Shown here: positions 1 to 64,000 of the stretch, piece after piece
How positions within the stretch are numbered: position 1 is the stretch's first letter
Layout of the letters: each line of letters opens with the position of its first letter
Source: a bacterium BMS3Abin14
GTDB taxonomy: Bacteria; BMS3Abin14
Direction: 5' to 3'
DNA length: 64,000 nucleotides
NCBI GenBank assembly: GCA_002897695.1
Contig: BDTG01000041.1
Location: 20,101-84,100, forward strand
Notes under the pieces: model-generated
Databases searched by the model: none
What the model saw: the letters and a program-made list of their open reading frames with translations, nothing else
Told to the model about the DNA's origin: nothing
Made by a program: the position numbers and the translations under genes

Positions 1-1033
1 AGTCCGTGGTGAATGAGATCACCAGGAAGGAAGAACGACAGTTGGAGAAGGCATTCTCCAATGAACCATGGTCGGTCACGAGGTCAAAGTAATCCATAGC
101 CCGACTTATATAGAGGTAGGTGTTTGCATCAAAGCGCTGGACGAACTTGTCCCCCTGGTAGTGGAGATAGCTCTCAACCTGAAAATCCTTGGAAAACGAG
201 AAGCTTCGCCCGTTGCCGTTTACAAACCTTCGGCCGAACTTGCGGTTCATGGAGTCCTCGGACAGATAGGTTATGTGTCCTACCATCCTTGCCAGGGCAA
301 GGCCCGTGGATGGGGGTTCATCATTCGGGTATTTTCCGGCCAGAAACTTCGAATCACTGAGAATAGCCTGTCTGCCCACCTCGTTAAAAGCAATCCCCTG
401 GGCCGACATCCTGGCCGTCGTGGCTATGGGCAGGCATCCAGCAACCCGGTCCGGATAACTGATGGCCCATTGGAGCGCCTGCATGCCGCCCATGGAGCCA
501 CCGAGGACCGCCAGAAGACGATCTATGCCCAGGTGGTCCAGAAGCCACCTTTGCACCTCCACCATGTCGGTGATGGTAAAAAAGGGAAAGTCGAGCCCAT
601 AGCTTTGAGACGTATCGGGATTCATGCTGGTTGGCCCGGTTGTGCCGTAACAGCTGCCCAGAAAGTTGCTGCTGATAACGAAGTATCTGTCCGTATCCAA
701 AGGTTTTCCCGGTCCGATAAGAATATCCCACCAGCCGGGCTTTTCACCCTCGTCCGTTCCGTGATAGCCGGCCGCATGGGCATCACCCGACAGGGCGTGG
801 CAGACCAGGACGGCGTTATCCCTTTTTGGTGAAAGCGTTCCATAGGTCTCGTAGGCCACCGTTATGGGAGACAGGGCGCCGCCCGACTCCAGCCGAAGAA
901 CGTGATCGGGGCCGTCAAAAGACACGCTCCGCTGTTTGACCACGCCCACTGACTCCGCCGGCCGGACAGACCCGGAGGGTCCAGCTCCCGCACGGCCGGC
1001 GGGAGCTTCCTGGTGGACTTTTTGCGAGAGCAT
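1..1033 (-). CDS. metX: Homoserine O-acetyltransferase MetX (partial; the 3' end runs off the window start). The start overlaps the metY stop in TGATG.
   Basis: Reverse-strand translation from 1033 reads [91 protein letters not shown], matching the N-terminal signature of MetX/HTA (alpha/beta hydrolase). The + strand ORF 68..832 is its antisense artefact. Confidence 0.85.
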
Positions 1034-2310
1034 CAGACCTTCTCCAGGGCGCTGTCGATGTCATCAAGGATGTCCCTGATATCCTCCAGCCCCACAGAGA
1101 GCCTGATGAAATCGTCCGTAACCCCGGTGGCAAGCCGCTCATCGGGTGAAAGCTGCTGGTGGGTAGTGGACGCGGGATGGATGACAAGAGACTTGGCATC
1201 ACCGATATTGGCCAGATGAGAAAGAAGGCGGACATTGTCGATAAAGCGAATGCCTGCCTCAATACCACCCTTGATGCCGAAACCGACGATAGCACCGCAA
1301 CCGTTGGGCAGGTATTTTTTGGCCAGGTCGTAGGACGGGTGTCCTGCAAGCTCGGGGTAGTTTACCCAGGATACCTTTTTGTGTTTGCTCAGATGCTCAG
1401 CCACCTTCAGGGCGTTGCAGCTGTGGCGTTCCATCCTCAGAGGCAGGGTCTCGAGCCCCTGCAGGAACAGAAATGAGTTGAATGGGCTCAAAGCCGGGCC
1501 AATGTCCCTTAAGAGCTGAACCCTGAGTTTGATGATGAACGCCAGTTCTCCAAGGGCCTCGCTGTATAGCAGACCATGATAGCTGGGGTCGGGTGTGGTA
1601 AACCCGGGGAATCTTCCCGCAGTCCAGTCGAATCTGCCGGAATCCACTACCACGCCCCCGATGGATGTGCCGTGTCCACCGATGAACTTGGTCGCCGAGT
1701 AGACGATAATGTCGACGCCGTGGTCAAAAGGACGGAAAAGGATGGGGGAAACCGTATTGTCAAGGATTACCGGGACTCCGGCCTCATGGGCCAGTTCAGC
1801 GATAGCCTCGAAATCGGGGACGTCCAGCTTCGGATTTCCAACACTTTCCAGGTAGACCGCCTTCGTTCTCTCATTGATCGCGGTCCGGAAGTTCTCAGGA
1901 TCGGACGGGTCCACGAAATGGACCTTTATCCCCAGCTTTTTAAATGTGTACTTGAAGAGATTATACGTTCCCCCGTACAGGCTGGTGGCCGAGACAATCT
2001 CGTCTCCGCTTTGAGCGATGTTTAAAATAGTCAGGGTGATGGCTGACTGCCCGGAGGCCACTGCCAAAGCCCCGACCCCACCATCAAGAAGGGCCATTCG
2101 CTTCTCGAAAACGTCGGAGGTGGGGTTCATGATCCTGGTGTAGATGTTGCCGAGTTCCTTTAACGCGAAAAGGTCCGACGCGTGCTGCGAGTCGCGGAAG
2201 ACGTAAGAGGTGGTCTGGTAAATGGGAACGGCCCTGGCCAAGGTTGTTTCATCAGGCTCCTGACCGCCGTGAAGCGCTATTGTACCGGTATGATACTGTT
2301 TTTCGGACAT
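1033..2310 (-). CDS. metY: O-acetylhomoserine aminocarboxypropyltransferase (sulfhydrylase), PLP-dependent
   Basis: The 425-aa product is full-length in the Cys/Met-metabolism PLP enzyme family ([10 protein letters not shown] lysine region, GNPKLDVPD). RBS aaaggag upstream. Confidence 0.9.
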
Positions 2311-2830
2311 TGTGCTGCTCCTTTCCGCAACCCCACAGAGGAGGTAACACGGGAATAACCGGGAAAAGCATCTCCCGGGATTTATTTCAAATGTGATATG
2401 AAAAAAAGATTAAAACAGAAATGCCCTGACGCCCCGAAGGGAGCTCAGAGCCCGGGCATGCCACATAGGGGAGTTCCTTCATGCGGCATGAAGAAGGATG
2501 GATAACAATGTAAATTCAATCTCAGTTCCATGTTTTTTCGCCACCGGAAACAAGAAATATTTCGCTGCCCGGATAAAATTACCGCCCAGATAAAACTTGA
2601 CCGTAGCAGTTAAGTATTTGACTTTTTAACTCAATCATTTGCCCGTGTCAACTGTTTTTTTGCCCTTGCTTTTTCTGCCATGGTTTTTCTTGACAGTAAA
2701 TCCCTATGCTGGGATAGTTTTTGGTTACTGCGTGATCATGGATAAGGAAAAGGGGATGGAACCGGTCCAGCAGTGCCATTGCGGCGCCTCGGTACTTCGA
2801 TACATGCTTTTGGAACATGGGAATTCTCAT

Positions 2831-4264
2831 ATGTCTTCAAATAACAGCCGTCCCTTGATGACGGTAGTGCTCGCAGCCGGCAAGGGAACGAGGATGAGTT
2901 CATCCATCACCAAGGTACTTCACCTTCTAAGGGGTAAACCCCTCATCCTTCATGCCGTCGGCCAGGCCCGTTCCGTATCATCCGCAGGCATTATTGTGGT
3001 CCTCGGCCACCAGGCCGAGAGGGTGCGTTCCCTCCTCACTGCGGTTGATCCGGGCCTCGAATTTGTTTTGCAGGAACCCCAACTGGGCACCGGGCACGCG
3101 ATGATGCAGTGTATTGGAAGGCTTGAAGGATTTCCCGGCGATGTTCTCGTCCTTTCCGGGGACGTTCCCATGCTGACCCGGAATACCATTGAGCGGCTCC
3201 TTCGGGCTCATCTGGAAACGAAAGCTGTATTGTCGGTTCTCACGTCGTATCCGCCAGATCCTGTGGGGTATGGAAGGATTATTCGGGACAGGGCAGGTTT
3301 TCCCTCCGCCATCAGGGAACAGAAGGATCTGCTTCACGGAGAGGATGAAATCCTGGAGATCAACACCGGCATCTATGTTTTCAACGCTGCTTTTCTCACC
3401 CGTGAGCTTCCCCTCCTTTCCAACAACAACGCACAGGTGGAGTATTATCTCACCGACCTGGTGGAGGCGGCGTACAGGGAAGACAAGCCCGTCGGCATTT
3501 TTTCACTCGACGACCCGCTGGAGGCTCTGGGGATCAATACTCATCCGGAGCTGGCCACAATGGAGGCAGCCATGCGTCAAACCACACTGAAAAAGCTCAT
3601 GGAGTCCGGAGTCAGGATGATCGACCCGTCCACAACGTACGTGGATGACACGGTAACGATGGAAGGTGAGGTTACCCTGTATCCGATGGTCTGTATCTAC
3701 GGCGCCACATCGGTTGAAACCGGCACCGTTATCCATCCCGGATCGGTGATCACCGATTCTAAAATCGGAAAAAACGTGGTAATCCACCCTCATTCGGTTA
3801 TCAGCGAGGCAATAATCGAGGATGACGCGAACGTAGGGCCCTTCGCCCGTCTGCGCCCGGAGGCCAGAATTGGGAGAAATGCAAAAATAGGGAATTTCGT
3901 AGAGGTAAAGAAATCCAGCATCGGCGAAGGAAGCAAGGTGTCCCACCTGACCTATATCGGGGATTCAACCATCGGCAGCAATGCCAACGTAGGGGCGGGT
4001 TCCGTAACGTGCAACTACGACGGTTTCAGCAAACATCACACCATCATCGAGGACGGTGTTTTTGTGGGCAGCGGGACCATGATGGTGGCTCCCGTCACCC
4101 TTGGCAAAAACTCCATGGTTGCTGCGGGATCAACGATTACGAAGGACGTCCCCGCCGATGCCCTCGCACTGGGCAGATCACGTCAGGAAAACAAGGACGG
4201 GTGGACCATTGCCTGGCGACGAAAAATCGCCGAAAGCAAGTCCGACAAAAAGGAGAACTCCTGA
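2831..4264 (+). CDS. glmU: Bifunctional UDP-GlcNAc pyrophosphorylase / GlcN-1-P N-acetyltransferase GlmU. The likely true start is ATG 2831; the track ORF starts at 2639.
   Basis: N-terminal LAAGKGTRM nucleotidyltransferase motif, then a C-terminal left-handed beta-helix of hexapeptide repeats (IGxxxxIG...). The stop overlaps the glmS start. Confidence 0.9.
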   Translation: MSSNNSRPLMTVVLAAGKGTRMSSSITKVLHLLRGKPLILHAVGQARSVSSAGIIVVLGHQAERVRSLLTAVDPGLEFVLQEPQLGTGHAMMQCIGRLEGFPGDVLVLSGDVPMLTRNTIERLLRAHLETKAVLSVLTSYPPDPVGYGRIIRDRAGFPSAIREQKDLLHGEDEILEINTGIYVFNAAFLTRELPLLSNNNAQVEYYLTDLVEAAYREDKPVGIFSLDDPLEALGINTHPELATMEAAMRQTTLKKLMESGVRMIDPSTTYVDDTVTMEGEVTLYPMVCIYGATSVETGTVIHPGSVITDSKIGKNVVIHPHSVISEAIIEDDANVGPFARLRPEARIGRNAKIGNFVEVKKSSIGEGSKVSHLTYIGDSTIGSNANVGAGSVTCNYDGFSKHHTIIEDGVFVGSGTMMVAPVTLGKNSMVAAGSTITKDVPADALALGRSRQENKDGWTIAWRRKIAESKSDKKENS

Positions 4265-6093
4265 TGTGCGGAATTGTCGGTTACATTGGTCCGAGAAACG
4301 CCGCCGAGATTCTTCTGGACGGCCTCACGCGCCTCGAATACCGGGGGTACGACTCCTCCGGGATCGCTGTCCTGAATGAGGGCGTCCTGGGGCTTCGCCG
4401 CAGTGTGGGGAAAATAGGGGAACTGAAAAAAGCCCTGGACGACGATCCGGTGAAGGGGTCCATAGGTGTAGGTCACACACGTTGGGCAACCCACGGCAAA
4501 CCGAGCGAGGAAAATGCCCATCCCCACCGCGACTGCTCCGGCAAGCTCGTGGTGGTCCATAACGGGATTATCGAGAATTTCCGCGCCCTTCGGGAGGGAC
4601 TGCTCCATCGTGGGCACACGGTAGCCTCCGAAACCGACACCGAGATCATAGCCCACCTTATCGAAGAGAACTACGATGGGGACCTCCAGGAAGCAGTCCG
4701 CCGCTCACTGGAACTGATCAAGGGTGTCTACGCCCTGGTGGTTCTCCACGCCGACAAACCGGACCGGCTTGTAATCGCCCGCAACGGACCGCCCCTGGTT
4801 GTAGGTTTCGGTTCAGGTGAGATGTTCGTGGCGTCGGACATCCCTGCCGCCCTGCACCATACACGCCGATTCGTCTTCATCGACGACGGCGACATAGGGA
4901 CATTGACCTCCACGTCCCTTGACCTGTACACCGATCAGGGCCGGAAGGCGGACCCCGATCCCATCACCATTACCTGGGACCCCATCATGGCCGAAAAAGG
5001 GGGGTACAGACATTTCATGCTGAAGGAGATCAACGAGCAGCCTCAGGCTATTGCCGATACCATCAGAGGACGTTTTTTCGACGATGGGGATGGACCCCAG
5101 CTGGACGATCTGGACCTTTCTGAAACCTTCATCAAGGGAATCGACAGGTGCGTAATACTGGCCTGTGGGACATCATGGCACGCCGGTCTGGTGGGTCAGT
5201 TCCTCATCGAGAAGCTGGCCGGAATCCCCACCAAGGTGGATTACGGCTCCGAGTTCCGCTATCGTGATCCAATTGTCGGGGAAAACACGCTGGCCATTGC
5301 TATTACACAATCGGGGGAAACTGCCGATACCCTGGCCGCCACTCGCGAGTGCCGTGACAAGGGCGCTACGATCCTCTCCATCTGCAACGTGGTAGGAAGC
5401 ATGATCACGAGGGAATCCGACGGAGTTATCTACACCCATGCCGGGCCTGAGATCGGGGTGGCATCCACCAAGGCTTTTACAACCCAACTGGCCTGTCTCG
5501 TCCTGCTCGCCACGTACCTGGGCAGACGCAGAAAGGTAATGGATCGGGAACAGTCACAGCTAATAATGGATCAACTCGCGGCACTTCCCGGACAGATGGA
5601 ACAGATCCTCGATCAGGTGAAAAAGATTGAAGACATTGCAGAGAAATTCTACAGGTATTCCAATTTCCTGTACCTGGGAAGGGGCCTTCACTACCCCATA
5701 GCCCTGGAAGGAGCTCTGAAGCTCAAGGAGATCAGCTACATTCACGCTGAGGGATATCCCGCGGGAGAGATGAAACACGGCCCAATTGCCCTTATTGACG
5801 AGAACATGCCGGTGGTTTTTCTGGCTCCCAGGGACAGCGTCTACGAGAAGATCCTCGGCAACCTCGAGGAGGTCAAGGCCAGGGGCGGGATCGTCATCGC
5901 GGTTGCCGACCATGATGATAAGGCCCTGCTGGACACGGCGGATCATCTCATCACCCTTCCCCGCACAAATCCCATCCTGACCCCGATCCTGTCAACCGTG
6001 CCACTGCAGCTTTTCGCCTACCATGTCGCAGTCCTCAGGGGAACGGACGTGGACCAGCCCAGAAACCTCGCAAAGAGCGTAACCGTGGAGTAG
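4264..6093 (+). CDS. glmS: Glutamine--fructose-6-phosphate aminotransferase GlmS. The start is ATG 4264; the track ORF is extended to 4009.
   Basis: N-terminal MCGIVGY Ntn-amidotransferase nucleophile, two SIS domains and a C-terminal ...KSVTVE. TGATG overlap with the glmU stop. Confidence 0.95.
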   Translation: MCGIVGYIGPRNAAEILLDGLTRLEYRGYDSSGIAVLNEGVLGLRRSVGKIGELKKALDDDPVKGSIGVGHTRWATHGKPSEENAHPHRDCSGKLVVVHNGIIENFRALREGLLHRGHTVASETDTEIIAHLIEENYDGDLQEAVRRSLELIKGVYALVVLHADKPDRLVIARNGPPLVVGFGSGEMFVASDIPAALHHTRRFVFIDDGDIGTLTSTSLDLYTDQGRKADPDPITITWDPIMAEKGGYRHFMLKEINEQPQAIADTIRGRFFDDGDGPQLDDLDLSETFIKGIDRCVILACGTSWHAGLVGQFLIEKLAGIPTKVDYGSEFRYRDPIVGENTLAIAITQSGETADTLAATRECRDKGATILSICNVVGSMITRESDGVIYTHAGPEIGVASTKAFTTQLACLVLLATYLGRRRKVMDREQSQLIMDQLAALPGQMEQILDQVKKIEDIAEKFYRYSNFLYLGRGLHYPIALEGALKLKEISYIHAEGYPAGEMKHGPIALIDENMPVVFLAPRDSVYEKILGNLEEVKARGGIVIAVADHDDKALLDTADHLITLPRTNPILTPILSTVPLQLFAYHVAVLRGTDVDQPRNLAKSVTVE

Positions 6094-6166
6094 CGTCGGA
6101 ACTTCACCATGCGCAACTTTACTGGAAGGGACATTATGACATCCTGCAACAGGGCGATTTTCAGAT

Positions 6167-8416
<2,250 letters not shown>

Positions 8417-8483
8417 AAAGCCTGTCCAGATCTGTTTCAGACTCGGGAAAACATCCCTTCGAAGCTTTCATGCCGGCGGCAGC

Positions 8484-9899
8484 CTACGGGGCGGACGGGT
8501 TAAAGATCTCCATGGACGTGTCACCGGGGTTTCCCCCGATGATGAGAACCCTCCCGTCGGAAAGAAGTGTGGCGGTATGACCACTCCGCGGTATCCTCAT
8601 CATCCATGGCACCTCCCGGGAGGTGTGGGTAACCGGGTCGAAGATCTCTGCGGATCTGGCAATATCAACGGTTACTCCTCCACCAGTGATAAGAATTTTC
8701 CCATCTAGTAATTCGGTTGCAGTATGAAATATCCTAGGTTTTTTTAAAACGCCCAAAAATGAATTGCTTATATTCTTACTTAGGTCAAAGATTTCCACGT
8801 CTTGCAACTTTCCAGAATTTCCAATTCCGCCTGCGATAAATATCCTACCATCCGAAAGTTTTGTTACTGAAAAATCTTTTTTTGGCTGACTCAAGTTTAT
8901 CAAGCCTTTATCAACTTCTAATTGCAAATCGAATGTTTCAACCTCATCGGTATAATTAATGGCGATCATGCCACCTAAACATGCCAAATTATCCACCGAG
9001 GCCGAACATTGAACATCTTTCTTCTCATTCATAATGCCCATATCGGGAGCAATTCCCTCGCTAAGTAGATTTATGTCTATTTTTGTTGTGTTTATTATCC
9101 AATTTGAATTTTCGTCATACCCACCAAGCAAATAGATCTGCTGGCCATAGATGGCGGGGAAAAATTCCGTCCGGGTGTTGTAGAGAAAGTGAGGCGCGCA
9201 TTGTTCATTCGCAACATCAATGGCTTCGTATTCGTTATCCAGCGTGCCAGTCCCTCCCAAAAACACAAAAACCCGGCCGGAAATAGGGTCATAAAGGGCC
9301 TTCTGCCGGGTTCTGTAATCGTTGAGTGAACACCCGAATGCGGCGGTGGTCGTCCCCTGGTTCGAATAGATAACCCTCTCGATGCTTTTTGTGCCGAGGG
9401 AGCCGCCCAGGACAAGGACTTCATCGTTGCCTATAGCCACGGCCGAGTGGTACATCCTCGGCCAGGTGAGTGATCCGGCGTAATCGAACCCTCCGGATAT
9501 GCTCAACTGCACGTCATGACTGCTTGTCGCACCGGCCGGGATGGATACGGCCTGCTGTGTCTTCTCCATGATGACCACTCCGCCGGTAATGGCCTGTACC
9601 GTGAGGTCGCATCCACCTTTAAGGTCCAGTGTGCCCAGGCTCAGGCTGCTGTCACTGCCCGGTGAGTCCCAGAACGGCGGGGAAGCTTCCCCGCAATCAA
9701 CAATGGCCCGGATGGTGTCTATGTAGGCAGTGCCGGCGGAGGCGTCAAGCATCGAAATATTCAATAAATTTTCCCAGTTTTGAGGAAATCTGACATGCAA
9801 GGATAACTTCCCGGTCGGGTCCTCCCCACCACACCCCGATGCGGCAATGAGTATTGCTGCCGCCGCGAACCCAAGCAGCGGCCGAAGGAAAATCTTCAC
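8484..9899 (-). CDS. Kelch-repeat beta-propeller lipoprotein. The likely GTG start at 9899 overlaps the stop of the upstream gene in GTGA.
   Basis: N-terminus VKIFLRPLLGFAAAAILIAASGCGG is a lipoprotein signal with an LAASGC lipobox. Multiple Kelch blades with GG doublets (LGGYDE, IAGGIGN, ITGGG, IIGGNPG). Contains an AT-rich patch; see findings. Confidence 0.7.
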   Translation of the reverse strand: MKIFLRPLLGFAAAAILIAASGCGGEDPTGKLSLHVRFPQNWENLLNISMLDASAGTAYIDTIRAIVDCGEASPPFWDSPGSDSSLSLGTLDLKGGCDLTVQAITGGVVIMEKTQQAVSIPAGATSSHDVQLSISGGFDYAGSLTWPRMYHSAVAIGNDEVLVLGGSLGTKSIERVIYSNQGTTTAAFGCSLNDYRTRQKALYDPISGRVFVFLGGTGTLDNEYEAIDVANEQCAPHFLYNTRTEFFPAIYGQQIYLLGGYDENSNWIINTTKIDINLLSEGIAPDMGIMNEKKDVQCSASVDNLACLGGMIAINYTDEVETFDLQLEVDKGLINLSQPKKDFSVTKLSDGRIFIAGGIGNSGKLQDVEIFDLSKNISNSFLGVLKKPRIFHTATELLDGKILITGGGVTVDIARSAEIFDPVTHTSREVPWMMRIPRSGHTATLLSDGRVLIIGGNPGDTSMEIFNPSAP

Positions 9900-11191
9900 C
9901 AGGTTACCTCCACCTGGGTTCCGCCCCCGCCGCTGCCCGCAGAACCGGCTACCACAGCCAGCAGGACAGCTCCACCCAAAAGGAGATACCACCTGATGTG
10001 GCCGGGCGCCACGGACTCCTCCGATAGCTCTTCACCCAGGCCTCCGGCTTCAGGTACGTTGAGAAAATAGCCGGGGTTGGCGGTTATCTCGCTGTCGTTG
10101 TCCCATTCCAATGGTTCGAGCATGGAAAGCAACCTGCCCGGCTCGGCTGGAGGCTGTTTGCCCCGGATCGTGAGGATCCCCTGGGAGACCGGAGCGCCCT
10201 CGCTGTCAATCAGGGTCACCTTTAATTCATCCTCGTCTATCCATCCGAGAACTACATAGTCAACTCCAAGTTTCAGCGCCAGATGAGCGAGTGATCTGTT
10301 ATCGCCCGACATCACACGGTCAGCGAAGAATTTTTCCGGTGGAGCGGTGGGCCCTGCGGGTGAAAGGTGGAACCTGACCTTCATCGTCTGCCACTTTTCG
10401 AGGATAATCCTCTGCCGATCCGCCTCGTATCCTGGCCTTTGTATCTCTATGAAGTGCGGGCCGGGGGCAAAATCCAGACCCTGTATGGGTGCATTACCCA
10501 TTTCCCGGCCGTCAATGATAACCAGAGAGGCCGGGGGGTCTCCCTCGATGGAAATCGTCGAGCGTGGGCCTGAAATAACACGCCCGCGGGCTATTTCAAA
10601 TCGTTGGATAATTTCGGGGGAATACCGATCCCGGGTTAATTTGGCATCGGGCCTGATAGCGGCGGCGGCGATAAAGGCATCGTCAAAATGATCGTCTCCC
10701 AACGCCCTTTTATCCATTCCCTCCAGAAGCAGGCTTTTAAAGAGAGCGTCTGCCTGAAGGGCCGAGTCGGGAAGGGCAGAGATGATGGTGGTGACTTTTC
10801 CCAGCAGGTTCAGTGAACCGTTAAAATCAAAACGGTAATAGGCTGCCCAGGCATCGTCCAGAACTTCCCGAGCCCTGCCCCTCAGGCCGAGGGCGGCCGC
10901 CCGAGTGGACTCCTCAAGGGCGCTCGTTTCTTCCAGCCAGTCCAGGAGGATCTTCTCCGTGGCATTCTCATCCTTCACCAGGAGCAAGGGATCCGCGTTC
11001 ACCTTGTCCAATTCCCCTGTCCATACTGTCTGGATATCGGCAGGAAGGGGGGCCGGGGGGCCGATGATTGCGATGGTGGAAACTCCGCCGGCTGCGAGCA
11101 GGGGGGAGGCCTGAACCAGCAGAAAAACAGGCACGAGCGCCATAGCGACTATTTTAGTGAATAACCGGAGGTCCCTCATCCCCATTCTCAC
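9896..11191 (-). CDS. Exported PEGA-domain protein with C-terminal membrane anchor
   Basis: Signal-peptide-like N-terminus, a PEGA-like segment (LVIIDGREMGNAPIQGLDFAPGPHFIEIQRPGYE) and a C-terminal hydrophobic helix followed by a Gly-rich tail. Start uncertain: 11191 or an internal Met near 11143. Confidence 0.55.
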   Translation of the reverse strand: MRMGMRDLRLFTKIVAMALVPVFLLVQASPLLAAGGVSTIAIIGPPAPLPADIQTVWTGELDKVNADPLLLVKDENATEKILLDWLEETSALEESTRAAALGLRGRAREVLDDAWAAYYRFDFNGSLNLLGKVTTIISALPDSALQADALFKSLLLEGMDKRALGDDHFDDAFIAAAAIRPDAKLTRDRYSPEIIQRFEIARGRVISGPRSTISIEGDPPASLVIIDGREMGNAPIQGLDFAPGPHFIEIQRPGYEADRQRIILEKWQTMKVRFHLSPAGPTAPPEKFFADRVMSGDNRSLAHLALKLGVDYVVLGWIDEDELKVTLIDSEGAPVSQGILTIRGKQPPAEPGRLLSMLEPLEWDNDSEITANPGYFLNVPEAGGLGEELSEESVAPGHIRWYLLLGGAVLLAVVAGSAGSGGGGTQVEVTW

Positions 11192-12149
11192 CCTCTGAAA
11201 ACTCCGCTTGATTCCTGTCGTATTCCTCGTCGTCCCAGCGACTGAGAGTTCTGTAATCCCTGACTCTCCTGCCCACGTAGGAATAGAGAAACAACAGGGT
11301 TATCAGTCCCCATACCGAGGCCGTACTGGTAATGACCGGCACCCACATCGACTTGACTCTGGCGTACTGCTTAAAACCGTTCAGCAATCCGACAAAGGAT
11401 ATGTCATACGCGCCGTTGACTGCCTGGGCCATATTGCCCTTCTCCAGAAACGAGGTGACAAGCCTGGCCACAGCGTTATTCCCGTATCTTCGCATGAGGT
11501 ATTGAACAAAAAGGTAGCTTTGAGCATAAGCGACCTCGGCGCGCGAGGGGTCCTCCGGAAAGTTGACGCTTATGGCCTCAAACGGGATTGTGCTCCCGGT
11601 CACCTCAGCCCAGGAAAGGTGAAGGAGACGGGGGATCCCCATTTCTCCCGAAATGAAGGTCGCAACACCCTCGGAAAGCCACCTCGGAAACCGGACATCC
11701 CATCGGTTTTCCGCCTCACCCATGACGAGATGCACAATCTCGTGTTCAAGCAGTGACCAGTACTGCGTCCCCGATTCCCCGAGTGCGCCGGGAGTCATTA
11801 AAATAACTACCCCATAGCGAGGATAGGTAAGGGCCCCCGCCCATTCGGGAGCCGAGGAAGCAGCCGGTTGGAGCGAAACAAACTCTTCCTTGCTGCCTGC
11901 GATAAATATTTTATACGGCCCCCCCACCGGAAGCCCAAGCAAGTTCGAAACCTCATTCAGAAACTGGGAGGCTTTCATCAGGACATCCTCAGCCAGATCA
12001 CTCGATTGGCCGCGATATTTGACCTCAATGGTGGGACCTGACAATACTTTCCAGGTTTCGTCATGCGGGGGTTCAGCGGGAACAGCCTGCGCGTTCAGCA
12101 GAAAAACGGCCGCAAGTACCACAAGAATGAGCGGAGTGCGAATTTTCAA
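11154..12149 (-). CDS. Zincin-like (HExxH) exported protein with C-terminal TM anchor, putative metallopeptidase. TTG start overlaps the yggU stop.
   Basis: Signal peptide MKIRTPLILVVLAAVFLLNAQA. HEIVHLVMGEAENRW...WLSEG fits a zincin HExxH+E arrangement. C-terminal TM helix and an acidic cytoplasmic tail. Confidence 0.55.
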   Translation of the reverse strand: MKIRTPLILVVLAAVFLLNAQAVPAEPPHDETWKVLSGPTIEVKYRGQSSDLAEDVLMKASQFLNEVSNLLGLPVGGPYKIFIAGSKEEFVSLQPAASSAPEWAGALTYPRYGVVILMTPGALGESGTQYWSLLEHEIVHLVMGEAENRWDVRFPRWLSEGVATFISGEMGIPRLLHLSWAEVTGSTIPFEAISVNFPEDPSRAEVAYAQSYLFVQYLMRRYGNNAVARLVTSFLEKGNMAQAVNGAYDISFVGLLNGFKQYARVKSMWVPVITSTASVWGLITLLFLYSYVGRRVRDYRTLSRWDDEEYDRNQAEFSEGENGDEGPPVIH

Positions 12150-12445
12150 TGGAGTTTCTCGACGACATCGTCCGCGGCCAATCCGTTCACCTCAAGGACC
12201 TTGTTTCGTGATTTTTCACCCGATACGATTCTAACCCTGCCTCTTGCGATTTTAAGCGTTCTTGATACCAGTTTTACCAGAGATGCATTCGCCGCGCCCT
12301 CAACCGGGGGCGAGGTCAATCTCACAACGAGAATGCCGTCCTCCCATCCTTCAATGGCCTCCCGGGAGGATCTTGGCTTCACTCGAACGTGGATCCGGGC
12401 AGTGACCGGACCGTTTTCTTTTGCAGGTCGCCGACTCATGGACAA
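12146..12445 (-). CDS. yggU: DUF167/YggU family protein
   Basis: 99-aa product with a YggU-like pattern (VKPRSSREAIEGWEDGILVVRLTSPPVEGAANASLVKLV). Lies downstream of yggT-divIVA as in other genomes. Confidence 0.7.
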   Translation of the reverse strand: MSMSRRPAKENGPVTARIHVRVKPRSSREAIEGWEDGILVVRLTSPPVEGAANASLVKLVSRTLKIARGRVRIVSGEKSRNKVLEVNGLAADDVVEKLH

Positions 12446-12533
12446 GCTTGATACTAATGGGGGGGCATCATAGATTGCAACAGGTTTCTGGCAGAAAGGC
12501 TTCCGACCAGGCCCGATCCAGATGATTTAAAAT

Positions 12534-13037
12534 CTATTCCTTGCTGACAAGATACTTGACGTTCTTCGCGTTGGCCATCTCCTCCTCAATGGCCTCAGAG
12601 GAGATCTCCAGGATCTTCAGGTGACTCTCGGCGGCGGACTTGATCTGAACCTCGAATTGGGCCCTCAGGCGTCGGATCTCCATGATCTGATCGCTGATTA
12701 CCGCAAGTTTCCTGTGAGCATCATCGATGGTTCTCTCCGCCTTGAGTTCGGCCTCGGAAATGATCAGTTCGGCCTCTTTTCTTGCGGCCATCTTCATATC
12801 CCCAGTGACCTTCTGGGCAGTTATCATGGTCTCTTTGAGAGTCTGCTCTCTCTGGCGAAGCTCGTCCAGCTGGTTTGTCAATCTGGCAAGTTTTTCCTTC
12901 AGTTTGCCGTTCTCACGAATGAGTTCCTCAAATTCAGCCGCCACCATTTCAAGAAAATTGTCGACCTCGCGGGTCTCGTATCCCCTCATCTTTACACGGA
13001 ACTGTTGGCTTTGTATGTCCAGCGGTGAAAGACGCAT
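12534..13037 (-). CDS. divIVA: DivIVA-domain cell-division protein
   Basis: N-terminal MRLSPLDIQSQQFRVKMRGYETREVDNFL is the DivIVA signature, followed by a coiled coil. Confidence 0.85.
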   Translation of the reverse strand: MRLSPLDIQSQQFRVKMRGYETREVDNFLEMVAAEFEELIRENGKLKEKLARLTNQLDELRQREQTLKETMITAQKVTGDMKMAARKEAELIISEAELKAERTIDDAHRKLAVISDQIMEIRRLRAQFEVQIKSAAESHLKILEISSEAIEEEMANAKNVKYLVSKE

Positions 13038-13056
13038 TTGTTTTCCCCTTTTCCTG

Positions 13057-13149
13057 GGGGACGTAGTTAAGTTGTTAAGTTATATATCATTTTTGTCGTT
13101 TAATGCCAGGTGACCACCCAGTAACTTAACAACTTAACTACGTCCCCTA
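13057..13149. repeat. 26-28 bp perfect inverted repeat (hairpin with a 39-nt loop) between yggT and divIVA
   Basis: 13058-13083 ggggacgtagttaagttgttaagtta is the exact reverse complement of 13123-13148. The arms contain a tandem gttaagtt. Confidence 0.85.
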
Positions 13150-13153
13150 TTCA

Positions 13154-13453
13154 TCATTTCAGCGACATGGCAATCCCGAAAAGGGATTGAACAAGAAATG
13201 TCTGCAGGAAGATGATCACGAAAATGGCGATGATGGGCGAGATATCCATCATTCCAAAACTGAACGGGATGATTTTTCGAATATATCCCAGAACCGGTTC
13301 GGTTATCCGGACAAGAAATTGATAGATGGGATTATATGGATCAGGAGAAAACCATGTGGCAACGGCTCGGATGATAATTATCCACATGTACAGGTTCAGG
13401 GCAATGCCAAGAATCCTGGCCAGGGCCATGATAAAGTTGCTCAGAACGAACAT
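13154..13453 (-). CDS. yggT: YggT family integral membrane protein
   Basis: 99-aa protein with two TM segments and YggT-like sequence. Sits in the yggS-yggT-divIVA neighbourhood. Confidence 0.8.
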   Translation of the reverse strand: MFVLSNFIMALARILGIALNLYMWIIIIRAVATWFSPDPYNPIYQFLVRITEPVLGYIRKIIPFSFGMMDISPIIAIFVIIFLQTFLVQSLFGIAMSLK

Positions 13454-13783
13454 AGGCCTTCGTATACCTCCGATTATACATTAAGAACTTGTCTTAACCA
13501 TATAAGTTATGTGCAATATTGTCAAACTGTCATATGCCTGATCCGTGGACGGCGAACGGATGTTTGACCAATCTCGTCCACAACTGTATCATGTTTTTTC
13601 AGGCGAGGTACACAGGGTAAGATCAAAAGTTCTGCAGGGTAATAGTTTAAACCATTTTTCTCTCGCCCGCGAGAAAACGCCTTTGAACTTCCGGAATGCG
13701 TCGCATATTGTCGGCTTCCGACTTCGCCTTCCAGGCCACGACGGACAAGGCGTGGGGACAAACACACCGAAAGGCGGTGGGGA

Positions 13784-14602
13784 TTGAAATACAGGAAGAC
13801 TATCGGGTTTGTCGGCGGAGGAAACATGGCGGAAGCCCTGGCCGGGGGAATAACAGGAGCCGGTATCGTCCCGCCTGAAGATATCCTCATCTCCGAACCT
13901 GTCAAGGAACGTCGCTCTTCCCTCCAGCGAAGGTTTGGATTTTCGGTTACCTCCCATAATGGGGCTCCTGCAGCCGAGTGCGGCACGGTCTTTCTCTCCG
14001 TTAAACCACAAATTCTTCCAGCCGTTCTCGATGAAATCGGCCCGATTCCCGGACCCGATCAGGTTATCATCTCCATTGCCGCCGGAGTCCCTCTCTCCGT
14101 CCTGAAGGCTGCCTTCCCGGCTACCCCTGTCATACGCGCCATGCCCAACACTCCCGCTCTCACCGGGAACGGGGCAACGGTTATTGCCCCTGGAGGAAAG
14201 GTCAAAGAGGGCATGATCGCCTGGGCATGCAGACTTTTTGAGGCCGTGGGCATATGCCTCGTTCTGCCGGAAAACATGATGGACGCTGTTACAGGCCTGT
14301 CGGGAAGCGGACCGGCATACATATTCCGCATGGCCGAGGCGCTTACCGAAGCAGGAACAAGCCTGGGACTACCGCCCGGGGACGCGTCCAGGCTTGTCAC
14401 TCAGACAATACTCGGCGCCGCCATGATGATGACGGAAACAAAGATGGAGCCGGCGGCCCTGCGCGAAAGGGTGACATCTCCCGGAGGAACAACCCAGGCC
14501 GGCCTGAAGGCCATGGCCGAAGCGGGTTTCGAGGATGCAGTCAAAAAGGGTGTCCTGGCGGCTGCCGAAAGATCGAAGGCGTTAGGAAAGGGCAGCGTCT
14601 AG
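13784..14602 (+). CDS. proC: Pyrroline-5-carboxylate reductase
   Basis: IGFVGGGNMAEAL NADP-binding N-terminus and a ProC C-terminal dimerisation region (TSPGGTTQAGL). Confidence 0.9.
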   Translation: MKYRKTIGFVGGGNMAEALAGGITGAGIVPPEDILISEPVKERRSSLQRRFGFSVTSHNGAPAAECGTVFLSVKPQILPAVLDEIGPIPGPDQVIISIAAGVPLSVLKAAFPATPVIRAMPNTPALTGNGATVIAPGGKVKEGMIAWACRLFEAVGICLVLPENMMDAVTGLSGSGPAYIFRMAEALTEAGTSLGLPPGDASRLVTQTILGAAMMMTETKMEPAALRERVTSPGGTTQAGLKAMAEAGFEDAVKKGVLAAAERSKALGKGSV

Positions 14603-15291
14603 TAGCCCCGGCGACCAAAAATAGCCGTCCCCACCCTGACGATGGTCGCGCCTTCCTCAACGGCGACCTCGTAGTCCCCACTCATCCCCATGGAAAGCTC
14701 TCTGATGCTCCCGGGAGGAAAACCGCGAGTTCCAAGATCATCCCTCAGCTTTTTCAGCTCCCCGAAATGTTCCCTGGAGTCCTCCGGGTCGGAAGAAAAC
14801 GGCGGGATCGTCATCAACCCACAGGGTTTAACACCCTCCTCTTCCAGAAGGACAGAAAGGATGTCGGGAACGTCCAGGGGCCTGCAGCCGAACTTCGCCT
14901 CCTCACCCGACACGCTGACCTGAACCAGCGTCCGACAAACCACGGAGGCCTCCCGGTAGCGTCTGGCCACCTCTCTGGCCAGCCCGACCGAATCGATGGA
15001 GTGGATCCATTTGAAGAGAGGAGGACAGTTTCTGACCTTGTTTTTCTGAAGGTGACCGACCATGTGCCACACCAGATCCCCGGACAATTGAGGAATTTTC
15101 CCCTTCGCGTCCTGAATACGGTTCTCCCCGAAATCCACCTGCCCTGCGGATGCGGCCGCTGCGATACGGTCCATCGGCATCGTCTTGCTGATAGCCAGCA
15201 GAAGGACGTCTTCAGGAAGCCTGCCGGAGCGTTCGCACGCGCTATAAATCTTTTTCCGAACATTTCCCAGATTTTCGGCTATTCTATCCAT
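14599..15291 (-). CDS. yggS: YggS/YlmE-family PLP homeostasis protein
   Basis: 230 aa with alanine-racemase-N-like fold motifs (LLAISKT lysine, SMGMSGDY). The stop overlaps the proC stop in CTAG. Confidence 0.85.
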   Translation of the reverse strand: MDRIAENLGNVRKKIYSACERSGRLPEDVLLLAISKTMPMDRIAAAASAGQVDFGENRIQDAKGKIPQLSGDLVWHMVGHLQKNKVRNCPPLFKWIHSIDSVGLAREVARRYREASVVCRTLVQVSVSGEEAKFGCRPLDVPDILSVLLEEEGVKPCGLMTIPPFSSDPEDSREHFGELKKLRDDLGTRGFPPGSIRELSMGMSGDYEVAVEEGATIVRVGTAIFGRRGY

Positions 15292-15360
15292 GGTGTACTT
15301 ATATCAGCAGATGGACAATAAATCACCGATCTTGGCAGGGTCGTAAAAAATCGTTAATAG

Positions 15361-15678
<318 letters not shown>

Positions 15679-15682
15679 AAAA

Positions 15683-15710
15683 GGGCCACACAGATGTGCG
15701 GCCCTAAATT
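15683..15710. terminator. Bidirectional hairpin between the ferredoxin gene and tRNA-Asp
   Basis: gggccacacagatgtgcggccc stem-loop flanked by an A-run and a T-run. Confidence 0.45.
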
Positions 15711-15711
15711 C

Positions 15712-15788
<77 letters not shown>

Positions 15789-15836
15789 AGTTTTTCAACC
15801 TTACCCCGCACTGCATCAAGCGCGGATTTGTCCATT

Positions 15837-15912
15837 TGGTGGGCGGTACAAGGCTCGAACTTGTGACCCCCGGCTTGTAAGGCCGATGCTCTCCCAACTG
15901 AGCTAACCGCCC
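15837..15912 (-). tRNA. tRNA-Val(UAC), CCA encoded
   Basis: Acceptor GGGCGGU/ACCGCCC, D-arm GCUCAGUUGGGAGAGC, anticodon loop CUUACAA, T-loop UUCGAGC, discriminator A. Confidence 0.9.
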
Positions 15913-16018
15913 ACGGGAAGCCTACTTATAATCGTCTTGCCCGTCATTGTCAATCCGGCAAAACCGCTTCAAACCCTTTTGCCCGGCGGGGATGCTATCA
16001 GCATAACTCCCCCGGAAC

Positions 16019-18442
16019 CTAGTGAGCCAGCATCGGGCCTGCCTGGTCCTGCAAACCTTCAGGGCCCCGTCCCCGCAAGGGCGCGATGGGCATCTCCTCA
16101 GTGCAGGGCAGAAGGGCAAGCTTGAGCACCTCGTCTACACTTTCCACATCATGTATGCTCAATCCCTTGAGAATCTCAGCAGGGACCTCAGTTAAATCTA
16201 TCCGGTTCTCTTTGGGAATGATTACATCCGTTACACCGCCCCTATTGGCTGCGAGGAGTTTCTCTTTCAACCCGCCGATCTTCAGCACACGCCCGCGCAA
16301 CGTGATTTCACCGGTCATGGCCAGGTTGTGCCTGACAGGTCTTCCCGTAAGGGCCGAGGCAAGGGATGTGGCGAGGGTGATCCCGGCGGAAGGACCGTCT
16401 TTGGGGATAGCCCCCTCCGGGACGTGGACGTGGATGTCCACCTTCTGGTAAAAGTCCCGGGGGATATCAAGTTCGCTGCCTTTGGAGCGAACATAACTGA
16501 GAGCAGCCCTGGCGGACTCCTGCATGACCTCCCCTAGCTTTCCCGTTAACGTGAGGTTTCCCTTGCCCTCCATGACGGTGACCTCGATCTGAAGCAGTTC
16601 GCCTCCGACCTCGGTCCAGGCCAGGCCGGTAGTCAGCCCGACCCTATCCTTCTCCTCAATGAGACCATGATCATACTTGGGCACGCCCAGATATTTTTTC
16701 ACCACATTGCTGTTTAAACTTATGCGTTTCGCCTGTTCTTTCCCCGCCTTGACAATGTCCCGCGCCACCTTGCGGAATACGGAAGCAATCTCCCGTTCAA
16801 GATTTCGGACACCGCTTTCCATCGTATAGTTCCGGATGATCGTTAAAAGACCGGCGTCCGTAAATCGTGCGTATTTCTCGGAAAGACCGTTTGCCTTAAG
16901 CTGTTTTTTTACCAGGAACTGTTTGGCGATGTTGAGTTTCTCCGGCTCCGTATAGCCCGCGATGCGGATAATCTCCATGCGGTCCCTGAGCGGGGCCGGA
17001 ACAGGATCGAGGGCGTTTGCCGTGGTGATGAACATTACATGTGAAAGGTCGTAATCAACCTCGAGGTAGTGATCGGAAAAAGCGTTGTTCTGCTCCGGGT
17101 CCAGGACCTCCAGGAGAGCTGATGATGGATCCCCGCGGAAATCCATGCTCATTTTATCCACTTCATCGAGAAGGAACAGCGGGTTAACCGTCCCGGCGCG
17201 CTTCATGGACTGGACAATTCGGCCGGGGAGCGCTCCGATATAAGTCCTCCGGTGTCCCCGGATCTCTGCCTCATCCCTGACTCCACCGAGGGACAAACGG
17301 ACAAAATTCCGGCCCATGGCGCGGGCGATGGACTTGGCCAGAGATGTCTTGCCAACTCCCGGAGGGCCCACGAAGCAGAGAATGGGCCCTTTCAGCTTGC
17401 CCACCAGCTGGTGAACAGCCAGATATTCCAGAATTCGCTCCTTTACCTTGTGCAGACCGTAATGATCCTCGTTTAGAATGCGCTCGGCCTCGGTAATATC
17501 CAGTTTGTCATCGGTCTTTGCCTTCCAAGGTATGGAGATCAGCCAGTCAATATAGTTGCGAACAACGGTGGCTTCGGCCGCCATTGGCGCCATCATCTTC
17601 AAACGGCGAAGTTCTTTAAGCGCCTTCTCATTGACCGATTCAGGCATCTCGGCGGCCTTGATCTTCTCCTCAAGTTCCTGAACCTCGGCCTTGGCCTCGT
17701 CCTTTTCGCCCAGTTCCTTCTGGATGGCCCTCATCTGTTCGTTGAGATAATATTCCTTCTGGGTCCTTTCCATCTGGCGCTTGACCCGGCCTCGTATCTT
17801 CCTTTCGATCTGGAGAATTTCGATCTCCGACTCCATTATCTGAAGTATGCTTTCCAGGCGGTGCGGCACCTCGATGGTTTCAAGAAGGTCCTGTTTGTCC
17901 TCCAGTTTGACAAGGAGATGAGCGGCGATTGTATCGGCAAACTTCCCCGGGTCCTCAATCATATTGACGGTGGAAAGGACCTCCTGCGGAACCTTCTTGT
18001 TGAGCTTCGCGTACCGCTCAAACCGGTCGACAATACTTCTCATCAGAGCCTCGATCTCAGGGACCATGGGACAGAAATATTCCAGTTCCTCGAACTCGGA
18101 AGAAAAGTAATCCACCGTCTCCCTGAAATCGGTAAGACGGCATCTCTTCTGCCCTTCTACAAGGACCTTGACCGTCCCATCGGGCAGCTTGAGCATCTGA
18201 AGAATGGACGAAAGGGTCCCCACCTCGTGGATCTCGTCCGGCGCCGGCTCATCTATCTTTGGATCCTTCTGAGCCGACAGCAGGATGTTTTTATCCGCCT
18301 CCATCGCCACCTCCAGGGCACGGATAGATTTATCCCTGCCCACGAAAAGAGGGACGATCATGTGGGGAAATACAACTATGTCTCTAAGCGGCAAAACGGG
18401 CAGCGCCTTGTCGATAAAAACTTTTTGTGTTTTGTCAGCCAT
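16019..18442 (-). CDS. lon: ATP-dependent protease Lon. Start ATG 18442; the track ORF is extended to 18517.
   Basis: LON N-domain ([12 protein letters not shown]), AAA+ Walker [10 protein letters not shown] and protease domain with catalytic [10 protein letters not shown]. Confidence 0.95.
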
Positions 18443-18532
18443 TTGCGAATCACACTCCATTCTATTTACACAGTTACCCCCAGCCTTAAAGGATGGTCCC
18501 CTCGAACAAGGGGACATCGGGCCGGGGGGAAT

Positions 18533-19801
18533 TTATGATACCTTTTTTTCCTCTTCCTCCTCGCCGGGACCCGAGTCGTAAAGAAGTATGGGATCCATGC
18601 TGGAAAGAACGACATCCTCGTTGACAATACACTCACGAACGTTAGGCTGCGAGGGAAGATCGTACATGATATTGAGCATCCGGTCCTCCAGAATGGCACG
18701 CAGGCCTCTGGCCCCGGATTTCCGGTCAATGGCCTCTTTCGCAACCGCGGAAAGAGCCCCTGCTGTAAATTTCAACGCTGTATTCTCAAATCCAAAGAAT
18801 TTCTGGTATTGCTTGACCAGCGCGTTTTTCGGTTCAGTGAGTATGCTGACCAAGGCATCTTCATCCAGGTCGTGAAGGGTGGCCACAACCGGGATCCTGC
18901 CGACAAACTCCGGGATCATGCCGAAACGAATTAAATCCTCCGGCCGCATTTGAGTGAGGATTTGACCAATATTTTTTTCTGTCCTGGTCTTGACCTCAGC
19001 CCCGAAACCAAGGCCCTTTTTCCCTATCCTCTGCTCGATCACCGACTCCAGCCCGACAAATGCTCCACCGCAGATGAAAAGAATATTCTCGGTATCGACC
19101 GCGATAAACTCCTGCTGAGGATGCTTACGTCCACCCTGGGGAGGCACGTTTGCCAAAGTACCCTCAATAATTTTAAGGAGGGCCTGCTGAACTCCCTCGC
19201 CGGAAACATCCCTGGTAATGGATGGGTTGTCGCTCTTCCTTGCGACCTTGTCGATTTCATCAATGTAAACGATCCCCTTCTCCGCACGGCTCACGTCGTA
19301 ATCGGCATTCTGCAGAAGCCTGAGGATAATATTTTCAACATCCTCGCCGACGTACCCCGCTTCAGTCAGTGTCGTCGCGTCAACGATGGCAAATGGAACG
19401 TTAAGAATCCTTGCCAGGGTCTGCGCAAGGAGGGTTTTCCCTGTTCCGGTCGGACCTATAAGAAAAATATTGCTTTTCTGAAGCTCAACATCATCACTGC
19501 TGGCTTCGATGCGTTTGTAATGATTATATACCGCCACGGAGAGCATCTTTTTGGCCCTTTTCTGACCTATCACATACTCGTCCAGAGCTTTTTTTATCTG
19601 TTCGGGCTTCAGCAGATCTTTTGAGATCCTTTCGCTTTCCTCGCGTTCCCACTCCTCCTCGATAATGTCGGTACACAGATCCACGCACTCGTTGCAAATA
19701 TAGACCGTAGGGCCGGCGATCAGTTTACGGACCTCATCCTGTGTCTTACCGCAGAAGGAACAGCGCAGTATCGAACTGTTCGTGCCCGTTTTTTCACTCA
19801 T
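18533..19801 (-). CDS. clpX: ATP-dependent Clp protease ATP-binding subunit ClpX
   Basis: Zinc-ribbon CSFCGK...CNEC and AAA+ [11 protein letters not shown]. Confidence 0.95.
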
Positions 19802-19828
19802 GGTTTCTCCTTCGTGGCTTTAGACGCA

Positions 19829-20419
19829 CTATTCGGCAAGCCGTTGGGAAATCACTCTGTCAACCAGTCCATACTGTACAGCCTGTTCTCCTGACATGAA
19901 AAAATCACGGTCTGTATCCGCTTCAATAGTCTCAAGGGGCTGTCCGGTACTCTCGGCGAGAATACCGTTCAGCTCACCCTTGATGCGCAATATTTCCTTC
20001 GCATGTATGTCTATATCCGATGCCTGTCCCGAAAAACCGCCCATGGGCTGGTGGATCATAATCCTCGCGTGGGGCAGAGACAACCGCTTCCCCCTGGTGC
20101 CGGCAGAAAGGATAAGAGCGCCCATGCTCGCTGCCTGTCCGATGCAGATCGTCTCAATCTCCGGTCTAATGTAACGCAGGGTATCGTAGATGGCAAGACC
20201 GGCCGACACGGACCCTCCGGGACTGTTGATATAGATGTGTATATCCTTGTCGGGCGCGTCAGCCTCCAGGAAGAGCAGCTGCGCGATGATCAGGTTTGAA
20301 ACATTGTCATCGATGGTGGTGCCCAGGAAGATTATCCGATCTTTCAGGAGACGCGAATAGATATCGTAGGCCCTCTCTCCCCGGCCCGTTTGTTCGATTA
20401 CCATCGGGATAAGGTTCAT
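19829..20419 (-). CDS. clpP: ATP-dependent Clp protease proteolytic subunit ClpP. Start ATG 20419.
   Basis: [26 protein letters not shown] and the catalytic Ser/His/Asp region GQAASMGA...HQP. Confidence 0.95.
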
Positions 20420-20420
20420 G

Positions 20421-21737
20421 TCAATTATCCTCCTGCCCGTTTTCATCCTTTACCTCGACCTCTGTGATGGAGGCGTTTTCCAGGATGTGGTTAAAGACCT
20501 TGTCACGCAGGATACCGAAGGTGATCTCATTAATGGTGCCGTCGGATGAATACTCCTCCCTGAGATCCTCGTAACGTTTACCCGCCTGGGCCGCAGCACG
20601 TCTGATTATGGCGTCAACCTCCGCGTCCCTGGTCTCGAACTTTTCCCTGTCTGCAATTTCGCTGACGATATACATGAGACGGCCGTGTTCTGTGGCCGTT
20701 TTTTTGAGTTCATCCTCGTTGACCAGGATAAGTTCCTTGATCTTCTCGCCGGGAACACCCGCCCGAGTCAGTTTTTCACCGTAATCCTGGACGAGGAACC
20801 TCAACTCCTTGTCCACCAGAGAGGGGGGTACCTCAAACACGTTGGTATCAACCAGGTTGCGCGTCAGGTTTGAGCGCAGACCGCGCTCGGAATCGGCCTC
20901 CCTGGCTTTTTCCATGTCCTCGCGAACGGCCTTCTTCAATTCATCGACCGTTTTGTACTCACCCACGGTGGAGGCAAATTCGTCGTCAAGATCGGGGATG
21001 TCCAGCATCTCGATCGTCTTTATGTTTACCGAAAAGTGAATTGTATGTCCTGCCAGGTCCCTGTTGGCAAAATCGTCGGAGAAGGGAAGGTCGAACTCTT
21101 TTACCTCGCCTGCCTTCATGCCAACGATCTGCTCTTCAAAACCGGGCACCAGTTCAGTTTTGCCTATCCGGATACCGTAGTCCTTGACGTCCATCCCCTC
21201 TACGGGCTCACCCTCTTTTGTCCCGGAGAAATCAACCCTGGCCAGGTCTCCGCTGCGAAGCGCCCTGTCCTCTTCAACCGGGACGGCCTCGGCCCGTTGT
21301 TCCCTGAAAGAATCCAGAAAACCGGTTACATCCTCATCCTTGACCCGGGATATGGGTTTCTCCAGTTCAAGTCCCCTGTAATCAACAAGTTCGAAGGATG
21401 GGGACAGTTCAACTATGGCCTCGAACCCCAGGGGATTGTCGTCATCGCTCTTAACGTCGGTAAGATATGGACTGCCGAAAGGGATCAGATTATTTTCATC
21501 CAGCGCCTTTCGGGTAGCGACGGATACCAATGATTTTATGGCGTCATCCTTCGCCTCGGCGCCATAGATTTTACGAACCATCTCAAGGGGTGCCTTGCCC
21601 TTGCGAAACCCCTTCAGCGTGGCTCCGGCCCTGATATGGAGGAGGGCCTTGTCGATCTCCTCCTTAACCGTATCCCATGGTATCTCTACACTCAGTTTTC
21701 TCTCCACATCGCTTGTTTTCTCAATGTTGATCTTCAT
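20421..21737 (-). CDS. tig: Trigger factor. Start ATG 21737 with RBS gaggag.
   Basis: [28 protein letters not shown]-terminal ribosome-binding domain and an FKBP-type PPIase middle domain. Confidence 0.9.
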
Positions 21738-21788
21738 GAAAAAATTTGCTCCTCTCAAAAATACGGTAAATAAAATTAGTCTCCGGCG

Positions 21789-21873
21789 TGGTGCGAGAAG
21801 GGGGACTCGAACCCCCACACCGTAAGGTACTGGGTCCTAAACCCAGCGCGTCTGCCGGTTCCGCCATTCTCGC
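21789..21873 (-). tRNA. tRNA-Leu(UAG), type II with long variable arm, CCA encoded
   Basis: Acceptor GCGAGAA/UUCUCGC, anticodon stem-loop CUGGG-UUUAGGA-CCCAG, long extra arm and T-loop UUCGAGU. Confidence 0.85.
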
Positions 21874-21884
21874 AGTTAACCAGT

Positions 21885-21905
21885 GTCCAAGGTCCAACGT
21901 CCAAT
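21885..21905. repeat. Tandem GTCCAA(N) x3 (TTGGAC on the minus strand) immediately upstream of tRNA-Leu
   Basis: gtccaaggtccaacgtccaat. Same heptamer family as at 36875 and 38790. Confidence 0.6.
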
Positions 21906-22050
21906 ATTGTCGCCGTTTCGGCGGCTGGATAAAAATGGTTTCTAACAGGATTACAAGTTTTTTGGAAGAGGGTTCGTGTCTTTCCGCCCTGCATGGAGGG
22001 GGGGCCTTTCCCCCGCGAAGTGGCAGGCCGCCATATGTCCCGTCGCCAAT

Positions 22051-22779
22051 TCACGAAGATCGGGCTGGGTACATCACCGCAACGCGATTGCTGATATGCT
22101 CCACTACGCTCAGATCATGGGAAATAAAGAGGTAGGTCAGGCCAAACTCCTCCTGTAGGTCCTGAAGGAGATTTATCACCTGGGCCTGGATGGAAACATC
22201 CAGGGCGGACACGGCCTCGTCACAGACGATGAGGCTCGGGTTAAGGGCCAGCGCCCTGGCAATTCCTATGCGCTGCCTCTGCCCTCCCGAGAACTGGTGA
22301 GGATACCTTCTCATATGTTCTTTCTTCAATCCGACGTATTCGAGAAGTTCCTGAACCCTGGCGTTACGTTCAGACCGGGTCGACATTCCGTGCACCAGGA
22401 GAGGCTCTCCGACAATGTGGGACACGTTCTTCCGGGGGTTTAGGGATGAAAATGGATCCTGAAAAATGATCTGTACTTCCTTGCGCAACGCTCGCATACG
22501 GGCCTTGTCAAAAGCGAGGATATTCTCTCCCCTGTAGAGCACCTCGCCGGCGGTTGGATCGAGAAGCCTCAGGAGAAGAAAGCCCAGAGTGGATTTTCCG
22601 CATCCCGATTCTCCCACCAGTCCCATGGTCTGCCTCTCGGGGATTGTGAGGCTGACCCCGTCCACAGCCTTCACGGATGCAACCTCACGAAGCAGGGCGC
22701 CTCCTTTTACAGGAAAATACTTCACCAGATCCCTGATCTCCACCAGAGGGATCTCTCTGCCTCCTGGATCTTCAGCCAT
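22051..22779 (-). CDS. oppF: Oligopeptide/dipeptide ABC transporter ATP-binding protein (OppF/DppF-like). The ABC domain is complete but the conserved C-terminal extension is missing.
   Basis: Walker [10 protein letters not shown], signature FSGGQRQR, Walker [13 protein letters not shown] and H-loop ISHDL. It ends right after RVAVMY, where homologues continue about 70 aa more. Confidence 0.65.
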
Positions 22780-23635
22780 ATTTATGACAGCTAACGGTGT
22801 GCCCTGGTGCAACCTCGACCTCCGGGGCCTTTTCATGGAGACATTCGTCCATGGCATCCGGACAGCGTTCACAATAGTTGCAGCCGTCCGGCAGGGAGAA
22901 AAGCGAACAGACCGTACCGCCGATGGTGGTAAGCCTCCTGCTTTTCCGAGAATTCAGTACGGGCATGGAGTTTAACAGCCCGACGGTATATGGATGTCGC
23001 GGATCATGAAAAAGATCCTCCACCCTGGCCATCTCCACCACCCTGCCGCAGTACAGCACCACGACCCTCTGTGCCATCTCGGCAATAACCCCCAGGTCGT
23101 GGGTAATAAACAGGATTGAAGCGTTGGTTTCCTCCTTGAGCCTGTTCATCAGGTCAAGGATCTGAGCCTGGATGGTCACATCAAGAGCTGTGGTCGGCTC
23201 GTCGGCTATCATCAACCTCAGATTGCAGGCGAGGGCCATGGCAATCATCACCCGCTGCCGCATTCCACCACTCATCTGGTGGGGGTGGTCGTCGATGCGA
23301 TCTTCGGGAGCCGGTATACCCACGAGACGAAACGCCTCTATAACCTTCTCCCTTGTCTGCTTCCGCGAAAGTCTATGGTGGTGCTGTATGACCTCGGCGA
23401 CCTGATTACCCACGGTGTATACCGGGTTCAACGATGTCATCGGCTCCTGAAAGATTATGGAAATCCGGTTTCCGCGGATTTTTCTCATGCGCGATTCAGG
23501 CGCCTTTAACAGGTCCTCTCCCTCAAAGAGGATCTCACCGCCGGCGATCCTTCCGGGAGGGGATGGGATCAGCCCCATAATGGCGGCGGCCGTCACCCAA
23601 CAGGTTGAAGCCCAGAACCCCCAGGAATATGGCAA
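22772..23635 (-). pseudogene. oppD: oppD/dppD remnant lacking the N-terminal ~55 codons, including the Walker A
   Basis: Homology begins at [25 protein letters not shown], which is OppD residue ~50 onward. It retains LSGGMRQR, Walker B and a C-terminal Cys-rich tail, but no GxxGxGKS is upstream in any frame. Confidence 0.6.
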
Positions 23636-24021
23636 TGCCGGGTAAAGCCATTACCCACCAGGCCCGGAGGATCAGGGAACGCCCCGAACAGAACAGCGAT
23701 CCCTACACTGACGACTCCGACCATGAGGGAAACCCTGGCCCCGAATATAATTCTGGACAGGATGTCCCTGCCCAGGTCATCCGTCCCCAGCAGGTTTTCG
23801 GAACTCCCTCCCTGTTGCCATATCGGAGGCTTCAGCTGATCGTAAAGGGAATTTTCAATGGGATCGTGGGGACTGAGAACCGGGGCAAACAGGGCGGCAA
23901 GGACAAACAGGGTGATCAACACCAGACCGAGCACACCGGTCCTGTTCTTCAGCAGCTTTTCAAGCTGGTCGAAAAACGGGTGTCTGTTTTCCGGATCCGT
24001 AAATCTCGTGATCAAGCCCAT
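23560..24021 (-). pseudogene. oppC: oppC/dppC remnant: the N-terminal ~115 aa are joined by a frameshift to the last ~30 aa
   Basis: Frame A reads ...GTDDLGRDILSRIIFGARVSLMVGVVSVGIAVLFGAF and then stops. Frame B reads ...[25 protein letters not shown], the OppC C-terminus. About 140 codons of the permease core are absent. Confidence 0.6.
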
Positions 24022-24053
24022 AACGATTATAAACTTCCTTTTCTAACCATCAT

Positions 24054-24219
24054 CTGTTGATGGACTCGCAAAAAGTCCATTCGTGGCTTTTTGCTCAACG
24101 GAAAGCGGAAAATGTCATTTTCACTTTCCTTACAAATCAACGACTTGCGCTGCAAGTCATCGATTTGGGCGCCCTTAAACGGGCGCGTTGATGACTTTTT
24201 GCGAAGTCATCAACTGTTG
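24054..24219. repeat. Intergenic repeat element copy E1, about 165 bp, with imperfect terminal inverted repeats
   Basis: ctgttgatggactcgcaaaaagtcca ... gactttttgcgaagtcatcaactgttg. The core tggctttttgctcaacggaaagcg-aaaa-tgtc-ttttcactttc...acaaatcaac-acttgcg is about 85% identical to the copy at 58700-58887. Confidence 0.75.
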
Positions 24220-24560
24220 CTGATTCGCGGGTTGATGACAGCGTACAGAATGTCAACGATGAGATTGACCATCACGAAGGTGGCGGCCACGATCATGGTG
24301 CCCCCCTGGATAACCATGTAGTCCCTCTTGACGACCCCCTCGAACAGCCACTTCCCTACCCCCCCGCCAGGCGAAGACGGTCTCGGTCAGTATCGCCCCA
24401 CCCAAAAGGATGCCGAATTGAAGACCGATTACTGTTATCACCGGGATGAGACCGTTACGGAGGGCGTGTTTGAACACGACCCTGGTTCGGCTCAATCCCT
24501 TGGCCTTGGCCGTTCTGATATAGTCCTGGCGCAGGACCTCCAGCATGGAGGATCGAGTCA
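24210..24560 (-). pseudogene. oppB: oppB/dppB C-terminal fragment (last ~115 aa), with a frameshift in a C7/G7 run
   Basis: [65 protein letters not shown], then after a shift at 24359-24365 [48 protein letters not shown]. The N-terminal two-thirds are replaced by IS sequence. Confidence 0.6.
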
Positions 24561-25780
24561 TCTGCCTGAAGCGGCGTTTGCCCTGGCCGAACTTGCCTTC
24601 AATTGGAATCCGGTCAAGTTCATCCTGGCGCTGTTGGAGTTTTCTGTCCAGCATGTCTTGCGTGTTCTCGGGGGTGTTCTCGGGGGTTTTCTTCGGAGGA
24701 CGCCCCAATGGTGGCCCGGACATCCTGATACTCCCCTGTTTCTTGCAGTATCTACGGTTGTCACGTGTTCGATAAATAGCATCGCAATGCACCGATTCCG
24801 GATAGCAGCCAAAGCGTTGTTTGTAAGTCTCGATCTGTTCAATCAGATCACCGGACTCGTTAAAAGGATTCCAGTCAAGACGATCCAGGAACACGAAACC
24901 ATTAACCAGACTGGCTGACAGTTTGGCACCGAATTCCGTCGGCGCGGACGCTTTGCCGCGAACAATCGGACGGACATGTGGTTGGCTGATGCTGACAATC
25001 CGACCGCTGATCCGATGGCAGCAATTCTCATACATCCACTGTTGTTGGCGATAAAGTTCGTGGATCACCAGCAAGCTCTTGTATTGACGACGGTCAAGCA
25101 GGGTGAGTGACGTCTGTTCGGCAAGTTGTGCAATGGTGTTGAGATTGCGCCTGAGAAAGCGCAACTGTTGCCCCAGAACCTTACGGATCTGCCGCGCTGA
25201 ATGCTTGCGGCTTTTGCTGTACTTCAAAAACAGACGACGAGCTTTTTGTCGATAGGTGCGCGGCTTCTGTTTGCCCGGCACGGACAAGGGCTTCGTTGAC
25301 CTGGTTGAGTTGCTCCAGGCTGAAGCGATGGCGAAAATACACGAACATTGGCGAGTCGAACGGTGCTTCATCGCGGAATTCGTGGAACCCGAGAAAGTAT
25401 TGCAGATACGGGTTCTCACGAATCTGCTCCACCGCTTCTTCATCACTAACACCAAGGCGCTCTTTGATGATCAGGGCACCGAGAGCAACACGGGCAGGCT
25501 TGGCCGGAGCACCTTGACCGCTTTGAGAAAACTGTTTTTCGTAGAACGCCTCGGCGGTATCCCAAGGGACCATACGCGCCAGGATAACCCAGCGGTTATC
25601 GCTTCTGAGCTTGCCACCGAAAGGAAGGTAGAAGTCTTCAAAAGCCAATTGATTATCGGGTGTTGTTCGATACATTTGTGACCGCCATGTGCAAGGGTTT
25701 TAAGGCTAACCAACTATTTTTCTTGCACATATTAGCATGCAAACGCGGGGTTTGTCTAGTGTTTTCAGTAGGTTACGTAT
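24560..25780 (-). mobile_element. IS5-family (IS1182-like) insertion sequence remnant. The transposase is split across two overlapping frames (25675-25181 and 25455-~24575) and its 3' end is deleted.
   Basis: OrfA is MYRTTPDNQLAFEDFYLPFGGKLRSDNRWVILARMVPWD (DUF772-type N-domain). OrfB has the DDE region ...[60 protein letters not shown]...[14 protein letters not shown]. It then runs in-frame straight into the oppB tail, so the right end and its IR are missing. The left boundary is approximate. Confidence 0.7.
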
Positions 25781-25789
25781 TTTTCAGCA

Positions 25790-26172
25790 AGCCCTACGTA
25801 TGCCGGATCATTAAGGCGGACCCTACATTGCGTGCCACAAAAGTGATCATCGTTACCGGAGACGACAGCGCTGCGACCCGGGAGCTTTATAAGGGATTGG
25901 GATGTGGCGCTGTTCTTAATAAACCCTTTACCAAAAGCGATATCAATTCAACTGTGGGAAAAGTCCTCGGTGTCGGCACCAGACAGATTCACAGGGTCAA
26001 CACTGTAATACCATGTCTCGTACGAATTGGGCCGGGAGGATATGACTGTCGAATCCTGAACATATCCGCTTCGGGAATGTATATTGAAATTGATTTTTTG
26101 CCTGAGCCGGGCCGGAATTTTGAAGTCGAGTTCATTGTTGACTATATTGAAAATATCTCGCCTGACAGTTGA
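25790..26172 (+). pseudogene. 5'-truncated response-regulator receiver + PilZ domain gene
   Basis: Homology starts mid-REC (IIKADPTLRATKVIIVTGDDSAATRELYKGLGCGAVLNKPF) and continues into PilZ (RQIHRV ... NISASGMYIE). The phospho-acceptor half of REC is absent because the IS lies upstream. Confidence 0.5.
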
Positions 26173-26562
26173 TGGACTTTGGGTTGGCAATTGTGGCATA
26201 AATGCAACCCCTTGCGTGTCGAGTGTTGCAAAATCAACACATGGCTGTTGTTATCCATCGCCGGCGAATTTGCCAGATTTCCGAATAGTTCATGTCCTCC
26301 ACTCAGGTCATGGACAGATCGCGACGGCCTGGAAGAAGGACCATCCTCAGGAAATTCATGATTTTATCTTTATTTTACATCCAGTTATAATCATCATCAC
26401 TCTTGTGCCGGCCCCATAATTTGCCCCCGGCCCTGTCCATACCGAAGGCTTGCCCGCAGGTTTTGAAGCCACAGCTGCGCTCGGCATGTTTATTGCTTCG
26501 CCTCACGTGTTGTCACGGATGAAACCACGTAACCGGCGGCCCAATAAAAGAGGAGATAAACG

Positions 26563-26811
26563 ATGATCAACCTGAAAAATAACCTGCTCAAAATGGGACG
26601 GACGATTTTTCACCAGCGCGACTCTCTCGGCCCCGTCAGCGGCATGTCATACTCCATGGGGCCAGGTTCCGATGATCCCGGCCCCAGCCCCACCCTGTTC
26701 TTCTATTGGCACGAGCCCATTATGGCGCCCAAGACAGAAATCCCCGTGAGGGATACCCGAGGCCCCCGGAGCTGGTTCGAAAAGTTAGGCCTCGCCCGGC
26801 AATCGGCCTGA
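26563..26811 (+). CDS. Hypothetical 82-aa protein (weak call)
   Basis: Strong RBS aagaggag 7 nt upstream of the ATG, but no recognisable domain. Convergent with btuC. Confidence 0.25.
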   Translation: MINLKNNLLKMGRTIFHQRDSLGPVSGMSYSMGPGSDDPGPSPTLFFYWHEPIMAPKTEIPVRDTRGPRSWFEKLGLARQSA

Positions 26812-26813
26812 TC

Positions 26814-27821
26814 CTACAGCCCTTCATTGTCCATCCCCTCCCCCCGGACCAGCAGCCACACGAAAAACGGCCCCCCGAGGAGGGCTGTGATCACCCCGAC
26901 CGGAATCTCGGCCGGGGCGATGATGGTCCGGGCGAACGTATCGCATATTGTCAGGAAGGCGCCGCCGAAAAGAAGGGTGGCAGGGGCGAGGTAACGGTGA
27001 TCCTGCCCTATGATCAGTCTGCAGATATGCGGTGACATCATCCCCACAAACCCGATGGGGCCGCATACCGAAACTACCCCTCCCACCATCAGAGAGGCGG
27101 CAAAGAAGATTCCCCGGCGGACGGATTTGACATTAACCCCCCGGCTGGTCGCCATCTCCTCGCCTGTGGTCATCAGGTTCAGTTCGTTGGTCAGGTAAAG
27201 GATAATGAGGGCTCCCACTACCACGAACGGCAGCATGTCCAGGACGGACCGGAATCCTACCACCTCCAGACCTCCCATGAGCCACCGGATAATATGAAAA
27301 GTCTGGGTAAAATCGCTGATGTACTGGATGAACAGGTTAACGCTGGAGAAGAAGAAGCTTATAGCCACACCGGCCAGCAGCATGGTTCCGGTGGAAAAAC
27401 CGGATCGAAGGCGGGTCAGGCCATACACTAAAAGGACTGAAAGCATTGCTCCCATAAAGGCCGAAACGGAGATGCCCGGGATTCCCAGCAGGGCGGCCGG
27501 CAGTCCGAAACGGATATAGGCGGCCGCGCCGAGGGCGGCTCCGGATGACACGCCCAGGGTAAAGGGGGTCGCGAGGGGGTTTCTGAAAAGCGCCTGAAAG
27601 GACATGCCGCTTACCGCCAAGCCGACTCCCCCCAGAAAGGCGACAAACACCCTGGGTACGCGCAGCCTCCAGAATATCTCGCTCTCCCGGCTCCAGGAAG
27701 CGGGGTGTATGACCGCATCCAGCGGAATGGTCCGCATCCCTATCAGCGGCCCGATGATGAGCGCCGACACGGCCAGAAATGCCAAAATAATCAGGATAGC
27801 GGGTCGGCGGCCGAAGGTCAT
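26814..27821 (-). CDS. btuC: FecCD/BtuC-family ABC permease (cobalamin/iron-siderophore type)
   Basis: About 9 TM helices with FecCD-family conserved stretches (LLVRGEG-like tail, GxxxxGP internal motif). Overlaps the btuD stop. Confidence 0.85.
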   Translation of the reverse strand: MTFGRRPAILIILAFLAVSALIIGPLIGMRTIPLDAVIHPASWSRESEIFWRLRVPRVFVAFLGGVGLAVSGMSFQALFRNPLATPFTLGVSSGAALGAAAYIRFGLPAALLGIPGISVSAFMGAMLSVLLVYGLTRLRSGFSTGTMLLAGVAISFFFSSVNLFIQYISDFTQTFHIIRWLMGGLEVVGFRSVLDMLPFVVVGALIILYLTNELNLMTTGEEMATSRGVNVKSVRRGIFFAASLMVGGVVSVCGPIGFVGMMSPHICRLIIGQDHRYLAPATLLFGGAFLTICDTFARTIIAPAEIPVGVITALLGGPFFVWLLVRGEGMDNEGL

Positions 27822-28621
27822 TGCCGCATGACCTCATCCGGCAGAACGATCATCCGACCCGACTGAGGGTGTGGGTAGAGGAAAAACCTCCTGTCGTAGA
27901 TCGCCTCCAGGATGCTGTTGTCCATGAGGCCGGCCGGCTGCCCCGTAAACCGCACGGACCCCTCCTTCAGGGCAACGACCCGGTCGCCGTTTAGCACCGC
28001 GTCGTTGATGTCGTGCGTAACCGCGACTACGGTAATACCCTCCTCCCGGTTCAGCCTTGTCAGAATTCCCAGGACATCTTCTCCGTGCTTCGGATCGAGA
28101 AACGTCGTGGGCTCGTCGAGCAGAAGCACTTTCGCCCCCTGGGCTAATGCCGCCGCGATGAGCACTCTCTGGCGTTCCCCTCCACTGAGAGTCCCCATGG
28201 CCCGGCGGTAAAACCTTTCAGTGCCTGTGATCTCCATGGCCCTTTTGACCACCTCGTGGTCCCCGGGACTCACCGCCGAGAAGGGACTCAGGTGAGGATA
28301 GCGCCCCATGAGGACGAACTCACCCGCTGAAAATGGAAGCGTACGGATATCAGCCTGCGGCACATAGCTGAGCAGGGTTGCCAGTTCTTTCTGGGAATAT
28401 TCCTCCAACGGCCTGCCCGAAATTCTTATTTCCCCCCGGCCGCCGATGTTGATCCGGTCCACACACTTCAGCAGCGTCGTCTTGCCCGCCCCATTGGGAC
28501 CGATAACGCAGAGATACTCCCCCTCATATACGCACATGGAGACTTCATGGAGGATAACCGTCCCGCCTATGCTGTAGGAGTAGTCGGCAATCTCTATTAT
28601 CCTGCGCCCGCTTATTGTCAT
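27818..28621 (-). CDS. btuD: ABC transporter ATP-binding protein (BtuD/FecE-like)
   Basis: Walker A GPNGAGKTTLL, LSGGERQR, Walker B LLLDEPTTFLD and H-loop VTHD. Confidence 0.85.
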   Translation of the reverse strand: MTISGRRIIEIADYSYSIGGTVILHEVSMCVYEGEYLCVIGPNGAGKTTLLKCVDRINIGGRGEIRISGRPLEEYSQKELATLLSYVPQADIRTLPFSAGEFVLMGRYPHLSPFSAVSPGDHEVVKRAMEITGTERFYRRAMGTLSGGERQRVLIAAALAQGAKVLLLDEPTTFLDPKHGEDVLGILTRLNREEGITVVAVTHDINDAVLNGDRVVALKEGSVRFTGQPAGLMDNSILEAIYDRRFFLYPHPQSGRMIVLPDEVMRQ

Positions 28622-29577
28622 TCCCAGTGCGCCTCAGGGTGTATCACTTCCGCCATCCTCTCCAGGAGAAGAATAAACCGGGGTCCCGGCACCACCACGT
28701 AATCCTGGTTGAGTACGTAGACCCGGCCTTTGCTCACCGCGGTAAGCCCGGGGATGGAACGCCACTTCTCCAACATCTTTTCGTCAGTCTGTGGGTCCGT
28801 CACGTCGGGAACCATCTCGATGATCACCTGGGGATTGAGCCTGGCGACTCCCTCGGCGGAGAGGGCCGGGAACTTCAGGGTGTCCTTTGCATATGCGTTT
28901 ATCCCCCCGGCCATGGAGATGAGCTCATCGTAAAATCCGTCCCGTCCCGAGATATAGACCGCTCCGGCCGCTCCGGTCTGAAGACTCCTTCCCACCGCCA
29001 CCATGACCGTGGGTTTATTGAGGTCCTTTGTCATGGCCTTTACACGCTCGATCCTCTTTTCCGTTTCCATCAGGATCTTATCGGCTGTCTTCTTCGTCCC
29101 GGTCTTTTCACCAATGAGCCGTATTGATTCCATGATCCCATCAACGCTGCTGTGGTCCACCGTCAGGGTTTCGATCCCGAGCCGCTTCAGATATTCACGT
29201 GGTTTATCGTGCTCCTTCATCAGGACAACCAGGTCCGGTGCGGCGGTGATGATCGCCTCATAATTGATGTCGAAGTATCCCCCGATCTTGGGCTTTTCCA
29301 GCGCCTCCGGCGGATAGTCGCAGTACCGTGTAACCCCGACGACCCTGTCACCCAGGCCAAGCGAGAAAAGCACCTCTGTGATGCTGGGGGCCAGAGATAT
29401 GATGCGCTCGTAATGCAGAGGTTGATGGGGCGGCGGGGCGGCGGGGCGATCCAGACGGACGATGGTTGGATTCTGAGGCTCACCTTGGCCGAAACCATAC
29501 AGGAGGAAGCCCCCGGCGGCCAGAAGGGCAATAGCTGTGATGAGGATCAGGAGGCGCCGCATGTTAATTCCCCGCAT
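28618..29577 (-). CDS. btuF: Periplasmic cobalamin/iron-complex binding protein (BtuF-like)
   Basis: Signal peptide and a class III SBP fold pattern (RIISLAPSITEVLFSLGLGDRVVGVT...DLVVL). Confidence 0.8.
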   Translation of the reverse strand: MRGINMRRLLILITAIALLAAGGFLLYGFGQGEPQNPTIVRLDRPAAPPPHQPLHYERIISLAPSITEVLFSLGLGDRVVGVTRYCDYPPEALEKPKIGGYFDINYEAIITAAPDLVVLMKEHDKPREYLKRLGIETLTVDHSSVDGIMESIRLIGEKTGTKKTADKILMETEKRIERVKAMTKDLNKPTVMVAVGRSLQTGAAGAVYISGRDGFYDELISMAGGINAYAKDTLKFPALSAEGVARLNPQVIIEMVPDVTDPQTDEKMLEKWRSIPGLTAVSKGRVYVLNQDYVVVPGPRFILLLERMAEVIHPEAHWE

Positions 29578-30382
29578 CCGTCATTTGGAAAGAATAGGCG
29601 ATCTTTCTCGTGGATGATACGGAAAAACCTGCTGCACTCGCAGGTGAAAAACGTGCCTTTTGAAGGGCCTTGACCGCCGCCCGGTCAAGCATGGAAAATC
29701 CGCTTGACCGGAACACCGAGACGCCGCCCAACCCTCCGTCCCTTCCTATCCTCACCGAGAGGATGACCTTTCCCTCCTGACCCCGTCTTCTGCACCAGGC
29801 GGGGTATATGGGCTCGGGCAGATCGGTTGCCTCTGCCCTGATGAAATCAAAACCCGGATCATTGCCGGAGATACCACCCGGAAGGCCCTCCCTGGGGGGG
29901 ACGGCCCCATAGGCAAGCATGGGCTGCTGCGGTCCCGTTCGGCCTGTTTGAAATGCATGGTCTCGATCAGGGGCGCCGGAACTGCCGGGGGGTGCGGGCG
30001 GGGGCGCGTCCTTTCCGGCTGTTGTTTCCCGCTCCGCTTCGTGAGGTGAGCCGGGCGGAGGAGGCGCTGGGGTTTTCATCTCGGCAGCCGCGATCCGCTC
30101 CCTGACTACCCCGGGTTTTTGGACCGGCGGCATGGCCTCCGATTTCGGAACCGTTTTTTCAGTTTTGGACACCGGTGATACCGGGGAAACCGAGCGAACC
30201 CGGCCGGCGGCGGGAGCCACGGATTCACTGTGTCCAAATGATACTATATCCACGACTATCGGACCGGCAGCCGCGTCGGGAGGGGCGATCCCGTTTCCTG
30301 ACCCGGACTGTCCCAGTACCAGGGCGATCAAGGCCGCATGAATCCCCAACGAAAGGGACAGGGGCCTGAAAAGGTCCATCAT
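29564..30382 (-). CDS. tonB: TonB family energy transducer
   Basis: N-terminal TM, Pro-rich spacer and the C-terminal TonB domain (YPAWCRRRGQEGKVILSVRIGRDG...). Confidence 0.8.
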   Translation of the reverse strand: MMDLFRPLSLSLGIHAALIALVLGQSGSGNGIAPPDAAAGPIVVDIVSFGHSESVAPAAGRVRSVSPVSPVSKTEKTVPKSEAMPPVQKPGVVRERIAAAEMKTPAPPPPGSPHEAERETTAGKDAPPPAPPGSSGAPDRDHAFQTGRTGPQQPMLAYGAVPPREGLPGGISGNDPGFDFIRAEATDLPEPIYPAWCRRRGQEGKVILSVRIGRDGGLGGVSVFRSSGFSMLDRAAVKALQKARFSPASAAGFSVSSTRKIAYSFQMTDAGN

Positions 30383-32241
30383 AAATCCGCTCTGAACCCG
30401 AGGTATCCCGATATTCCGGGCGTACCGTAGCCTAGAACTGTCTGGTAATCCTCATCAAGGAGATTTTCGACCCTGCCGGTGATTTCGAACCCATGGGCAA
30501 CACTAAATGCGCCCGACAGATTGACAAGGGTATATCCGTCCAGCGTTACCCTGACAGGTGTATAGGTTGGTGGAGGGAAATCGAGGTCGGCGTTATCACC
30601 GACATAGAGAATATCCAGCCCGACGTGGCTCCCCGTTGACGGGCTGTAGTCCGCGGTAAACCCTATGCTGTCCCGGGGAACACGGAGCAGTTTCTCTCCG
30701 GTTGCCTCATCCTCTGACCGCGTATATGTGTAGTTGAGGCTCAGTTCGACCGAATCCGTCAGGAACAGTCTGCTGATGAATTCCAGACCGCTGGTATTGG
30801 CCCCGAGGGTGTTCTGGTAGGTCATGGTGCCGAAATCGAAGTCGATGAGGTTGTCGAACCTGTTGTCAAAATATGTCAGTCCAAGAGAAGCCCTGCCGCC
30901 CATAAGATCCTGGTCTGCCCCGACATCCCAACTGCCACTTTCCTCCGGCTGAAGTCCTGGATCTCCGTAGATGGAGAAAAGCTGGTAGAGGGACGGGGCC
31001 TTGAACCCTGTACCGTAGGTCGCCCGAAATCTGGTTCCCGACTCATGCAGCAGATACGCGGCGGTGAGGCGGTAGGTCGCCTGTGTTCCAAAGTCGCTAT
31101 GGTCGTCGATCCTGGCCCCCACCGTGGTGATGAACCTTCCGCCCATGTCGTTTTGCTCCAGAAAGTAGATGCCTGTCGTGCGTGCCTTCTTCTCGGCAAA
31201 GGTATCCGTCTTCCCTCTTTCCTTCCCGGATTCCGCCCCCACTGTCAGGGTAACGACGGGGCTGAGATACAGGTTGTTCTGCCAATCCAGCTTGACCAGG
31301 CCGCTGTCGAATTCGCTCCTGTTGGGAGGATTGATATCGTTGCGGCTGTTGTCCGTATAGGAGATGCCCACGATCTGCTCCCAGGCGCCTCCTGCCAGGG
31401 AGATGGTCCCTTGCCCTCGCATAATGAGTTCCTTCGTACCCGAAACGTGGTCCGGGTCATCCCCAAAGGCGCCCCCGAAATTGTCCAGATCGGCCTTCGC
31501 ATCGGAATATCGAAATATGAGATCCAGTGCGAGACTGTCGGAAGGTTCAATGCCAACCTTGCCCGACCAGGTAGTATTAGTATATCCGTCCTTCTCCGTG
31601 TTGCCGTCCCTCTCGTCGGCAGCCGATATGCCGTCGGTGTCGAAATGCGAGAGGGAAAGGGAGTAGTTGCTTCGGCCGGTCCCCCCGCTGGCCTCTACAG
31701 CTCCCCGGATCGTCCCGAAGGAGCCAGTCTCACCTGTCAGCACTACATGGGGTTTTCCCCTGCCCCTCCGGGTGATGATGTTTATGACCCCGCCAATGGC
31801 GTCCGAACCGTAAAGAGGGCTTTGCGGACCGCGCAGAACCTCGATCCTCTCGATGTTGTCCGTTGTCAAATTGGCGAAGTTGAAGATTCGCCCGGTGGAG
31901 ATGGGATCGTTGACCTCCACACCGTCAATAAGGACCAATGTGTGTCCTGATTTTGCTCCCCTGATGAAAACCGTGGCCGTCTGTCCCGGGCCGCCGTTGA
32001 CGTTGATTTTTATTCCCGGCACCCCTTCAAGGGCCTCCAGGACGGTTCTGGCCCCTTTTCGCTGGATATCCTCGGCGGTGATTACCGTGATCGAACTTGC
32101 GACCTCCTCGATGGGGGTCTCAATACGGGTGGCTGTTACCACGACCTCCTGAACGTCCTCTTCTCCGGCCCCTGCCCAAAGGTAAGCTGGACTGGAAAGC
32201 ACCATGACCAATACACCCGTGATCAGCGCAGTTTTGCCCAT
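30379..32241 (-). CDS. btuB: TonB-dependent outer-membrane receptor, BtuB-like. Start ATG 32241 with RBS aggagtga; the track ORF is extended to 32268.
   Basis: Signal peptide, plug domain (TonB box-like VVVTATR, IEVLRGPQSPLYGSDAIGGVINIITRRG) and a C-terminal barrel ending in an aromatic residue. Confidence 0.85.
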   Translation of the reverse strand: MGKTALITGVLVMVLSSPAYLWAGAGEEDVQEVVVTATRIETPIEEVASSITVITAEDIQRKGARTVLEALEGVPGIKINVNGGPGQTATVFIRGAKSGHTLVLIDGVEVNDPISTGRIFNFANLTTDNIERIEVLRGPQSPLYGSDAIGGVINIITRRGRGKPHVVLTGETGSFGTIRGAVEASGGTGRSNYSLSLSHFDTDGISAADERDGNTEKDGYTNTTWSGKVGIEPSDSLALDLIFRYSDAKADLDNFGGAFGDDPDHVSGTKELIMRGQGTISLAGGAWEQIVGISYTDNSRNDINPPNRSEFDSGLVKLDWQNNLYLSPVVTLTVGAESGKERGKTDTFAEKKARTTGIYFLEQNDMGGRFITTVGARIDDHSDFGTQATYRLTAAYLLHESGTRFRATYGTGFKAPSLYQLFSIYGDPGLQPEESGSWDVGADQDLMGGRASLGLTYFDNRFDNLIDFDFGTMTYQNTLGANTSGLEFISRLFLTDSVELSLNYTYTRSEDEATGEKLLRVPRDSIGFTADYSPSTGSHVGLDILYVGDNADLDFPPPTYTPVRVTLDGYTLVNLSGAFSVAHGFEITGRVENLLDEDYQTVLGYGTPGISGYLGFRADL

Positions 32242-32393
32242 TTCATCACTCCTCGCCCGGCCATGCAATGTAAAAACTTCCCGGAGACGAAAAAATCCCG
32301 GACCTCTTTATCGAGATCCGGGATGCCGTTTTTCATCCGTCTTTGACAGCGGTCAGACCCTGGCCGCGAGGGTTCCGTTCGCTCTGTCCAACA

Positions 32394-32560
32394 GGCAGGT
32401 CTTCTGGCTTCCGGATTACCCTACTCGCCGCGCCTTCCCGCCCTTCGACAAGCGCAGGACTAACCCTGGACTTCCTTTGAGCAGTGACTAATTGCGGCTT
32501 TCGTCCCCGGTTACAGCGGCGGGTCCGCGACGGATTCTCACCGTCTTCCCTTGGCCTGTT
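32394..32560 (-). ncRNA. Cobalamin (AdoCbl) riboswitch in the btuB leader
   Basis: The minus strand reads AAGGGAAGACGGUGAGAAUCCGUCGCGGACCCGCCGCUGUAACCGGGGACGAAAGCC ... AGUCACUG ... GGGAAGGCGCGGCG ... AGCCAGAAGACCUGCC, which contains the conserved stems and the B12 box of RF00174. A hairpin plus U-run (ccggatctcgataaagaggtccgggatttttt) follows as the expression platform. Confidence 0.8.
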
Positions 32561-32704
32561 AAATCAACAGTAGGGCACGATCGTCGGGATGTCAAGAATG
32601 GCGAGGCCTCAACGCATGGATCTTTATCTAACAGGGATGAAGGGGATAGAGGGGATAAACCTGCCATAAAACCCTATTTTGCCTTGTTTGCAGTGAGGTA
32701 CGCA

Positions 32705-33427
32705 TTATTGCGAAGATCTCTTTTTGTGCGCTTCCCGGAGGAACAGCCCCAGGTCAGGCCTGTCCGTGAAGATCCCTGCTACACGATCATCCGCAACCAG
32801 CATTTTGATGACGTTACTGTTGTTGGCCGTCCAGACGTAGACCGGCATGTGGAGCCGGCGAGCGGTTCGCAGAAACCCGTATTTCAGGAGCCTCCGGTCC
32901 ACGGCGAGAAAATCCACCCCGGTGTTGTGGACCCTTTCGTCGGGAAAGAGCGACCGGGGAAGCCCCCTTAAGGGCCTGGTCCCCAGCACCAGGCCAGTGG
33001 CGACAACGGGAAAGCTTTTCTTTACAGCCCTCACGGCAGAATCTATTGAGGAGGAGAAGATCACGTTTTCAGGCCTGAAATGTTCCATGGCCGTTTCCAC
33101 CACATCATCTTCGTATCCGCTTTCTTTCAGTTCGATGTTGAGCCGTATTTTGCCCCCCAGATATTGTACTGTCTCCTTGAGGGTGGGGATGGCATATCCA
33201 TCAGCATCAGCCGCCCCGAAGACCTCCTCCGCAGCCAGATTTCTGAGCAGCTTACCCTTGAACTTGTTGTCATGGTAGATGATAAGGACGCCATCGGCGG
33301 TTCTGTGGACGTCCAGTTCAATCATGTCCGCCTGCATCTCAATGGCGACCCTGAAGGCATCGATGGTGTTTTCGTGGGCGTAGGCAGAAGCGCCCCTGTG
33401 GGCAATAATCAGCGGCTTTTTCACCAT
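32705..33427 (-). CDS. Glycerophosphodiester phosphodiesterase (GDPD/UgpQ family)
   Basis: IIAHRGASAYAHENTIDAF...ELDVHRTADGVLIIYHD catalytic motif. Confidence 0.85.
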   Translation of the reverse strand: MVKKPLIIAHRGASAYAHENTIDAFRVAIEMQADMIELDVHRTADGVLIIYHDNKFKGKLLRNLAAEEVFGAADADGYAIPTLKETVQYLGGKIRLNIELKESGYEDDVVETAMEHFRPENVIFSSSIDSAVRAVKKSFPVVATGLVLGTRPLRGLPRSLFPDERVHNTGVDFLAVDRRLLKYGFLRTARRLHMPVYVWTANNSNVIKMLVADDRVAGIFTDRPDLGLFLREAHKKRSSQ

Positions 33428-33461
33428 GGATCTCCGGTTATTCGCAGGATTATCCGATTCC

Positions 33462-34655
33462 TCAATATCTTACAGCTATCACACCGCCGATGGTGACGGC
33501 AAGGGCCAAAGCAGCCCCGGCGTAAAAGGGCCCCGGGATGCCCCACCATGTGTAGGCAATCCCCATAACCATGGGGCCGGCAGTCTGACCCATCCTGAGC
33601 ACCATACCGTTAACCGACATGAGAACCCCCCGATGTTCGATGGGAGCAAAACCGGCCATGAGGGACATTATGGCCGGTATGTTCATCCCGTGGCCAAAGC
33701 CGAAGATCACGGCCGGAAGTACGTAAAGGGGCACGGAGGGCATGGCCGGGATGAGAAGGAGGGCCGCTCCATAGAACAGAAAAGCTGCCTTGATCAGGTT
33801 TTTCTCGCCGAATTTCGCGGACAGCCTTCCCATCTGTGTCGAGGTCAGGGCGGTACTCACCGACATGGCCGACATGAGCAGCCCGATGGTCATGGTTGAG
33901 GCTCCGAATCGGCCATCCACCAGAAGGGGGAAAAACGTCAGCAGGGAACCGTAAAGGATGATAAAGGTGGCGATGCTCACCAGAAAAACTCCCAGGACCC
34001 CCCTGTTTTTCAGAACTTCCCATGCTCCCTTCAGGTAGTCGGAAAGTTTCTGGTGACCTTCAGGCTCAGGATTTTCAAGATGGAAAAGGGCCGCATATGC
34101 TACCGGCAGCGCAAGGATGGGCAGGAAAAAAGGGTAGTTCCACCCAAAAAGAGCCATGGCGCCCCCAATGGCCGGGTAGCTCGCGGTACCCACCGAAAGA
34201 ACGCTGGAGTTGTAGCCCATGGCCATGGCCCTCTCCTTGCCGGAGAACAGGTCCCCGATGATGGTCCCGGTGAGGGAGGAGAGGGCGGCAGCCCCAACCC
34301 CCTGAAAGAACCTCAGGAACAGCAGGGCCTTGAAGCTTCCGGCAAATCCGCACCCGCTGCCGGCCAGGCCGAAAAGGAGAAGGGAAGGTATGAGGATCTT
34401 TTTTCTTCCGTAACGGTCCGAAAGGACGCCGAGGAACGGAGCCAGGATCATGCCCGGGAAGGTAAAGATGGTGATGAGAAGCCCCACCTGATGCGGTTTG
34501 ATTCCCAGATCCTGGATGATCCGTGGAAATGCGGGGGTGATGCTTGCCACGCTCAGGACCGCCATGAGAGTCACGCAGTAGATAATGCGGAGGTTCCGGT
34601 CGAGCCAGAGTCTGCCCTTCCACGCGCGGGCAGCCGCGTCCGGTCCGGAGTTCAA
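33462..34655 (-). CDS. MFS transporter (TTG start)
   Basis: 12 predicted TM helices and an MFS motif GxLSDRYGRKK between TM2 and TM3. Confidence 0.8.
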   Translation of the reverse strand: MNSGPDAAARAWKGRLWLDRNLRIIYCVTLMAVLSVASITPAFPRIIQDLGIKPHQVGLLITIFTFPGMILAPFLGVLSDRYGRKKILIPSLLLFGLAGSGCGFAGSFKALLFLRFFQGVGAAALSSLTGTIIGDLFSGKERAMAMGYNSSVLSVGTASYPAIGGAMALFGWNYPFFLPILALPVAYAALFHLENPEPEGHQKLSDYLKGAWEVLKNRGVLGVFLVSIATFIILYGSLLTFFPLLVDGRFGASTMTIGLLMSAMSVSTALTSTQMGRLSAKFGEKNLIKAAFLFYGAALLLIPAMPSVPLYVLPAVIFGFGHGMNIPAIMSLMAGFAPIEHRGVLMSVNGMVLRMGQTAGPMVMGIAYTWWGIPGPFYAGAALALAVTIGGVIAVRY

Positions 34656-34972
34656 CCGAAACCTTCATTGTTTGATAGGGTCGTAAAAAGTCCAGTCATG
34701 ATTTTTTTTGCAAAGCCGTCAATTTTCTCCACGAGATGGTCTCATTGCCGCAAGTTTACTTCAACGCGGGGGCATATACCAGATACAACCGGCCTGCCGG
34801 GAAAAGAGTGTATTGCCTGAAATACAGGCAGCACACTCAGGTTCAATGCCATATTTTCGTCCAATGGAGTTACCGCAGAATGCCCCTTATTCCCTTTGCC
34901 GTTGTACCGAATAAATAGCCATCTATTTGGAAAATAAAGAAATTCAGATTGGCAAACCCCCTTTGGAAAAAA

Positions 34973-34987
34973 TGGCACGGGCCTTGC
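34973..34987 (+). promoter_or_regulatory. Sigma54 (-24/-12) promoter for glnB-amtB
   Basis: TGGCACgggccTTGC matches the TGGCAC-N5-TTGC consensus about 60 nt upstream of the glnB ATG. The dyad TGCCTGaaataCAGGCA at 34814-34830 is a candidate enhancer site. Confidence 0.6.
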
Positions 34988-35044
34988 CCCTATGTGGGCG
35001 GCCCTGACGACGGGACCCAACAACCAATTGGGAGGGAGACTTAA

Positions 35045-35386
<342 letters not shown>

Positions 35387-35505
35387 AACGGTCATTGACG
35401 CTTGGACGCGGCAAAAAAATCCGCGGTGCATGCAGACCTTACTCAAATGCAGGGCCGCGGCTAGTGAACCGGAGTGAGAAATCATTTAATACGGAGGGTT
35501 CAAAA

Positions 35506-36804
35506 ATGATCAAGTCACTTATATCGGTATTTCTCAGACACAGAATTTTATTAATGACCATTGCGATCACGGCTATGCCGGCCGTTGCCCACGCGGACAC
35601 CCTTGACAGCGGGGACACCGCCTGGATGATCACCGCTACCGCACTGGTACTTTTCATGACCATTCCAGGGCTGGCCCTTTTTTACGGCGGTCTGGTCCGG
35701 ACCAGGAACATCCTTTCCGTCCTCATGCAATGCTTTTCCATCACCGCCCTCATAACCATCCTGTGGGTGGTGGCAGGTTACTCCCTCAGTTTCGGCACGG
35801 GAAACGCTTTTTTCGGAGACTTTTCCATGGTTTTCCTTAAGGGGATAGGACCGGATTCCATGTCTGGAACCATCCCCAAAATCCTGTTCGTCATGTTCCA
35901 GCTCACCTTCGCAATTATCACCCCGGCTCTCATTATCGGCGCTTTCGCCGAGCGGATGAAGTTCTCAGCCATGCTCCTTTTCACCGGAGCATGGATGTTG
36001 CTCATCTACAGCCCGATCTGCCACTGGGTTTGGGGAGGCGGCTGGCTCGGCAGCATGGGAGCCCTGGACTTCGCCGGGGGCACCGTGGTCCACATCAATG
36101 CCGGGGTCGCCGGCCTGGTTGCAGCCCTCGTCCTCGGCAAACGTAAGGGATACCCCAAGGCCCCCATGATGCCCCACAGCCTCACCCTGTCGGTGGTGGG
36201 AGCCGGCATGCTGTGGGTGGGATGGTTCGGCTTTAACGCCGGGTCAGAACTCGCCGCCGACGGCACCGCCGGCATGGCCCTTGCCGTGACCCAGATTGCC
36301 GCTGCGGCAGCCACCCTCGCCTGGATGTTCGCCGAGTGGATCAAGCACGGCAAGCCCAGCGTCCTGGGAGCCATCACGGGCGCCGTGGCCGGCCTCGTGG
36401 CCATCACCCCGGCCTCCGGTTTCGTAGGTCCCATGGGGGCCATCGCCATCGGCCTGGCATCCGGAGTCATCTGCTTCATCGCAGCCACCACCCTGAAACG
36501 GGCATTGGGCTACGACGATTCCCTGGACGCCTTCGGTGTCCATGGCGTTGGCGGTACTGTGGGAGCCATCCTTACGGGTGTTTTCGCTTCTCCGGCCCTT
36601 GGCGGCTTCGCCAAGATATCCGGGATCGGCGGGCAGCTTTGGATCCAGTTCATAAGTGTCGCCGCCACCATCGGATACAGCGCCGTTGGCTCCTTCGTTA
36701 TCCTGAAGGCGGTGGACCTGCTGGTGGGGCTGAGAGTGACCGAGGAGGAGGAAGTAACGGGGCTCGACATCACGCAGCACAACGAGAAAGGCTACGACTA
36801 CTGA
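35506..36804 (+). CDS. amtB: Ammonium transporter AmtB. Start ATG 35506 with RBS ggaggg; the track ORF is from 35395.
   Basis: Signal peptide and Amt-family TM core (DFAGGTVVHINAG, twin-His region). Confidence 0.9.
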   Translation: MIKSLISVFLRHRILLMTIAITAMPAVAHADTLDSGDTAWMITATALVLFMTIPGLALFYGGLVRTRNILSVLMQCFSITALITILWVVAGYSLSFGTGNAFFGDFSMVFLKGIGPDSMSGTIPKILFVMFQLTFAIITPALIIGAFAERMKFSAMLLFTGAWMLLIYSPICHWVWGGGWLGSMGALDFAGGTVVHINAGVAGLVAALVLGKRKGYPKAPMMPHSLTLSVVGAGMLWVGWFGFNAGSELAADGTAGMALAVTQIAAAAATLAWMFAEWIKHGKPSVLGAITGAVAGLVAITPASGFVGPMGAIAIGLASGVICFIAATTLKRALGYDDSLDAFGVHGVGGTVGAILTGVFASPALGGFAKISGIGGQLWIQFISVAATIGYSAVGSFVILKAVDLLVGLRVTEEEEVTGLDITQHNEKGYDY

Positions 36805-36828
36805 TCTTTTCAGTTCCAGGTTCCGGGT

Positions 36829-36870
36829 AAAGGAAGCCCGGCGGGGATTGCCCGCCGGGCTTCCTTTAGT
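36829..36870. terminator. Rho-independent terminator after amtB: a 14-bp GC stem that is bidirectional with bfr
   Basis: aggaagcccggcgg-ggattg-cccgccgggcttcct followed by ttagtgtttc. Confidence 0.7.
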
Positions 36871-36874
36871 GTTT

Positions 36875-36918
36875 CTCTGGACTCTGGACTGTATTGTCTC
36901 CCTCTGGACTCTGGACTC
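36875..36918. repeat. Two pairs of tandem CTCTGGA(C) heptamers
   Basis: ctctggactctggact ... ctctggactctggactc between the amtB terminator and the bfr stop. Confidence 0.6.
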
Positions 36919-36922
36919 GGTT

Positions 36923-37363
36923 TTACAGGTCTCCCAGCCACCCCTCGAAGATGTCCAGATGTCCCTCCTCGTCCTCGAGGATCTGCTCGAACAGCTTCCT
37001 GGTCACCACGTCGTCCTCTTCAGCGGCCAGTTGGATGATTTTATGATACAGGGCGACAGCCCCCTCTTCGGCCTTGGCATCCAGGGTGATCATCTCCTTG
37101 ATGTCACCACCCACCGCAATGGGGTCCGGTTTGGTAGTGGGGGTGCCCCCCAGGTAGTTGAGGCGTTCGGCGATGAATTCGGCGTGGGTCATCTCATTCA
37201 TGGCGATGATCCTGAGCTGGTCCTTGACGGAAAAACCCTTGATCCCGATCCACTGAATGTGCTGCCACATGTATTGAGTGACGACCTGCAGTTCCCTGGA
37301 GATGGCCTTGTTGAGCAGATCGAGAAGTTCCTTGGAAGCCTTTTTTCTGTGTTTGGCGGACAT
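36923..37363 (-). CDS. bfr: Bacterioferritin/ferritin-like protein
   Basis: Ferritin-like four-helix pattern ending EDEEGHLDIFEGWL, similar to the Bfr C-terminus. Confidence 0.7.
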   Translation of the reverse strand: MSAKHRKKASKELLDLLNKAISRELQVVTQYMWQHIQWIGIKGFSVKDQLRIIAMNEMTHAEFIAERLNYLGGTPTTKPDPIAVGGDIKEMITLDAKAEEGAVALYHKIIQLAAEEDDVVTRKLFEQILEDEEGHLDIFEGWLGDL

Positions 37364-37902
37364 TCTTTTCCTCCTGTCTGGTTTTGTTTCTGCAACCCCG
37401 GTGCAAATGGCCGGGGTTTTCGTAATGGTTTCACTTTAACGCAATTTTGCGGTGAAGCAAAGTAATGGCTCACCGCGACAAGACACGTTGTTTTACCACA
37501 GTGCAGCCGCTTGCAGACTGCACCACAGGGTTTTAAACAGGATCATCCTGGAAATACGTACTCACTACGCATAAAAGCTGGATTTAACAGGGATGAAGGT
37601 CGCTCTTTTCCCCCTCACCTCGGTCCTCTCCCCCCAGCCTCCTTCGCACAAAGCTTCGGCGGGCCAAGGGGGAGAGGAAGAATATCCTGTGATAAATCGA
37701 CGCGACAGGCGCAATGACATGCGTTGCTCCGCACGAGATTGCCGCGCCGCGGTTTCACTCAGGCTCGCAATGACAGAAAATAACAAGGTATCCATAAACC
37801 GGATGAACCCTATTTTAAAACCCTACCTGCCCTGAGCAAGCGCAGCGCTTCGAAGGGTGGTGTGACCTGCATGTGGTCACGCTGTGGTGAGTTAGCTTTC
37901 GA

Positions 37903-38811
37903 TCAATCGATCACGAAACGGTCGATGATACCGGCTTTGTCGTCGATGACGGCTACCCGAAGCTGTCCGTCACGGCGGTAAAGTACACAGAAATGATACG
38001 CCTTGACGAACACCCTGTTGAGTGGACTCTCAGCATGGCAGGAATACAGGGGGGCGCCGCCGCCTCCGGTGACGACATACGGAATTCCGCCAACCTCGAA
38101 CCTCTGATAGTTGTGATCGTGGCCGCTGAAAACCGCGCCCACACCGTAGGTCCTGAAAAGGGGGACGAGAATCCGGCGGAGTTTTTCCCCGCTCCTGCGG
38201 TGGGACCCGATGTTGTACGGTGGGTGGTGAAACACCGCGATGATCGTTCCCCCGCTTCCTGAACTTCCCTCAAGATCCCCGATCAGCCACCTGTGCTGGT
38301 CTGAACCCGGGGACAGGTCCACATTGGTATCCAGGACGATGAAGTGAATCCCGTCGACATCGACGGAATACCACCCCTTATTGTCGGGCAGGCCGAACCG
38401 GTCGAAGAAAAGGGGGGACTCTTTCTCGTGGTTTCCCAAGGCGGGGTAGAAGGCCGTAGTGCTTCTGAGTCCGGACGTTATATCGCTAAAGACCTTCCAC
38501 TCATCCTCGCGGTTCCCGTTCGCCACCAGATCGCCCGTGTGGAAGACGGCAGCCGGTTTGACGTGGGTTATCCCCTGGACCAGGTCCCGATGGGTCGAGT
38601 GGCCGCTCCGGGTATCGCCGTAGATGACGATGCCGCCATTCAGATAGTCCGGCAGAGCGTTCCATTTTGTCCCTGCACCGGCTGACGACAGGAGCGGAAA
38701 CAGCAGAAAAAAGACTGACAGTACACATGAGATTGCCACGCTTCTTCCAGCCGCTCGCAATGACGGGATTGGAGTCTGTTTTTCACACGTTGGACATTGG
38801 ACATTGGACAT
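37903..38811 (-). CDS. Secreted calcineurin-like metallophosphoesterase. The true start is probably an internal TTG/GTG ahead of the signal peptide.
   Basis: GDTRSGH, GDLV, GNHE and GHDH metallophosphatase motifs. Signal peptide RAAGRSVAISCVLSVFFLLFPLLSSAGA. Confidence 0.7.
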   Translation of the reverse strand: MSNVQCPTCEKQTPIPSLRAAGRSVAISCVLSVFFLLFPLLSSAGAGTKWNALPDYLNGGIVIYGDTRSGHSTHRDLVQGITHVKPAAVFHTGDLVANGNREDEWKVFSDITSGLRSTTAFYPALGNHEKESPLFFDRFGLPDNKGWYSVDVDGIHFIVLDTNVDLSPGSDQHRWLIGDLEGSSGSGGTIIAVFHHPPYNIGSHRRSGEKLRRILVPLFRTYGVGAVFSGHDHNYQRFEVGGIPYVVTGGGGAPLYSCHAESPLNRVFVKAYHFCVLYRRDGQLRVAVIDDKAGIIDRFVID

Positions 38812-38817
38812 TGGACT
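38790..38817. repeat. Tandem TTGGAC(A/T) heptamer x4
   Basis: ttggacattggacattggacattggact, in the 5' region of the phosphoesterase gene. Confidence 0.7.
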
Positions 38818-38840
38818 ATCCTGCCCCCAGATCGGGCAGC

Positions 38841-39455
38841 CTACAGCCTGATGCCGTAGGACCTCAGAAGCAGCACGGTTTCCATGAGCGGAAGGCCGAT
38901 GACATTGGTATAGGACCCCACTATCCCCTCGATGAAGATGGCCCCCCTTCCCTGGATCGCGTAGGCTCCGGCTTTATCCCGATATTCCCCGGAATCGAGG
39001 TACCAGTTTATTTCCCACTCCTCGAGCAGTTTCATCCTCACCCGGGTTTCGACGGTAACCACCCGTTTTTTATCCTTGTTGATCCAGACGGCGGCAATGG
39101 CCGAGAGGACAGTATGTTCCTTCCCGGCAAGCCTTCTGAGCATGGCCTTCGCGTCCCTCTTGTCCCTGGGCTTGCCGAGTACCTTGCGACCGTTGAGAAT
39201 GACCACCGTATCGCATCCCAGAACGATATCGTCAGGGTAATCCGCAGCTACGCCTTGCGCTTTCTCCATGGCCAGGCGCTCCACGTGTTCCCGGGGTGTC
39301 TCCTTGGGCAGGAGTTTCTCATTCACCTGAGGAAACGCCACCTCAAACTTCAGCCCCGTAAGCGCGAGCAGTTCCTTCCGGCGGGGTGATGCTGATGCGA
39401 GGACGATCTTCTTGCGGCGTGACCACCATCTCTTGGCAATTCTCATTGGGTCCAT
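38841..39455 (-). CDS. maf: Maf-like nucleoside triphosphate pyrophosphatase / septum formation protein
   Basis: IVLASASPRRKELL motif and the Maf fold pattern. Start uncertain. Confidence 0.8.
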   Translation of the reverse strand: MDPMRIAKRWWSRRKKIVLASASPRRKELLALTGLKFEVAFPQVNEKLLPKETPREHVERLAMEKAQGVAADYPDDIVLGCDTVVILNGRKVLGKPRDKRDAKAMLRRLAGKEHTVLSAIAAVWINKDKKRVVTVETRVRMKLLEEWEINWYLDSGEYRDKAGAYAIQGRGAIFIEGIVGSYTNVIGLPLMETVLLLRSYGIRL

Positions 39456-39545
39456 TGTCTCATCATCTTTGGCAGGGTCGTCAAAAGTTCTGTTAAGGAT
39501 ATAGTTTCAAAACGTGTGTGTCTTTTATTACCACACGGCGCCCAA

Positions 39546-41129
39546 TTAAACCACTTTTCCGGATCGGCCGCCAAAGAGCGTCCATGGAAGTTTACCGTTC
39601 CTTCTGTCAAAGAGGATACGGTCTGCATCCGGAAAGATCCGCTGGAGTTTTCGCAGGGAGATACCCCCTGCGGGGAGCGCCCCCAGCGCTTTTCCAAGAT
39701 TCCTGTCCCCAAGGGATATCAGGGCGTCCAGATAGGCTCCCCTCATGGAACCTGCCTGGAACCTGACCCCTCCCATGCGTCCTATTTTCTCCCTCAAGGA
39801 TTTCAGCCTTCTCGACAGCACATCCTCGGCCGCCATGGGCTCCCTTTCCAGTGGAGTGTGGGGTTTGGGAACGAAAGGATTAACGCTTACAGTTATGTTC
39901 CCGACCTTTCCTCTTTTGCGTCCAGCCCCCACCACCTTGTCCCTGATGCGGCCTACCAGGTCGGAGATGGCCGCCATATCATCGTCCTCTTCACCGGGCA
40001 GCCCTACCATGAAGTACACCTTCACACCCGGAACCCGCGCCCGCTGAAGGAGGTTTACGGCTTCCATGATCGCATCGTCCGAGAACCCTTTTCCAACTGT
40101 CTTTCTGAGGGCAGATGTCCCGGCTTCGGGAGCGAGTGAAACGGTTCGGTGCCCACTTGCCGCGAGCATTTCCGCCAGTTCAGGGGTCATACGTTCCAGC
40201 CTGACCGATGAGGGGGAAAACCTTCCCCCCAGATCAAGGATCATCCTTCCCGCATCGAGAAGCTCAGGATGGTACGATACCGCGGTCCCCACCAGCCCTA
40301 TCTTCCTCCTGTATTTCAGGCCGGTCCGTACCTCCTTCTCCATCCTTTCCAACCCCAGAAAGCGCACCGGGCCGCATATATGGGAAGCCGCGCAGAAGCT
40401 GCATTTTGCGCCGCATCCCCTGGAGATCTCCAGGGGATACATGGAACCGAATTCAGTGCCCCGTGCCACCACGGCGGGCCTGGCGGGTTTCACATCCAGG
40501 GAGGATACCATGGATCGCTCAATCCATGGGGACATCGACCCGAGGGGTCTGGGAATCAGGTAGCGGGAACCTTTTACTTCGCCGGCGCTGTACATGGAGG
40601 GGACATAAGCGCCGGGCAGGCCGGCAGCCAACTCCAGGATACGATCTCTGCTTCCGGAAGGCCCAGCCGAGAGAAGAATGTCGGGGAGGGTCTCGAAAAC
40701 AGGTTCAGAATCGCCGATAATAATCAGATCGAAAAACTGGGCGACCGGTTCAGGGTTGATGGTCAGGGCAGCCCCGCCGCCCAGCACAAAGGGCCCGGCC
40801 GCCTCTGGTGCGAACGGGGCAACTCCTCCCGCTTCCAGCATCCGGGGGAGGTGAACAAGATCCGGCTGAAAGGAAACGGAGAATGCCACGACATCGAACT
40901 CGGACAGGGAACGGCTGCCATCGGGGAAATAGAGCCCGCTTCCCTCCCAGAAAACCCTTCGTACGTCAAAACCTGGAACATCAAGAAACCCTCTCAAGAC
41001 CGCCTGGTAGCCGAGGTTTGACATGCCCACCCAATAGCTGTTGGGATAAGCGACCGCCACCCTCAATGAGCCTCCCCTGGCAGGCCGGGGGGAAACCCAG
41101 GCCTCATCCAGCGGGCTCCGGGCGTTCAT
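39546..41129 (-). CDS. B12-binding-domain radical SAM protein (TIGR03960-like, uncharacterised)
   Basis: N-terminal VAVAYPNSYWVGMSNLGYQ B12-binding-like region and a CxxxCxxC radical SAM motif (RGCGAKCSFC). Confidence 0.75.
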   Translation of the reverse strand: MNARSPLDEAWVSPRPARGGSLRVAVAYPNSYWVGMSNLGYQAVLRGFLDVPGFDVRRVFWEGSGLYFPDGSRSLSEFDVVAFSVSFQPDLVHLPRMLEAGGVAPFAPEAAGPFVLGGGAALTINPEPVAQFFDLIIIGDSEPVFETLPDILLSAGPSGSRDRILELAAGLPGAYVPSMYSAGEVKGSRYLIPRPLGSMSPWIERSMVSSLDVKPARPAVVARGTEFGSMYPLEISRGCGAKCSFCAASHICGPVRFLGLERMEKEVRTGLKYRRKIGLVGTAVSYHPELLDAGRMILDLGGRFSPSSVRLERMTPELAEMLAASGHRTVSLAPEAGTSALRKTVGKGFSDDAIMEAVNLLQRARVPGVKVYFMVGLPGEEDDDMAAISDLVGRIRDKVVGAGRKRGKVGNITVSVNPFVPKPHTPLEREPMAAEDVLSRRLKSLREKIGRMGGVRFQAGSMRGAYLDALISLGDRNLGKALGALPAGGISLRKLQRIFPDADRILFDRRNGKLPWTLFGGRSGKVV

Positions 41130-41135
41130 CTACCC

Positions 41136-42287
41136 TTAATCCGCCTGGCGCCTTAAAAACGCGGGGACCTCAAATTCTTCCTCATCAATGGCCGACATTG
41201 CCGGGCGTCTGGTCTTTTCCGAAGGGGCTTCGGCCTCCTTGTTTCTGATAAAAGTCGGTAATTCAGTATCCTGTGAACCTGCGCCTCCCCAGGAAGACAC
41301 CCTGGAGTCAAGGCCTTGCCTCGTTTGTTCCTGCCCGAAACCGGTCGCAATAACGGTCACCATGAGATTCTCATCCATGGAATCATCCTCGACCCATCCA
41401 AAAATAATCTCGGCATCCTCGTGAACAGCGCTTCGGACAATGGCCGATGCGTTCTGGATCTCCTGCATGCCGATGCCCTTGTTTGCGGTGATATTGATGA
41501 GGACCCCTCTGGAACCATCGATACTGTTGTCCTCCAGGAGCGGGCTGGAAATAGCCGTCTGTGCGGCCTCGGACGCTCGGTCATCACCCTGGGCAATCCC
41601 GGTGCCCATGAGAGCTCGTCCCTTCCCTTCCATGATCCTTTTCACATCAGCGAAATCGAGGTTGATGATTCCAGGCTTTGTGATGAGATCGGATATACCC
41701 TTAACCGCACAGTGAAGAACATCGTCCACAACCTTGAAAGCGTCCGTTGCGAGGGCGCCATGTTTGATCACCGAAAAAATGCGATCATTGGGAATTACGA
41801 TCAGGGTGTCAACACTTTTACGCAGCTCTTCCAGCCCGTTTTCCGCGTTTTTCATCCGCACGCGGCCTTCGAACTCGAAGGGCTTGGTTACAACCCCGAC
41901 GGTGAGTATGCCGGCATCTTTTGCTATTCCCGCGACCACGGGAGCAGCTCCAGTGCCCGTTCCACCCCCCATGCCGGCGGTGATGAACACCATATCCACG
42001 CCCTGGATCGACTCGGAAATTTGATCCTTGCTCTCCTGCGCCGAACGCAGGCCAATCTCAGGATCCGCGCCGGCGCCGAGACCGTGTGTCACCTCTTCCC
42101 CCAACTGGATTTTAGTGGGTGCATCGGATCTTTTTAACGCCTGCGCATCTGTATTGGCGGCGATGAAATCAACATTTTTCAACATTGACTTGATCATATT
42201 GTTAATGGCATTGCCGCCGCCCCCCCCGACTCCGATGACCTTGATCCGGGCCTGAAGGTCCTTGCTCTCCTCTACGAACTGAAACAT
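41136..42287 (-). CDS. ftsZ: Cell division GTPase FtsZ
   Basis: GVGGGGGNA tubulin signature and the T7 loop. Confidence 0.95.
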
Positions 42288-42340
42288 ATGTCACCTCCCT
42301 GGTATTAGGACAGTGTTCCCCGCACTATTTTTGATAGAGC

Positions 42341-42406
42341 CGTTAAAAGTCCACCTGTCTGCATGCAAGCACAGGCAGGTTCGCGACTTTTTGCAAAGTC
42401 ATCACG
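42341..42406. repeat. Intergenic repeat/hairpin element E4 in the ftsA-ftsZ gap
   Basis: ttaaaagtccacctgtctgcatgcaagcacaggcaggttcgcgactttttgcaaagtcatcacg. The frame A-run-GTC [GC-rich palindrome] GAC-T-run is shared with the other copies. Confidence 0.7.
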
Positions 42407-42407
42407 T

Positions 42408-43640
42408 TTAGATAAAATCCTTCAGCCAATCCCTCATCTTTGCCAGTATCTTGTCAAAAATCCTCGATTCATTTGTGCCAAAGACCCCCTCCCCGCCGTG
42501 GGTTGCCCCGTACTTGATCAGCCCGACTCCGGTAGCGTACATGGGACTTTTAACCACATCCACCAGGCCGCCGACATCTCGAGGATATCCAACCCGGACA
42601 GGCATATTAAAGACCTGTTCCGCCAACTCGGCCATGCCGCTCATGATTACCGTTCCACCGGTCAGGACGATGCCGGAAGCTATGCGGTCATTGTGTCCCG
42701 ATTTGAGTATTTCCCGGTTTATGAGTTCGAAGAACTCTTCCGCTCTCGGTTCGATAATTTCCGACAGGAACCTCCTTGAAACCTTCCTCGGCTTATGGCC
42801 GCCAACGCCCATTACCTCTATTTCCTCATCCTCGCCGACCATTTCGGTGAGAGCGCAGCCGTACTCCTTCTTAATTCTCTCCGCTTCAGTCGCCGGGCTC
42901 CTGAGACCATAGGCGACATCGTTGGTCAGGTTAATGCCTCCCAGAGCGAGAACGGCGGTCTGTCTTATGCTGCCGGCGCCAAATATTGCCAGATCAGTGG
43001 TCCCGCCCCCGATATCAACCAGCGCAACCCCAAGTTCTTTCTCCTCATCAGTGAGAACTGCGCTTGCGGCGGCAAGAGGTTCGAGGACAATATCCAGGAC
43101 GTCCAGACCCGCACGATTGCTGCTTTTGATAATGTTCTGTGCGGACGTTACGGCGCCCGTTACTATATGGACCTTGGCCTCAAGGCGCACACCTGACATG
43201 CCCAGGGGATCGACGATACCGTCCTGGTCGTCCACAATGAACTCCTGGGTCAGGGTGTGGATAATCTCCCGATCCAGCGGCATGGCAACCGCCTGGGCCG
43301 CGTCGATGACCCTTTCAATGTCTTTTTTGGTAACCTCCCTGGTCTTGACCGCAACCACCCCGTGGCTGTTGAACCCCTTGATATGGCCGCCGGCAATCCC
43401 GACATAAGCTCCCTGGATCGGCACCCCGGCCATGAGTTCGGCCTCCTCGACAGCCTTTTTGATGGAATCCACGGTGGCGTCGATGTTGATCACCACCCCT
43501 TTTCGGAGGCCTTTGGACGGGGTGGTGCCGATCCCTATGATCTCGCACCATCCTTTCTCGTCTACGGCAGTGACTACGATACATATTTTCGTAGTCCCTA
43601 CATCCAACCCTACAACGATACGCTCCCTACCCTTGGCCAT
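42408..43640 (-). CDS. ftsA: Cell division protein FtsA
   Basis: Actin-like ATPase fold (VGLDVGTTKI). Confidence 0.9.
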   Translation of the reverse strand: MAKGRERIVVGLDVGTTKICIVVTAVDEKGWCEIIGIGTTPSKGLRKGVVINIDATVDSIKKAVEEAELMAGVPIQGAYVGIAGGHIKGFNSHGVVAVKTREVTKKDIERVIDAAQAVAMPLDREIIHTLTQEFIVDDQDGIVDPLGMSGVRLEAKVHIVTGAVTSAQNIIKSSNRAGLDVLDIVLEPLAAASAVLTDEEKELGVALVDIGGGTTDLAIFGAGSIRQTAVLALGGINLTNDVAYGLRSPATEAERIKKEYGCALTEMVGEDEEIEVMGVGGHKPRKVSRRFLSEIIEPRAEEFFELINREILKSGHNDRIASGIVLTGGTVIMSGMAELAEQVFNMPVRVGYPRDVGGLVDVVKSPMYATGVGLIKYGATHGGEGVFGTNESRIFDKILAKMRDWLKDFI

Positions 43641-44511
43641 GGCGAACTCCTCTCAAACCCGAGTCGGCTGATTTTCCGTTAACCCGGCCGACTCTTCCGG
43701 GCACCTTTATTATCCTTCCATCGAAACGCAGATCATATCCGGCCGCTCCGGCATCGAAATGCTTCGACGCCATGAGTCTTGCCAGACGATCCAGCTCGTC
43801 CCTGGATCCATCGGGCGACATGATCAGAGTGGTCCCGGTTTTCACCAGGGCTACCAGGACAGTCCGCTCATTTTTCACCCTTATCTCCGATATGGCATCA
43901 GCCCCAAAGAGTCCGGAAGCCTCCAGGCCTTTCAGAACCTTCAGTGCGCCCACCGCATCGGCCAACCGTTCGCCTGGGCTCCAATCCCCTGACAGGCCCG
44001 TTATCAGGGGCAGTGCCCCCGGATACCTGCCGGACATGCTCAGCACGATGCCCTCCATGTCCACCACGGGATACCCCCGGCCCATGACCACCGCCGCGGG
44101 ACGGCGTTCCTCTATGTTGATCTCCATGGTATCCGGAAGCTGTCTTACTACAACAGCGCTTTCGACCCGGGGCAGCTTTTTCACCCTTTCAAGGACATCG
44201 CCGAGGTCCACCCTTAAAAGCGGCGCCCCCTCCCGAATCCCGGAGGCCATGACAATTCTCCTCCTGGTGACATCCCTGGATCCTGTGACGATGATCCTCT
44301 TCACCGAAAGGGCAGGCATGTCGATAAGGGCATTGCCTCCCAGCCAGGCCCCGTAGATCAACGACACCATGGCCAGTCCCGCAATCACCCCTCTTAACAC
44401 CCACCAGCTTTTTGCTGCCGTCTCGCGCGAGGGACGCAACGCAATCCGTTTTTTCACCGCGCTTTTTCTCCTGACGGTCTTCCTGGAAATGGGTTTATTC
44501 CTGCGTCCCAC
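43627..44511 (-). CDS. ftsQ: Cell division protein FtsQ
   Basis: N-terminal TM, POTRA and the FtsQ beta domain. Position is between ddl and ftsA. Confidence 0.8.
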   Translation of the reverse strand: MGRRNKPISRKTVRRKSAVKKRIALRPSRETAAKSWWVLRGVIAGLAMVSLIYGAWLGGNALIDMPALSVKRIIVTGSRDVTRRRIVMASGIREGAPLLRVDLGDVLERVKKLPRVESAVVVRQLPDTMEINIEERRPAAVVMGRGYPVVDMEGIVLSMSGRYPGALPLITGLSGDWSPGERLADAVGALKVLKGLEASGLFGADAISEIRVKNERTVLVALVKTGTTLIMSPDGSRDELDRLARLMASKHFDAGAAGYDLRFDGRIIKVPGRVGRVNGKSADSGLRGVRHGQG

Positions 44512-44513
44512 GG

Positions 44514-45416
44514 CTACTTGCTCCCCTCTCCCGCGGTTTTCAGCATCTCCAGGACCAGGGATTGAAAATCGATACCCATTCCCTGAGCCGATTTGGGGAG
44601 GAGGCTTGTGGGTGTCATTCCCGGGATGGTGTTCACCTCAAGGACCTTGAAATTTCCGTCCTGGCCTCTCAGGTCAACCCTGACCGCCCCGCTGCACCTT
44701 AACGCGTGAGAGGTCTCAAGGCCCGTGCTGCGAACAAGCTCCGTCATTTCCGGGTCAAGGGGCGCCGGCACCCTGTACTCATCAGCGCCGGTAACATATT
44801 TTGTCTCATAGTCATAAAACCCGTTCGCCGTGACGATCTGGACCACTGCCAGCGGCTTCCCGTTAAGGATACCGACGGTATATTCCTCCCCGGGCACGAA
44901 GGACTCGATCAGCACATACGGATCATGCCGGGCGGCATCCCTGATCGCCTTCTTGAGAGTTCCCTTTTCCCGGACGATGGAGATGCCGATGGTAGAACCC
45001 TCACGGCTTGGTTTCACCACGACAGGAAAAGGCATGTTGATCTCATGATCATAATCCCCAGGCCCCATGGAAACGTACGGGGCAGTGGGGATTCCGCAGG
45101 CATCGAGTATCCTCTTGGTCTGGATCTTGTCCATGGCGAGCGCTGAAGCGAGGACCCCGCTGCCCGTGTAGGGTATATCCATGAGTTCCAGAGCCCCCTG
45201 GATTGTCCCGTCCTCACCGCCTCTTCCGTGGAGAGCGATAAAGGCCACATCGACCTTTTTCCTTAACATCTCCGAACGCCAATCCCCGGCGGTATCAACT
45301 GTAACCGCATCGACATCTCTTTCCAGAAGGGCCGAACAGATGGAGTTTCCGGTGACAAGAGAAACATCCCTCTCGGCGGATCGCCCCCCCATCAGAACCC
45401 CCACTTCAGTAGACAA
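44514..45416 (-). CDS. ddl: D-alanine--D-alanine ligase
   Basis: ATP-grasp Ddl motifs. Confidence 0.9.
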   Translation of the reverse strand: MSTEVGVLMGGRSAERDVSLVTGNSICSALLERDVDAVTVDTAGDWRSEMLRKKVDVAFIALHGRGGEDGTIQGALELMDIPYTGSGVLASALAMDKIQTKRILDACGIPTAPYVSMGPGDYDHEINMPFPVVVKPSREGSTIGISIVREKGTLKKAIRDAARHDPYVLIESFVPGEEYTVGILNGKPLAVVQIVTANGFYDYETKYVTGADEYRVPAPLDPEMTELVRSTGLETSHALRCSGAVRVDLRGQDGNFKVLEVNTIPGMTPTSLLPKSAQGMGIDFQSLVLEMLKTAGEGSK

Positions 45417-46305
45417 TCTTCACCTCCTCCTTCAGGCCAACCTCAAACTTCTCCAGGACAGCGGCCTTCACCATCCCGGCAAGCGCCTCAAAATCACCCG
45501 CCGTAGCACCGCCAATGTTGACGAGGAAGTTGGCGTGGACATCCGAGACCTGTGCGCCCCCGACTGTCAGGCCTTTCAGGCCTGCCGCCTCTATGAGCCT
45601 TCCCGCGTTGTCTCCCTCAGGGTTCACGAACCAGCAGCCTGCGCTTGGAAGCCCCAGCGGTTGGCCGGCCTTTTTCCGTGCCAGCATCTCCCCGATTCTT
45701 CTGTCCACAGCCTCGGGGCTGTCCAGGGAAAACCCGATCCTTACCCTGGTTATGACGGCGTCTGCAGGGAGCGCCAACCGCCGGTACCTGAAGTCCAGGT
45801 CCTTTCTCTCAATCCAGGAGGTTATGCCCTCGGCCACGACCTGGATCGCCATTACAGGTCCCGCCATTTCCCCGCCGCCTGCCCCGGCGTTCATCCTCAC
45901 CGCCCCCCCGATGGTTCCCGGGATTCCGGCTGCGAATTCAAACCCCGTCAGCCCCATTCGGGCGGTTTTCGCTACTATCCCGGCTGTCCCGGCGGCTGCG
46001 CCGGCCTCCATGGTCGTTTCGTTAATTTCCTCCACATCGGCAAATCCTCTGCCCAATCGGATCACGCATCCACCAAAGCCCGACTCCGGAAAAAAAACGT
46101 TGGTGCCGCTGCCCAGTATCATCCAGCTGATGTCCCTCCCCTCGAAAGCATCAAACAGGGTCCGGAGATCCTGAAGGGTCTCAGGTATGGCCACAAGATC
46201 GGCCTTTCCACCTACTTTCAGGGAACAGTAGCGAGACATTGGTTCTTCGCTGTGGACGGGCCCGGAAAAACCCTCCGCCCGCAATAGTTCCGCCAGGTTT
46301 TTCAC
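45406..46305 (-). CDS. murB: UDP-N-acetylenolpyruvoylglucosamine reductase
   Basis: FAD-binding MurB pattern. Confidence 0.9.
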   Translation of the reverse strand: MKNLAELLRAEGFSGPVHSEEPMSRYCSLKVGGKADLVAIPETLQDLRTLFDAFEGRDISWMILGSGTNVFFPESGFGGCVIRLGRGFADVEEINETTMEAGAAAGTAGIVAKTARMGLTGFEFAAGIPGTIGGAVRMNAGAGGGEMAGPVMAIQVVAEGITSWIERKDLDFRYRRLALPADAVITRVRIGFSLDSPEAVDRRIGEMLARKKAGQPLGLPSAGCWFVNPEGDNAGRLIEAAGLKGLTVGGAQVSDVHANFLVNIGGATAGDFEALAGMVKAAVLEKFEVGLKEEVKIVY

Positions 46306-47684
46306 TCCTGGTCCTCCAGCCTGCTGAGCACCTCTTCCCCGGCCCGCCAGACATCACCGGCGCCCAGGGTAAGGAGAAGCTCCCCTTTCCGGATCTCCTC
46401 GAGAACGCGGTCAACGGCCTCCGCCCTGGTTCCGACATATTTAACGTAGCGGTGACCATGCCCGACCATCATTGCTGCTACTTTTTCACCGGTAAGCCCC
46501 TCTATGACGGTCTCCCCGGCGGCATAAATGTCGCAAACCAGAACCCTGTCGGCGTTATGAAACGCCGTCCCGAAATCCCCCAGAAGATCCTGCGTCCTGG
46601 AATACCTGTGCGGCTGGAAGAGAACCACGATGGGGCCCTCCCATCCCTCGCGAGCCGCCTTCAATGTGGCCTTGATCTCGGTGGGATGGTGGCCGTAATC
46701 GTCGTAGACGGCGATGCCGGCTGCCATCCCCTTGAACTGGAACCGTCGCTGAACACCCGTAAAGGAGCCCAGCGCCCGGGAAATCGTATGGAAAGGAATA
46801 TCCAGCTCAAGCCCCACCGCGATTGCCGCCAGGGAGTTGTAGACATTGTGCGCTCCCGGCACACGGAGGGTAACGGCGCCAAGGGGCGCCCCATCCAGTT
46901 CGGCGGAAAATGATGATTCGAAACCCGAATGGACCACGTCCCTGGCCATCACGTTCGCCTGGGTGGTCAGACCGTACGTCAGATACGGCCTGTCTATCCC
47001 CAGAAGGAGGCCGGCCACTTCAGGATCGTCCAGGCACAGGATTGCCCTGCCGTAAAAGGGAACCTTGAGCAGGAATTGCCGGAAAGCATCCCTCAGATCA
47101 TCCATGGTCCCATAGTGATCCATGTGCTCCCTGTCGATATTGGTCACAACCGCGATAGTCGGTGTCAATTGGAGAAAGGAGCCGTCGGACTCGTCAGCCT
47201 CTGCTACGAGATAGTCCCCTGTCCCGAGCAGGGCATTTATCCCGAGACTGTTGAGCTTCCCGCCTATGACAACAGTGGGATCGAGATTCGCTTCCGCCAT
47301 TACCGCAGCCACCATGGATGTTGTTGAAGTCTTCCCGTGAGAGCCGGCTACGGCGATTCCGTATTTCATGCGCATGAGTTCATTCAGCATGGCTGCCCTT
47401 GCCACGACGGGGATGCCTGCCTCCCTGGCAGCTACCACTTCCGGGTTATCCTCGCGTATTGCCGAGGATATGATCACCACGTCAGGGGTCCCGATATTTT
47501 CGGCGCTGTGCCCTTTCAGGACCCTGGCGCCAAGTTCCGTAAGCCTTTCCGTTGTTTCGCCGGCAGCCAGATCTGATCCCGAGACCACGTATCCGAGGTT
47601 AAGCAGCACCTCGGCGATTCCCGACATACCGATACCGCCGATCCCTACGAAGTGAAGATTTCGTGTCTTGCGAAGCTTGACCAA
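46302..47684 (-). CDS. murC: UDP-N-acetylmuramate--L-alanine ligase
   Basis: Mur ligase motif GTNGKT-like (VAGSHGKTSTT). Confidence 0.9.
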   Translation of the reverse strand: MVKLRKTRNLHFVGIGGIGMSGIAEVLLNLGYVVSGSDLAAGETTERLTELGARVLKGHSAENIGTPDVVIISSAIREDNPEVVAAREAGIPVVARAAMLNELMRMKYGIAVAGSHGKTSTTSMVAAVMAEANLDPTVVIGGKLNSLGINALLGTGDYLVAEADESDGSFLQLTPTIAVVTNIDREHMDHYGTMDDLRDAFRQFLLKVPFYGRAILCLDDPEVAGLLLGIDRPYLTYGLTTQANVMARDVVHSGFESSFSAELDGAPLGAVTLRVPGAHNVYNSLAAIAVGLELDIPFHTISRALGSFTGVQRRFQFKGMAAGIAVYDDYGHHPTEIKATLKAAREGWEGPIVVLFQPHRYSRTQDLLGDFGTAFHNADRVLVCDIYAAGETVIEGLTGEKVAAMMVGHGHRYVKYVGTRAEAVDRVLEEIRKGELLLTLGAGDVWRAGEEVLSRLEDQE

Positions 47685-47696
47685 ACCACTGCTCTC

Positions 47697-48812
47697 CTAT
47701 TGTCCTGCTGCTTGATTCCCCTGTCTTAAACCCGCCAAACGGTGCATCTCCTCGCCGGCGATTCTGTGCGCCGCGTCCGATGTGCCCGCCCTTCTGCAGG
47801 CGGCCGCCATCTTTTCAAGGAGAGGCGGCGAATTTAGCAGGTGTTTAATCTCGCCCTGCAGCAAGGCCGGGTTTGCCTCGGCGGCCTCTATGGTTACCGC
47901 TCCTCCGAATTCCTCAAGCCACCTGCTGTTCGCCCGCTGGTGCTGCTCCGCAGCATGAGGATAGGGGATGAGAATTGCCGGAAGTCCGGCGGCGGCAAGT
48001 TCGGACACCGCCATGGCCCCGGCTCGCGACAGGCACAGATCAGCCCTGGCATAGTAATCCCCCATGTCCTGAATGAAGGGAATTACCTCCACCTCGACCC
48101 CTTCCATCTCATAATGGTCCTTCACCCTCTTTCCGTGGATCGTTCCGGTTTGATGTATCACCTCCATGGAGCTGTTGCCCCTCAGCAAGTCCGGAACCGC
48201 TTCCATGGCGAGGTCGTTGAGCTGCGCCGCTCCCTGGCTGCCTCCCAGGATCAGCAGACAGGTTCTCCGTTCTCCGGCAGCAGCTTTGCCGGTTTCACCT
48301 GACACAAGGGCCTGGCGCCGAATGGGGTTGCCCGTGATGACCGTCTTTCCCATGGGAAACAACGGCTTTATCGTCGGAAATCCCAGGTAGATCCTCTGGG
48401 CGAAGCGCGAAAGAAAAAGGTTTGCCCTTCCCGGAATTACGTTCTGCTCCAGGATGCACCTGGGCACTCCCCTGAGTGAAGCGGCGATCACCCCCGGGAC
48501 CGAGGCATATCCTCCCACTCCCACCACGAGGTCGGGGGATAATCGGCCGAGTAACCGGTACGCTTTCAGGACAGCTCTCATCAATCCCACCGACCTTGCA
48601 AATCCTCTCATTGCCCCCATATTCATGATGCCCGCGATGGGAAGCGTTACCAGTTCATATCCCAACCGCGGGATCACCTTCGTCTCCAGCCCCCTGTCGG
48701 CTCCCATAAATACGATTTCCGTCCCGCTCTCAATCTCACGAAAGGCATCCGCGAGGGCTACACCCGGAAAGAGATGTCCGCCCGTCCCGCCACCCGCGAC
48801 AATCACTTTCAT
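47697..48812 (-). CDS. murG: UDP-GlcNAc:lipid I GlcNAc transferase
   Basis: GGTGGHLFP N-terminal motif. Confidence 0.9.
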   Translation of the reverse strand: MKVIVAGGGTGGHLFPGVALADAFREIESGTEIVFMGADRGLETKVIPRLGYELVTLPIAGIMNMGAMRGFARSVGLMRAVLKAYRLLGRLSPDLVVGVGGYASVPGVIAASLRGVPRCILEQNVIPGRANLFLSRFAQRIYLGFPTIKPLFPMGKTVITGNPIRRQALVSGETGKAAAGERRTCLLILGGSQGAAQLNDLAMEAVPDLLRGNSSMEVIHQTGTIHGKRVKDHYEMEGVEVEVIPFIQDMGDYYARADLCLSRAGAMAVSELAAAGLPAILIPYPHAAEQHQRANSRWLEEFGGAVTIEAAEANPALLQGEIKHLLNSPPLLEKMAAACRRAGTSDAAHRIAGEEMHRLAGLRQGNQAAGQ

Positions 48813-49903
48813 GCCGCGCTTTCCGTGGAGGCCACATTGAGCACGACTCCAATGGCAATGGCGGAAGCCAGGAGGGAAGATCCGCCATAGCTCATGAATG
48901 GAAGCGGCAATCCCTTCGTGGGCAGGAGCCCGACCACGACCATGCAGTTGATAAGCGCCTGCAAACCGATCATCAGCGTCATGCCGGCAGCGAGAAGTGA
49001 ACCGAAGTTGTCGGGGGCATTCCGGGCTATCTTCATCCCTCTGGCCACCAGCACCGCGAACAGGGCAAGAACGATAGCCACACCCACGAACCCCAGTTCC
49101 TCTCCCACAACGGCCAGGATAAAATCAGTATGTGATTCCGGCAGGAAAAGGAGTTTGCTTTTTCCACCCCCAAGGCCGGTTCCCAGGACTCCCCCATCCC
49201 CGAAAGCAAGGAAGGACTGGACCAGTTGAAAACCGGAACCTTCATATTCCTTCCATGGGTTGAGAAACGCCTGGATCCTCTGGATTCTGAAACCCTTGTC
49301 CATAACCAGGAAAACGACTACGGGGATAGAGGCACAACCGAGCCCAACAAGTCTTCCAAAGGGGACCCCTCCCACAAAAAGGATGGCGAATCCCAGTATC
49401 CCCAGGAAGATGGCAGTGCCCAGGTCCGGCTCGAGCACAACGAGCCCCAGAATGAGGGCGAGGATGAGGATAGGCTTCATCAGTATTGTCCCATCCCTAC
49501 GCACATCATCCCCGCGTCCCCCAAGATATCTTGCCAGGTAGATGACAACGACCAATTTCGCGAACTCGGCGATCTGAATGGAGAAGGGGCCAAGTTTGAG
49601 CCACCGCGTAGCGTTATTTGCGGTGTGGCCAAGGGGGCTCAGAACCACCCCCAGGAGCCCCACGGTGAGTATAAGGAGAGGAGCAGCGCCCGTGATCCAA
49701 ATCTTATAAGGTATCAACGAGACGATGACCATGGTCAGCAGCGCCATGATGCTGAAGAAAAGCTGCCTCTTGAAGAAAAATGCACTATCCCCCATGTCTC
49801 TGCCCGCCCTGACTGCACTGGCGCTGTACACCATGACCGTACCGAGGATCATCAGGGCAAGGACCGCTATTACGATGACCGGATCAATTCTGAAACTTTT
49901 CAT
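48809..49903 (-). CDS. ftsW: Peptidoglycan glycosyltransferase FtsW (SEDS family)
   Basis: Ten TM helices with the SEDS signature. Confidence 0.9.
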   Translation of the reverse strand: MKSFRIDPVIVIAVLALMILGTVMVYSASAVRAGRDMGDSAFFFKRQLFFSIMALLTMVIVSLIPYKIWITGAAPLLILTVGLLGVVLSPLGHTANNATRWLKLGPFSIQIAEFAKLVVVIYLARYLGGRGDDVRRDGTILMKPILILALILGLVVLEPDLGTAIFLGILGFAILFVGGVPFGRLVGLGCASIPVVVFLVMDKGFRIQRIQAFLNPWKEYEGSGFQLVQSFLAFGDGGVLGTGLGGGKSKLLFLPESHTDFILAVVGEELGFVGVAIVLALFAVLVARGMKIARNAPDNFGSLLAAGMTLMIGLQALINCMVVVGLLPTKGLPLPFMSYGGSSLLASAIAIGVVLNVASTESAA

Positions 49904-51309
49904 TCTGCTCCACCGATGTACCGCCCAACCAGCTTTTTGAATATCTTGCCGCGCTCTTCAAAACTGTTGAACATATCAAAGCTGGAAGAAGCCGGAGAAA
50001 AAAGGATCTCATTACCGGGCCTGGCCCAGTCAATGGCCTCTTTTACCGCCTCGTTGAGGTTCCCGGCCATGAAAATTGGGGCCGTATCCTCAAGAGCATC
50101 CCTCATCCTTTCACCCGATTCACCGATAAGGATCAATCGGCTGACTTTCCGCGAGATCGGCCCCCTCAGGGGGTCGAAAGAAGTGCCCTTGTCCTTCCCA
50201 CCCATGATCAGAATGACGTCGGAATGCAGCCCTTCCAGAGATCGCATCGTAGCCCCGACATTGGTCCCTTTTGAATCGTTGTAAATGGGGACCCCCCGGA
50301 AAAAGGCAACAGGCTCCATCCTGTGCTCCAGACCGGGGAAAGTTTCCATGGCACGGGCCATGCTGGAAGGCTGAATACCCATTTTCCACCCGGCCGCCAC
50401 CGCCGCAAGGCAGTTCTCCAGATTGTGCTTTCCGACAAGACGAATTTCGCCGGAATGGATGACCCTTATCTCTTTTTCTCCGTCCCGAATGACGATCCAG
50501 CCAGAAGTAAAAACAACACCCTGCTTCAGGTTTTTCTTCCTGCTGAAGGGAAACAGGCGTGGACGAATGTTCTGGGCCATCCGCATGACAGCCGGATCAT
50601 CGGCATTGACCACTGCCCAGTCCTCCTCTTCCATGTTCCTGAAGATGTTGGCCTTGGCCTCAATATAGTCTCCCTCACCGGCGTAGCGATCGAGGTGATC
50701 AGGGGAGATGTTGAGAAGAACACCGACTGCAGGATGGAACCTCTCTACCGTTTCAAGCTGAAAGCTCGAAACCTCCACGATAAACCAGGAGATACCTCCT
50801 TCCCTGAGGATCATCTCCGTAACGGGTGTCCCAAGGTTTCCGCCCACCGCGGAAGGGATCTTTCCAACCCTGGCAAACTCACCGAGGAGGGTGGTTGTCG
50901 TTGATTTGCCGTTGGTACCCGTAATTGCCACCCATGGCGACCTGGACAGCCTGTAGGCCAACTCCATCTCCCCTATTACCGTCGCGCCGCATTTAACGGC
51001 ACGCCGCACAAACTCCGAATCCATCGGTACTCCCGGGCTCAGGACAACAAGCCCGTGCCCTTCCGCAAGATCCAATGGATGTCCTCCCCACCGTATATCT
51101 ATTCCCGGGTGAAGTTTTCCGGGCATGTCGGTAAAATCCTCTCTGTCCATCAATTCGCTGACCACTACCCGGCAGCCCACGTCTGCCAGCAACTCGGCTG
51201 CCGAACGACCGGAACGCCCGAAACCCACCACGAGAACAGGCTTATCCCCCTCAAGGAACTTTCCAATGGGGTCCTCTGGATCCCTTAATTTTGCCCTCGT
51301 TTTTCGCAT
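49900..51309 (-). CDS. murD: UDP-MurNAc-L-Ala--D-Glu ligase
   Basis: Mur ligase motif ITGTNGKSTTT. Confidence 0.9.
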   Translation of the reverse strand: MRKTRAKLRDPEDPIGKFLEGDKPVLVVGFGRSGRSAAELLADVGCRVVVSELMDREDFTDMPGKLHPGIDIRWGGHPLDLAEGHGLVVLSPGVPMDSEFVRRAVKCGATVIGEMELAYRLSRSPWVAITGTNGKSTTTTLLGEFARVGKIPSAVGGNLGTPVTEMILREGGISWFIVEVSSFQLETVERFHPAVGVLLNISPDHLDRYAGEGDYIEAKANIFRNMEEEDWAVVNADDPAVMRMAQNIRPRLFPFSRKKNLKQGVVFTSGWIVIRDGEKEIRVIHSGEIRLVGKHNLENCLAAVAAGWKMGIQPSSMARAMETFPGLEHRMEPVAFFRGVPIYNDSKGTNVGATMRSLEGLHSDVILIMGGKDKGTSFDPLRGPISRKVSRLILIGESGERMRDALEDTAPIFMAGNLNEAVKEAIDWARPGNEILFSPASSSFDMFNSFEERGKIFKKLVGRYIGGAE

Positions 51310-51314
51310 CCGGC

Positions 51315-52406
51315 CTACCTGATCTTCAGGGTGCTGAGTGCGACCAGCACCAGGATTATTGAAATGATCCAGAACCTGACGATGATCTTTGGCTCAGGCC
51401 AGCCTTTTTTCTCGAAATGGTGATGCAGAGGCGCCATCAGGAATACCCTTTTCCCGAAGAGGCGGAAGGAGACAACCTGGATAATTACGCTCAGGGCCTC
51501 CACGACGAAAAGGCCGCCTGCCAGGATCAGAAGAAGTTCCTGCTTGGAAATTACCGCCAGCAGGCCGAGCGCCCCCCCAAGGGAGAGGGATCCGATATCC
51601 CCCATGAATATCTGTGCCGGATAGGTGTTGAACCACAGGAACCCGAGGCTCGCCCCTACCATGGCGCCACAGAAGATTGTCAGCTCTCCGGCTTCGGGGA
51701 CGAAAACAATCTGAAGGTATTGAGCGAATTTTGAGTGGCCGGAAAGATAGATGAACAGGGCGAAGGCCGCGGAGGCGAAGAGGATCGGTCCGATGGCCAG
51801 GCCGTCAAGGCCATCCGTAAGGTTGACAGCGTTGGAGGAGCCGATTATGACCAGCATGACGAAGGGAATATAGGTCCACGACATGTAGATGAGGGCCTCT
51901 TTAAAGAATGGAACCTGAAGGTACGGGCCCCACTGGCCGGAAGGATACAGGTACAGGTAGACCGCGGCCGACAGGCCGATGATGACCTGCGCTCCGAACT
52001 TCGTCCTGATGGTCAGTCCCTTCCCCCTGACGCCGTATAGTTTCATCATGTCGTCAACCAGGCCAAGAATGCCGAAGCTGGAAAAGATGATCAGCACGAC
52101 CCACACCATCCGATTCCCCAGGTCAGCCCAAAGGAGAGTTGAGATCACGATTGCCAGAAAAATCAGCAACCCTCCCATGGTCGGGACCCCGGCCTTGAGG
52201 AGGTGCCCCTCCGGCAGGTATTCTCTGACGTAGTTGCCGGGCTGTGCCGTTTTTAACCTGCCGATAATCCACGGCCCGAGGATGAAACTGATTATCAGGG
52301 CGGTAAGGATGGCAAGGGCAGTCCGGAAAGTAATGTACCTGAAGACATTAAATCCCGTATGAACGGTCCTCATGGACATGAAAAGTTTGAAGAGCAACTC
52401 AGTCAC
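51315..52406 (-). CDS. mraY: Phospho-MurNAc-pentapeptide translocase
   Basis: MraY TM protein with the DDxxD-type motif region. Confidence 0.9.
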   Translation of the reverse strand: MTELLFKLFMSMRTVHTGFNVFRYITFRTALAILTALIISFILGPWIIGRLKTAQPGNYVREYLPEGHLLKAGVPTMGGLLIFLAIVISTLLWADLGNRMVWVVLIIFSSFGILGLVDDMMKLYGVRGKGLTIRTKFGAQVIIGLSAAVYLYLYPSGQWGPYLQVPFFKEALIYMSWTYIPFVMLVIIGSSNAVNLTDGLDGLAIGPILFASAAFALFIYLSGHSKFAQYLQIVFVPEAGELTIFCGAMVGASLGFLWFNTYPAQIFMGDIGSLSLGGALGLLAVISKQELLLILAGGLFVVEALSVIIQVVSFRLFGKRVFLMAPLHHHFEKKGWPEPKIIVRFWIISIILVLVALSTLKIR

Positions 52407-53811
52407 CCCCCTCGGCAGGAACTGGGGCCGGGTTCAGAAATTTTTCCATAACTCTTTCAATCCTGGCGGCCCGGGACGCCTTGAAGAGCACCCACACCCC
52501 CGGCGTCAGGAGCCCGGCAAGCGCATCAACTGCGGCGGCGTCCCCTGAGCATTTAAAGATATTTTTTCTCGGCATCCCCGATTCAGTTGCGCCTTTACAG
52601 ATCAATTCAGCCGCCGGGCCTACCGCCACCAGATAGTCGACTTCAAGCTCTCCCACTCGTCGGCCCACGAGAACGTGCCCCTGTTCGAAGTACTCCCCCA
52701 ATTCCTTCATCTCGCCGAGCACGGCGACGGTGACACCCTCGCTTCTCAATGCCGCGAGATTCTCAAGGGATGTCCCTACGGACAGGGGGTTGGCATTGTA
52801 GGAATCGTCTATGAAGTTGATCCCCGGTCGGGGGTTGAGGATCCCGCCTCTTCCGTTCTGGGGTTGCCAGGAATCAAGACCACTCGTCATGTCTTCGAGG
52901 GATATACCCAGAGGCAGTGTTACGGCGGCGGCGGCCAGGGCATTCTCCACAAAATGCCTGCCGAAGCCCCTGATGTGCACGCGCGCCCTTCCCAGGGGGG
53001 TCTCCATTAAAAAACTGGTCATGATCCCCAATGAGATCTCCGATGCCGTCACCTCGCCGGTATCCAGCCCATAGGTGACGACTCTGCAGTTCGCCCGATC
53101 ACGCAATTCCTCATACCATTGGCTGTCCCCGTTCAGGGCGCACCACCCGCTGGAAGGCAATGCATCGAGAACTGCGGCCTTCTCGCGCACAAGGGACATG
53201 GGATCCCCAAACCCCTCCAGGTGGGCCCAGCCAAGCCTGGTAATGACCGCCGCCTCCGGCTGAAGGATGGACGTCAGCATGGCGATCTCCCCGGGGGCAT
53301 TGGAACCAAGCTCAAGGACCGCACACCGGTGATAATCGGCGAGCCCCAGGAGAGAAAAGGGAAGCCCGATATGGTTATTGAGATTACCTGCATTTTTCAG
53401 ACATGGCCCCATGGTGGAAAGGATGCATGCCGTCATCTCCTTGATAGTTGTCTTTCCGACACTCCCCACAACCGCGAGAGCGGGGATGGGGTGGCGCTCT
53501 CTCCAGAACGAAGCCAGTGACTGCAGCGCCCGGATCGTATTTTTCACAACGATGAGCGGTATGGGTGGTATCTTTGACGCCACCGGTGGGAGATCACCAT
53601 CCACCACTGCGAGCGCTGCACCTGCTTTCCATGCATCCCGAAGGAAATCATGGCCGTCATGAACTTCACCCCTGATCGCTAAAAACACCTGGCCGGAGGT
53701 AACAGTCCGGCTGTCGATGGATATACCCGTAAAAAGCTGATGTCCCGCGGCGCTGGTTATGAGAGTCCCTCCTGTACCGGCCAGAACGTCTTTCAGGCTG
53801 AACCGTATCAC
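52399..53811 (-). CDS. murF: UDP-MurNAc-tripeptide--D-Ala-D-Ala ligase
   Basis: Mur ligase motifs (VGSVGKTT). Confidence 0.9.
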   Translation of the reverse strand: MIRFSLKDVLAGTGGTLITSAAGHQLFTGISIDSRTVTSGQVFLAIRGEVHDGHDFLRDAWKAGAALAVVDGDLPPVASKIPPIPLIVVKNTIRALQSLASFWRERHPIPALAVVGSVGKTTIKEMTACILSTMGPCLKNAGNLNNHIGLPFSLLGLADYHRCAVLELGSNAPGEIAMLTSILQPEAAVITRLGWAHLEGFGDPMSLVREKAAVLDALPSSGWCALNGDSQWYEELRDRANCRVVTYGLDTGEVTASEISLGIMTSFLMETPLGRARVHIRGFGRHFVENALAAAAVTLPLGISLEDMTSGLDSWQPQNGRGGILNPRPGINFIDDSYNANPLSVGTSLENLAALRSEGVTVAVLGEMKELGEYFEQGHVLVGRRVGELEVDYLVAVGPAAELICKGATESGMPRKNIFKCSGDAAAVDALAGLLTPGVWVLFKASRAARIERVMEKFLNPAPVPAEGGD

Positions 53812-55274
53812 CTCGCCGCCTCCATGACAGCGGCGATGGCGGCTGCGACCTCATCCACATCCGAGAACGGCAGGACCTGATCTCCCGTGGTCTGATAATT
53901 TTCATGCCCCTTCCCGGCCACCACCAGGATATCATCCGGCCCGGCCATGCGGGATGCCAGTTTTATTGCCTCGCGGCGATCGGCAACACGGCGGACATTC
54001 GCCCTGCAGTGGGCCATCCCCGCCACAATTTCGTCGATAATGGAGTCCGGGTCTTCACTACGAGGATTATCGGAGGTAACGATAACCTGGTCGGCAAGTT
54101 TCCCGGCGATGCCCCCCATGATGGAGCGTTTGGACCTGTCCCGGTCGCCGCCGCAGCCGAAAACGACAATTGCTTTGCCCCTTGTGATCATTCGGACGTT
54201 TTCAAGGAGATTTTTCAGTGCGTCAGGGGTATGAGCGTAATCCACTATGGCCGCATAGGGCTGTCCTTTGTCGACTCTTTCAAAACGTCCCGGGACCATG
54301 GTGACATCCTGAATACCCTCTGAAATCTTTCCGGCGTCCACACCCAGAAGCCCGCATACAGCCACCGCAACCATGATATTATAGACGTTAAAATGCCCGG
54401 GCAGGGTCGTGTTCACGGGTATCGTGCCCCAGGGGGTTTCCAGGACGAACCGGCTGCCCCAGCTCCATCCGTCAATCTCGCCCCTGATCCGCACATCTCC
54501 GGCTTTCATCCCGACGGTGAGAATCGGGCCATCCGCCTCTCTGTATAACCTGGCCCCATAACCGTCATCGATGTTCACCACGCCGCTGACTGTTGAAGGA
54601 TCTGTAAAGAGGCGTGCTTTCACCTGGAAGTAATCCTCCATGTCGGAATGAAAATCGAGATGGTCCTGCGTCAGGTTGGTGAATGCGGCCACCTCCATGC
54701 GCAATCCATCCACGCGGTGAAGGACCATCGCATGGGAAGATACCTCCAGAATGCATGCCTTGCACCCTGATGAGACCATGCTCGCCAGATATGCATTTAA
54801 ATCAGGGGACTCAGGGGTCGTTCTTGACGCGCTCAACACCTCGCTGCCGATGAGATATTGCACTGTGCCGATAAGGCCCGGCCTGAATGCCGACGAATTC
54901 AGAATTCCGTGAATTATGTAGGCTGTTGTAGTTTTTCCGTTCGTGCCTGTTATTCCCACCAGCTTCAGGGCGGCTGATGGATCGTGATAGATGTTTCTTG
55001 AGGCCAGGGCCATGGCGGCCCGAACATCATCCGCCAGGACGAACGTCGTCCCCTGGACCGGGGATACATGATGGCCGGTTAAAAATACTTCGGCTCCCTT
55101 CTCCATGGCATCCCCGATAAAGGTGGCTCCATCGAATCTTTCCCCGGTAACGGCTGCAAAAAGGTCTCCAGGACGAACACGCCTTGAATCGCAACGGATC
55201 CCCGTCACATCAACCTCCCCCGCGCCAACGATTCTGACCCCGGGCACACCGTCCATGACATCGCGAATTTTCAA
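53808..55274 (-). CDS. murE: UDP-MurNAc-L-Ala-D-Glu--2,6-diaminopimelate ligase (TTG start)
   Basis: Mur ligase GITGTNGKTTT and the DAP-specific DNPR motif (SDNPRSEDP). Confidence 0.9.
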   Translation of the reverse strand: MKIRDVMDGVPGVRIVGAGEVDVTGIRCDSRRVRPGDLFAAVTGERFDGATFIGDAMEKGAEVFLTGHHVSPVQGTTFVLADDVRAAMALASRNIYHDPSAALKLVGITGTNGKTTTAYIIHGILNSSAFRPGLIGTVQYLIGSEVLSASRTTPESPDLNAYLASMVSSGCKACILEVSSHAMVLHRVDGLRMEVAAFTNLTQDHLDFHSDMEDYFQVKARLFTDPSTVSGVVNIDDGYGARLYREADGPILTVGMKAGDVRIRGEIDGWSWGSRFVLETPWGTIPVNTTLPGHFNVYNIMVAVAVCGLLGVDAGKISEGIQDVTMVPGRFERVDKGQPYAAIVDYAHTPDALKNLLENVRMITRGKAIVVFGCGGDRDRSKRSIMGGIAGKLADQVIVTSDNPRSEDPDSIIDEIVAGMAHCRANVRRVADRREAIKLASRMAGPDDILVVAGKGHENYQTTGDQVLPFSDVDEVAAAIAAVMEAAR

Positions 55275-55287
55275 TTTCCGGCAACCT

Positions 55288-55349
55288 CGTTAAAAGTCGT
55301 CTCTCGCCGCGCATCTCCTGCGTGGCGGACTTTTTGCACATTCATCACG
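55288..55349. repeat. Intergenic repeat/hairpin element E5 in the ftsI-murE gap
   Basis: cgttaaaagtcgtctctcgccgcgcatctcctgcgtggcggactttttgcacattcatcacg. A long imperfect hairpin bounded by an A-run and a T-run. The right arm overlaps the ftsI stop. Confidence 0.7.
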
Positions 55350-57315
55350 TCTTGATCCTCGGCATGAGAGAAAGCCTGATTTTCTGTCCCACATTTTCCC
55401 CTGGCGCAGGGTCCTGGCGAATCACTACCCCGGTACCGGAAACATCAATACCCGAGTTCAGGCCGGAAAGTACCTGGAGGGCCTCTCTTAAAGTCAGGCC
55501 CTGGAGATCCGGCATGGCAGGGGAACCGGAAGCGTCTACTTCATGATCCGCCCGGGCAAGTTTCGTTCCCTCGGGAATCGGGGGATATTTTCTGTCTTTT
55601 TCGGGAACAGCGGGTTCAACCTTGAGATACTCCAACGTTTTTCCAACTATTCTGGCCCAGATGGGCGCGGCAACCACACCACCGTATATATCGGTTTGAG
55701 GTTCGTCGACCACAACGATCACGGTTATGACCGGCTTATCAGCGGGGGCAAACCCCACGAACGAGGCCACATAGGCGTCTTCGGAATACCGGCCTTCCCT
55801 GGAGGAAAACTTCTGCGCCGTGCCCGTCTTTCCCGCGACCTTGTAACCTGGTATGGCAGCCCGGACACCCGACCCGCCTAGCCTGACCACAGACTCCATC
55901 ATCCCGGTCATCTTCTTTGCGGTAGACTCGCTGATCACCTGACGAATTATTTCAGGCCGGTTCTTCAGGACAGACTGTCCCGATGAATTGACAATATTTT
56001 CAACCAGAAACGGACGGAGGAGACGTCCCCCGGTTGCGATAACGTTGATGGCGTTTACCATCTGCAACGGGGTCACGGCGATCCCCTGACCGAAGGATGC
56101 GTTTGCGGTATCAACCTGCCGCCATGTGGCAGCATCCCTCATCACACCCTTTCTTTCTCCGGGCAACAGAAGCCCGACACGACTTTTAAAACCGAAACGA
56201 ACCGCATAATCGGCAAGTCGAGTCCTGCCAAGCTTAAGGCCGATTTTACTTGCCCCTATATTGCTGGATTTCTGGACGATACCCTTCAGGGTCAACCATC
56301 CGTGTGGAACATGGTCCTTGATAAAGATATTCCCAATCTCGAATTTTCCATTTTCACAGAAGAGGATATCCATATCATCAAAGACCTTTTCCTCCAAAGC
56401 CGCGGAAACTGTGATGATCTTGAAAGTGGAACCGGGTTCGTACGTGAAATTAATTGCGCGATTCCGGTAATTAGCTGAAGAAAATCTTTGAAATTCATTG
56501 GGGTTAAAGCCCGGAAAGCTCGCCATGGCCAGAATTTTACCGGTCGCTGACTCGATAACGATTGCCGCGGCCCCCTTGGCGGATGCTCCGGCGGCTCCGG
56601 CGTTGAGGGCCTCCTCTGTGAAGTACTGTATGGTTCGATCCAGGGTGAGATGAACGGTTGACCCCATCGTGGGTTTCAGGTTCCAGGAGTCGTCAGGTGA
56701 ATATATCCGTCCCATGGCATCCCTTTTAAGAACCCTGACTCCCCCAGCTCCTTTAAGCTGGTCATCCAGCGAGTCCTCAAGTCCTTCCAGCCCGCGGTCC
56801 GTGCCGACAAAGCCCAGAACAGGCCCTGCGAGATCAAGGCTCGGATAGTACCGCCTTGACTCCTTCTGAATCCCCATCCCGGGAAGGTCCAGCGCCCGCA
56901 CTTTTTCAGCCTTCTCAGGAGAGATTTTCCGCACCAGCCACACAAATCCCGATCCGGTTTTCATCCTGGCAAGAAGATGGCCGCCGTCCACATCTACCGC
57001 CTTTCCAAGCAGTTGAGCTTCTAATCCCTTGTCGGTGATATCTCCACGAAAGGCGTATACGGATGACACGGGAACACTGACTGCCAGGCGCTGCCCATTC
57101 CGGTCGAGGATGGCCCCACGGCGTGGGTTTATGCTGACCGTCATTCGGTTCTGACGGATGGCGCGTTCGCGAAGGACTTCCCCGTGAAGGATCTGAAGGT
57201 AGAAGGCCTTGAGCATGGGGAGCAGCAGAAGCAGCGGTATCAGGATTCCCAGAAACCTGATGCGGCCGCGCACCCCGTCTGTCCAGGAACTGCCCCGGTC
57301 GCCCCGTTTTCTCAT
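55345..57315 (-). CDS. ftsI: Peptidoglycan D,D-transpeptidase FtsI (class B PBP) with a C-terminal PASTA domain. Start ATG 57315; the track ORF is extended to 57372 through the repeat.
   Basis: TM anchor, dimerisation domain, transpeptidase SxxK/SxN/KTG motifs (STFK, KTGT) and a PASTA-like tail. Confidence 0.9.
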   Translation of the reverse strand: MRKRGDRGSSWTDGVRGRIRFLGILIPLLLLLPMLKAFYLQILHGEVLRERAIRQNRMTVSINPRRGAILDRNGQRLAVSVPVSSVYAFRGDITDKGLEAQLLGKAVDVDGGHLLARMKTGSGFVWLVRKISPEKAEKVRALDLPGMGIQKESRRYYPSLDLAGPVLGFVGTDRGLEGLEDSLDDQLKGAGGVRVLKRDAMGRIYSPDDSWNLKPTMGSTVHLTLDRTIQYFTEEALNAGAAGASAKGAAAIVIESATGKILAMASFPGFNPNEFQRFSSANYRNRAINFTYEPGSTFKIITVSAALEEKVFDDMDILFCENGKFEIGNIFIKDHVPHGWLTLKGIVQKSSNIGASKIGLKLGRTRLADYAVRFGFKSRVGLLLPGERKGVMRDAATWRQVDTANASFGQGIAVTPLQMVNAINVIATGGRLLRPFLVENIVNSSGQSVLKNRPEIIRQVISESTAKKMTGMMESVVRLGGSGVRAAIPGYKVAGKTGTAQKFSSREGRYSEDAYVASFVGFAPADKPVITVIVVVDEPQTDIYGGVVAAPIWARIVGKTLEYLKVEPAVPEKDRKYPPIPEGTKLARADHEVDASGSPAMPDLQGLTLREALQVLSGLNSGIDVSGTGVVIRQDPAPGENVGQKIRLSLMPRIKT

Positions 57316-57335
57316 TGGATCATCCATTTCGCCAG

Positions 57336-57405
57336 GGTCGTAAAAAATCCACTCATGGCTTTTTCCCAACAAAAAGCGAAAAATGCCATTTTCATTTTCC
57401 TCTCA
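57336..57405. repeat. Intergenic repeat element E3 in the ftsL-ftsI gap
   Basis: ggtcgtaaaaaatccactcatggctttttcccaacaaaaagcgaaaaatgccattttcattttcctctcaaatc. It shares the conserved core with E1 and E2. Confidence 0.7.
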
Positions 57406-57730
57406 AATCTTCCGGAATCATCATTACCTGTCCCGGACCAGGGTCCTTCATCCCCATGCGCTCCCGTGCAATATGCTCGATCCGTTCGGGCCTGTTTAAC
57501 ATGGCCCTCTCGATCTCAAGTTCCCGGTTGAGGCCGGCTTTGCGGGCCTCAGCCTTTTCCAGATCCCTTACCTGATATCCCAGGTCGATAACGTCGACAC
57601 CGCGCCATGCTGTTACGAAAATACCGCCGCCGACCAGAACGGAGATCAGCAGAACAATTGTCAATTCCCTGAGCCCGGGCGCCGCGATATGCTGCTCACG
57701 CTTTGCTCTGACTCCGGCGACTGCATTCAC
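57392..57730 (-). CDS. ftsL: Cell division protein FtsL
   Basis: Small bitopic protein with a coiled coil, positioned between rsmH and ftsI. Confidence 0.75.
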   Translation of the reverse strand: MNAVAGVRAKREQHIAAPGLRELTIVLLISVLVGGGIFVTAWRGVDVIDLGYQVRDLEKAEARKAGLNRELEIERAMLNRPERIEHIARERMGMKDPGPGQVMMIPEDLRGK

Positions 57731-58677
57731 GGGATGATCCTCTCAAAAACACGCATCTTGGCGCTCCTGCTCCTGGGGTTGGCGCGGATCTCATCCTCAC
57801 CCGGCACGATGGGGCGCCTTGTCACGACCTTCCCTTCCGGCTTTTCTCCGCATACGCACAGGGGAAAATACGGGGGGCATCGGCAGGGGTTTTCCATATC
57901 CCTGAATTCCCTTTTTACAATTCTGTCCTCCAGCGAATGGAAAGAGATGACAACCATACGTCCACCTGAGACCAGATACTCAACGGAATCGGGAATGGCG
58001 CTTGCCAGAGATCCCAATTCATCGTTAACCTCAATACGCAAAGCCTGAAAGGATCGTGTCGCGGGATGAATCCGGAAACGATCCCTTCCTCCCATGGCGG
58101 CCGCGATGATTCCAGCCAACTCCGTGGTGCTGCGGATCCGTCCCCTTTGACGGCTTCTGACTATGGCCCTGGTTATTGCGGCTGACTGCCTTTCCTCCCC
58201 ATAGCGAAACAGGATTTTTTTCAGGTCCGGTGGGGAATATTCATTGACCACTTCCTCGGCCGTGAGGGGGCCGGACGGGTCCATGCGCATATCCAGAGGA
58301 CCGTCGTACTGGAAGGAAAAACCCCTTCTTCCAGTCTCGAGCTGTCTGCTCGAAACCCCAAGATCCATGATAATCCCGTCCACCATATCTACCCCAGCTT
58401 TTTTCAGCTCGACCCCTGCATTTTTGAAATCGGCCTGGTAAAGATGCACCCTCCCTTCAAATTCCCGGAGCCTTTCCCCGGCCAACTTCAGGATTTCAGG
58501 ATCTCTGTCCAGGCCGACAACCTGTGTGCCCGCGCATCGAGTCAGGATGGCTGCGGAGTGCCCTCCTTCTCCGACCGTCCCGTCCAGATACACCCCTCCC
58601 TCCCGGATTCGAAGCTCCCTGAGGAGTTCATCCAGCAGGACCGGTATGTGCCCTTGCCCGGCCTCGTAACCTGCCAT
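57727..58677 (-). CDS. rsmH: 16S rRNA (cytosine1402-N4)-methyltransferase RsmH/MraW. Start ATG 58677.
   Basis: HIPVLL and the SAM-binding GGHS motif (DGTVGEGGHS). Confidence 0.9.
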   Translation of the reverse strand: MAGYEAGQGHIPVLLDELLRELRIREGGVYLDGTVGEGGHSAAILTRCAGTQVVGLDRDPEILKLAGERLREFEGRVHLYQADFKNAGVELKKAGVDMVDGIIMDLGVSSRQLETGRRGFSFQYDGPLDMRMDPSGPLTAEEVVNEYSPPDLKKILFRYGEERQSAAITRAIVRSRQRGRIRSTTELAGIIAAAMGGRDRFRIHPATRSFQALRIEVNDELGSLASAIPDSVEYLVSGGRMVVISFHSLEDRIVKREFRDMENPCRCPPYFPLCVCGEKPEGKVVTRRPIVPGEDEIRANPRSRSAKMRVFERIIP

Positions 58678-58699
58678 TATTCCCTGTTGGCATCCATTG

Positions 58700-58887
58700 A
58701 CATGGTCGCAAAAAGTCCACTTGTCTGCGTGCAACGCACAGGCAGGTTCATGGCTTTTTGCTCAACGGAAAGCGAAAAGTGTCCTTTTCACTTTCATCAC
58801 AAATCAACAACTTGCGTTCCAGGCCATTGATTCAGGCGCCCTCATGGATGATGGCTTTGTAAAAAGTCATCATCCATGAGGGTGCCT
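58700..58887. repeat. Intergenic repeat element E2, about 190 bp, in the mraZ-rsmH gap. It ends in a 13-bp perfect palindrome.
   Basis: ggtcgcaaaaagtccac...catggctttttgctcaacggaaagcgaaaagtgtccttttcactttcatcacaaatcaacaacttgcg...ctcatggatgatg-gctttgtaaaaagt-catcatccatgag. Confidence 0.75.
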
Positions 58888-58893
58888 GAGAGA

Positions 58894-59346
58894 TCACAGG
58901 CCAAAATCGGCCAGTTCTTCAGCTATCTGATCGAAATTTTCTACGGCTCGCTGGATCTCCTCATCCCATCGCTGCCGACTCCAGATCTCGATCTTGTGGA
59001 GCATTCCAGCCATGACGACATGCTTATCCAGCTCGGCGGCCTTCCGAAGGGTGGGAGGAACAAGGACCCTTCCCTGTTTATCCATTTCGCATTCAGTGGC
59101 TCCGGAGTAGAAGTAACGGAGAAATCCCTGGACATTGGACTTGAGCGTTGACAGCCGGCTTGCTTTGGATTCCAGAATTTCCCACCTATCGGGTGTGTAA
59201 ATCACGAGGCAATATGGTAGATTGGTGATGATGAGCCGGCCGTTGTGATTTTCTGCGATGACGTCCCTGAACCTGGCGGGAATGGCCAGACGGCCTTTAT
59301 CGTCGATAGTGTGTTCAAAACGGCCACGAAACAGAATTGGGTCCAC
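58894..59346 (-). CDS. mraZ: Transcriptional regulator MraZ (GTG start)
   Basis: Two MraZ/SpoVT-AbrB-like repeats with the DDKGRLAIP and MDKQGRVLVP motifs. Confidence 0.9.
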   Translation of the reverse strand: MDPILFRGRFEHTIDDKGRLAIPARFRDVIAENHNGRLIITNLPYCLVIYTPDRWEILESKASRLSTLKSNVQGFLRYFYSGATECEMDKQGRVLVPPTLRKAAELDKHVVMAGMLHKIEIWSRQRWDEEIQRAVENFDQIAEELADFGL

Positions 59347-59357
59347 GTATCACCTCT

Positions 59358-59383
59358 CCCCACTTTATCCCACATTGCCCCAC
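59358..59383 (-). promoter_or_regulatory. Putative MraZ operator: three GTGGG(G/A) direct repeats with 10-bp phasing in the mraZ 5' UTR
   Basis: The minus strand reads GTGGGGcaatGTGGGAtaaaGTGGGGagaggtgatacGTG(start). This has the same architecture as the E. coli MraZ-binding GTGGG repeats. Confidence 0.55.
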
Positions 59384-59870
59384 ACTATAGGGGTGGGTTT
59401 TCCCCTTGTCAAGAAAATGTTGTGATTTTTCTACGGGTTATAGGCGCATGCCAGAGGTCAAAAAACACTACATATGGGGAATGTGGCGGAGGTCACCCAA
59501 CATATTGAGATATGTAGCAGCCTCTGGAAGGCTGCTACACGGGGTTTCACCAGTCTTCGCCATCCACCTTCGCCAAAACTACGGTGGACAAGAGGCTTCG
59601 ACGTGAGTGAATCATGCCGCCGTGCCGGCATGATATCTCTTTTCTGTCTAACATGGCACGCATGTAGCATTACAATGGGAACTTGACGGCTTTTCGTCTC
59701 AATACAGGCCTTTTTGCTCTGTTTCCGGTCATTTTCGACCAGAAGCCAGACAGTTTTTCGTCAGCAGGATGGATCAGGCTGTGATAAATTTACTCTGGAC
59801 TCCAGGTTCCGGTACGCATTTTCAGGATGACCCAAAACTTCTTTTAACAGGAAATTAAAAGGGGATCTGT

Positions 59871-60842
59871 TTGAGTCCAATTTCATCGGAACTGGTCGGG
59901 CTTGGCTCTGACTTCATCGCTGAATTTCGTTATATATGGTGGTATTTTATTTTCGGCGTGGCCCTGGAGGCTCTCGTAAGAACCTTCGGGTGGCATATCA
60001 AGCTGCGCAAAATCCTTGAACGGTTTGGTCACGGCTCAATATTTCTGGCAGCCGGAATCGGTCTTTTCAGCCCGCTTTGTGCCTGCGGGATCCTGCCGTT
60101 GACCATTTCAATGCTCATAGCTGGAGTACCGCTGGCTCCTGCAATGACCCTTCTGGTAACCAGCCCCCTCATGAGCCCCGCGGGCTATACTCTTACCGCC
60201 TGGGAGCTTGGGAATCAGTGGGCGCTGGCCAAGCTTCTGTCCGCGGTGGCCATGGGGCTGTTTGCCGGATATGTTACCCTCTTTTTCCAGAAACGGGGAG
60301 GGTTCGACAACAAGGACCTCTTCGCAAGAGGTGTCCCAAAGGGAGATTTTCACGATCCGGACTATCCCTGCGATGATCTTCAATGTGACTGTCGGAATCA
60401 GTTCAGTAAAAAATATATCGAGACGAGGACGAAGAACAAATTCCTCATTTTTCTGGGGAAATTTGTTGAAGGCACATGGAAGATCGGGAAATTTACCGTT
60501 CTGGGCGTAGCGATCGAGGTTATCGCCGCCCGCTACGTACCCACGGAATGGATCTCCCCACTCCTGACCAACGCTATCCCTTTCAGTATACCGATCCTGA
60601 CCCTGGCGGTTGTTCCATTGCACGTCAACCAGATCATGGCCTCGGCTATCTTATACGGTTTCGTCGATCTTCCGCTGGCCCACGGACCGGGTCTCGCCTT
60701 TCTGGTGGGAGCTCCGGTTACGGCCATCCCGGTTATGGGGGTTTTTCTCACCTTCTTTCGCCGCAGGGTGTTTTTCCTCTACATGGGCATCTGCATTACG
60801 GGGACAATAGGGCTCGCCTATGCGTATCAATATCTTTTCTGA
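59871..60842 (+). CDS. UPF0718/DUF318 family permease (ArsP-like predicted permease)
   Basis: Eight predicted TM helices and the family-typical SPLCACG motif. The 3' end overlaps the start of the next gene. Confidence 0.7.
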   Translation: MSPISSELVGLGSDFIAEFRYIWWYFIFGVALEALVRTFGWHIKLRKILERFGHGSIFLAAGIGLFSPLCACGILPLTISMLIAGVPLAPAMTLLVTSPLMSPAGYTLTAWELGNQWALAKLLSAVAMGLFAGYVTLFFQKRGGFDNKDLFARGVPKGDFHDPDYPCDDLQCDCRNQFSKKYIETRTKNKFLIFLGKFVEGTWKIGKFTVLGVAIEVIAARYVPTEWISPLLTNAIPFSIPILTLAVVPLHVNQIMASAILYGFVDLPLAHGPGLAFLVGAPVTAIPVMGVFLTFFRRRVFFLYMGICITGTIGLAYAYQYLF

Positions 60843-63336
60843 GTTTGCCTTGGCCATATTCTTGCGGATAGCGGTTTTTTTTCTGCTCCTGTCCCCGGTC
60901 CGGGCATGGGCGGGCTCCACCATGCTGACGGAGGTGATCCCGCGAAACAGGACAGTCTCGGGTGAAGTGGTCATCTCCGAAGACCTGTTTATCCCCGAGG
61001 GGGTCACGCTTACTTTCCTGCCCGGAACTACCGTCACGATCATCCCCAGGGAAGGGACAAGGACCGATTCGAAGTTTCTTACCACCCTCACTGAGATCTC
61101 AGTGCGTGGGACGCTCTCCGTACCGGAAGGCCCGGTGGTCTTTCGGCCGGAGGGGGAAATGTTCCGCGGATCCTGGGCGGGCATCATCATGCCGGCCTCG
61201 TCCTCCCGCGTTATCCTTCACGGGGTGAGGATCGCCGGAGCCAGGTACGGCCTCCTCGCCATCGGGGGCGAGGCCGACATACGCGATTCCGGTTTCTCTC
61301 ACAACGAGATCGGCATAGCCGTAACCCCTGATGCCGTCGTCACCGAGGCTTCCAACACGTTCGATTCCAACGGGACAGGAACCGCGGCATGGTTCAGTAA
61401 ATCCCCCTTGAAAGGTATGAAGGACCGCTTCAGCGGCAACGATGATGACACCCTGGCCCTGACCGCACCGGGGGGGGAAATCCTTCACAGGACCATGAAG
61501 CCGGTGATCATTCCCGCACCGCCCGGACGCAGGGAATATCTGGGTCAAGAGGCCATCACCGAGGATACAGTGTGGTCCGGGACTGTCGTCATAGATGGAC
61601 AGGTAGCAGTAATGCCGGACGTGACGCTGACGATCCGGGCGGGGACCAGGGTTCTTTTCCGCTTCCGGGATACCGACCAGGACGGCATCGGTGAGAGCTG
61701 GATCATCGCCCAGGGCCGGGTGAGAGTCCTCGGCAAGGAGGACGCCTGGGTCCTTTTCGATGCCGAGGATGAGAAGGCGGGCCCAGGTGCATGGGGAAGC
61801 TTCAGCATAATCGCCTCCGATGCCCCTGACAACCTGGTCCGCTACGCCCTTTTCAGACATGGGCACAGGTCCTTTCATGTCCATTTTGCCAGGGCGAGCC
61901 TGGAGCACGTGGCCTTCGAGGACAATCTCCGCGGGGTCCAGTTCCAGGAATCGGAGGGTCTCTCCATCAACTGGGGATTATTCACCGGCAACCAGAGCGC
62001 CATGCGCTTTCGGGACTCCACCGTTGACCTGTCAAACATCGTCGTCCGGGACAACACATCGGGGATCAACTTCCTGCGTGCCAGGGTCAGGGCGCGGAAT
62101 CTTCTGGTCGAGGGAAACACCCTGGAGAGTTTCCTGGCCAGGGAGTCGGACACCGACCTTTCCGGCTCGGTATTCACCCGCAACCGGCAGGGCCCCAGAT
62201 TCAAGGGGGAGGGTGAGCAGGTCCGGATGTGGGACGTCGCCTCCGTCGGCAACCTCACCGAGGGGATGTCCTTCAAGAATGTGAAGGCTGACATCCTTGA
62301 TTCGGATCTCTCGGATAACGGTCTGACCGGAGTGTCGGTGACCGATGCTGAAGTCAGCATCGGTTCTTCCCGTATCGCCGGCAACGGCCGCTTTGCCGTG
62401 GACAACAACGGCTCCACCCGGATTGACGCCCGCCACAACGATTGGGGAAAACCGGGTCCACCCTCCCGCGAAAGCATCTACGACGGAACGGATGAGGAGG
62501 GGATAGGGATGGTCCTGACGGATGATCCGACATCCTTCACCCTGGCTTTCCCGGGCCGGCCTCTGCCCGCCGGAACCCAGTCGGCCGATACGCTCATTAC
62601 AGGGGACGTCGCCGTACCCTCCGGACGAACCGTCAAATTGGGACCCGGCGCCCGGGTTCGATTCGCCCCTATCCAGGAGGGCTCCCTTTTCGACCTGTAT
62701 TCGGATCATCCCGATTTTTCATCCTCAGAGCTCCTGATCCGGGGCAAAATAGAAGCTACCGGAGGGACCGATGATCCCGTTACTTTTTCGCGCGCCGCCC
62801 CGCCGGAGTGGACAGATATCGAACCGCCGCCGTTATGGGGAGGGATCAACCTCACAGGCGGAGAGGGCGGAATTTTCAGGAACTGTGTGATCTCCGGAGC
62901 GCTGACTGGAATCCATGCCCGGGAGGCTGCTTCAGTAGCTATCGAACAATGCATCCTGGAAGACAACGAGGTAGGAATTCGATTCTCCAGAACCCATGTC
63001 TCCATCACGGACAACATCTTCCGGCACAATGAGGCGGGCCTCCGGTTCCACGAATTCGGTGGGGTTGTTGAGAATAACTCCTTCGACTCCAACGAAACGG
63101 CCGTCTTCGTCACCAAGAACCCCCAGGGAGTCATCCTGCGAAACAACATCTTCAGAAACAGCGCCGATTACCATGTGAAGCTGGGGGAACACGTGTCGGA
63201 TGATATCAGAATCTCCGGCGGGATCTTCGAGGTCCCGAAGGGAAAGAGGCCTGAGGATCTCATCTTCGACCGGAAGAACGAGGATTACCTCGGAAAGGTT
63301 ATCCTGGAGGGGGTTTCAGTGGTCAGCGGTCGTTAG
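60820..63336 (+). CDS. Secreted right-handed parallel beta-helix repeat protein (NosD/CASH-like), 838 aa
   Basis: Signal peptide, then recurring beta-helix repeat units (..RNNIFRNS.., ..HNEIGIAV.., ..RDNTSGINF..). Confidence 0.65.
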   Translation: MRINIFSEFALAIFLRIAVFFLLLSPVRAWAGSTMLTEVIPRNRTVSGEVVISEDLFIPEGVTLTFLPGTTVTIIPREGTRTDSKFLTTLTEISVRGTLSVPEGPVVFRPEGEMFRGSWAGIIMPASSSRVILHGVRIAGARYGLLAIGGEADIRDSGFSHNEIGIAVTPDAVVTEASNTFDSNGTGTAAWFSKSPLKGMKDRFSGNDDDTLALTAPGGEILHRTMKPVIIPAPPGRREYLGQEAITEDTVWSGTVVIDGQVAVMPDVTLTIRAGTRVLFRFRDTDQDGIGESWIIAQGRVRVLGKEDAWVLFDAEDEKAGPGAWGSFSIIASDAPDNLVRYALFRHGHRSFHVHFARASLEHVAFEDNLRGVQFQESEGLSINWGLFTGNQSAMRFRDSTVDLSNIVVRDNTSGINFLRARVRARNLLVEGNTLESFLARESDTDLSGSVFTRNRQGPRFKGEGEQVRMWDVASVGNLTEGMSFKNVKADILDSDLSDNGLTGVSVTDAEVSIGSSRIAGNGRFAVDNNGSTRIDARHNDWGKPGPPSRESIYDGTDEEGIGMVLTDDPTSFTLAFPGRPLPAGTQSADTLITGDVAVPSGRTVKLGPGARVRFAPIQEGSLFDLYSDHPDFSSSELLIRGKIEATGGTDDPVTFSRAAPPEWTDIEPPPLWGGINLTGGEGGIFRNCVISGALTGIHAREAASVAIEQCILEDNEVGIRFSRTHVSITDNIFRHNEAGLRFHEFGGVVENNSFDSNETAVFVTKNPQGVILRNNIFRNSADYHVKLGEHVSDDIRISGGIFEVPKGKRPEDLIFDRKNEDYLGKVILEGVSVVSGR

Positions 63337-63979
63337 CCGATACCCCTGTTTTGCGGCAGAATTCTTCCACCGGGCAATCGCCGCACACCGCCTTCCTCGC
63401 CGTGCACTTGTCCCTTCCCAGATAGATAAGTTCGCTGGAAAACGGGAGCCACCGGTCCTCGGGAAGCAGTGCGTTCAGGTCCCTTTCGATCCTCTCCGGG
63501 TTCCTGCTGTCCGTCAACCCCATCCGGAAGGAAACACGCTTGACGTGAGTATCCACCACGATCCCCGGCACTCCATCGGCAATGCCCAGAACCAGGTTGG
63601 CGGTCTTCCGCCCCACACCCGGAAGCCGGACCATCTCCTCTAACGATGACGGCACTTTTCCGCCATGCTCCCTGACCAGGGCCTCACAGCATCCCTTGAT
63701 GGACCTGGCTTTCTGCCGGAAGAATCCAGTGGAGTGAATCGCATCTTCGAGTTCGGCGAGACCAGCCGCGGCGAAGGCGGGCGCGTCAGGATACTTTTTA
63801 AACAGTCCGGGGGTGACCTTGTTGACCCGGTCGTCGGTACACTGGGCCGAAAGGATGGTAGCAACCAGCAGCTGGACGGTGTTCTCGAAGTTAAGGGCAG
63901 TACCGTTCGGGTAAAGGCCGGACAGAATCAGGTCGATCCTGGATGTCCGTTTTTTCTTATCCCGGATGGTCTCCTTCAT
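63323..63979 (-). CDS. nth: Endonuclease III
   Basis: HhH-GPD motif LPGVGRKTANLVL and the C-terminal 4Fe-4S Cys cluster CTARKAVCGDCPVEEFC. Confidence 0.9.
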   Translation of the reverse strand: MKETIRDKKKRTSRIDLILSGLYPNGTALNFENTVQLLVATILSAQCTDDRVNKVTPGLFKKYPDAPAFAAAGLAELEDAIHSTGFFRQKARSIKGCCEALVREHGGKVPSSLEEMVRLPGVGRKTANLVLGIADGVPGIVVDTHVKRVSFRMGLTDSRNPERIERDLNALLPEDRWLPFSSELIYLGRDKCTARKAVCGDCPVEEFCRKTGVSANDR

Positions 63980-64000
63980 GGTCTGCTCAACCTTTTTCTT

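Follow-up and report, generated by a model that had tools for sequence, protein, structure and literature searches.

The AT-rich patch inside a Kelch-repeat lipoprotein gene of the bacterium BMS3Abin14 is likely to be the local copy of a hypervariable allelic cassette that occurs throughout the gene family, with alleles that diverged anciently and are swapped by homologous recombination. The patch lies in a 64,000-nucleotide stretch of contig BDTG01000041.1, referred to here as the window. A preliminary description had suggested the replacement of a cassette by one from a low-GC donor. The replaceable cassette is upheld by our analysis, but a single or recent low-GC transfer is not, as the trough in GC content is present in all 14 orthologues. 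The same description held that an AT-rich segment shared by relatives would point to an ancient and selectively maintained feature. The segment is indeed shared, but its sequence is not what is maintained, varying more than any other part of the gene; across the family, conservation concerns where the patch lies, how it folds and its base composition.

The Kelch gene is the third and final gene of a previously uncharacterised Peptidase_MA_2 / PEGA / Kelch-lipoprotein envelope operon (Table 1). Its start codon, a GTG at 9899-9897, overlaps the TGA of the PEGA gene, to which it is translationally coupled; residues are numbered here from the codon after the GTG (K, 9896-9894). The PEGA-domain protein has a signal peptide and a C-terminal membrane anchor, and its gene aligns without breaks between relatives (80-88% nucleotide identity), with no hypervariability. 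The operon adjoins cell-division genes of this uncultured lineage.

Table 1. Features of the Kelch-lipoprotein operon, in window positions
Feature	Positions	Strand	Basis and remarks
Peptidase_MA_2-family protein gene, first of operon	11154..12149	minus	ORF; Pfam PF13485 on orthologues, conserved synteny
PEGA-domain envelope protein gene, upstream in operon	9896..11191	minus	ORF; Pfam PF08308 on orthologues, conserved synteny
Kelch-repeat lipoprotein gene	8484..9899	minus	ORF and sequence; 471 aa; stop 8486-8484
Signal peptide and lipobox (MKIFLRPLLGFAAAAILIAASG followed by C)	9831..9899	minus	Direct sequence reading; predicted lipidated Cys is residue 22
Family-specific N-terminal all-beta domain, aa 29-130	9507..9812	minus	AF2 secondary structure; GC3 0.53-0.73
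Kelch repeats 1 to 3 up to the 'YLLGG' strand, aa 136-256	9129..9491	minus	GG doublets; GC3 0.57-0.77
AT-rich hypervariable cassette, aa 257-412, three Kelch repeat units	8661..9128	minus	Change-point, composition, orthologue comparison
Conserved GC-rich C-terminal Kelch repeat, aa 413-470	8487..8660	minus	Conservation; substitution cluster relative to L001

The Kelch gene product is predicted by its signal peptide and lipobox to be a bacterial lipoprotein. The sequence AASGC was read as a lipobox (pattern [LVI][ASTVI][GAS]C), and C22-G23 is invariant in 13 of 13 aligned orthologues. The cassette itself contains two cysteines that are invariant in the orthologue alignment, which, in a lipoprotein, suggests an extracytoplasmic location. 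The architecture is an N-terminal beta-sandwich followed by seven Kelch repeats. Pfam matches above the curated cut-offs include Kelch_4 (80 bits against a cut-off of 21.6, E=1e-22), Kelch_1 (62.5 bits, E=2e-17) and Kelch_6 (56.3 bits). Seven 'hhhhGG' motifs, at aa 164, 214 and 258 (the GG doublets of repeats 1-3) and at aa 308, 356, 405 and 454, recur with a periodicity of 48 residues, and the register is continuous across both cassette boundaries. The AlphaFold2 model (pLDDT 86.5, pTM 0.85) is all-beta, with ~28 strands beyond aa 136, and its top PDB matches are Kelch propellers, namely KLHL12, KLHL3, Keap1 and the SAKe designs (E ~1e-16, target-normalised TM ~0.7). The model thus predicts a beta-propeller with four-stranded blades, the number of which is 6 or 7, as there are seven repeats by sequence and six blades in the best templates.

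The cassette extends from the GG doublet of repeat 3 (aa 258-259) to slightly beyond that of repeat 6 (aa 405-406). It had been described as coding for Kelch blades in frame and without interruption; this is the case, and the peptide quoted at that time is present in the translation. Residues of the fold core are kept within it (GG308/309, GG356/357, W266, C297, C306, F342, R388 and H391), and the core fold residues are invariant among the orthologues. On its 5' side, Kelch repeats 1 to 3 are GC-rich backbone and are the 5' homology arm in cassette exchange. The 3' homology arm is the C-terminal Kelch repeat, which is better conserved in the family than any other part and has a mean pairwise amino acid identity of 53-69%. 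The N-terminal domain is GC-rich and conserved among close relatives (96-98% nucleotide identity between the orthologues L002 and L003).

GC content in 150-nt windows is 0.35-0.41 over about 8625-9150 and 0.51-0.65 on either side. In 300-nt windows the patch minimum, 0.36, is the lowest of the 64 kb (mean 0.556, sd 0.044). Along the Kelch gene GC3 falls from 0.60-0.77 outside the patch to 0.23-0.45 within it. A maximum-likelihood fit with two breakpoints placed the trough at codons 257-412 (nt 9128-8661), with GC3 of 0.32 inside and 0.67 outside and a log-likelihood ratio of 26.4. None of 300 codon shuffles scored as high (shuffled maximum 11.9), and the next-best trough score among the other 37 long ORFs of the window was 9.6. 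Sliding-window GC, GC3 and the change-point fit therefore agree that the dip reported in the preliminary description is real, and the limits given there (8690-9130) are accurate to within about 30 nt. The reported flip in codon usage was also recovered, the measured shift being toward AAA/AAT/ATA/TTT/GAT.

The compositional change is not confined to third positions. GC at positions 1+2 is 0.35-0.44 in the cassettes of the family (0.38 in that of the window) versus 0.50-0.57 outside, and K/N/I/F are enriched and A/R/P/G depleted among the encoded amino acids. In every lineage the stretch of low GC, which affects each of the three codon positions, has the same extent as the divergent block, and the composition supports long residence under AT pressure. 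Strand-specific deamination, considered in view of a negative GC skew on the plus strand, was rejected because A3 and T3 rise in concert in the cassettes. Promoter and terminator scans of the patch gave matches that were not above chance, and neither an Rfam family nor tandem repeats were found in it.

Our sample of the family comprises 14 orthologous sequences from about nine lineages, several of them near-duplicates, with conserved synteny and protein identities down to about 36%. The sequence L010, in which the gene has a frame change after the N-terminal domain, was left out of the codon analyses and used at the DNA level only. The GC3 trough lies at the homologous position in each of the 14, at 0.19-0.33 inside and 0.54-0.78 in the backbone, and the two values show no correlation across the family (r=0.22). 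Trough length varies across the family from 94 to 227 codons, corresponding to two to about four-and-a-half Kelch repeats, with three in the window. The cassette alleles are still homologous, at 30-60% amino acid identity. Locus GC ranges from 0.48 to 0.59, and none of the orthologues or loci recovered is low in overall GC. In the L005/L008 pair, Kelch repeats 5-6 combine conservation (dN 0.07) with high GC (GC3 0.67-0.93) and have the same fold-defining residues, so that composition follows variability in both directions.

Searches for further family members were complicated by the repeats. A scan of genome contigs with the full alignment relied on generic Kelch motifs, so that unrelated Kelch proteins made up 78 of 80 loci, with CP070719.1 and QIEJ01000207.1 as the only orthologues. 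A scan of metagenome contigs anchored on the N-terminal domain gave five loci, two of which were new and usable (L090 and L091). An exhaustive HMMER search was dominated by giant multi-Kelch proteins, as repeat scores add up, and is used only as a negative result. A search of a 5.8-billion-protein word index with the patch alone had no matches, but this null is uninformative because even the 98%-identical protein P0001 was missed, a limit of short queries. The nearest relatives of the patch are the orthologues' own cassettes at 44-46% amino acid identity, about as distant as the flanks are. No phage-borne cassette was found among 2.9 million viral contigs.

Between the close relatives L002 and L003, nucleotide identity drops from 96-100% in the flank to 51-68% within the cassette, in keeping with the frame-preserving recombinational mosaic over about three blades that had been proposed. 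The flank has dS 0.06 and dN 0.01, and the cassette dS 1.68 and dN 0.49. As synonymous sites are saturated and dN/dS is about 0.3, positive selection in the cassette is not demonstrable, and by this comparison the contrast is one of allele replacement and not of selection in situ. In every close pair the trough boundaries are those of a block of saturated divergence. Trough and block, respectively, span aa 216-428 and 215-412 in L002/L003, 253-394 and 261-390 in L007/L091, 231-457 and 231-455 in L094, 225-325 and 228-305 in L005/L008, and 222-416 and 226-416 in L004/L095. The 5' divergence breakpoints vary by pair (aa 215-261), and whole-locus alignments break at the cassette only.

The converse arrangement also occurs. 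The window and L001, an independent assembly, are 99.7% identical over 8984 bp, with 26 mismatches, 16 of which cluster at 8475-8616, just 3' of a cassette that is 99.8% identical; dS and dN are 0.19 and 0.06 in this 3' flank and 0 in the cassette. Similarly, L007 and L090 have a cassette dS of 0.04 versus a flank dS of 0.13-0.42. Because strains with differing flanks share identical or near-identical cassettes in these two cases, the cassette is not a fast-mutating segment. Taken with the divergent pairs, the alignments show that homologous recombination replaces alleles as whole units, with breakpoints in the conserved flanks and often near the conserved beta-strand-GG motifs. Such replacement can leave close relatives with unalignable cassettes and strains with diverged flanks with near-identical ones.

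Trees of the flank and the cassette are incongruent. The clade of L007, L090, L091 and L094 had 100% bootstrap support in the flank tree and 0% in the cassette tree, as against 0% and 82% for the clade of L091, L094, L005 and L008, and 100% and 0% for that of L004 and L095, with some replicates reaching saturated distances. Contigs L098 and L091 end at the 3' boundary of the cassette, and these two breaks may hint that several cassette alleles coexist in one population. For a relative with 88% PcrA identity, the contig stops at the cassette boundary and yields no allele, although the position of the break is informative.

In the explanation that we favour, the N-terminal domain and the first and last Kelch repeats make up a conserved GC-rich backbone, and the internal block of repeats persists as many alleles of ancient divergence. 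There is about an even chance, in our estimate, that this polymorphism is maintained by balancing or negative frequency-dependent selection on a predicted exposed, ligand-binding part of the propeller. The selective agents could involve a phage, bacteriocin or predator receptor, or a self-recognition surface. The three variable blades are probably an interaction surface, and the operon is likely a contact point with phages, toxins or neighbouring cells.

The AT-richness of the cassette might itself follow from the polymorphism, rather than marking a donor, a step that we regard as credible while retaining real doubt about it. Allele classes too diverged to form heteroduplexes with one another would escape the force that raises GC in the rest of the genome, whether this is GC-biased gene conversion or a weak selection that loses its efficacy once the population splits into allele classes. 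Under universal AT-biased mutation pressure, the cassette would then approach its mutational equilibrium (GC3 about 0.2-0.3), and the drift to AT would pull its amino acid usage toward K/N/I/F. We argue for gene conversion or weak selection from the coincidence of the boundaries, and an unsampled AT-rich reservoir of cassettes would predict the same static picture. Published work has dealt with AT-biased mutation in bacteria (PMC2936535) and with selection on bacterial GC content (PMC2936529), and recombining bacterial genes have been reported to be GC-richer (Lassalle et al. 2015, PMC4450053). A non-recombining cassette near its presumed mutational equilibrium between recombining, GC-rich flanks would fit this last relationship. 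Those studies compare whole genes across genomes, whereas here the contrast is within one gene and transcript, which leaves no difference in expression level, strand or chromosomal position.

Only tentatively, then, the cassette may be viewed as a within-gene natural experiment in which recombination-dependent processes, and not expression-linked codon selection, hold genomes above the AT equilibrium. Across about nine lineages whose backbone GC differs, two portions of a single transcript stand at GC3 values near 0.7 and near 0.25, and they would differ only in their ability to recombine with other alleles. On the same tentative reading, the one lineage in which part of the block is no longer polymorphic has regained high GC there. 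The contrast offers a test bed for deciding between GC-biased gene conversion and selection as determinants of bacterial GC. If population data bore the explanation out, it would be unusually clean evidence for recombination-dependent maintenance of GC, and the rule that low GC means foreign origin would be wrong for loci under balancing selection.

The low GC of variable loci has classically been taken as a sign of horizontal origin (PMC2800850), and the sharp boundaries of the cassette and the independence of its GC3 from that of the host backbone could also be caused by repeated import. Cassettes would then evolve in unsampled AT-rich relatives, mobile elements or phages, and their AT content would be unameliorated donor composition. 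We consider this unlikely. Among the 1.84 billion cluster representatives covered by the HMMER search, no protein exceeds 40% identity to the patch, the viral contigs contained no relative of it, and no recovered orthologue locus is low in overall GC. Flanks of different lineages are just 45-66% identical at the nucleotide level, which is too low for homologous exchange across lineages, so a separate AT-rich reservoir would be needed for each, and the part of the L005/L008 block that is no longer variable is GC-rich. A single recent replacement from a low-GC donor in this genome, which would equally produce a sharp in-frame compositional switch, is very improbable: it is contradicted by the syntenic orthologues that share the trough, the same protein and viral searches gave no donor, and the patch and the orthologues' cassettes are no further apart than the respective flanks. 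The preliminary description had also raised the possibility of a chimeric join of contigs from two organisms, and an abrupt GC change in apparently metagenomic sequence could have such a cause. We give this almost no credence, as L001 has the same junctions and a 99.8% identical patch while its 26 differences from the window are scattered, thirteen other assemblies have a matching architecture, and both junctions are crossed by the reading frame, by the 48-residue repeat register and by the single domain of a confident AF2 model.

Alternatively, AT-richness could itself be selected and the variability be secondary, through slowed translation (rare codons aiding the folding or export of the propeller), low mRNA structure, or a nucleoid-associated silencer that tunes expression. 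The conserved position of the trough over deep divergence and the strong switch to AT-ending codons are what such selection would produce. This is nonetheless a rather improbable account, because positions 1+2 and amino acid content are shifted too, the length of the trough tracks the divergence blocks and not a fixed structural element, repeats 5-6 of L005/L008 have high GC3 with identical fold-defining residues, and promoter-like and terminator-like sites are at chance level with no Rfam match. Extreme divergence limited to one segment, with saturated synonymous sites, might instead reflect programmed variation by a diversity-generating retroelement (DGR), a targeted deaminase, a site-specific inversion or shufflon, or silent cassettes acting as donors in gene conversion. 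The alternative silent cassettes that had been suggested were not found within the 64-kb window, where blastn and tblastn with the patch returned only itself and weak matches to other repeats of the Kelch gene, and the window contains no DGR template repeat for the cassette. Pfam-annotated neighbourhoods of the orthologues had no reverse transcriptase, and the boundaries of the window cassette had no inverted repeats, L002 and L004 having nothing beyond short pairs at chance level. Tandem arrays are likewise lacking, the rise in A and T at third positions is symmetric and neither strand- nor base-specific, dN/dS is low, and strains with different flanks have near-identical cassettes. By these sequence features the cassette would not qualify, within 64 kb, as a pilE/pilS-type or shufflon system, and we regard programmed variation as highly unlikely.

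The allelic cassette that we propose is a known kind of hypervariable replaced locus at an intragenic scale. Replacement flexible genomic islands have a border peak of mostly synonymous substitutions and can have near-identical content in diverged backbones (Lopez-Perez et al. 2014, PMC4033161), and metagenomic islands have low GC and cell-surface functions (Pasic et al. 2009, PMC2800850). In aquatic and halophilic prokaryotes such islands carry O-chain, glycosylation, S-layer and giant-protein clusters (PMC4033161; PMC2800850). The cassette resembles them in its fixed position between conserved flanks, its equivalent content that is nearly unalignable between close relatives yet sometimes near-identical across diverged backbones, its border peak of mostly synonymous substitutions, its atypically low GC, its cell-envelope product, and the homologous recombination in its flanks. 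It differs in that the unit is 0.3-0.7 kb within one ORF, not 10-100 kb with many genes, and in that it is a whole number of propeller repeats, bound to keep the reading frame and to fold together with blades that do not vary. Replacement islands hold different genes, whereas the cassette alleles are homologous. Because the cassette occupies 94-227 codons of a single ORF and has homologous alleles, we describe it as replacement-island-like and not as a genomic island in the strict sense.

Mosaic surface-protein genes, such as those for the flagellin central domain, the Helicobacter vacA mid-region, neisserial porins, transferrin-binding proteins and Borrelia ospC, have conserved ends and a hypervariable middle that is shuffled by recombination, presumably under balancing or frequency-dependent selection, with trees that disagree with those of the flanks. 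The cassette is similarly an intragenic segment far more diverged than its flanks, with incongruent trees. Those genes belong to host-associated pathogens under immune selection, whereas the cassette encodes lipoprotein Kelch blades in an uncultured environmental lineage. Its added feature is the GC3 shift from 0.67 to 0.32, co-extensive with the block and recurring across family-level divergence; our literature search yielded nothing usable on whether flagellin genes or other mosaic antigen loci have a documented GC trough. As in DGR variable regions and pilE/pilS conversion, variation is localised while the scaffold stays constant, and ligand binding is predicted for the Kelch protein. Unlike in those systems, there is no template or silent copy in the 64 kb, the cassettes are stable between strains, and all bases are affected. 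The cassette is also 3-5 times longer than typical DGR variable regions.

A sharp patch of low GC and atypical codons is routinely read as recent transfer or misassembly, and caution is warranted in annotation, given that the patch described here is old and lineage-wide. Intragenic islets of this kind fragment metagenome assemblies, as in the two public contigs that stop at the boundary, and the cassette is usable as a strain marker.

GC content falls to its lowest value in the 64-kb window inside the Kelch lipoprotein gene. It is 0.35-0.41 over approximately 8625-9150 versus 0.51-0.65 on either side (150-nt windows), and at a 300-nt scale it bottoms out at 0.36, compared with a mean of 0.556 (sd 0.044) for the window. 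GC3 of the gene drops from 0.60-0.77 to 0.23-0.45. In a two-breakpoint likelihood fit the trough spans codons 257-412 (nt 9128-8661), where GC3 is 0.32, as opposed to 0.67 outside. The log-likelihood ratio (LLR) of the fit was 26.4, a value reached by none of 300 codon shuffles (maximum 11.9); the best among the other 37 long ORFs of the window was 9.6. The AT-rich in-frame patch that the preliminary description placed at 8690-9130 is confirmed, with coordinates accurate to about 30 nt. The patch peptide quoted there matches the translation, and codon counts bear out the switch to AAA/AAT/ATA/GAT/TTT.

The ORF with the second-highest trough score has its GC3 dip at codons 17-56 (0.42 vs 0.77), which is probably not significant, since it lies within the shuffle range of the Kelch gene. 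The two next-lowest GC segments lie mostly outside long ORFs, one upstream of a glmU-like ORF and the other in the region of divIVA/yggT, and resemble the usual AT-rich DNA of intergenic stretches or short genes, not intragenic cassettes.

Coordinates of features in the window and on two orthologous loci
Feature	Coordinates	Strand	Remarks
Kelch lipoprotein gene	start GTG 9899-9897, stop 8486-8484	minus	ORF reading
ORF with second-highest GC3-trough score	35395-36804	+
Next-lowest GC segment	2351-2875		GC 0.41-0.42 (300-nt windows)
Next-lowest GC segment	12876-13725		GC 0.41-0.42 (300-nt windows)
Minor low-GC segment	15251-15550
tRNA gene	15715-15788	-
tRNA gene	15840-15912	-
tRNA gene	21792-21873	-
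Cobalamin riboswitch	32377-32574	-	Rfam RF00174, 95.9 bits
629-aa ORF	30379-32268	-
glmS mechanical ORF	4009-6093	+
Orthologue on MAG 'Proteobacteria bacterium SZUA-204'	L010:3923-5240		QIEJ01000207.1
Contig tail of near-identical strain	L001:8985-9120		NODE_1264, ERZ1742235

The Kelch gene is the third and last of a translationally coupled operon, following genes for a Peptidase_MA_2 family protein and a PEGA-domain protein, and its GTG start overlaps the TGA of the upstream gene. In relatives, this operon adjoins yggT, divIVA, and pcrA. The encoded protein starts with a signal peptide and lipobox (…LIAASG-C), whose Cys is invariant across all orthologues, and gives strong Pfam Kelch matches. 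A confident AlphaFold2 model (pLDDT 86.5, pTM 0.85) predicts an all-beta N-terminal domain (aa 29-130) and, after it, a propeller; the PDB structures it matches best are Kelch propellers that bind ligands, among them KLHL12 and Keap1. We number residues from the codon after the GTG (K, 9896-9894), so that residue n begins at 9896-3(n-1) and the actual protein has one additional N-terminal Met. Seven 'hhhhGG' repeat motifs occur in the sequence, at aa 164, 214, 258, 308, 356, 405, and 454; the trough spans three repeat units, opening at the GG of repeat 3 and closing just beyond that of repeat 6.

Within its uncultured lineage, the window PcrA shares 64-88% identity with other members; with other named matches it shares at most 49%. 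Gene-content differences around the locus are small. In the window glmS is followed directly by pcrA (6093-6167), while a CLC-channel/CBS gene intervenes at four orthologous loci (L004, L005, L097, and L098). In L002, L004, L007, L008, and L095 the Kelch gene and pcrA are separated by a thioredoxin-like/hypothetical gene of about 200 aa, which is absent from the window (8416-8484) and from the near-identical strain L001.

A protein search returned one full-length orthologue at 98% identity (P0001) and others at 54-36%, and orthologue DNA was taken from 13 further assemblies. In all retrieved orthologues GC3 dips to 0.19-0.33 at the homologous position, with flanking GC3 of 0.54-0.78 and locus GC of 0.48-0.59. 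Such sharing is what the preliminary description had named as refuting a recent transfer, and it contradicts the earlier proposal of one from a low-GC donor. It also excludes a chimeric contig join, as does the independent L001 assembly, which is 99.7% identical to the window across 8984 bp and uninterrupted through both patch junctions. Nor does the patch point to a different taxon than its flanks: it is 44-46% identical in amino acids to the cassettes of L002-L004, and the N-terminal region is 41-52% identical to those of the orthologues, so the two have the same phylogenetic affinity. Among 1.84 billion protein representatives none exceeded 40% identity to the patch, and the viral contigs searched held no relative. 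When the 147-aa patch, a short AT-coded query, was run against a word index of proteins, the null was uninformative: even P0001, which holds a 99% identical stretch, was missed. The L010 orthologue, collinear at the DNA level with L002 (85.5%), shifts frame after the N-terminal domain, either through a sequencing error or because the gene is a frameshifted pseudogene.

Between close relatives, nucleotide identity collapses within the trough and recovers outside it. Change-points for GC3 and for divergence, fitted independently, were concordant in each pair, with block lengths of 94-227 codons depending on lineage. Whole-locus alignments of relatives are continuous across the PEGA gene and the flanks; the trough segment is the one place in which they break. 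Low GC and hypervariability are thus two aspects of one block.

Nucleotide identity (30-codon windows) and fitted block boundaries for pairs of orthologous loci
Pair	5' flank	Trough	3' side	GC3 trough (aa)	Divergence block (aa)
L002/L003	96-100% (aa 1-190)	51-68% (aa 208-400)	78-90%	216-428	215-412
L007/L091	80-91%	42-60%	85-97%	253-394	261-390
L007/L094	80-90%	47-57%	about 70%	231-457 (L094)	231-455
L004/L095	60-78%	33-48%	about 79%	222-416	226-416
L005/L008				225-325	228-305

The flanks of L002 and L003 differ by a dS of 0.06 and a dN of 0.01, whereas their cassettes have a dS of 1.68 (saturated) and a dN of 0.49. Positive selection on amino acid changes in place could not have lifted dS about 28-fold, leaving either anciently diverged alleles joined by recombination or local hypermutation. 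The latter is ruled out by near-identical cassettes with differing flanks: in L007 and L090 the cassette dS is 0.04 and the flank dS 0.13-0.42, and only one of the 26 differences between the window and L001 over 9 kb is in the cassette. Sixteen of these 26 are clustered directly 3' of it, at 8475-8616, and are mostly synonymous (dS 0.19, dN 0.06); such a border peak of substitutions is a reported signature of recently exchanged replacement genomic islands (PMC4033161). The flank and cassette trees conflict, with some bootstrap replicates giving saturated-distance warnings. The clades {L007, L090, L091, L094} and {L004, L095} each had 100% bootstrap support from flanks and 0% from cassettes, and {L091, L094, L005, L008} had 0% and 82%. 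L010 and L002 share a cassette type (about 85% identity throughout), while the L003 cassette differs. Two independent public contigs, the 65-kb contig of L098, the closest distinct relative (PcrA 88%), and that of L091, end at L098:12787 (…RSAEIFDPVTH) and L091:2878 (…GGGATQQVM), both within a few codons of the 3' boundary of the cassette. Assemblers behave in this way at places of strain difference, which suggests assembly-graph branching from coexisting alleles. The patch is thus very probably a recombinationally exchanged, family-wide allelic cassette, and the full explanation, with its proposed selective and compositional mechanisms, is likely. Silent alternative cassettes, which the preliminary description proposed to look for, were not found in the 64-kb window, where the patch has neither a further copy nor a template. 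Its boundaries there carry no inverted repeats. We found no tandem arrays, no Rfam match in the patch, and no promoter-like or terminator-like sites there above chance.

The locus is of a known kind; what is new is the protein family and the uncultured environmental lineage. Classical mosaic surface-protein genes of pathogens have hypervariable middles, which the Kelch cassette resembles. Like replacement flexible genomic islands, it occupies a fixed site between conserved flanks, its content is unalignable, exchange proceeds by homologous recombination in the flanks, SNPs peak at the border, GC is low, and the function is one of the envelope (PMC4033161; PMC2800850), but it is not a multi-gene island, being intragenic, in-frame, and made of whole repeats.

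The compositional shift is symmetric, with A3 and T3 each roughly doubling. GC at codon positions 1+2 is 0.35-0.44 in the cassette versus 0.50-0.57, and K, N, I, and F increase while A, R, P, and G decrease, indicating long evolution under AT pressure, beyond synonymous codon choice. The GC3 of the cassettes does not follow that of their backbones (r=0.22). Flank DNA identity between lineages (45-66%) is too low for homologous exchange across them, so AT-richness must be upheld separately by each lineage. Composition also tracks variability in the other direction, as repeats 5-6 of L005/L008 have ceased to vary (dN 0.07) and show a high GC3 (0.67-0.93). Bacterial mutation is AT-biased (PMC2936535), selection and/or GC-biased gene conversion has been described as keeping genomes above the AT mutational equilibrium (PMC2936529), and GC is higher in recombining genes (PMC4450053). 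Allele classes too diverged to pair might escape the GC-raising force, or subdivision of the population among alleles might weaken selection on them; either way they would relax toward a GC3 of about 0.2-0.3. We tentatively favor such escape or weakened selection. The main alternative is that the low GC reflects an AT-rich reservoir of cassettes, as yet unsampled. The most interesting aspect is the exceptionally clean base-composition contrast within one transcript, which is relevant both to the heuristic that low GC marks foreign origin and to the debate over gBGC versus selection.

Fold-core residues and two invariant cysteines are kept inside the cassette, so all alleles should fold as the same propeller, with different surfaces on three blades. 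The retained fold and the allele dynamics make it about an even call that balancing or frequency-dependent selection acts on a putative interaction surface of this presumably extracytoplasmic lipoprotein. The protein might be a receptor that phages, toxins, or predators exploit, or the surface might serve in recognition.

The final 136 bases of the L001 contig (ENA) do not match the window. They open with AGATCGGAAGAGCGTCGTGTAGGGAAAGAGTGT..., which we take to be Illumina adapter sequence, followed by A-rich junk, so the contig ends in a chimera with untrimmed adapter. The glmS ORF has an upstream GTG start that adds about 86 spurious residues; the true start is evidently at the MCGIVGY motif. 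The first two tRNA genes adjoin the minor low-GC segment, and the cobalamin riboswitch is immediately upstream of the 629-aa ORF on the same strand.

Follow-up and report, generated by a model that had tools for sequence, protein, structure and literature searches.

The region from position 22,002 to 26,172 of the window (the whole 64-kb stretch of DNA analysed in this study) contains the apparently non-functional remains of three adjoining units, namely an operon for a peptide/nickel ABC importer of the Opp/Dpp type (PepT family), an insertion sequence (IS) of the IS5 family and a divergently oriented REC-PilZ response-regulator gene. The opp parts and the IS lie on the minus strand and the REC-PilZ gene on the plus strand. 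The host, 'bacterium BMS3Abin14', is an uncultured deep-sea bacterium, and its genome is a metagenome-assembled genome (MAG) from a sulfide deposit. The features are as follows.

22002-22078, minus: C-terminal leftovers of oppF, out of frame (tblastn, OppF profile)
22066-22779, minus: ATPase core of oppF, from Walker A to the H-loop, ending in '...VAVMY' (Pfam, NCBIfam, OppF profile)
22772-23596, minus: oppD remnant, residues ~49-322 and stop (Pfam, intact P0002)
23584-23685 (coding ~23590-23685), minus: 3' part of oppC, the ~30 last residues in another frame (L102 alignment)
23684-24021, minus: 5' part of oppC, codons 1 to ~113, with OppC_N and the first transmembrane segments (Pfam, NCBIfam)
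24022-24209, minus: oppB-oppC spacer, 188 nt (comparison with L102)
24210-24565, minus: 3' third of oppB, the ~117 last codons and stop (tblastn, Pfam)
24359-24365, minus: G7 homopolymer with a +1 frameshift in the oppB remnant (comparison between assemblies)
24566-25800, minus: fossil IS5-family insertion sequence, 1235 nt of ~1.7 kb (NCBIfam, DNA of L107 and L108)
24664-24687, minus: 12-nt tandem duplication, two copies of ACCCCCGAGAAC, 'TPENTPEN', in the transposase remnant (comparison between assemblies)
25257-25276, minus: deletion junction in the transposase gene, where 215 nt are lost and the frame shifts (protein alignment and DNA comparison)
25801-26172, plus: REC-PilZ response-regulator remnant (alignment to L109)

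The opp and transposase remnants were mapped by open reading frames, Pfam, NCBIfam and tblastn, with intact OppA to OppF proteins of L050 and L004 as the tblastn queries for the opp fragments. Homology E-values of 1e-12 to 1e-100 were obtained throughout, far exceeding chance. The decay is local, with ~4 kb damaged and the remainder of the window dense with coding sequence. All four opp genes are damaged, each differently, as the initial annotation had stated and as domain and profile mapping and tblastn with intact Opp proteins confirm, and the decay is more extensive than was described there.

The surviving part of oppB corresponds to residues ~190/197-317 of intact OppB (tblastn) and matches BPD_transp_1 at profile positions 70-136 and 153-183 (overall about 70-184; Pfam). 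It is fused in frame to the transposase at 24565/24566, where CGCTTCAG meets GCAGATGACT; the fusion had been noted before, with ~115 codons retained instead of ~117. The frameshift reported in a 7-nt homopolymer is present in the window and proved to be polymorphic. The window shares G7 with just one other assembly (NODE_63). In five other contigs (L084 = L095, L086, L087, L088 and L099) the run is one G shorter, so that the oppB frame is restored and a Tnp::OppB open reading frame of 334-338 aa ends at the native oppB stop. At the site of the run, WPG is replaced by WRG (CCG to CGG), a change that made the run longer. The Pro of this conserved OppB motif is kept in all three intact references, and its change to Arg in the window appears to be a sign of lost constraint. 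The spacer downstream is longer, at 188 nt, than its ~107-nt counterpart in L102, an intact relative, and carries a highly structured palindromic repeat (-81 kcal/mol, z = -8.7) whose 96-nt core recurs at 58747-58842 (self-BLAST, alignment). The hairpin pattern with a variable gap was found at 4 sites, and a search of Rfam with the repeat matched no family.

The 5' part of oppC contains the Pfam domain OppC_N, covers positions 18-117 of 300 of the DppC profile (NCBIfam) and is 84% identical in nucleotides to L102 220-580. A ~425-nt deletion separates it from the 3' part, and a 190-nt deletion downstream joins oppC to oppD within GTGACGGCC. Both junctions are placed by overlaps, since L102 1004-1105 corresponds to window 23685-23584 and L102 1283 to 23596. 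The N-terminus of OppC is thus joined with a change of frame to its C-terminal ~30 residues, in agreement with the initial annotation. A native OppC tail beyond '...GDG', considered because tblastn ran through 'RRHYGADP', was rejected, as this stretch is oppD out of frame. The oppD remnant starts with 'VTAAAIMGL' (23596), overlapping GGTGACGGC, which encodes OppC '...GDG'. The loss of the oppD start with the P-loop, or Walker A (GESGSGKS), held true, but 48 first codons are missing relative to intact 322-aa P0002 (90% amino-acid identity), not ~55. The Q-loop, signature motif, Walker B and oligo_HPY domain are retained, with ABC_tran matched at profile positions 38-137 and oligo_HPY at 1-65 (Pfam).

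The ATG of oppF overlaps the 3' end of oppD. Its core covers ABC_tran 2-136 (Pfam), DppF 10-238 of 334 (NCBIfam) and positions 194-239 of an OppF profile made from 117 intact sequences. The C-terminal extension, previously described as lacking, is gone in frame together with oligo_HPY, but it is not simply absent: the last ~23 OppF residues persist in a second frame at 22002-22070 (E 5e-6, 117-sequence profile) and a 'GDVPSPI' island lies in the third frame at 22058-22078, the leftovers being positions 310-332 and 281-288 of the profile. They would be explained by two internal deletions, one removing about 140 nt and the other 65-80 nt, or by a single loss of roughly 210 nt. The repeat GGTGATGTAC is common to the AVMY and GDV codons, and intact relatives have a similar short repeat. 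Since a protein search with the OppF core found no intact OppF above ~81% identity, the oppF junctions are placed by protein profiles and dual-frame reading, not by a close DNA reference.

The IS, too, is broken. Its transposase remnant matches the IS5-family profile NF033578 (DUF772 N-terminal domain with DDE_Tnp_1_2) at positions 3-129 and 181-388 of 419 in two fragments (137 and 192 bits), and the intact, 90%-identical relative P0121 scores 429 bits (cut-off 275). At the DNA level the element shares 90-92% identity with the intact ~1.7-kb copies L107 and L108, whose transposases have 510-513 aa. At its left end the terminus and inverted repeat (~25780-25800) are undamaged and agree with these copies to the last base, 25800. 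Unlike intact IS5 elements, the remnant has lost its right ~265 nt with the right inverted repeat, along with the last 77 transposase codons. The flank beyond the right end, where one copy of a target-site duplication would be expected, is deleted too. A further ~72 codons were taken by the 215-nt deletion, whose junction falls within a repeat that the intact copies contain, ACAGAAGCCG(A)GCA / ACGGAAGCCGCGCA. The deleted codons include 'LIVDATCTPADIRYPTD', which presumably carries the first catalytic Asp of the DDE triad, by analogy with other IS5 transposases. With this residue and the right end missing, the IS could not move. The family assignment made initially was therefore correct, but the element is itself a casualty and not an intact bystander. 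No second copy was detected within the window by self-BLAST. The 12-nt unit in the transposase remnant is present in two copies in the window, L084 = L095 and L087, and in one copy in NODE_63 (L001 = L085 = L094), L086, L099 and the intact transposases.

The third unit was identified through the same-species contig L109 (99.4% identical), which encodes an intact 232-aa protein, P0242. With Response_reg at 6-116 and PilZ at 126-226 (Pfam), P0242 has both domains of a REC-PilZ single-domain-output response regulator (Response_reg and c-di-GMP-binding PilZ) complete. Two stretches of P0242 are missing from the window copy: REC residues 1-64, with the phospho-acceptor region, and PilZ residues 180-223. 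The PilZ stretch was lost in frame, through a deletion of 132 nt at ~26138 that is bounded by the imperfect direct repeats GAGTTCATTGTG and GAGCTCATTATTG. Homology to L109 begins exactly at 25801, so that the sole preserved IS terminus (25800) abuts REC-PilZ codon 65 and no opp gene. A Pfam search covering the 400 nt upstream of the L109 REC-PilZ gene and orf82 returned no match.

The lesions were reproduced across independent data. In at least 8 contigs, which represent at least 3 sequencing projects and 3 assemblers and come from DRR093003-5 (MEGAHIT, SPAdes, Logan), SRR7786992, GCA_011040875.1 and ERZ23498652, each deletion junction is base-identical, indicating that the deletions are not assembly errors. 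Intact homologues are available for oppC, oppD, the IS and REC-PilZ, and alignment to intact relatives (L102, P0002, L107, L108 and L109), a check proposed in the initial annotation, upheld the lesions. The outcome that would have overturned that annotation, junctions arising from misassembly with an intact oppBCD recovered, did not materialize. That the genome really carries an intact operon disguised by assembly or sequencing artefacts is thus extremely unlikely, and for the deletions already refuted, even though the source is a MAG, homopolymers are error-prone, G7 is restricted to two assemblies against G6 in five other contigs, and the related contig L091 ends in poly-G and Illumina adapter. 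Moreover, a protein search found no same-species intact OppD (≥99% identity), the nearest intact one being 90% identical. A scan of GTDB genomes with the OppD remnant found no close relative, with best matches 58% identical. L091 had been considered as an intermediate haplotype and was rejected, its divergent ends being the poly-G and adapter. The wreck is present in every population member sampled and is still mutating by slippage at two polymorphic sites, the G-run and the 12-nt repeat, with all four combinations of their alleles present among the assemblies.

The order B-C-D-F of Opp/Dpp/Nik-type importers (PepT family; OppABCDF of Salmonella and E. coli, DppABCDF) is also found here, and BPD_transp_1, OppC_N and ABC_tran with oligo_HPY are common to these importers and the locus. 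Unlike these importers and the intact relatives L102 and L103, which encode the full set, the locus has no binding protein, and its four remaining genes are all truncated. No match to OppA of L050 and L004 was found by tblastn anywhere in the window, although the intact relatives L103-L106 do encode oppA. Instead of two complete permeases there are a partial OppB and an OppC reduced to OppC_N and ~30 C-terminal residues, and instead of two full ATPases an OppD without Walker A and an OppF without an in-frame oligo_HPY, despite unambiguous ATPase homology (E 1e-90 to 1e-100). With the binding protein absent, the permeases incomplete and each ATPase defective, no transporter could be assembled from these genes, and the window contains no second opp system. 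The NCBIfam equivalog cut-off for substrate was reached neither by the fragments nor by intact P0002 and L102 OppC, so that 'oligopeptide' serves as a generic label, and the imported compound could instead be a dipeptide, nickel, glutathione or something similar. Searches of GTDB, JGI metagenomes, proteins and CP070698.1 yielded no same-species intact opp operon or syntenic intact locus. Scanning JGI metagenomes with trigger factor for the locus upstream of tRNA-Leu/tig gave relatives of at most 56% identity, with opp beside tig in none, and the complete 2.03-Mb genome CP070698.1 was rejected as a syntenic reference because its oppDF sits away from oppABC.

The relaxed selection proposed in the initial annotation can be inferred from the lesions but is invisible in substitutions. 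Compared with intact L102, dN/dS is 0.05 for oppD and 0.09 for oppC, and private amino-acid changes in oppD number 5 in the window lineage versus 16 in L102; neither raised dN/dS nor an excess of substitutions relative to functional orthologues, as expected of pseudogenes, was found. Within the population, divergence is 0.5% or less and SNP density is not clearly different from the flanks, with too few SNPs to test selection and raw counts inflated by the 12-nt indel. The low dN/dS suggests that inactivation was recent, a reading it would fit without proving loss of function. Some remnants may still function, with OppF as an orphan ABC ATPase or Tnp::OppB or OppD domesticated and under selection, given that long reading frames persist, that the OppF core is a nearly complete ATPase with Walker A, signature motif, Walker B and H-loop, that dN/dS against L102 is low, that the locus is kept in all populations sampled and that public annotation names DppC and OppF. 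This is, however, very unlikely. The low dN/dS spans a branch of dS ~1 and so records the period preceding inactivation, OppD has no Walker A and both permeases are incomplete, an invariant OppB Pro is replaced, and the Tnp::OppB frame hangs on a slippery G-run, the occurrence of all four allele combinations being the behaviour of unconstrained sequence.

Alignments to intact relatives bore out the earlier picture of an IS element and several separate deletions in a non-functional Opp/Dpp-type operon, and allow a history to be proposed. Because its end adjoins codon 65 of a gene that is intact in L109, the IS may have landed in REC-PilZ; it would have inserted at this codon or arrived there via an IS-end-mediated adjacent deletion. 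Deletions would then have accumulated at short repeats by replication slippage or microhomology-directed repair. The largest, of at least ~3 kb, would have run from the IS interior across the 5' end of REC, oppA and the first two thirds of oppB, its size and the ancestral order, with REC-PilZ beside oppA, being assumed. The others would comprise 215 nt within the transposase gene, 132 nt within PilZ, ~425 nt within oppC, 190 nt spanning the oppC-oppD boundary and one or two deletions in oppF. Short direct repeats are present at most deletions that intact relatives allow to be resolved, matching at 10/12 nt in PilZ, 12/14 nt in the IS and about 9 nt at oppC-oppD (GTGACGGCC), with GGTGATGTAC at the first oppF deletion; microhomology at the internal oppC and IS-oppB junctions is short or not determinable.

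Deletional bias and short-homology deletions in bacteria have reportedly been described by Mira, Ochman and Moran in 2001 and by Albertini et al. in 1982. Deletions flanked by microhomology are a known pattern of bacterial pseudogenes (PMC6054270), and serial deletions are the well-documented default in dead DNA (PMC6054270, PMC2916853). As in bacterial deletional decay generally, short-repeat deletions, slippage in homopolymers and tandem repeats and an IS tied to inactivation occur here; whereas host-restricted genomes decay widely, this is a free-living candidate-phylum bacterium with surrounding genes otherwise intact. All deletions might instead have been made together in one complex event of serial forward template switching (FoSTeS/MMBIR type), as at least 6 colinear junctions lie inside about 4 kb with short repeats at most of them, haplotypes with a subset of the deletions are absent from all assemblies and the remnants have almost no accumulated substitutions. 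If true, the locus would be a multi-jump template-switching scar, carried naturally by a population of uncultured bacteria from a candidate phylum. It is nonetheless improbable, not only in view of that default: the sampled population is nearly clonal (99.4-100% identity), so that missing intermediates say little, a dS of about 1 separates the locus from the nearest intact opp and leaves ample time for serial events, and independent slippage is visibly continuing. Ordinary deletion-driven pseudogene decay, taken as an explanation of both the three-unit wreck and its proposed history, is very probably correct.

Neither a new mechanism nor a new system emerges from the locus. It is a clean, base-resolved natural case of short-repeat deletional decay in a free-living environmental bacterium, adding a same-species intact allele for one gene (REC-PilZ) and slippage sites that are still polymorphic. 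Its value is chiefly practical and concerns annotation. BMS3Abin14 is a GTDB placeholder phylum, 'Ca. Hudomiota' (PMC11382960), and its namesake genome is that of the host. Public records call the oppC and oppF fragments DppC and OppF (GBE15624.1; P0330), and through these names peptide-uptake gene counts in metabolic reconstructions of the BMS3Abin14 lineage would mislead.

All features of the decayed Opp/Dpp-type (PepT family) peptide/nickel importer operon lie on the minus strand, between a tRNA-Leu(tag) gene and a B12/iron-type ABC uptake cluster. The remnants were mapped by ORF listing, Pfam, NCBIfam and tblastn, with intact OppA-F from two distant opp operons (L050 and L004) as queries:

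21789-21873: tRNA-Leu(tag), upstream of tig-clpP-clpX
22779-22066, minus strand: oppF remnant, from the ATG through '...VAVMY'
23596-22772, minus strand: oppD remnant, from 'VTAAAIMGL' through the stop
23685-~23590, minus strand: oppC remnant, last ~30 codons, in a different frame
24021-23684, minus strand: oppC remnant, first ~113 codons
24565-24210, minus strand: oppB remnant, last ~117 codons
from 26814 onward: B12/iron-type ABC uptake cluster

As initially annotated, the 3' part of oppB is fused in frame to a transposase (~117 codons are left; ~115 were annotated), and oppC consists of ~113 N-terminal and ~30 C-terminal codons joined with a frame change (annotated as 115 and 30). No trace of oppA was detected in the entire 64-kb window by tblastn with the OppA of L050 and L004, nor was a second opp/dpp system found within it by tblastn. 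Elsewhere the window is densely coding, indicating that the decay is local.

A protein search identified an intact 322-aa OppD (P0002), 90% identical to the oppD remnant and encoded on a 2.2-kb contig (L102) together with an intact 297-aa OppC. DNA alignment against L102 revealed that oppC has lost ~425 nt internally at ~23684, and that a 190-nt deletion from the end of oppC to the start of oppD took the last ~10 oppC codons, the short intergenic gap and the first 48 oppD codons with Walker A. The P-loop is gone, as first annotated, but 48 codons rather than ~55 are missing relative to P0002. The junction of the 190-nt deletion lies within GTGACGGCC, and L102 has GTGACGGCC on both sides. Identity between the window and L102 is a mosaic, with 93% in the final 137 nt of oppB and 82-84% across oppC and oppD, a possible sign of inter-lineage recombination or of strongly uneven constraint. 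Gene order differs in more distant relatives, whose OppD is 76-79% identical (L103-L106 and L118): L103-L106 carry oppABCD, a YCII-family gene and then oppF, with ccm genes adjoining, and L118, the complete 2.03-Mb genome CP070698.1, has oppDF alone after rnf-like genes. In none of these five is opp next to tig.

The C-terminal extension of oppF, annotated as lacking, is indeed missing in frame, but its leftovers persist out of frame. With a profile built from 117 intact OppF homologues, the C-terminal 23 residues (22002-22070) matched profile positions 310-332 in a second frame (E 5e-6), and 'GDVPSPI' (22058-22078) matched positions 281-288 in a third; the latter match is weak by itself, but it is colinear with the profile, and all seven residues equal the consensus. 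In the window, GGTGATGTAC codes for '(A)VMY' and also for 'GDV', and intact relatives have GCGGTGATGTACC at AVMY and GGGGATGTCCCCAGCC at GDVPS, so that oppF most likely lost ~140 nt and 65-80 nt in two deletions, each between short repeats; a single deletion of roughly 210 nt is less likely.

Both transposase ORFs hit the IS5-family model NF033578, over profile positions 3-129 and 181-388 of 419; intact relatives have 510-513 aa and are ~90% identical, and one of them (P0121) scores 429 bits against a cut-off of 275. Compared at the DNA level with L107 and L108, both intact copies of ~1.7 kb, the element retains its left terminus and inverted repeat to base 25800. The transposase gene has a 215-nt deletion with a frameshift at ~25262, between ACAGAAGCCG(A)GCA and ACGGAAGCCGCGCA, which takes out 'LIVDATCTPADIRYPTD', a stretch that, by analogy to other IS5 transposases, presumably holds the first catalytic Asp. 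A 12-nt tandem duplication (TPENTPEN) in the remnant is absent from the intact copies. IS homology stops at 24566 (CGCTTCAG / GCAGATGACT), where the transposase frame continues directly into oppB; the right inverted repeat is lost within a missing stretch of ~265 nt. Judged by these lesions, the IS itself is dead.

The decay reaches beyond the 22051-25800 initially annotated, since the plus-strand ORF 25660-26172 is what is left of a REC-PilZ response-regulator gene. Searching protein representatives returned a 232-aa protein (P0242) with complete Response_reg and PilZ domains, whose contig (L109, from JGI metagenome 3300003886) is ~99% identical to the window in DNA outside the deletion and a single short intergenic segment, indicating the same species. 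Homology to L109 starts exactly at 25801, adjoining the last IS base, so that 64 REC codons are missing from the window; 595 nt of L109 before the break are missing as well. PilZ residues 180-223 were lost by a 132-nt in-frame deletion between GAGTTCATTGTG and GAGCTCATTATTG. The only preserved IS end therefore sits in REC-PilZ, not in opp. The IS5 assignment in the initial annotation holds by family. A two-step history is the simplest. The IS would have entered REC-PilZ, or got there by end-mediated adjacent deletion, and at least ~3 kb, from within the IS as far as oppB codon ~195, would then have been deleted; we infer this order. Between the PilZ remnant and orf82, ~250 nt (window 26234-26480, L109 1161-1420) are almost unalignable between the two contigs, although both flanks are ~99% identical, which suggests an intergenic cassette that was replaced or is hypervariable.

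Exact-protein look-ups with junction-spanning ORFs recovered the same locus from MEGAHIT, SPAdes and Logan assemblies of DRR093003-5, from SRR7786992, from MAG GCA_011040875.1 and from ERZ23498652, at 99.4-100% nucleotide identity. Every deletion junction was identical across samples and assemblers, refuting assembly error as the source of the deletions. No partial haplotype was found, as a single multi-jump template-switching event would predict, but we consider it very improbable that one such event made the deletions. The annotated oppB frameshift in a 7-nt homopolymer (24359-24365) is confined to the window and NODE_63; five other contigs have G6, which restores the frame. In the G6 form, OppB has WRG in place of the WPG shared by all intact references, and the underlying CCG to CGG change made the G-run longer. 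The 12-nt repeat (24664-24687) occurs in one or two copies depending on the assembly, and run DRR093004 contains both alleles. All four combinations of the two sites exist (L001, L084, L086, L087 and L099), indicating recurrent slippage or recombination in the population. Apparent variants near 24069-24074 were spurious, coming from artefact ends of a public contig (L091, ERZ1742235 NODE_8530) whose positions 1-125 and 1685-1814 are poly-G and Illumina adapter (AGATCGGAAGAGCACACGTCTGAACTCCAGTCAC).

Relative to L102, dN/dS was 0.05 for oppD and 0.09 for the 5' part of oppC (dS ~0.8-1), and oppD carries 5 private amino-acid changes in the window lineage vs 16 in L102. Population SNPs were too few for comparing the wreck with its flanks. 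The relaxed selection initially proposed is thus read from the lesions, with no signal in the substitutions, and on these counts the inactivation is recent relative to the split from L102.

Two further kinds of element lie in or near the locus:

24022-24215, minus strand, and 58700-58900: strongly structured intergenic repeat, with a hairpin also at 42385-42403
32377-32574, minus strand: cobalamin riboswitch (96 bits)

The repeat forms a palindromic GATGACTT...AAGTCATC hairpin, and its two copies share a 96-nt core at 85% identity. The oppB-oppC spacer measures 188 nt vs ~107 nt in L102 and has a predicted fold of -81 kcal/mol (z = -8.7); it matched no Rfam family. L102 has only a single hairpin without the core, so the core was either inserted in the window or lost in L102. 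The repeat may be of the REP/MITE type, or it may be a small RNA. The riboswitch precedes genes for a TonB-dependent receptor, TonB, a periplasmic binding protein, an FhuC-like ATPase and a FecCD permease (26814-32268), by these assignments a BtuB/BtuFCD-like B12 uptake cluster that directly adjoins the decayed locus and appears intact.

Exact protein matches, GBE15619.1 among them, were to 'bacterium BMS3Abin14', a MAG recovered from massive sulfide deposits below the seafloor of the Southern Mariana Trough (PMC6759336). This MAG also gave its name to the GTDB placeholder phylum BMS3Abin14 ('Ca. Hudomiota', PMC11382960). Public records (GBE15624.1, HDL52525.1 and P0330) cover window 23593-24021 and 22051-22812; a 142-aa fragment is named 'dipeptide transport system permease protein DppC' and a 253-aa one 'oligopeptide transport ATP-binding protein OppF', and in a HyVt MAG the oppC fragment was deposited as 'hypothetical protein'.

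In summary, the initially annotated observation is confirmed, and its interpretation is supported in the main, with amendments on oppF, the dead IS, REC-PilZ and the evidence for selection. Decay through microhomology-flanked deletions and slippage was reportedly described by Albertini et al. in 1982 and by Mira, Ochman and Moran in 2001. Multiple microhomology-flanked deletions with slippage are established in decaying bacterial pseudogenes (PMC6054270; PMC2916853), and this locus, which likewise carries several such deletions together with slippage, is a new, well-resolved example of pseudogene decay rather than a new kind of thing.

Follow-up and report, generated by a model that had tools for sequence, protein, structure and literature searches.

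Hairpins in the ftsA–ftsZ and ftsI–murE gaps of bacterium BMS3Abin14 are cut-down copies of a MITE

In the 64,000-nucleotide stretch analysed here (bacterium BMS3Abin14, GCA_002897695.1, BDTG01000041.1:20101-84100; hereafter the window), two short hairpins lie between genes of the dcw cluster, one (E4) between ftsA and ftsZ and the other (E5) between ftsI and murE. Each carries a GC-rich palindrome between an A-run and a T-run, and the initial annotation read the pair as dedicated bidirectional terminators or attenuators tuning ftsZ dosage. The question raised by this locus is whether the two hairpins were built to control ftsZ or murE. They were not: both are cut-down MITE copies. The genes to which they had been assigned were correctly named, and all lie on the minus strand:

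ftsZ, 41136-42287, minus strand
ftsA, 42408-43640, minus strand
murE, 53808-55274, minus strand
ftsI, 55345-57372, minus strand
mraZ, 58894-59346, minus strand, from which the dcw cluster runs down to ftsZ

Directly upstream of mraZ there is a near-consensus sigma-70-type promoter (59384-59412, minus strand; TTGACA-17-TATAGT, 11 of 12 matches), which is likely the dcw operon promoter.

The sequences of E4 and E5 and the outer frame they share were confirmed. On the gene strand both read ACGTGATGA-nTn-TGCAAAAAGTC, then a GC-rich palindrome, then GACTTTTAACG; on the plus strand both read GTTAAAAGTC...GACTTTTTGCA...TCATCACG. The pattern AAAAGTC-N15-45-GACTTTT matched twice in the window and never in 100 dinucleotide shuffles, which bears out the suspicion that the frame is not due to chance, and a relaxed search of the window for TGCAAAAAGTC returned seven sites against 0.8 expected. 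The frame thus recurs elsewhere in the window, a fact that had been overlooked. Genome-wide enrichment had been proposed as a check on a regulatory role; the frame is indeed enriched, but the enrichment points to a mobile repeat and not to a regulatory site. Similarly, the GC-rich palindromic interiors do differ between the two elements, as described, but that of E4 is not unique, since it recurs near-verbatim (CCTGCCTGTGCGTTGCACGCAGACAAG against CCTGCCTGTGCTTGCATGCAGACAGG) at 58720-58746, within a further copy (w58). The GC interior of E5 had a counterpart in no other copy.

Repeat finding returned two ~170-nt elements in the window (~24045-24225 and 58691-58889), 85% identical over 96 nt and with 33-nt terminal inverted repeats (TIRs), and nhmmer returned long copies at 24041-24233 and 58686-58894, partial copies at 57323-57411 and 34661-34711, and E4. 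At least nine copies or fragments are present in the window, four of them inside the dcw cluster, and all are oriented as their neighbouring genes. The copies and their parts are as follows:

E4, 42333..42404, minus strand: MITE copy of 72 nt, internally deleted, between ftsA and ftsZ
E4 left TIR, 42385-42404, minus strand: TGATGACTTTGCAAAAAGTC
E4 GC palindrome, 42354-42379, minus strand
E4 right TIR, 42333-42351, minus strand: GACTTTTAACGGCTCTATC
E4 left flank AAACG, 42405..42409, minus strand: a candidate target-site duplication, decayed and a weak match
E4 right flank AAAAA, 42328-42332: matches the left flank AAACG at 3 of 5 positions
E5, 55280..55347, minus strand: 68-nt mini-MITE between ftsI and murE
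E5 left TIR, 55328-55347, minus strand: TGATGAATGTGCAAAAAGTC
E5 GC palindrome, 55305-55327, minus strand
E5 right TIR, 55280-55298, minus strand: GACTTTTAACGAGGTTGCC
First TGA of E5, 55345-55347, minus strand: the present ftsI stop codon
GAGG inside E5, 55284-55287, minus strand: likely ribosome-binding site, ~10 nt upstream of the murE start
E5/murE junction GGAAAT + TGA, 55271..55279, minus strand: one diverged copy of the duplicated target, together with the former ftsI stop TGA, as read from the window against L141 and from the murE ORF start
murE TTG start, 55272-55274, minus strand: includes part of the ancestral ftsI stop TGA
w58, 58699..58872, minus strand: full-length MITE in the mraZ–rsmH gap
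GC palindrome of w58, 58720-58746: 27 nt, in the last hairpin loop and the same as that of E4
w57, 57331..57400, minus strand: 3' half of the MITE (hairpins D and E and right end), covering the stop codon of ftsL and the ftsL–ftsI gap
w24, 24059..24212, minus strand: canonical 154-bp MITE outside the dcw cluster, with the 5-bp direct repeat AACAG on both sides
w34, 34674..34711, minus strand: right-end fragment (hairpin E and right TIR) directly upstream of a minus-strand gene
w39, 39471..39490, minus strand: right-end remnant in the radical-SAM–maf gap, common to L001 12797-12832
w15, 15334..15353, minus strand: right-end remnant CGATTTTTTACGACCCTGCC
w1016, 977..1035, minus strand: left end TGATGCTCTCGCAAAAAGTC followed by a GC-rich hairpin, starting at a gene's TGA stop codon

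No right end was recognisable in w1016 (977-1035). Its GC-rich hairpin (AGCTCCCGC..GCGGGAGCT) is a third one, different from those of E4 and E5, which suggests that a left end followed by a GC hairpin is a recurrent local variant. Other features of the window include three tRNA genes on the minus strand (15715-15788, 15840-15912 and 21792-21873), the first of them ~360 nt from w15, and a cobalamin riboswitch (32377-32574, minus strand; Rfam RF00174, 95.9 bits) upstream of a 629-aa minus-strand ORF (30379-32268). The best inverted repeat of the window is a perfect 26-nt repeat, GGGGACGTAGTTAAGTTGTTAAGTTA (13057-13082 and 13122-13147, with 39 nt between the arms), and has no relation to the MITE.

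The canonical element is ~154 bp long (153-155 bp in 68 distinct copies) and reads (T)TGATGACTTCGCAAAAAGTC ... GACTTTTTGCGACCCTATC, with three internal hairpins between imperfect TIRs of ~20 nt; both of these ends are kept in E4 and E5. Its consensus top strand comprises the left end (T)TGATGACTTCGCAAAAAGTCATCAA, hairpin B (CGCGCCCC..GGGGCGCC), hairpin C (CAAATCAATGAC..GTCATTGATTTG), hairpin D (TGAGGAAAGCGAAAATGACACTTTTCGCTTTCC) and the right end GTGGAGCAAAAAGCCACGAATGGACTTTTTGCGACCCTATC. The A-run-GTC...GAC-T-run frame of E4 and E5 is the inner part of the two TIRs, while the TCATCACG tail consists of the outermost left repeat (TGATGA) and three host bases (ACG). The idea of a protein-recognised module with a swappable interior is very probably right, but since the frame is the TIR pair of a MITE the protein implied is a transposase. 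The right end (T-tract-N7-TATCAA) slightly resembles a putative IHF site.

Exact 5-bp direct repeats flank 27 of 88 elements, compared with 3.2 expected from shuffled partners (maximum 10), and 56 of the 88 match at four or more of the five positions. These repeats are variable (AAGAT, AACTT, AATAT, AACGT and ACTAT are examples) and fit an AANNT-like target; those of E4 and E5 themselves have decayed to at most 3 of 5 matches. A filled site in L029 has an empty counterpart in L086, with flanks 99% identical. Mosaic shortened forms are common in the family. For example, one site holds the 154-bp form in L042 and a 71-nt internally deleted form in L132, and AAGAA flanks both. Head-to-tail arrays also occur, either of sub-modules comprising hairpins C, D and E, repeated every 120 nt, or of whole elements, repeated every 159 nt (L095 ~4250-4530, reverse strand; L047 ~9050-9330, reverse strand; L019 6960-7381; L141 7780-8030), in which neighbouring units have the junction in common and an 11-nt loop is the sole variable part. 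Although reminiscent of CRISPR, the 120-nt arrays lack unique spacers and vary only in that 11-nt hairpin loop, and a CRISPR-like array was rejected. Two further candidates were discarded on the same flanking repeats: an integron attC site, suggested by the conserved frame and variable interior, has neither the GTTRRRY/RYYYAAC core nor a fitting position, as the elements lie inside dcw and are flanked by target duplications, and an IS200/IS605-type insertion beside TTGA without duplication, suggested by the ends TTGAT...ATCAA, is contradicted by the variable 5-bp repeats.

The family is abundant in its own lineage. A metagenome scan for the last hairpin and right end returned at least 120 stretches; in many of them 2-6 copies were packed into a few kb, and the density reached 6 copies per 13 kb. 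In addition, ~1 Mb of retrieved loci contained 183 regex matches and 264 non-redundant nhmmer hits. Among species-representative genomes, which do not include the source genome, a scan gave 16 matches, of which true copies occupied only five loci in four uncultured species-level MAGs. FtsZ and MurE searches likewise placed the relatives of the source lineage among uncultured organisms labelled "Deltaproteobacteria bacterium" or "bacterium". The end sequences had no match in the searchable literature, the element had none in the viral contigs searched, and Rfam 15 gave no match at any copy at the gathering score and only sub-threshold generic miRNA-hairpin matches at relaxed E-values. Under the definition of a MITE followed here (PMC10969869), which includes TIRs of ~4-30 bp, these non-coding elements of <500 bp, with TIRs, flanking direct repeats, dispersed copies and presence/absence polymorphism, are a new, previously undescribed, high-copy MITE that occupies the gaps between genes in an uncultured lineage from sediment.

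Neither the canonical element nor E4 (72 nt) or E5 (68 nt) is long enough to encode a transposase, and no autonomous partner or transposase with these ends was found among TIR pairs 0.4-4 kb apart: all six such pairs (five loci, one on both strands) enclose ordinary genes, including phosphoribosyltransferase-like, LexA-like and transporter ORFs at the five loci inspected. Mobilisation would be in trans, by a putative transposase. Duplications of 5 bp fit several DDE families.

E4 and E5 have different histories. The closest relative, represented by a single JGI contig (L001 and L141), is ~85% identical to the window in DNA, and its ftsA–ftsZ gap (L001) contains the long form, with the same ACGTGATGAC directly after the ftsA stop. 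E4 is thus an old insertion whose core was lost later, because the long form occupies the orthologous site. A full-length copy would have entered the ftsA–ftsZ gap before the split from the 85%-identical relative, and the 115-nt core of E4 would then have been lost by deletion between two GCAAAAAGYC repeats; the E4 junction, from GCAAAAAGTC of the left end to GCAAAAAGCC of the last hairpin, is consistent with such a deletion. In two more distant relatives (L002 and L003) nothing related was found in the ftsA–ftsZ gap. That of L002 (9925-9960; CP070682.1, FtsZ protein 77% identical) has GGGATCC-like repeats, gatccgggatccgggatccgggatt, in place of the MITE.

The parent copy of E4 may have resembled w58 in already having the 27-nt GC palindrome within the last hairpin loop. 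This GC-rich palindrome of 26-27 nt (CCTGCCTGTGC..GCAGACAGG) occupies the identical point of the last loop in E4 and w58, which are 16 kb apart, while the orthologous copies at L141 6440-6460 and L001 9925-9945 are without it; the w58 orthologue (L141 6320-6473) likewise has no insert. The presence of the palindrome in both E4 and w58 could reflect gene conversion between copies or else a very small nested insertion whose target is highly specific. At the w57 site, L141 has two tandem partial copies.

E5 is a later, species-specific insertion that split the overlapping stop of ftsI and start of murE. In L141 and in the 64%-identical outgroup L142, these two genes overlap (GTGA) with zero gap (..ACG TGA / GTG AAA..), and the window has ~74 extra bases exactly between ACG and TGA. 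Elements of the family insert at an AANNT-like site with a 5-bp duplication, often at or beside a stop codon. As the element starts TGATGA, its first TGA is the present ftsI stop, and the murE TTG start is made of the last inserted T and the ancestral TGA. The operon may have survived the insertion in this way, with TGA-TGA providing ftsI with a new stop and the 3' end of E5 offering GAGG and completing the murE TTG start. E4 and E5 have in common the derived right end GACTTTTAACG, which occurs in none of the 142 loci compared, and the two are thus sisters within a local subfamily. Two further assemblies of this species, 98.2% and 99.9% identical, carry both elements unchanged.

Taken by itself, the arrangement of an A-tract and a T-tract around a GC-rich stem is what purpose-evolved bidirectional intrinsic terminators or attenuators, with no mobile element involved, would look like. 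The terminator consensus applied here specifies a GC-rich stem of at least 5 bp and a loop of 3-8 nt, directly followed by at least 5 U in 8 nt. In a scan of 41000-60000, neither E4 nor E5 was called on the coding strand, and E5 was called only on the plus (antisense) strand, where it is the top terminator-like match of the region. Folding agrees with this asymmetry: a long stem had been described for either strand, and it is the MFE fold on the plus strand only (E4, -20.2 kcal/mol, z -1.8; E5, -22.6 kcal/mol, z -4.1), but on the coding strand E4 prefers another fold and the z values are -0.9 for E4 and -2.3 for E5. The UUUUAA that had been noted after both elements on the coding strand was found as UUUUAAC, where the adjoining stem of 3 bp gives way to an internal loop. 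Efficient termination between ftsI and murE would also be hard to tolerate, because the essential murE-to-ftsZ genes lie downstream and the two genes formerly overlapped. Termination on the gene strand is therefore probably weak or absent at both sites. Moreover, the frame belongs to a TIR pair with target duplications and filled and empty sites, the family avoids convergent gene ends, E5 is absent from two relatives, and the ftsA–ftsZ gap differs in the closest relative and is unrelated in two more. A purpose-evolved terminator is accordingly scarcely credible and has already been largely refuted by the comparative data, and the tuning of ftsZ dosage by such dedicated sites is not supported.

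The structure of the full-length element raises a different set of alternatives. The complete element folds at -70.8 kcal/mol (z -9.7 for w24), with the TIRs paired and enclosing the three hairpins. RNAalifold predicted 43 pairs across 68 copies, 12 of which show compensatory double changes; one pair, for example, is C-G in 45 copies, U-A in 21 and broken in only 2. At paired positions in these 68 copies, G.T occurs in 132 cells versus 27 for A.C (~4-5 times), and 12 pairs have at least four G.T cells whereas none has four or more A.C cells. This excess implies that it is the top strand whose folding has been kept. Copies co-oriented with genes have a ratio of 3.3 and anti-oriented copies one of 3.1, so the asymmetry belongs to the element and not to host transcription; co-transcription with host genes was rejected as its cause, as the ratio is not reversed in antisense copies. 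For an element with TIRs and target duplications, such strand-specific constraint is unexpected. Gene context is also uneven. With gap classes taken from a home-made, codon-usage-scored ORF caller on metagenome loci, elements in co-directional gaps follow the gene orientation in 52 cases and oppose it in 26 (a 2:1 bias), and, among 103 element sites, 20 are in divergent gaps and 5 in convergent gaps, which make up 12% of all gaps and are thus under-represented among the sites. The ends of elements frequently abut or overlap a stop codon, and frequently finish 8-24 nt ahead of a start codon, as expected from tight packing between genes. Both the top-strand bias and the bias in gene orientation hint at something more than neutral DNA in this family. 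It is unlikely, yet conceivable, that the family is no ordinary cut-and-paste MITE, and that its one-strand conservation and head-to-tail arrays mean that the element moves or acts via a single-stranded DNA or RNA intermediate, 5-bp duplications notwithstanding, or carries a structured RNA module of use to the host or to the element itself; if so, E4 and E5, which alone have extra GC hairpins, would be forms re-engineered in this lineage within the division operon.

Two specific readings of this constraint fare poorly. A repeat of the REP/BIME type in place of a classical TIR/DDE MITE, propagated by a RAYT (Y1/HUH) enzyme that works on hairpins in single-stranded form, would explain the mosaic, modular make-up and tandem arrays, the compensatory changes and top-strand G.T tolerance that are independent of host gene orientation, and the failure to find a transposase nearby. 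Y1/HUH single-strand transposition (IS200/IS605, REP/RAYT), however, is not known to leave a duplication, and variable 5-bp target duplications flank the present element, whose ends are ~20-nt inverted repeats and not identical hairpins in direct orientation; a conserved GTAG-like foot tetranucleotide was not seen. This makes a REP/RAYT origin very improbable. A non-mobile family of structured cis-regulatory RNAs or small-RNA genes, of which E4 and E5 would be degenerate members, would account for the stable fold, the 12 of 43 pairs with compensatory changes, the strand-specific G.U tolerance and the frequent 3' ends shortly before start codons, but it is at odds with target duplications, filled and empty sites, placement in both orientations to genes (52 versus 26), neighbouring genes that are mutually unrelated and the lack of any Rfam match, and it can be given almost no credence. 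An internal sigma-70-like promoter was also not seen, with no -35/-10 pair at 16-18 nt spacing detected by eye on either strand of the consensus, and the sole promoter-scan match touching a copy scores 9 of 12 (58703-58676). A sigma-54 promoter formed from TGGAC-TTTTT-GCG was rejected, as its GG-to-GC spacing is 7 nt and not 10.

More serious is the possibility that E4 and E5 derive from the MITE but have since been co-opted, as partial attenuators or as RNase III/E processing or stability sites that set the ftsA:ftsZ and ftsI:murE transcript ratios. Three assemblies of the species all carry both copies, fixed and unchanged, although neutrality also predicts fixation in three near-identical assemblies. 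Both have gained GC-rich inner hairpins of a kind absent from ~200 copies in other genomes, the extra last-loop hairpins being confined to window copies among the ~200 examined, and the 3' end of E5 has adapted to give murE its ribosome-binding site and start codon. RNase III and RNase E are, in addition, known to act on MITE transcripts, and repeats resembling terminators have been described (PMC10969869, PMC3049150, PMC2649163). On the other hand, there is zero conservation past the species level, with E5 absent from relatives and the long form in the L001 gap, the U-tract is no longer than 4 nt, and on the coding strand the folds show no unusual stability. Co-option is consequently unlikely, if less so than the other alternatives. 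It is highly probable instead that E4 and E5 are miniature derivatives of a ~154-bp non-autonomous MITE and persist as tolerated passengers, most likely with a minor RNA-hairpin effect at most. Both would be co-transcribed with the operon, and pairing of their TIRs would form hairpins in the transcript whose effect on pausing, processing or stability would be weak at most and which would fall short of efficient termination. Roles in processing, stability or weak pausing are known for Correia and ERIC elements (PMC10969869, PMC2649163).

Among known repeats, the family appears to work like MITEs of the Correia/CREE, BOX, ERIC and RUP type, and it is a member of none of them, since its sequence, duplication and host differ. 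Correia elements have a TA target duplication and 26-bp TIRs. Like Correia/CREE/NEMIS of Neisseria, the present elements are small (~100-155 bp), non-coding MITEs whose TIRs of ~20-26 nt can pair in the transcript, which occur in full-length and internally deleted size classes, lie densely between genes, would be co-transcribed with them and can remodel gene ends and expression signals (PMC2649163, PMC10969869). In contrast to Correia, they have a 5-bp AANNT-like duplication, unrelated sequence and TIRs, and an uncultured, deltaproteobacterium-like host. Correia elements are also documented to bind IHF, to carry outward promoters and to be cleaved by RNase III. The mini-forms E4 and E5 resemble SPRITE, an interspersed repeat with A-run and T-run ends around a stem and the look of a terminator (PMC3049150). 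SPRITE is enriched at the 3' ends of convergent genes, its target duplication could not be established and termination by it is an open question (PMC3049150), whereas the present family under-uses convergent gaps (5 of 103), has clear duplications and a 115-nt, three-hairpin core, and shows the terminator look only in the mini-derivatives of the window.

The family also shares with pneumococcal BOX and enterobacterial ERIC/IRU elements a modular or mosaic construction, in which the number of modules varies and internal deletions fall at set places, together with tight folds and an intergenic position within transcription units (PMC3049150, PMC10969869), although sequences and hosts are unrelated and module boundaries differ. 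REP/BIME elements are similarly high-copy extragenic palindromes that form mosaic clusters and in which the hairpin matters on one strand. Their units are 20-40 nt long, make no duplication and depend on a Y1 enzyme, compared with 154 bp, TIRs and 5-bp duplications here; strand-specific conservation of structure is the sole REP-like trait of the family, which falls outside the REP/BIME class. Finally, E4 and E5 resemble Rho-independent terminators in having a GC-rich stem-loop next to a T-run, with an upstream A-run that would allow either direction, but differ from them in the coding-strand UUUU followed by AAC, in the 3-bp adjoining stem with its internal loop, in their position inside an essential operon and in having arrived as insertions.

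Recognition of E4 and E5 as transposon remnants removes a tempting mis-annotation, as hairpins in the ftsA–ftsZ and ftsI–murE gaps readily resemble regulators of ftsZ dosage. The family consensus can be used to mask these repeats in the assembly and annotation of MAGs from this clade, and in the prediction of terminators and sRNAs. In the source species itself, the translational coupling of ftsI and murE by overlap has been replaced by a 70-nt spacer, which provides a clean example of an essential, tightly packed operon absorbing an insertion.

Follow-up and report, generated by a model that had tools for sequence, protein, structure and literature searches.

The repeat E2, which occupies the gap between mraZ and rsmH in the dcw cluster of bacterium BMS3Abin14, is very probably a copy of a non-autonomous DNA transposon (MITE) of ∼156 bp. 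The family to which it belongs is characterized by inverted-repeat ends, flanking duplications, dispersal, a conserved structure, and presence/absence differences among related genomes. It is dense in the compact genomes of the candidate phylum BMS3Abin14 and of neighboring lineages. The DNA analyzed is a stretch of 64 kb, referred to here as the window, from a host identified as bacterium BMS3Abin14 (FtsZ, GBE15643.1; RsmH, GBE15657.1). This genome gives its name to the GTDB candidate phylum BMS3Abin14, also called 'Ca. Hudomiota', whose genomes range from 1.5 to 2.9 Mb (PMC11382960).

The repeat is real and far beyond chance because of the core identity between its copies, the count of end motifs, and the z-scores of the folds. 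A sequence-only reading of the window had reported a core common to three copies, E1, E2, and E3, at roughly 75-85% identity, and the repeat sequence is found where that reading placed it and in the form it described. An ungapped core of 96 nt is common to E1 and E2 at 85% identity, and E3 matches each of them at 82-83% over 58-73 nt. End to end, the identity of E1 and E2 drops to 68%, with E2 carrying an extra hairpin of 31 nt and a rearranged hairpin 2. The end motif GGTCGYAAAAAGTCCA, with up to three mismatches, occurs eight times in the window as compared with 0.97 expected, and none of 100 shuffles reaches eight. The single-strand folds of E1 and E2 have z-scores of -10.2 and -9.5 against shuffles and consist of five to six consecutive hairpins.

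The consensus unit of ∼156 nt runs from 5'-TGATGACTTCGCAAAAAGTC to GGACTTTTTRCGACCCTATCA-3', an end pair also written as TGATGACTTCGCAAAAAGTC...GACCCTATCA; the full consensus is TGATGACTTCGCAAAAAGTCATCAA / CGCGCCCnnTGAGGGGCGCC / CAAATCAATGACTTGCAnTGCAAGTTATTGATTTG / TGAG / GAAAGTGAAAATGACACTTTTCGCTTTC / CGTTGAG / TAAAAAGCCAcgaaTGGACTTTTTACGACCCTATCA(A). Units are 154-157 nt long, or 173-176 nt with inserts, and are noncoding, with stop codons in every frame and no ORF. The terminal inverted repeats of ∼20 nt are imperfect, have TG..CA tips, and are conserved across copies; when the right end is reverse-complemented (TGATAGGGTCGCAAAAAGTC), 16-17 of its 20 positions agree with the left end TGATGACTTCGCAAAAAGTC. 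The natural reading direction of the element in the window is the minus strand, which is also that of the dcw genes.

Duplications of the target site were assessed in 20 independent full copies and compared with 80 shifted controls. Exact 4-bp repeats flank five of the 20 copies, whereas the controls have a mean of 0.16 and a maximum of two (binomial probability ∼1e-8). When a match at three or more of the four positions is accepted, the count rises to eight of 20, against 1.16 in the shifted controls. The exact duplications are ACGA, ATGT, TATT, and TAGA, the last of which occurs twice, both times in one tandem pair; three more copies match at 3/4 positions. Most copies are without an intact duplication, including E1 and the orthologue of E2 in a sister species (L044). 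The sequences of the left flanks vary, and there is no conserved target tetranucleotide at the left border. The combination of TG..CA tips and a 4-bp duplication might point to IS3-family elements.

The copies in the window were compiled from an nhmmer profile, a covariance model, and a motif search. Nine copies or fragments were found: two full copies, one 5'-truncated copy, two mini-copies, and four solo ends, all but one on the minus strand. E2 is a full copy at 58698-58872 (minus strand; nhmmer positions 1-155, score 110; covariance model, 101 bits). Its extra hairpin, GAACCTGCCTGTGCGTTGCACGCAGACAAG, lies in the loop of hairpin 5 at 58719-58749 (minus strand) and recurs as the core of E4. 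The palindrome that the sequence-only reading had noticed after the mraZ stop is also real and extends further: arms of 27 nt, 93% complementary, span 58832-58889, beginning 5 nt past the stop, and comprise hairpin 1 of E2, which is nested inside, the right arm of hairpin 2, and the left flank. The canonical full copy is E1, located at 24057-24212 (minus strand) between an OppB-like remnant and an OppC-like ORF, with an nhmmer score of 168 and 177 bits in the covariance model. The first TGA of E1 is the stop codon of the OppB-like remnant. The surrounding region, termed an opp locus in the sequence-only reading, is itself a remnant. It spans 24213-25675 (minus strand) and 23593-24021 and contains a truncated transposase of the IS5/IS1182-like type (DUF772 and DDE_Tnp_1_2) that is fused to the C-terminal portion of an OppB-like permease. 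The OppC-like ORF has only 142 aa, and the same arrangement is present in all strains sampled.

The remaining copies in the window are shortened. E3, between ftsL and ftsI at 57330-57409 (minus strand), is 5'-truncated and retains hairpin 4, hairpin 5, and the right end (nhmmer positions 75-151, score 57; covariance model, 45 bits). E3 was said to be bounded by imperfect inverted repeats like every other copy, but it has no far arm and therefore is not so bounded. A start in GGTCG had likewise been ascribed to all copies, but E1 starts with GGACTCGCAAAAAGTCCA. Two further copies that had been proposed in the dcw cluster, E4 and E5, are genuine and turn out to be mini-copies, built of a left end, a GC-rich hairpin, and an arm resembling the right end. 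E4 covers 73 nt between ftsA and ftsZ at 42332-42404 (minus strand) and reaches only 12.4 bits in the covariance model (E = 0.13). E5, also recorded as repeat D7, lies between ftsI and murE at ∼55283-55347 (minus strand), with the left end TGATGAATGTGCAAAAAGTC, a GC hairpin, and an GACTTTTAACG arm. A perfect solo right end, GGACTTTTTACGACCCTATCA, is present upstream of an MFS transporter gene at 34673-34711 (minus strand). Three solo ends are weak matches: a degenerate right end between a radical-SAM gene and maf at 39470-39490 (minus strand, four mismatches), another in a divergent intergenic region at 15333-15353 (minus strand, four mismatches), and an end-like fragment at 1015-1035 (three to four mismatches), the only one on the plus strand. 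Right-end fragments outnumber left-end fragments by ∼3:1.

The genes of the dcw cluster are encoded on the minus strand, with mraZ at 59346-58894, rsmH at 58677-57727, ftsL, which is followed by ftsI, at 57730-57392, and ftsZ at 42287-41136. While rsmH and ftsL overlap by 4 nt, the spacer between mraZ and rsmH measures 216 nt and, read on the minus strand, holds E2. The MITE copies account for the unusually large gaps in this otherwise compact cluster. All copies of the family are intergenic or clip only the final codons of a gene, often at the stop codon. The proposal that the copies overlap the last codons of the upstream gene stands for E1, E3, and E5, as E3 supplies the final ∼6 codons and the stop of ftsL and the first TGA of E5 is the ftsI stop codon; it does not stand for E2 and E4, which begin just past the stop. 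ORF-finder calls for rsmH (335 aa) and ftsI (675 aa, TTG start) run upstream into the element. The true start of rsmH is most likely ATGGCAGG at 58677, and that of ftsI is most likely ATGGATGAT at ∼57327 or ATGAGAAAA a few codons further on. Gene calls that run into the element at final codons or starts are thereby flagged, and annotation near these repeats needs care.

An element distinct from the family, a perfect 26-bp inverted repeat (GGGGACGTAGTTAAGTTGTTAAGTTA) with an AT-rich spacer of 39 nt, lies in a divergent intergenic region at 13057-13147. It may form a hairpin or be a short segment capable of inversion. A cobalamin riboswitch (95.9 bits) is located at 32377-32574 on the minus strand, and tRNA genes are present at 15715-15788, 15840-15912, and 21792-21873. 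A reading of TGGACTTTTTGCGA as a sigma-54 promoter was rejected, as the GG-to-GC spacing is 9 and not 12. An integron attC-like site was likewise rejected for the family, whose end motifs depart from RYYYAAC/GTTRRRY and which is not accompanied by cassettes.

Beyond the window, scans detected more than 25 further copies, which occupy unrelated loci in other MAGs and in metagenome contigs and reach densities of up to three to four per 12 kb. A pattern scan of GTDB species genomes detected copies with unrelated flanks in the MAG 'Proteobacteria bacterium SZUA-178', and copies with unrelated flanks are also present in 17 metagenome contigs. The scan of metagenome contigs returned 19 loci, of which 18 are genuine and one (L019) is a chance match. 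A profile built from the genuine loci then revealed several copies per contig, including three to four in 12.9 kb (L018), three in 11.4 kb (L026), three in 6 kb (L034), and three in 3.8 kb (L021). Both orientations are seen on one contig, and tandem pairs occur in L020, L021, L028, and L012. A diverged, GC-richer copy lies between gltB-like and gltD-like genes at 5568-5727 of L014 (identical to L033), in a MAG labeled Zetaproteobacteria, which means either that the family extends across phylum boundaries or that this contig was binned wrongly. Assemblies of the window's own species break inside the element, within E2 in L007 and L010 and within E1 in L052, as is expected because the repeat is multi-copy. 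No similar sequence was detected by blastn among PLSDB plasmids or by pattern scans of IMG/VR viral contigs. Literature searches for the characteristic element sequence, for SZUA-178, and for MITEs in Desulfobacter-type bacteria returned no match, and the family appears to be unnamed so far.

The history of the dcw copies can be followed among strains and related species. Ten metagenome contigs with identical MraZ are 97.6-99.99% identical to the window. Two of the ten, L004 and L009, are without a block of 206 nt (58683-58888, minus strand) that comprises E2 and most of the spacer, and only a 10-nt spacer, TGATCGCTGAATAATG, is left between mraZ and rsmH. In the sister species L044, with an RsmH 83% identical to that of the window, a canonical full copy occupies the orthologous mraZ-rsmH site, and its flanks are homologous on both sides (TCTCTTAAGCA... 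on the left, ...GTGCCAACGGGAAATGATGG on the right); the insertion of E2 therefore predates the species split. This orthologous copy rules out the allele of L004 and L009 as a pre-insertion empty site. The short allele is, as the sequences indicate, a later 206-nt deletion or recombinational replacement. E2 was thus lost in these two strains, which shows dispensability and not recent movement; since the deletion exceeds the element, the polymorphism is no evidence of transposition. Evidence of activity after the species split comes from a second copy in L044 (2900-2984), which is internally deleted, fused to the 3' end of rsmH, where it takes the place of the final codons and provides the stop, and missing in the window. 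In the relative GCA_041545885.1, at ∼60% RsmH identity, the mraZ-rsmH gap is 33 nt, the other junctions overlap or are separated by 1 nt, and no element is present. E1, E3, and E4 show no such polymorphism and are present in every strain sampled (six strains for E4).

These properties agree with the definition of prokaryotic MITEs, which includes fading direct repeats, truncated copies, and transcripts that form stable hairpins, and which also takes in the 5'-truncated and REP-like products of decay known for QMITE2 and Chunjie (PMC10969869). The unit falls below the MITE length limit of 500 bp and is without coding sequence, and its ends fall within the range of ∼4-30 bp for terminal inverted repeats. 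Flanking direct repeats, which are looked for at least in younger copies, are exact in the five of 20 described above, and the copies are dispersed at unrelated loci. Insertion differences among related genomes are present, as seen in the extra copy of L044, the absence of any copy in the relative at 60% identity, and the loss of E2 in L004 and L009. The sequence-only reading had offered a MITE-like dispersed family as one of its interpretations, and it is this one that is borne out by the inverted-repeat ends, the 4-bp duplications, the unrelated loci, the truncated and tandem copies, and the differences in copies between sister species.

For a non-autonomous transposon, a transposase encoded elsewhere would bind both ends and insert the element by a 4-bp staggered cut, which would generate the 4-bp target-site duplications. 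The mobilizing transposase is probably of the DDE type. Copies persist only in intergenic slots and then decay to 5'-truncated, mini-, and solo-end forms. No autonomous element with matching ends was found in the window or in ∼300 kb of fetched loci, and no transposase was found at candidate longer elements beside solo ends in L017, L021, and L023. The neighboring IS5/IS1182-like gene, the only transposase in the window, was considered as the parent and rejected, because it has unrelated ends and has itself been reduced to a truncated remnant. The dcw relics E2, E3, E5, and E4 are sense-oriented, so that they would be carried in the polycistronic dcw mRNA as arrays of very stable hairpins. Any influence they have on expression is presumably small or neutral, and the natural loss of E2 suggests that at least that copy is not required.

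The folding of the element raises the question of whether it serves the host as a structured RNA, in which the hairpins act as signals for mRNA processing, stability, or attenuation ('operon punctuation') or in which the copies form a dispersed small-RNA family, with mobility being secondary. Besides the strong folds of E1 and E2, RNAalifold predicts five helices with 48 pairs in which 96% of cells are paired, whereas slid controls pair at only 39-49%. Changes on both sides occur in 12 pairs as compared with 4.9 in shuffles (one of 500 reaches 12), and all five helices covary. G.T pairs are far better tolerated on the sense strand, where they fill 62 cells in 21 columns, than A.C pairs, which are confined to 12 cells, each a singleton, and the strand reading TGATGAC...TATCA folds better than its complement. 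Eight of the nine window copies run in the direction of the downstream gene, and the fixation of E1, E3, and E4 would also suit a host function. Part of the covariation, however, tracks two subfamilies (C/C/G and T/T/A) that differ jointly at the left end, in the 5' arm of hairpin 5, and at the right end; the independent events are therefore fewer than the cell counts suggest. On other contigs, some copies are antisense to both neighbors: 12 copies have the same orientation as both, five are opposite to both, and the rest are mixed, a distribution that is not significant and rests on crude ORF calls. Consensus scans for a sigma-70 promoter or an intrinsic terminator found none common to E1 and E2. 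In Rfam searches of the whole window at the gathering threshold, the element sites had no match, and relaxing the cutoff to E up to 10 for E1 and E2 yielded nothing beyond sub-threshold hairpin noise. An RNA gene would not be expected to have inverted-repeat ends or flanking duplications, and two strains have naturally deleted E2, with the 10-nt spacer left in its place. A host-serving RNA is thus an unlikely account of the family, and to regard the element as a purpose-built operon signal would be speculation, as nothing shows that it is one. Nevertheless, the covariation and the excess of G.T pairs are not required by a purely double-stranded cut-and-paste element. It is conceivable, if rather doubtful, that the hairpin array is kept by selection on the single strand, either as sense RNA co-opted as a processing or stability insulator between cistrons or as a folded single-stranded intermediate in movement or replication. 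Such selection, if true, would account for the covariation seen in all five helices, for G.T pairs being five times as frequent as A.C pairs on one strand, and for the excess of copies reduced to their 3' half.

Movement as single-stranded DNA is also central to a further explanation, in which the family would represent REP/BIME or REPIN sequences spread by a RAYT (Y1/HUH) transposase or a palindrome-associated element derived from IS200/IS605. The element is indeed hairpin-rich, intergenic, and mosaic or modular, many copies are without flanking duplications, and a strand-asymmetric tolerance of G.T pairs would suit a single-strand intermediate. The REP/BIME interpretation had been put forward from sequence inspection, but REP units are single palindromes of 20-40 nt or inverted pairs of them, free of inverted-repeat ends and duplications, and they do not fit a 156-nt unit with five different hairpins. 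Terminal inverted repeats and 4-bp duplications are not made by Y1/HUH elements; IS200/IS605 elements have neither, but have subterminal hairpins and a fixed tetra- or pentanucleotide target, whereas the left flanks here vary. This origin is accordingly given very little credence. The least probable explanation is that the copies are no more than conserved untranslated regions belonging to the dcw and opp operons, with a chance resemblance to each other. Although the identity of E1, E3, and E4 in all strains of the species would be compatible with it, this explanation is refuted by more than 25 copies at unrelated loci in other genomes, the eight end motifs in the window against ∼1 expected, and the empty junctions of the relative at 60% RsmH identity. 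The alternative that the core is confined to three places, with the same sequence in the corresponding gaps of relatives, is likewise contradicted by these copies and by the compact, empty dcw junctions of this distant relative. A non-autonomous transposon whose copies decay in intergenic slots is the explanation retained here.

The MITE described here gives a candidate phylum that is known from metagenomes alone a well-delimited repeat family, and its copies explain assembly breaks in BMS3Abin14 organisms. The family also offers a marker for typing strains. An essential cell-division operon here tolerates four relics of a single transposon, and strains with and without E2 constitute a natural experiment on the effect of a hairpin array on polycistronic expression. 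The element is a familiar kind of selfish DNA in a new family, and no general concept is changed by it.

Among known repeat families, the behavior of the element is closest to that of the Correia, Chunjie, and QMITE2 elements, with which it has no sequence in common. ERIC sequences of enterobacteria have insertion variants. Together with BOX, RUP, and SPRITE of Streptococcus pneumoniae, they resemble the present family as modular, hairpin-forming intergenic repeats that are transcribed with their neighbors and include variants with internal insertions (PMC3049150). None of the four shares sequence with this family, and BOX elements are without inverted-repeat ends or flanking duplications, both of which are clear here. 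REP, BIME, and REPIN sequences with RAYT are similarly abundant extragenic palindromes within operons, but they consist of one short palindrome or an inverted pair and have neither terminal inverted repeats nor target duplication.

The Correia elements of Neisseria (CREE/NEMIS) are MITEs of ∼100-155 bp with inverted-repeat ends of ∼20-26 bp that are abundant in a small genome, intergenic, and co-transcribed as hairpins, all of which is shared with the present family. Correia elements duplicate TA at their insertion site. The element studied here differs from the Correia consensus with its 26-bp ends and TA duplication, as both ends and duplications are different: the sequence is unrelated, the 4-bp duplication varies in sequence, five separate hairpins replace one long end-to-end stem, and no outward promoter was detected. 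According to the literature, CREE can affect their neighbors through promoters, IHF, and RNase III (PMC2649163). In QMITE2 of Coxiella burnetii, as in this family, full copies are a minority, many copies are without the 5' end, the transcript is predicted to be very stably folded, and decayed copies are REP-like (PMC10969869, PMC5896051). QMITE2 differs in its direct repeats of 7-9 bp, its inverted-repeat ends of 23-29 bp, and its unrelated sequence. The Chunjie element of Geobacter uraniireducens is a MITE inserted within an operon without breaking it, with dozens of full copies and many partial ones that are without inverted-repeat ends or direct repeats (PMC10969869, citing Chen et al. 2008). 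Chunjie is set apart by its sequence, size (178-235 bp), and host, whereas the family described here has left four relics in a single essential cluster, dcw.
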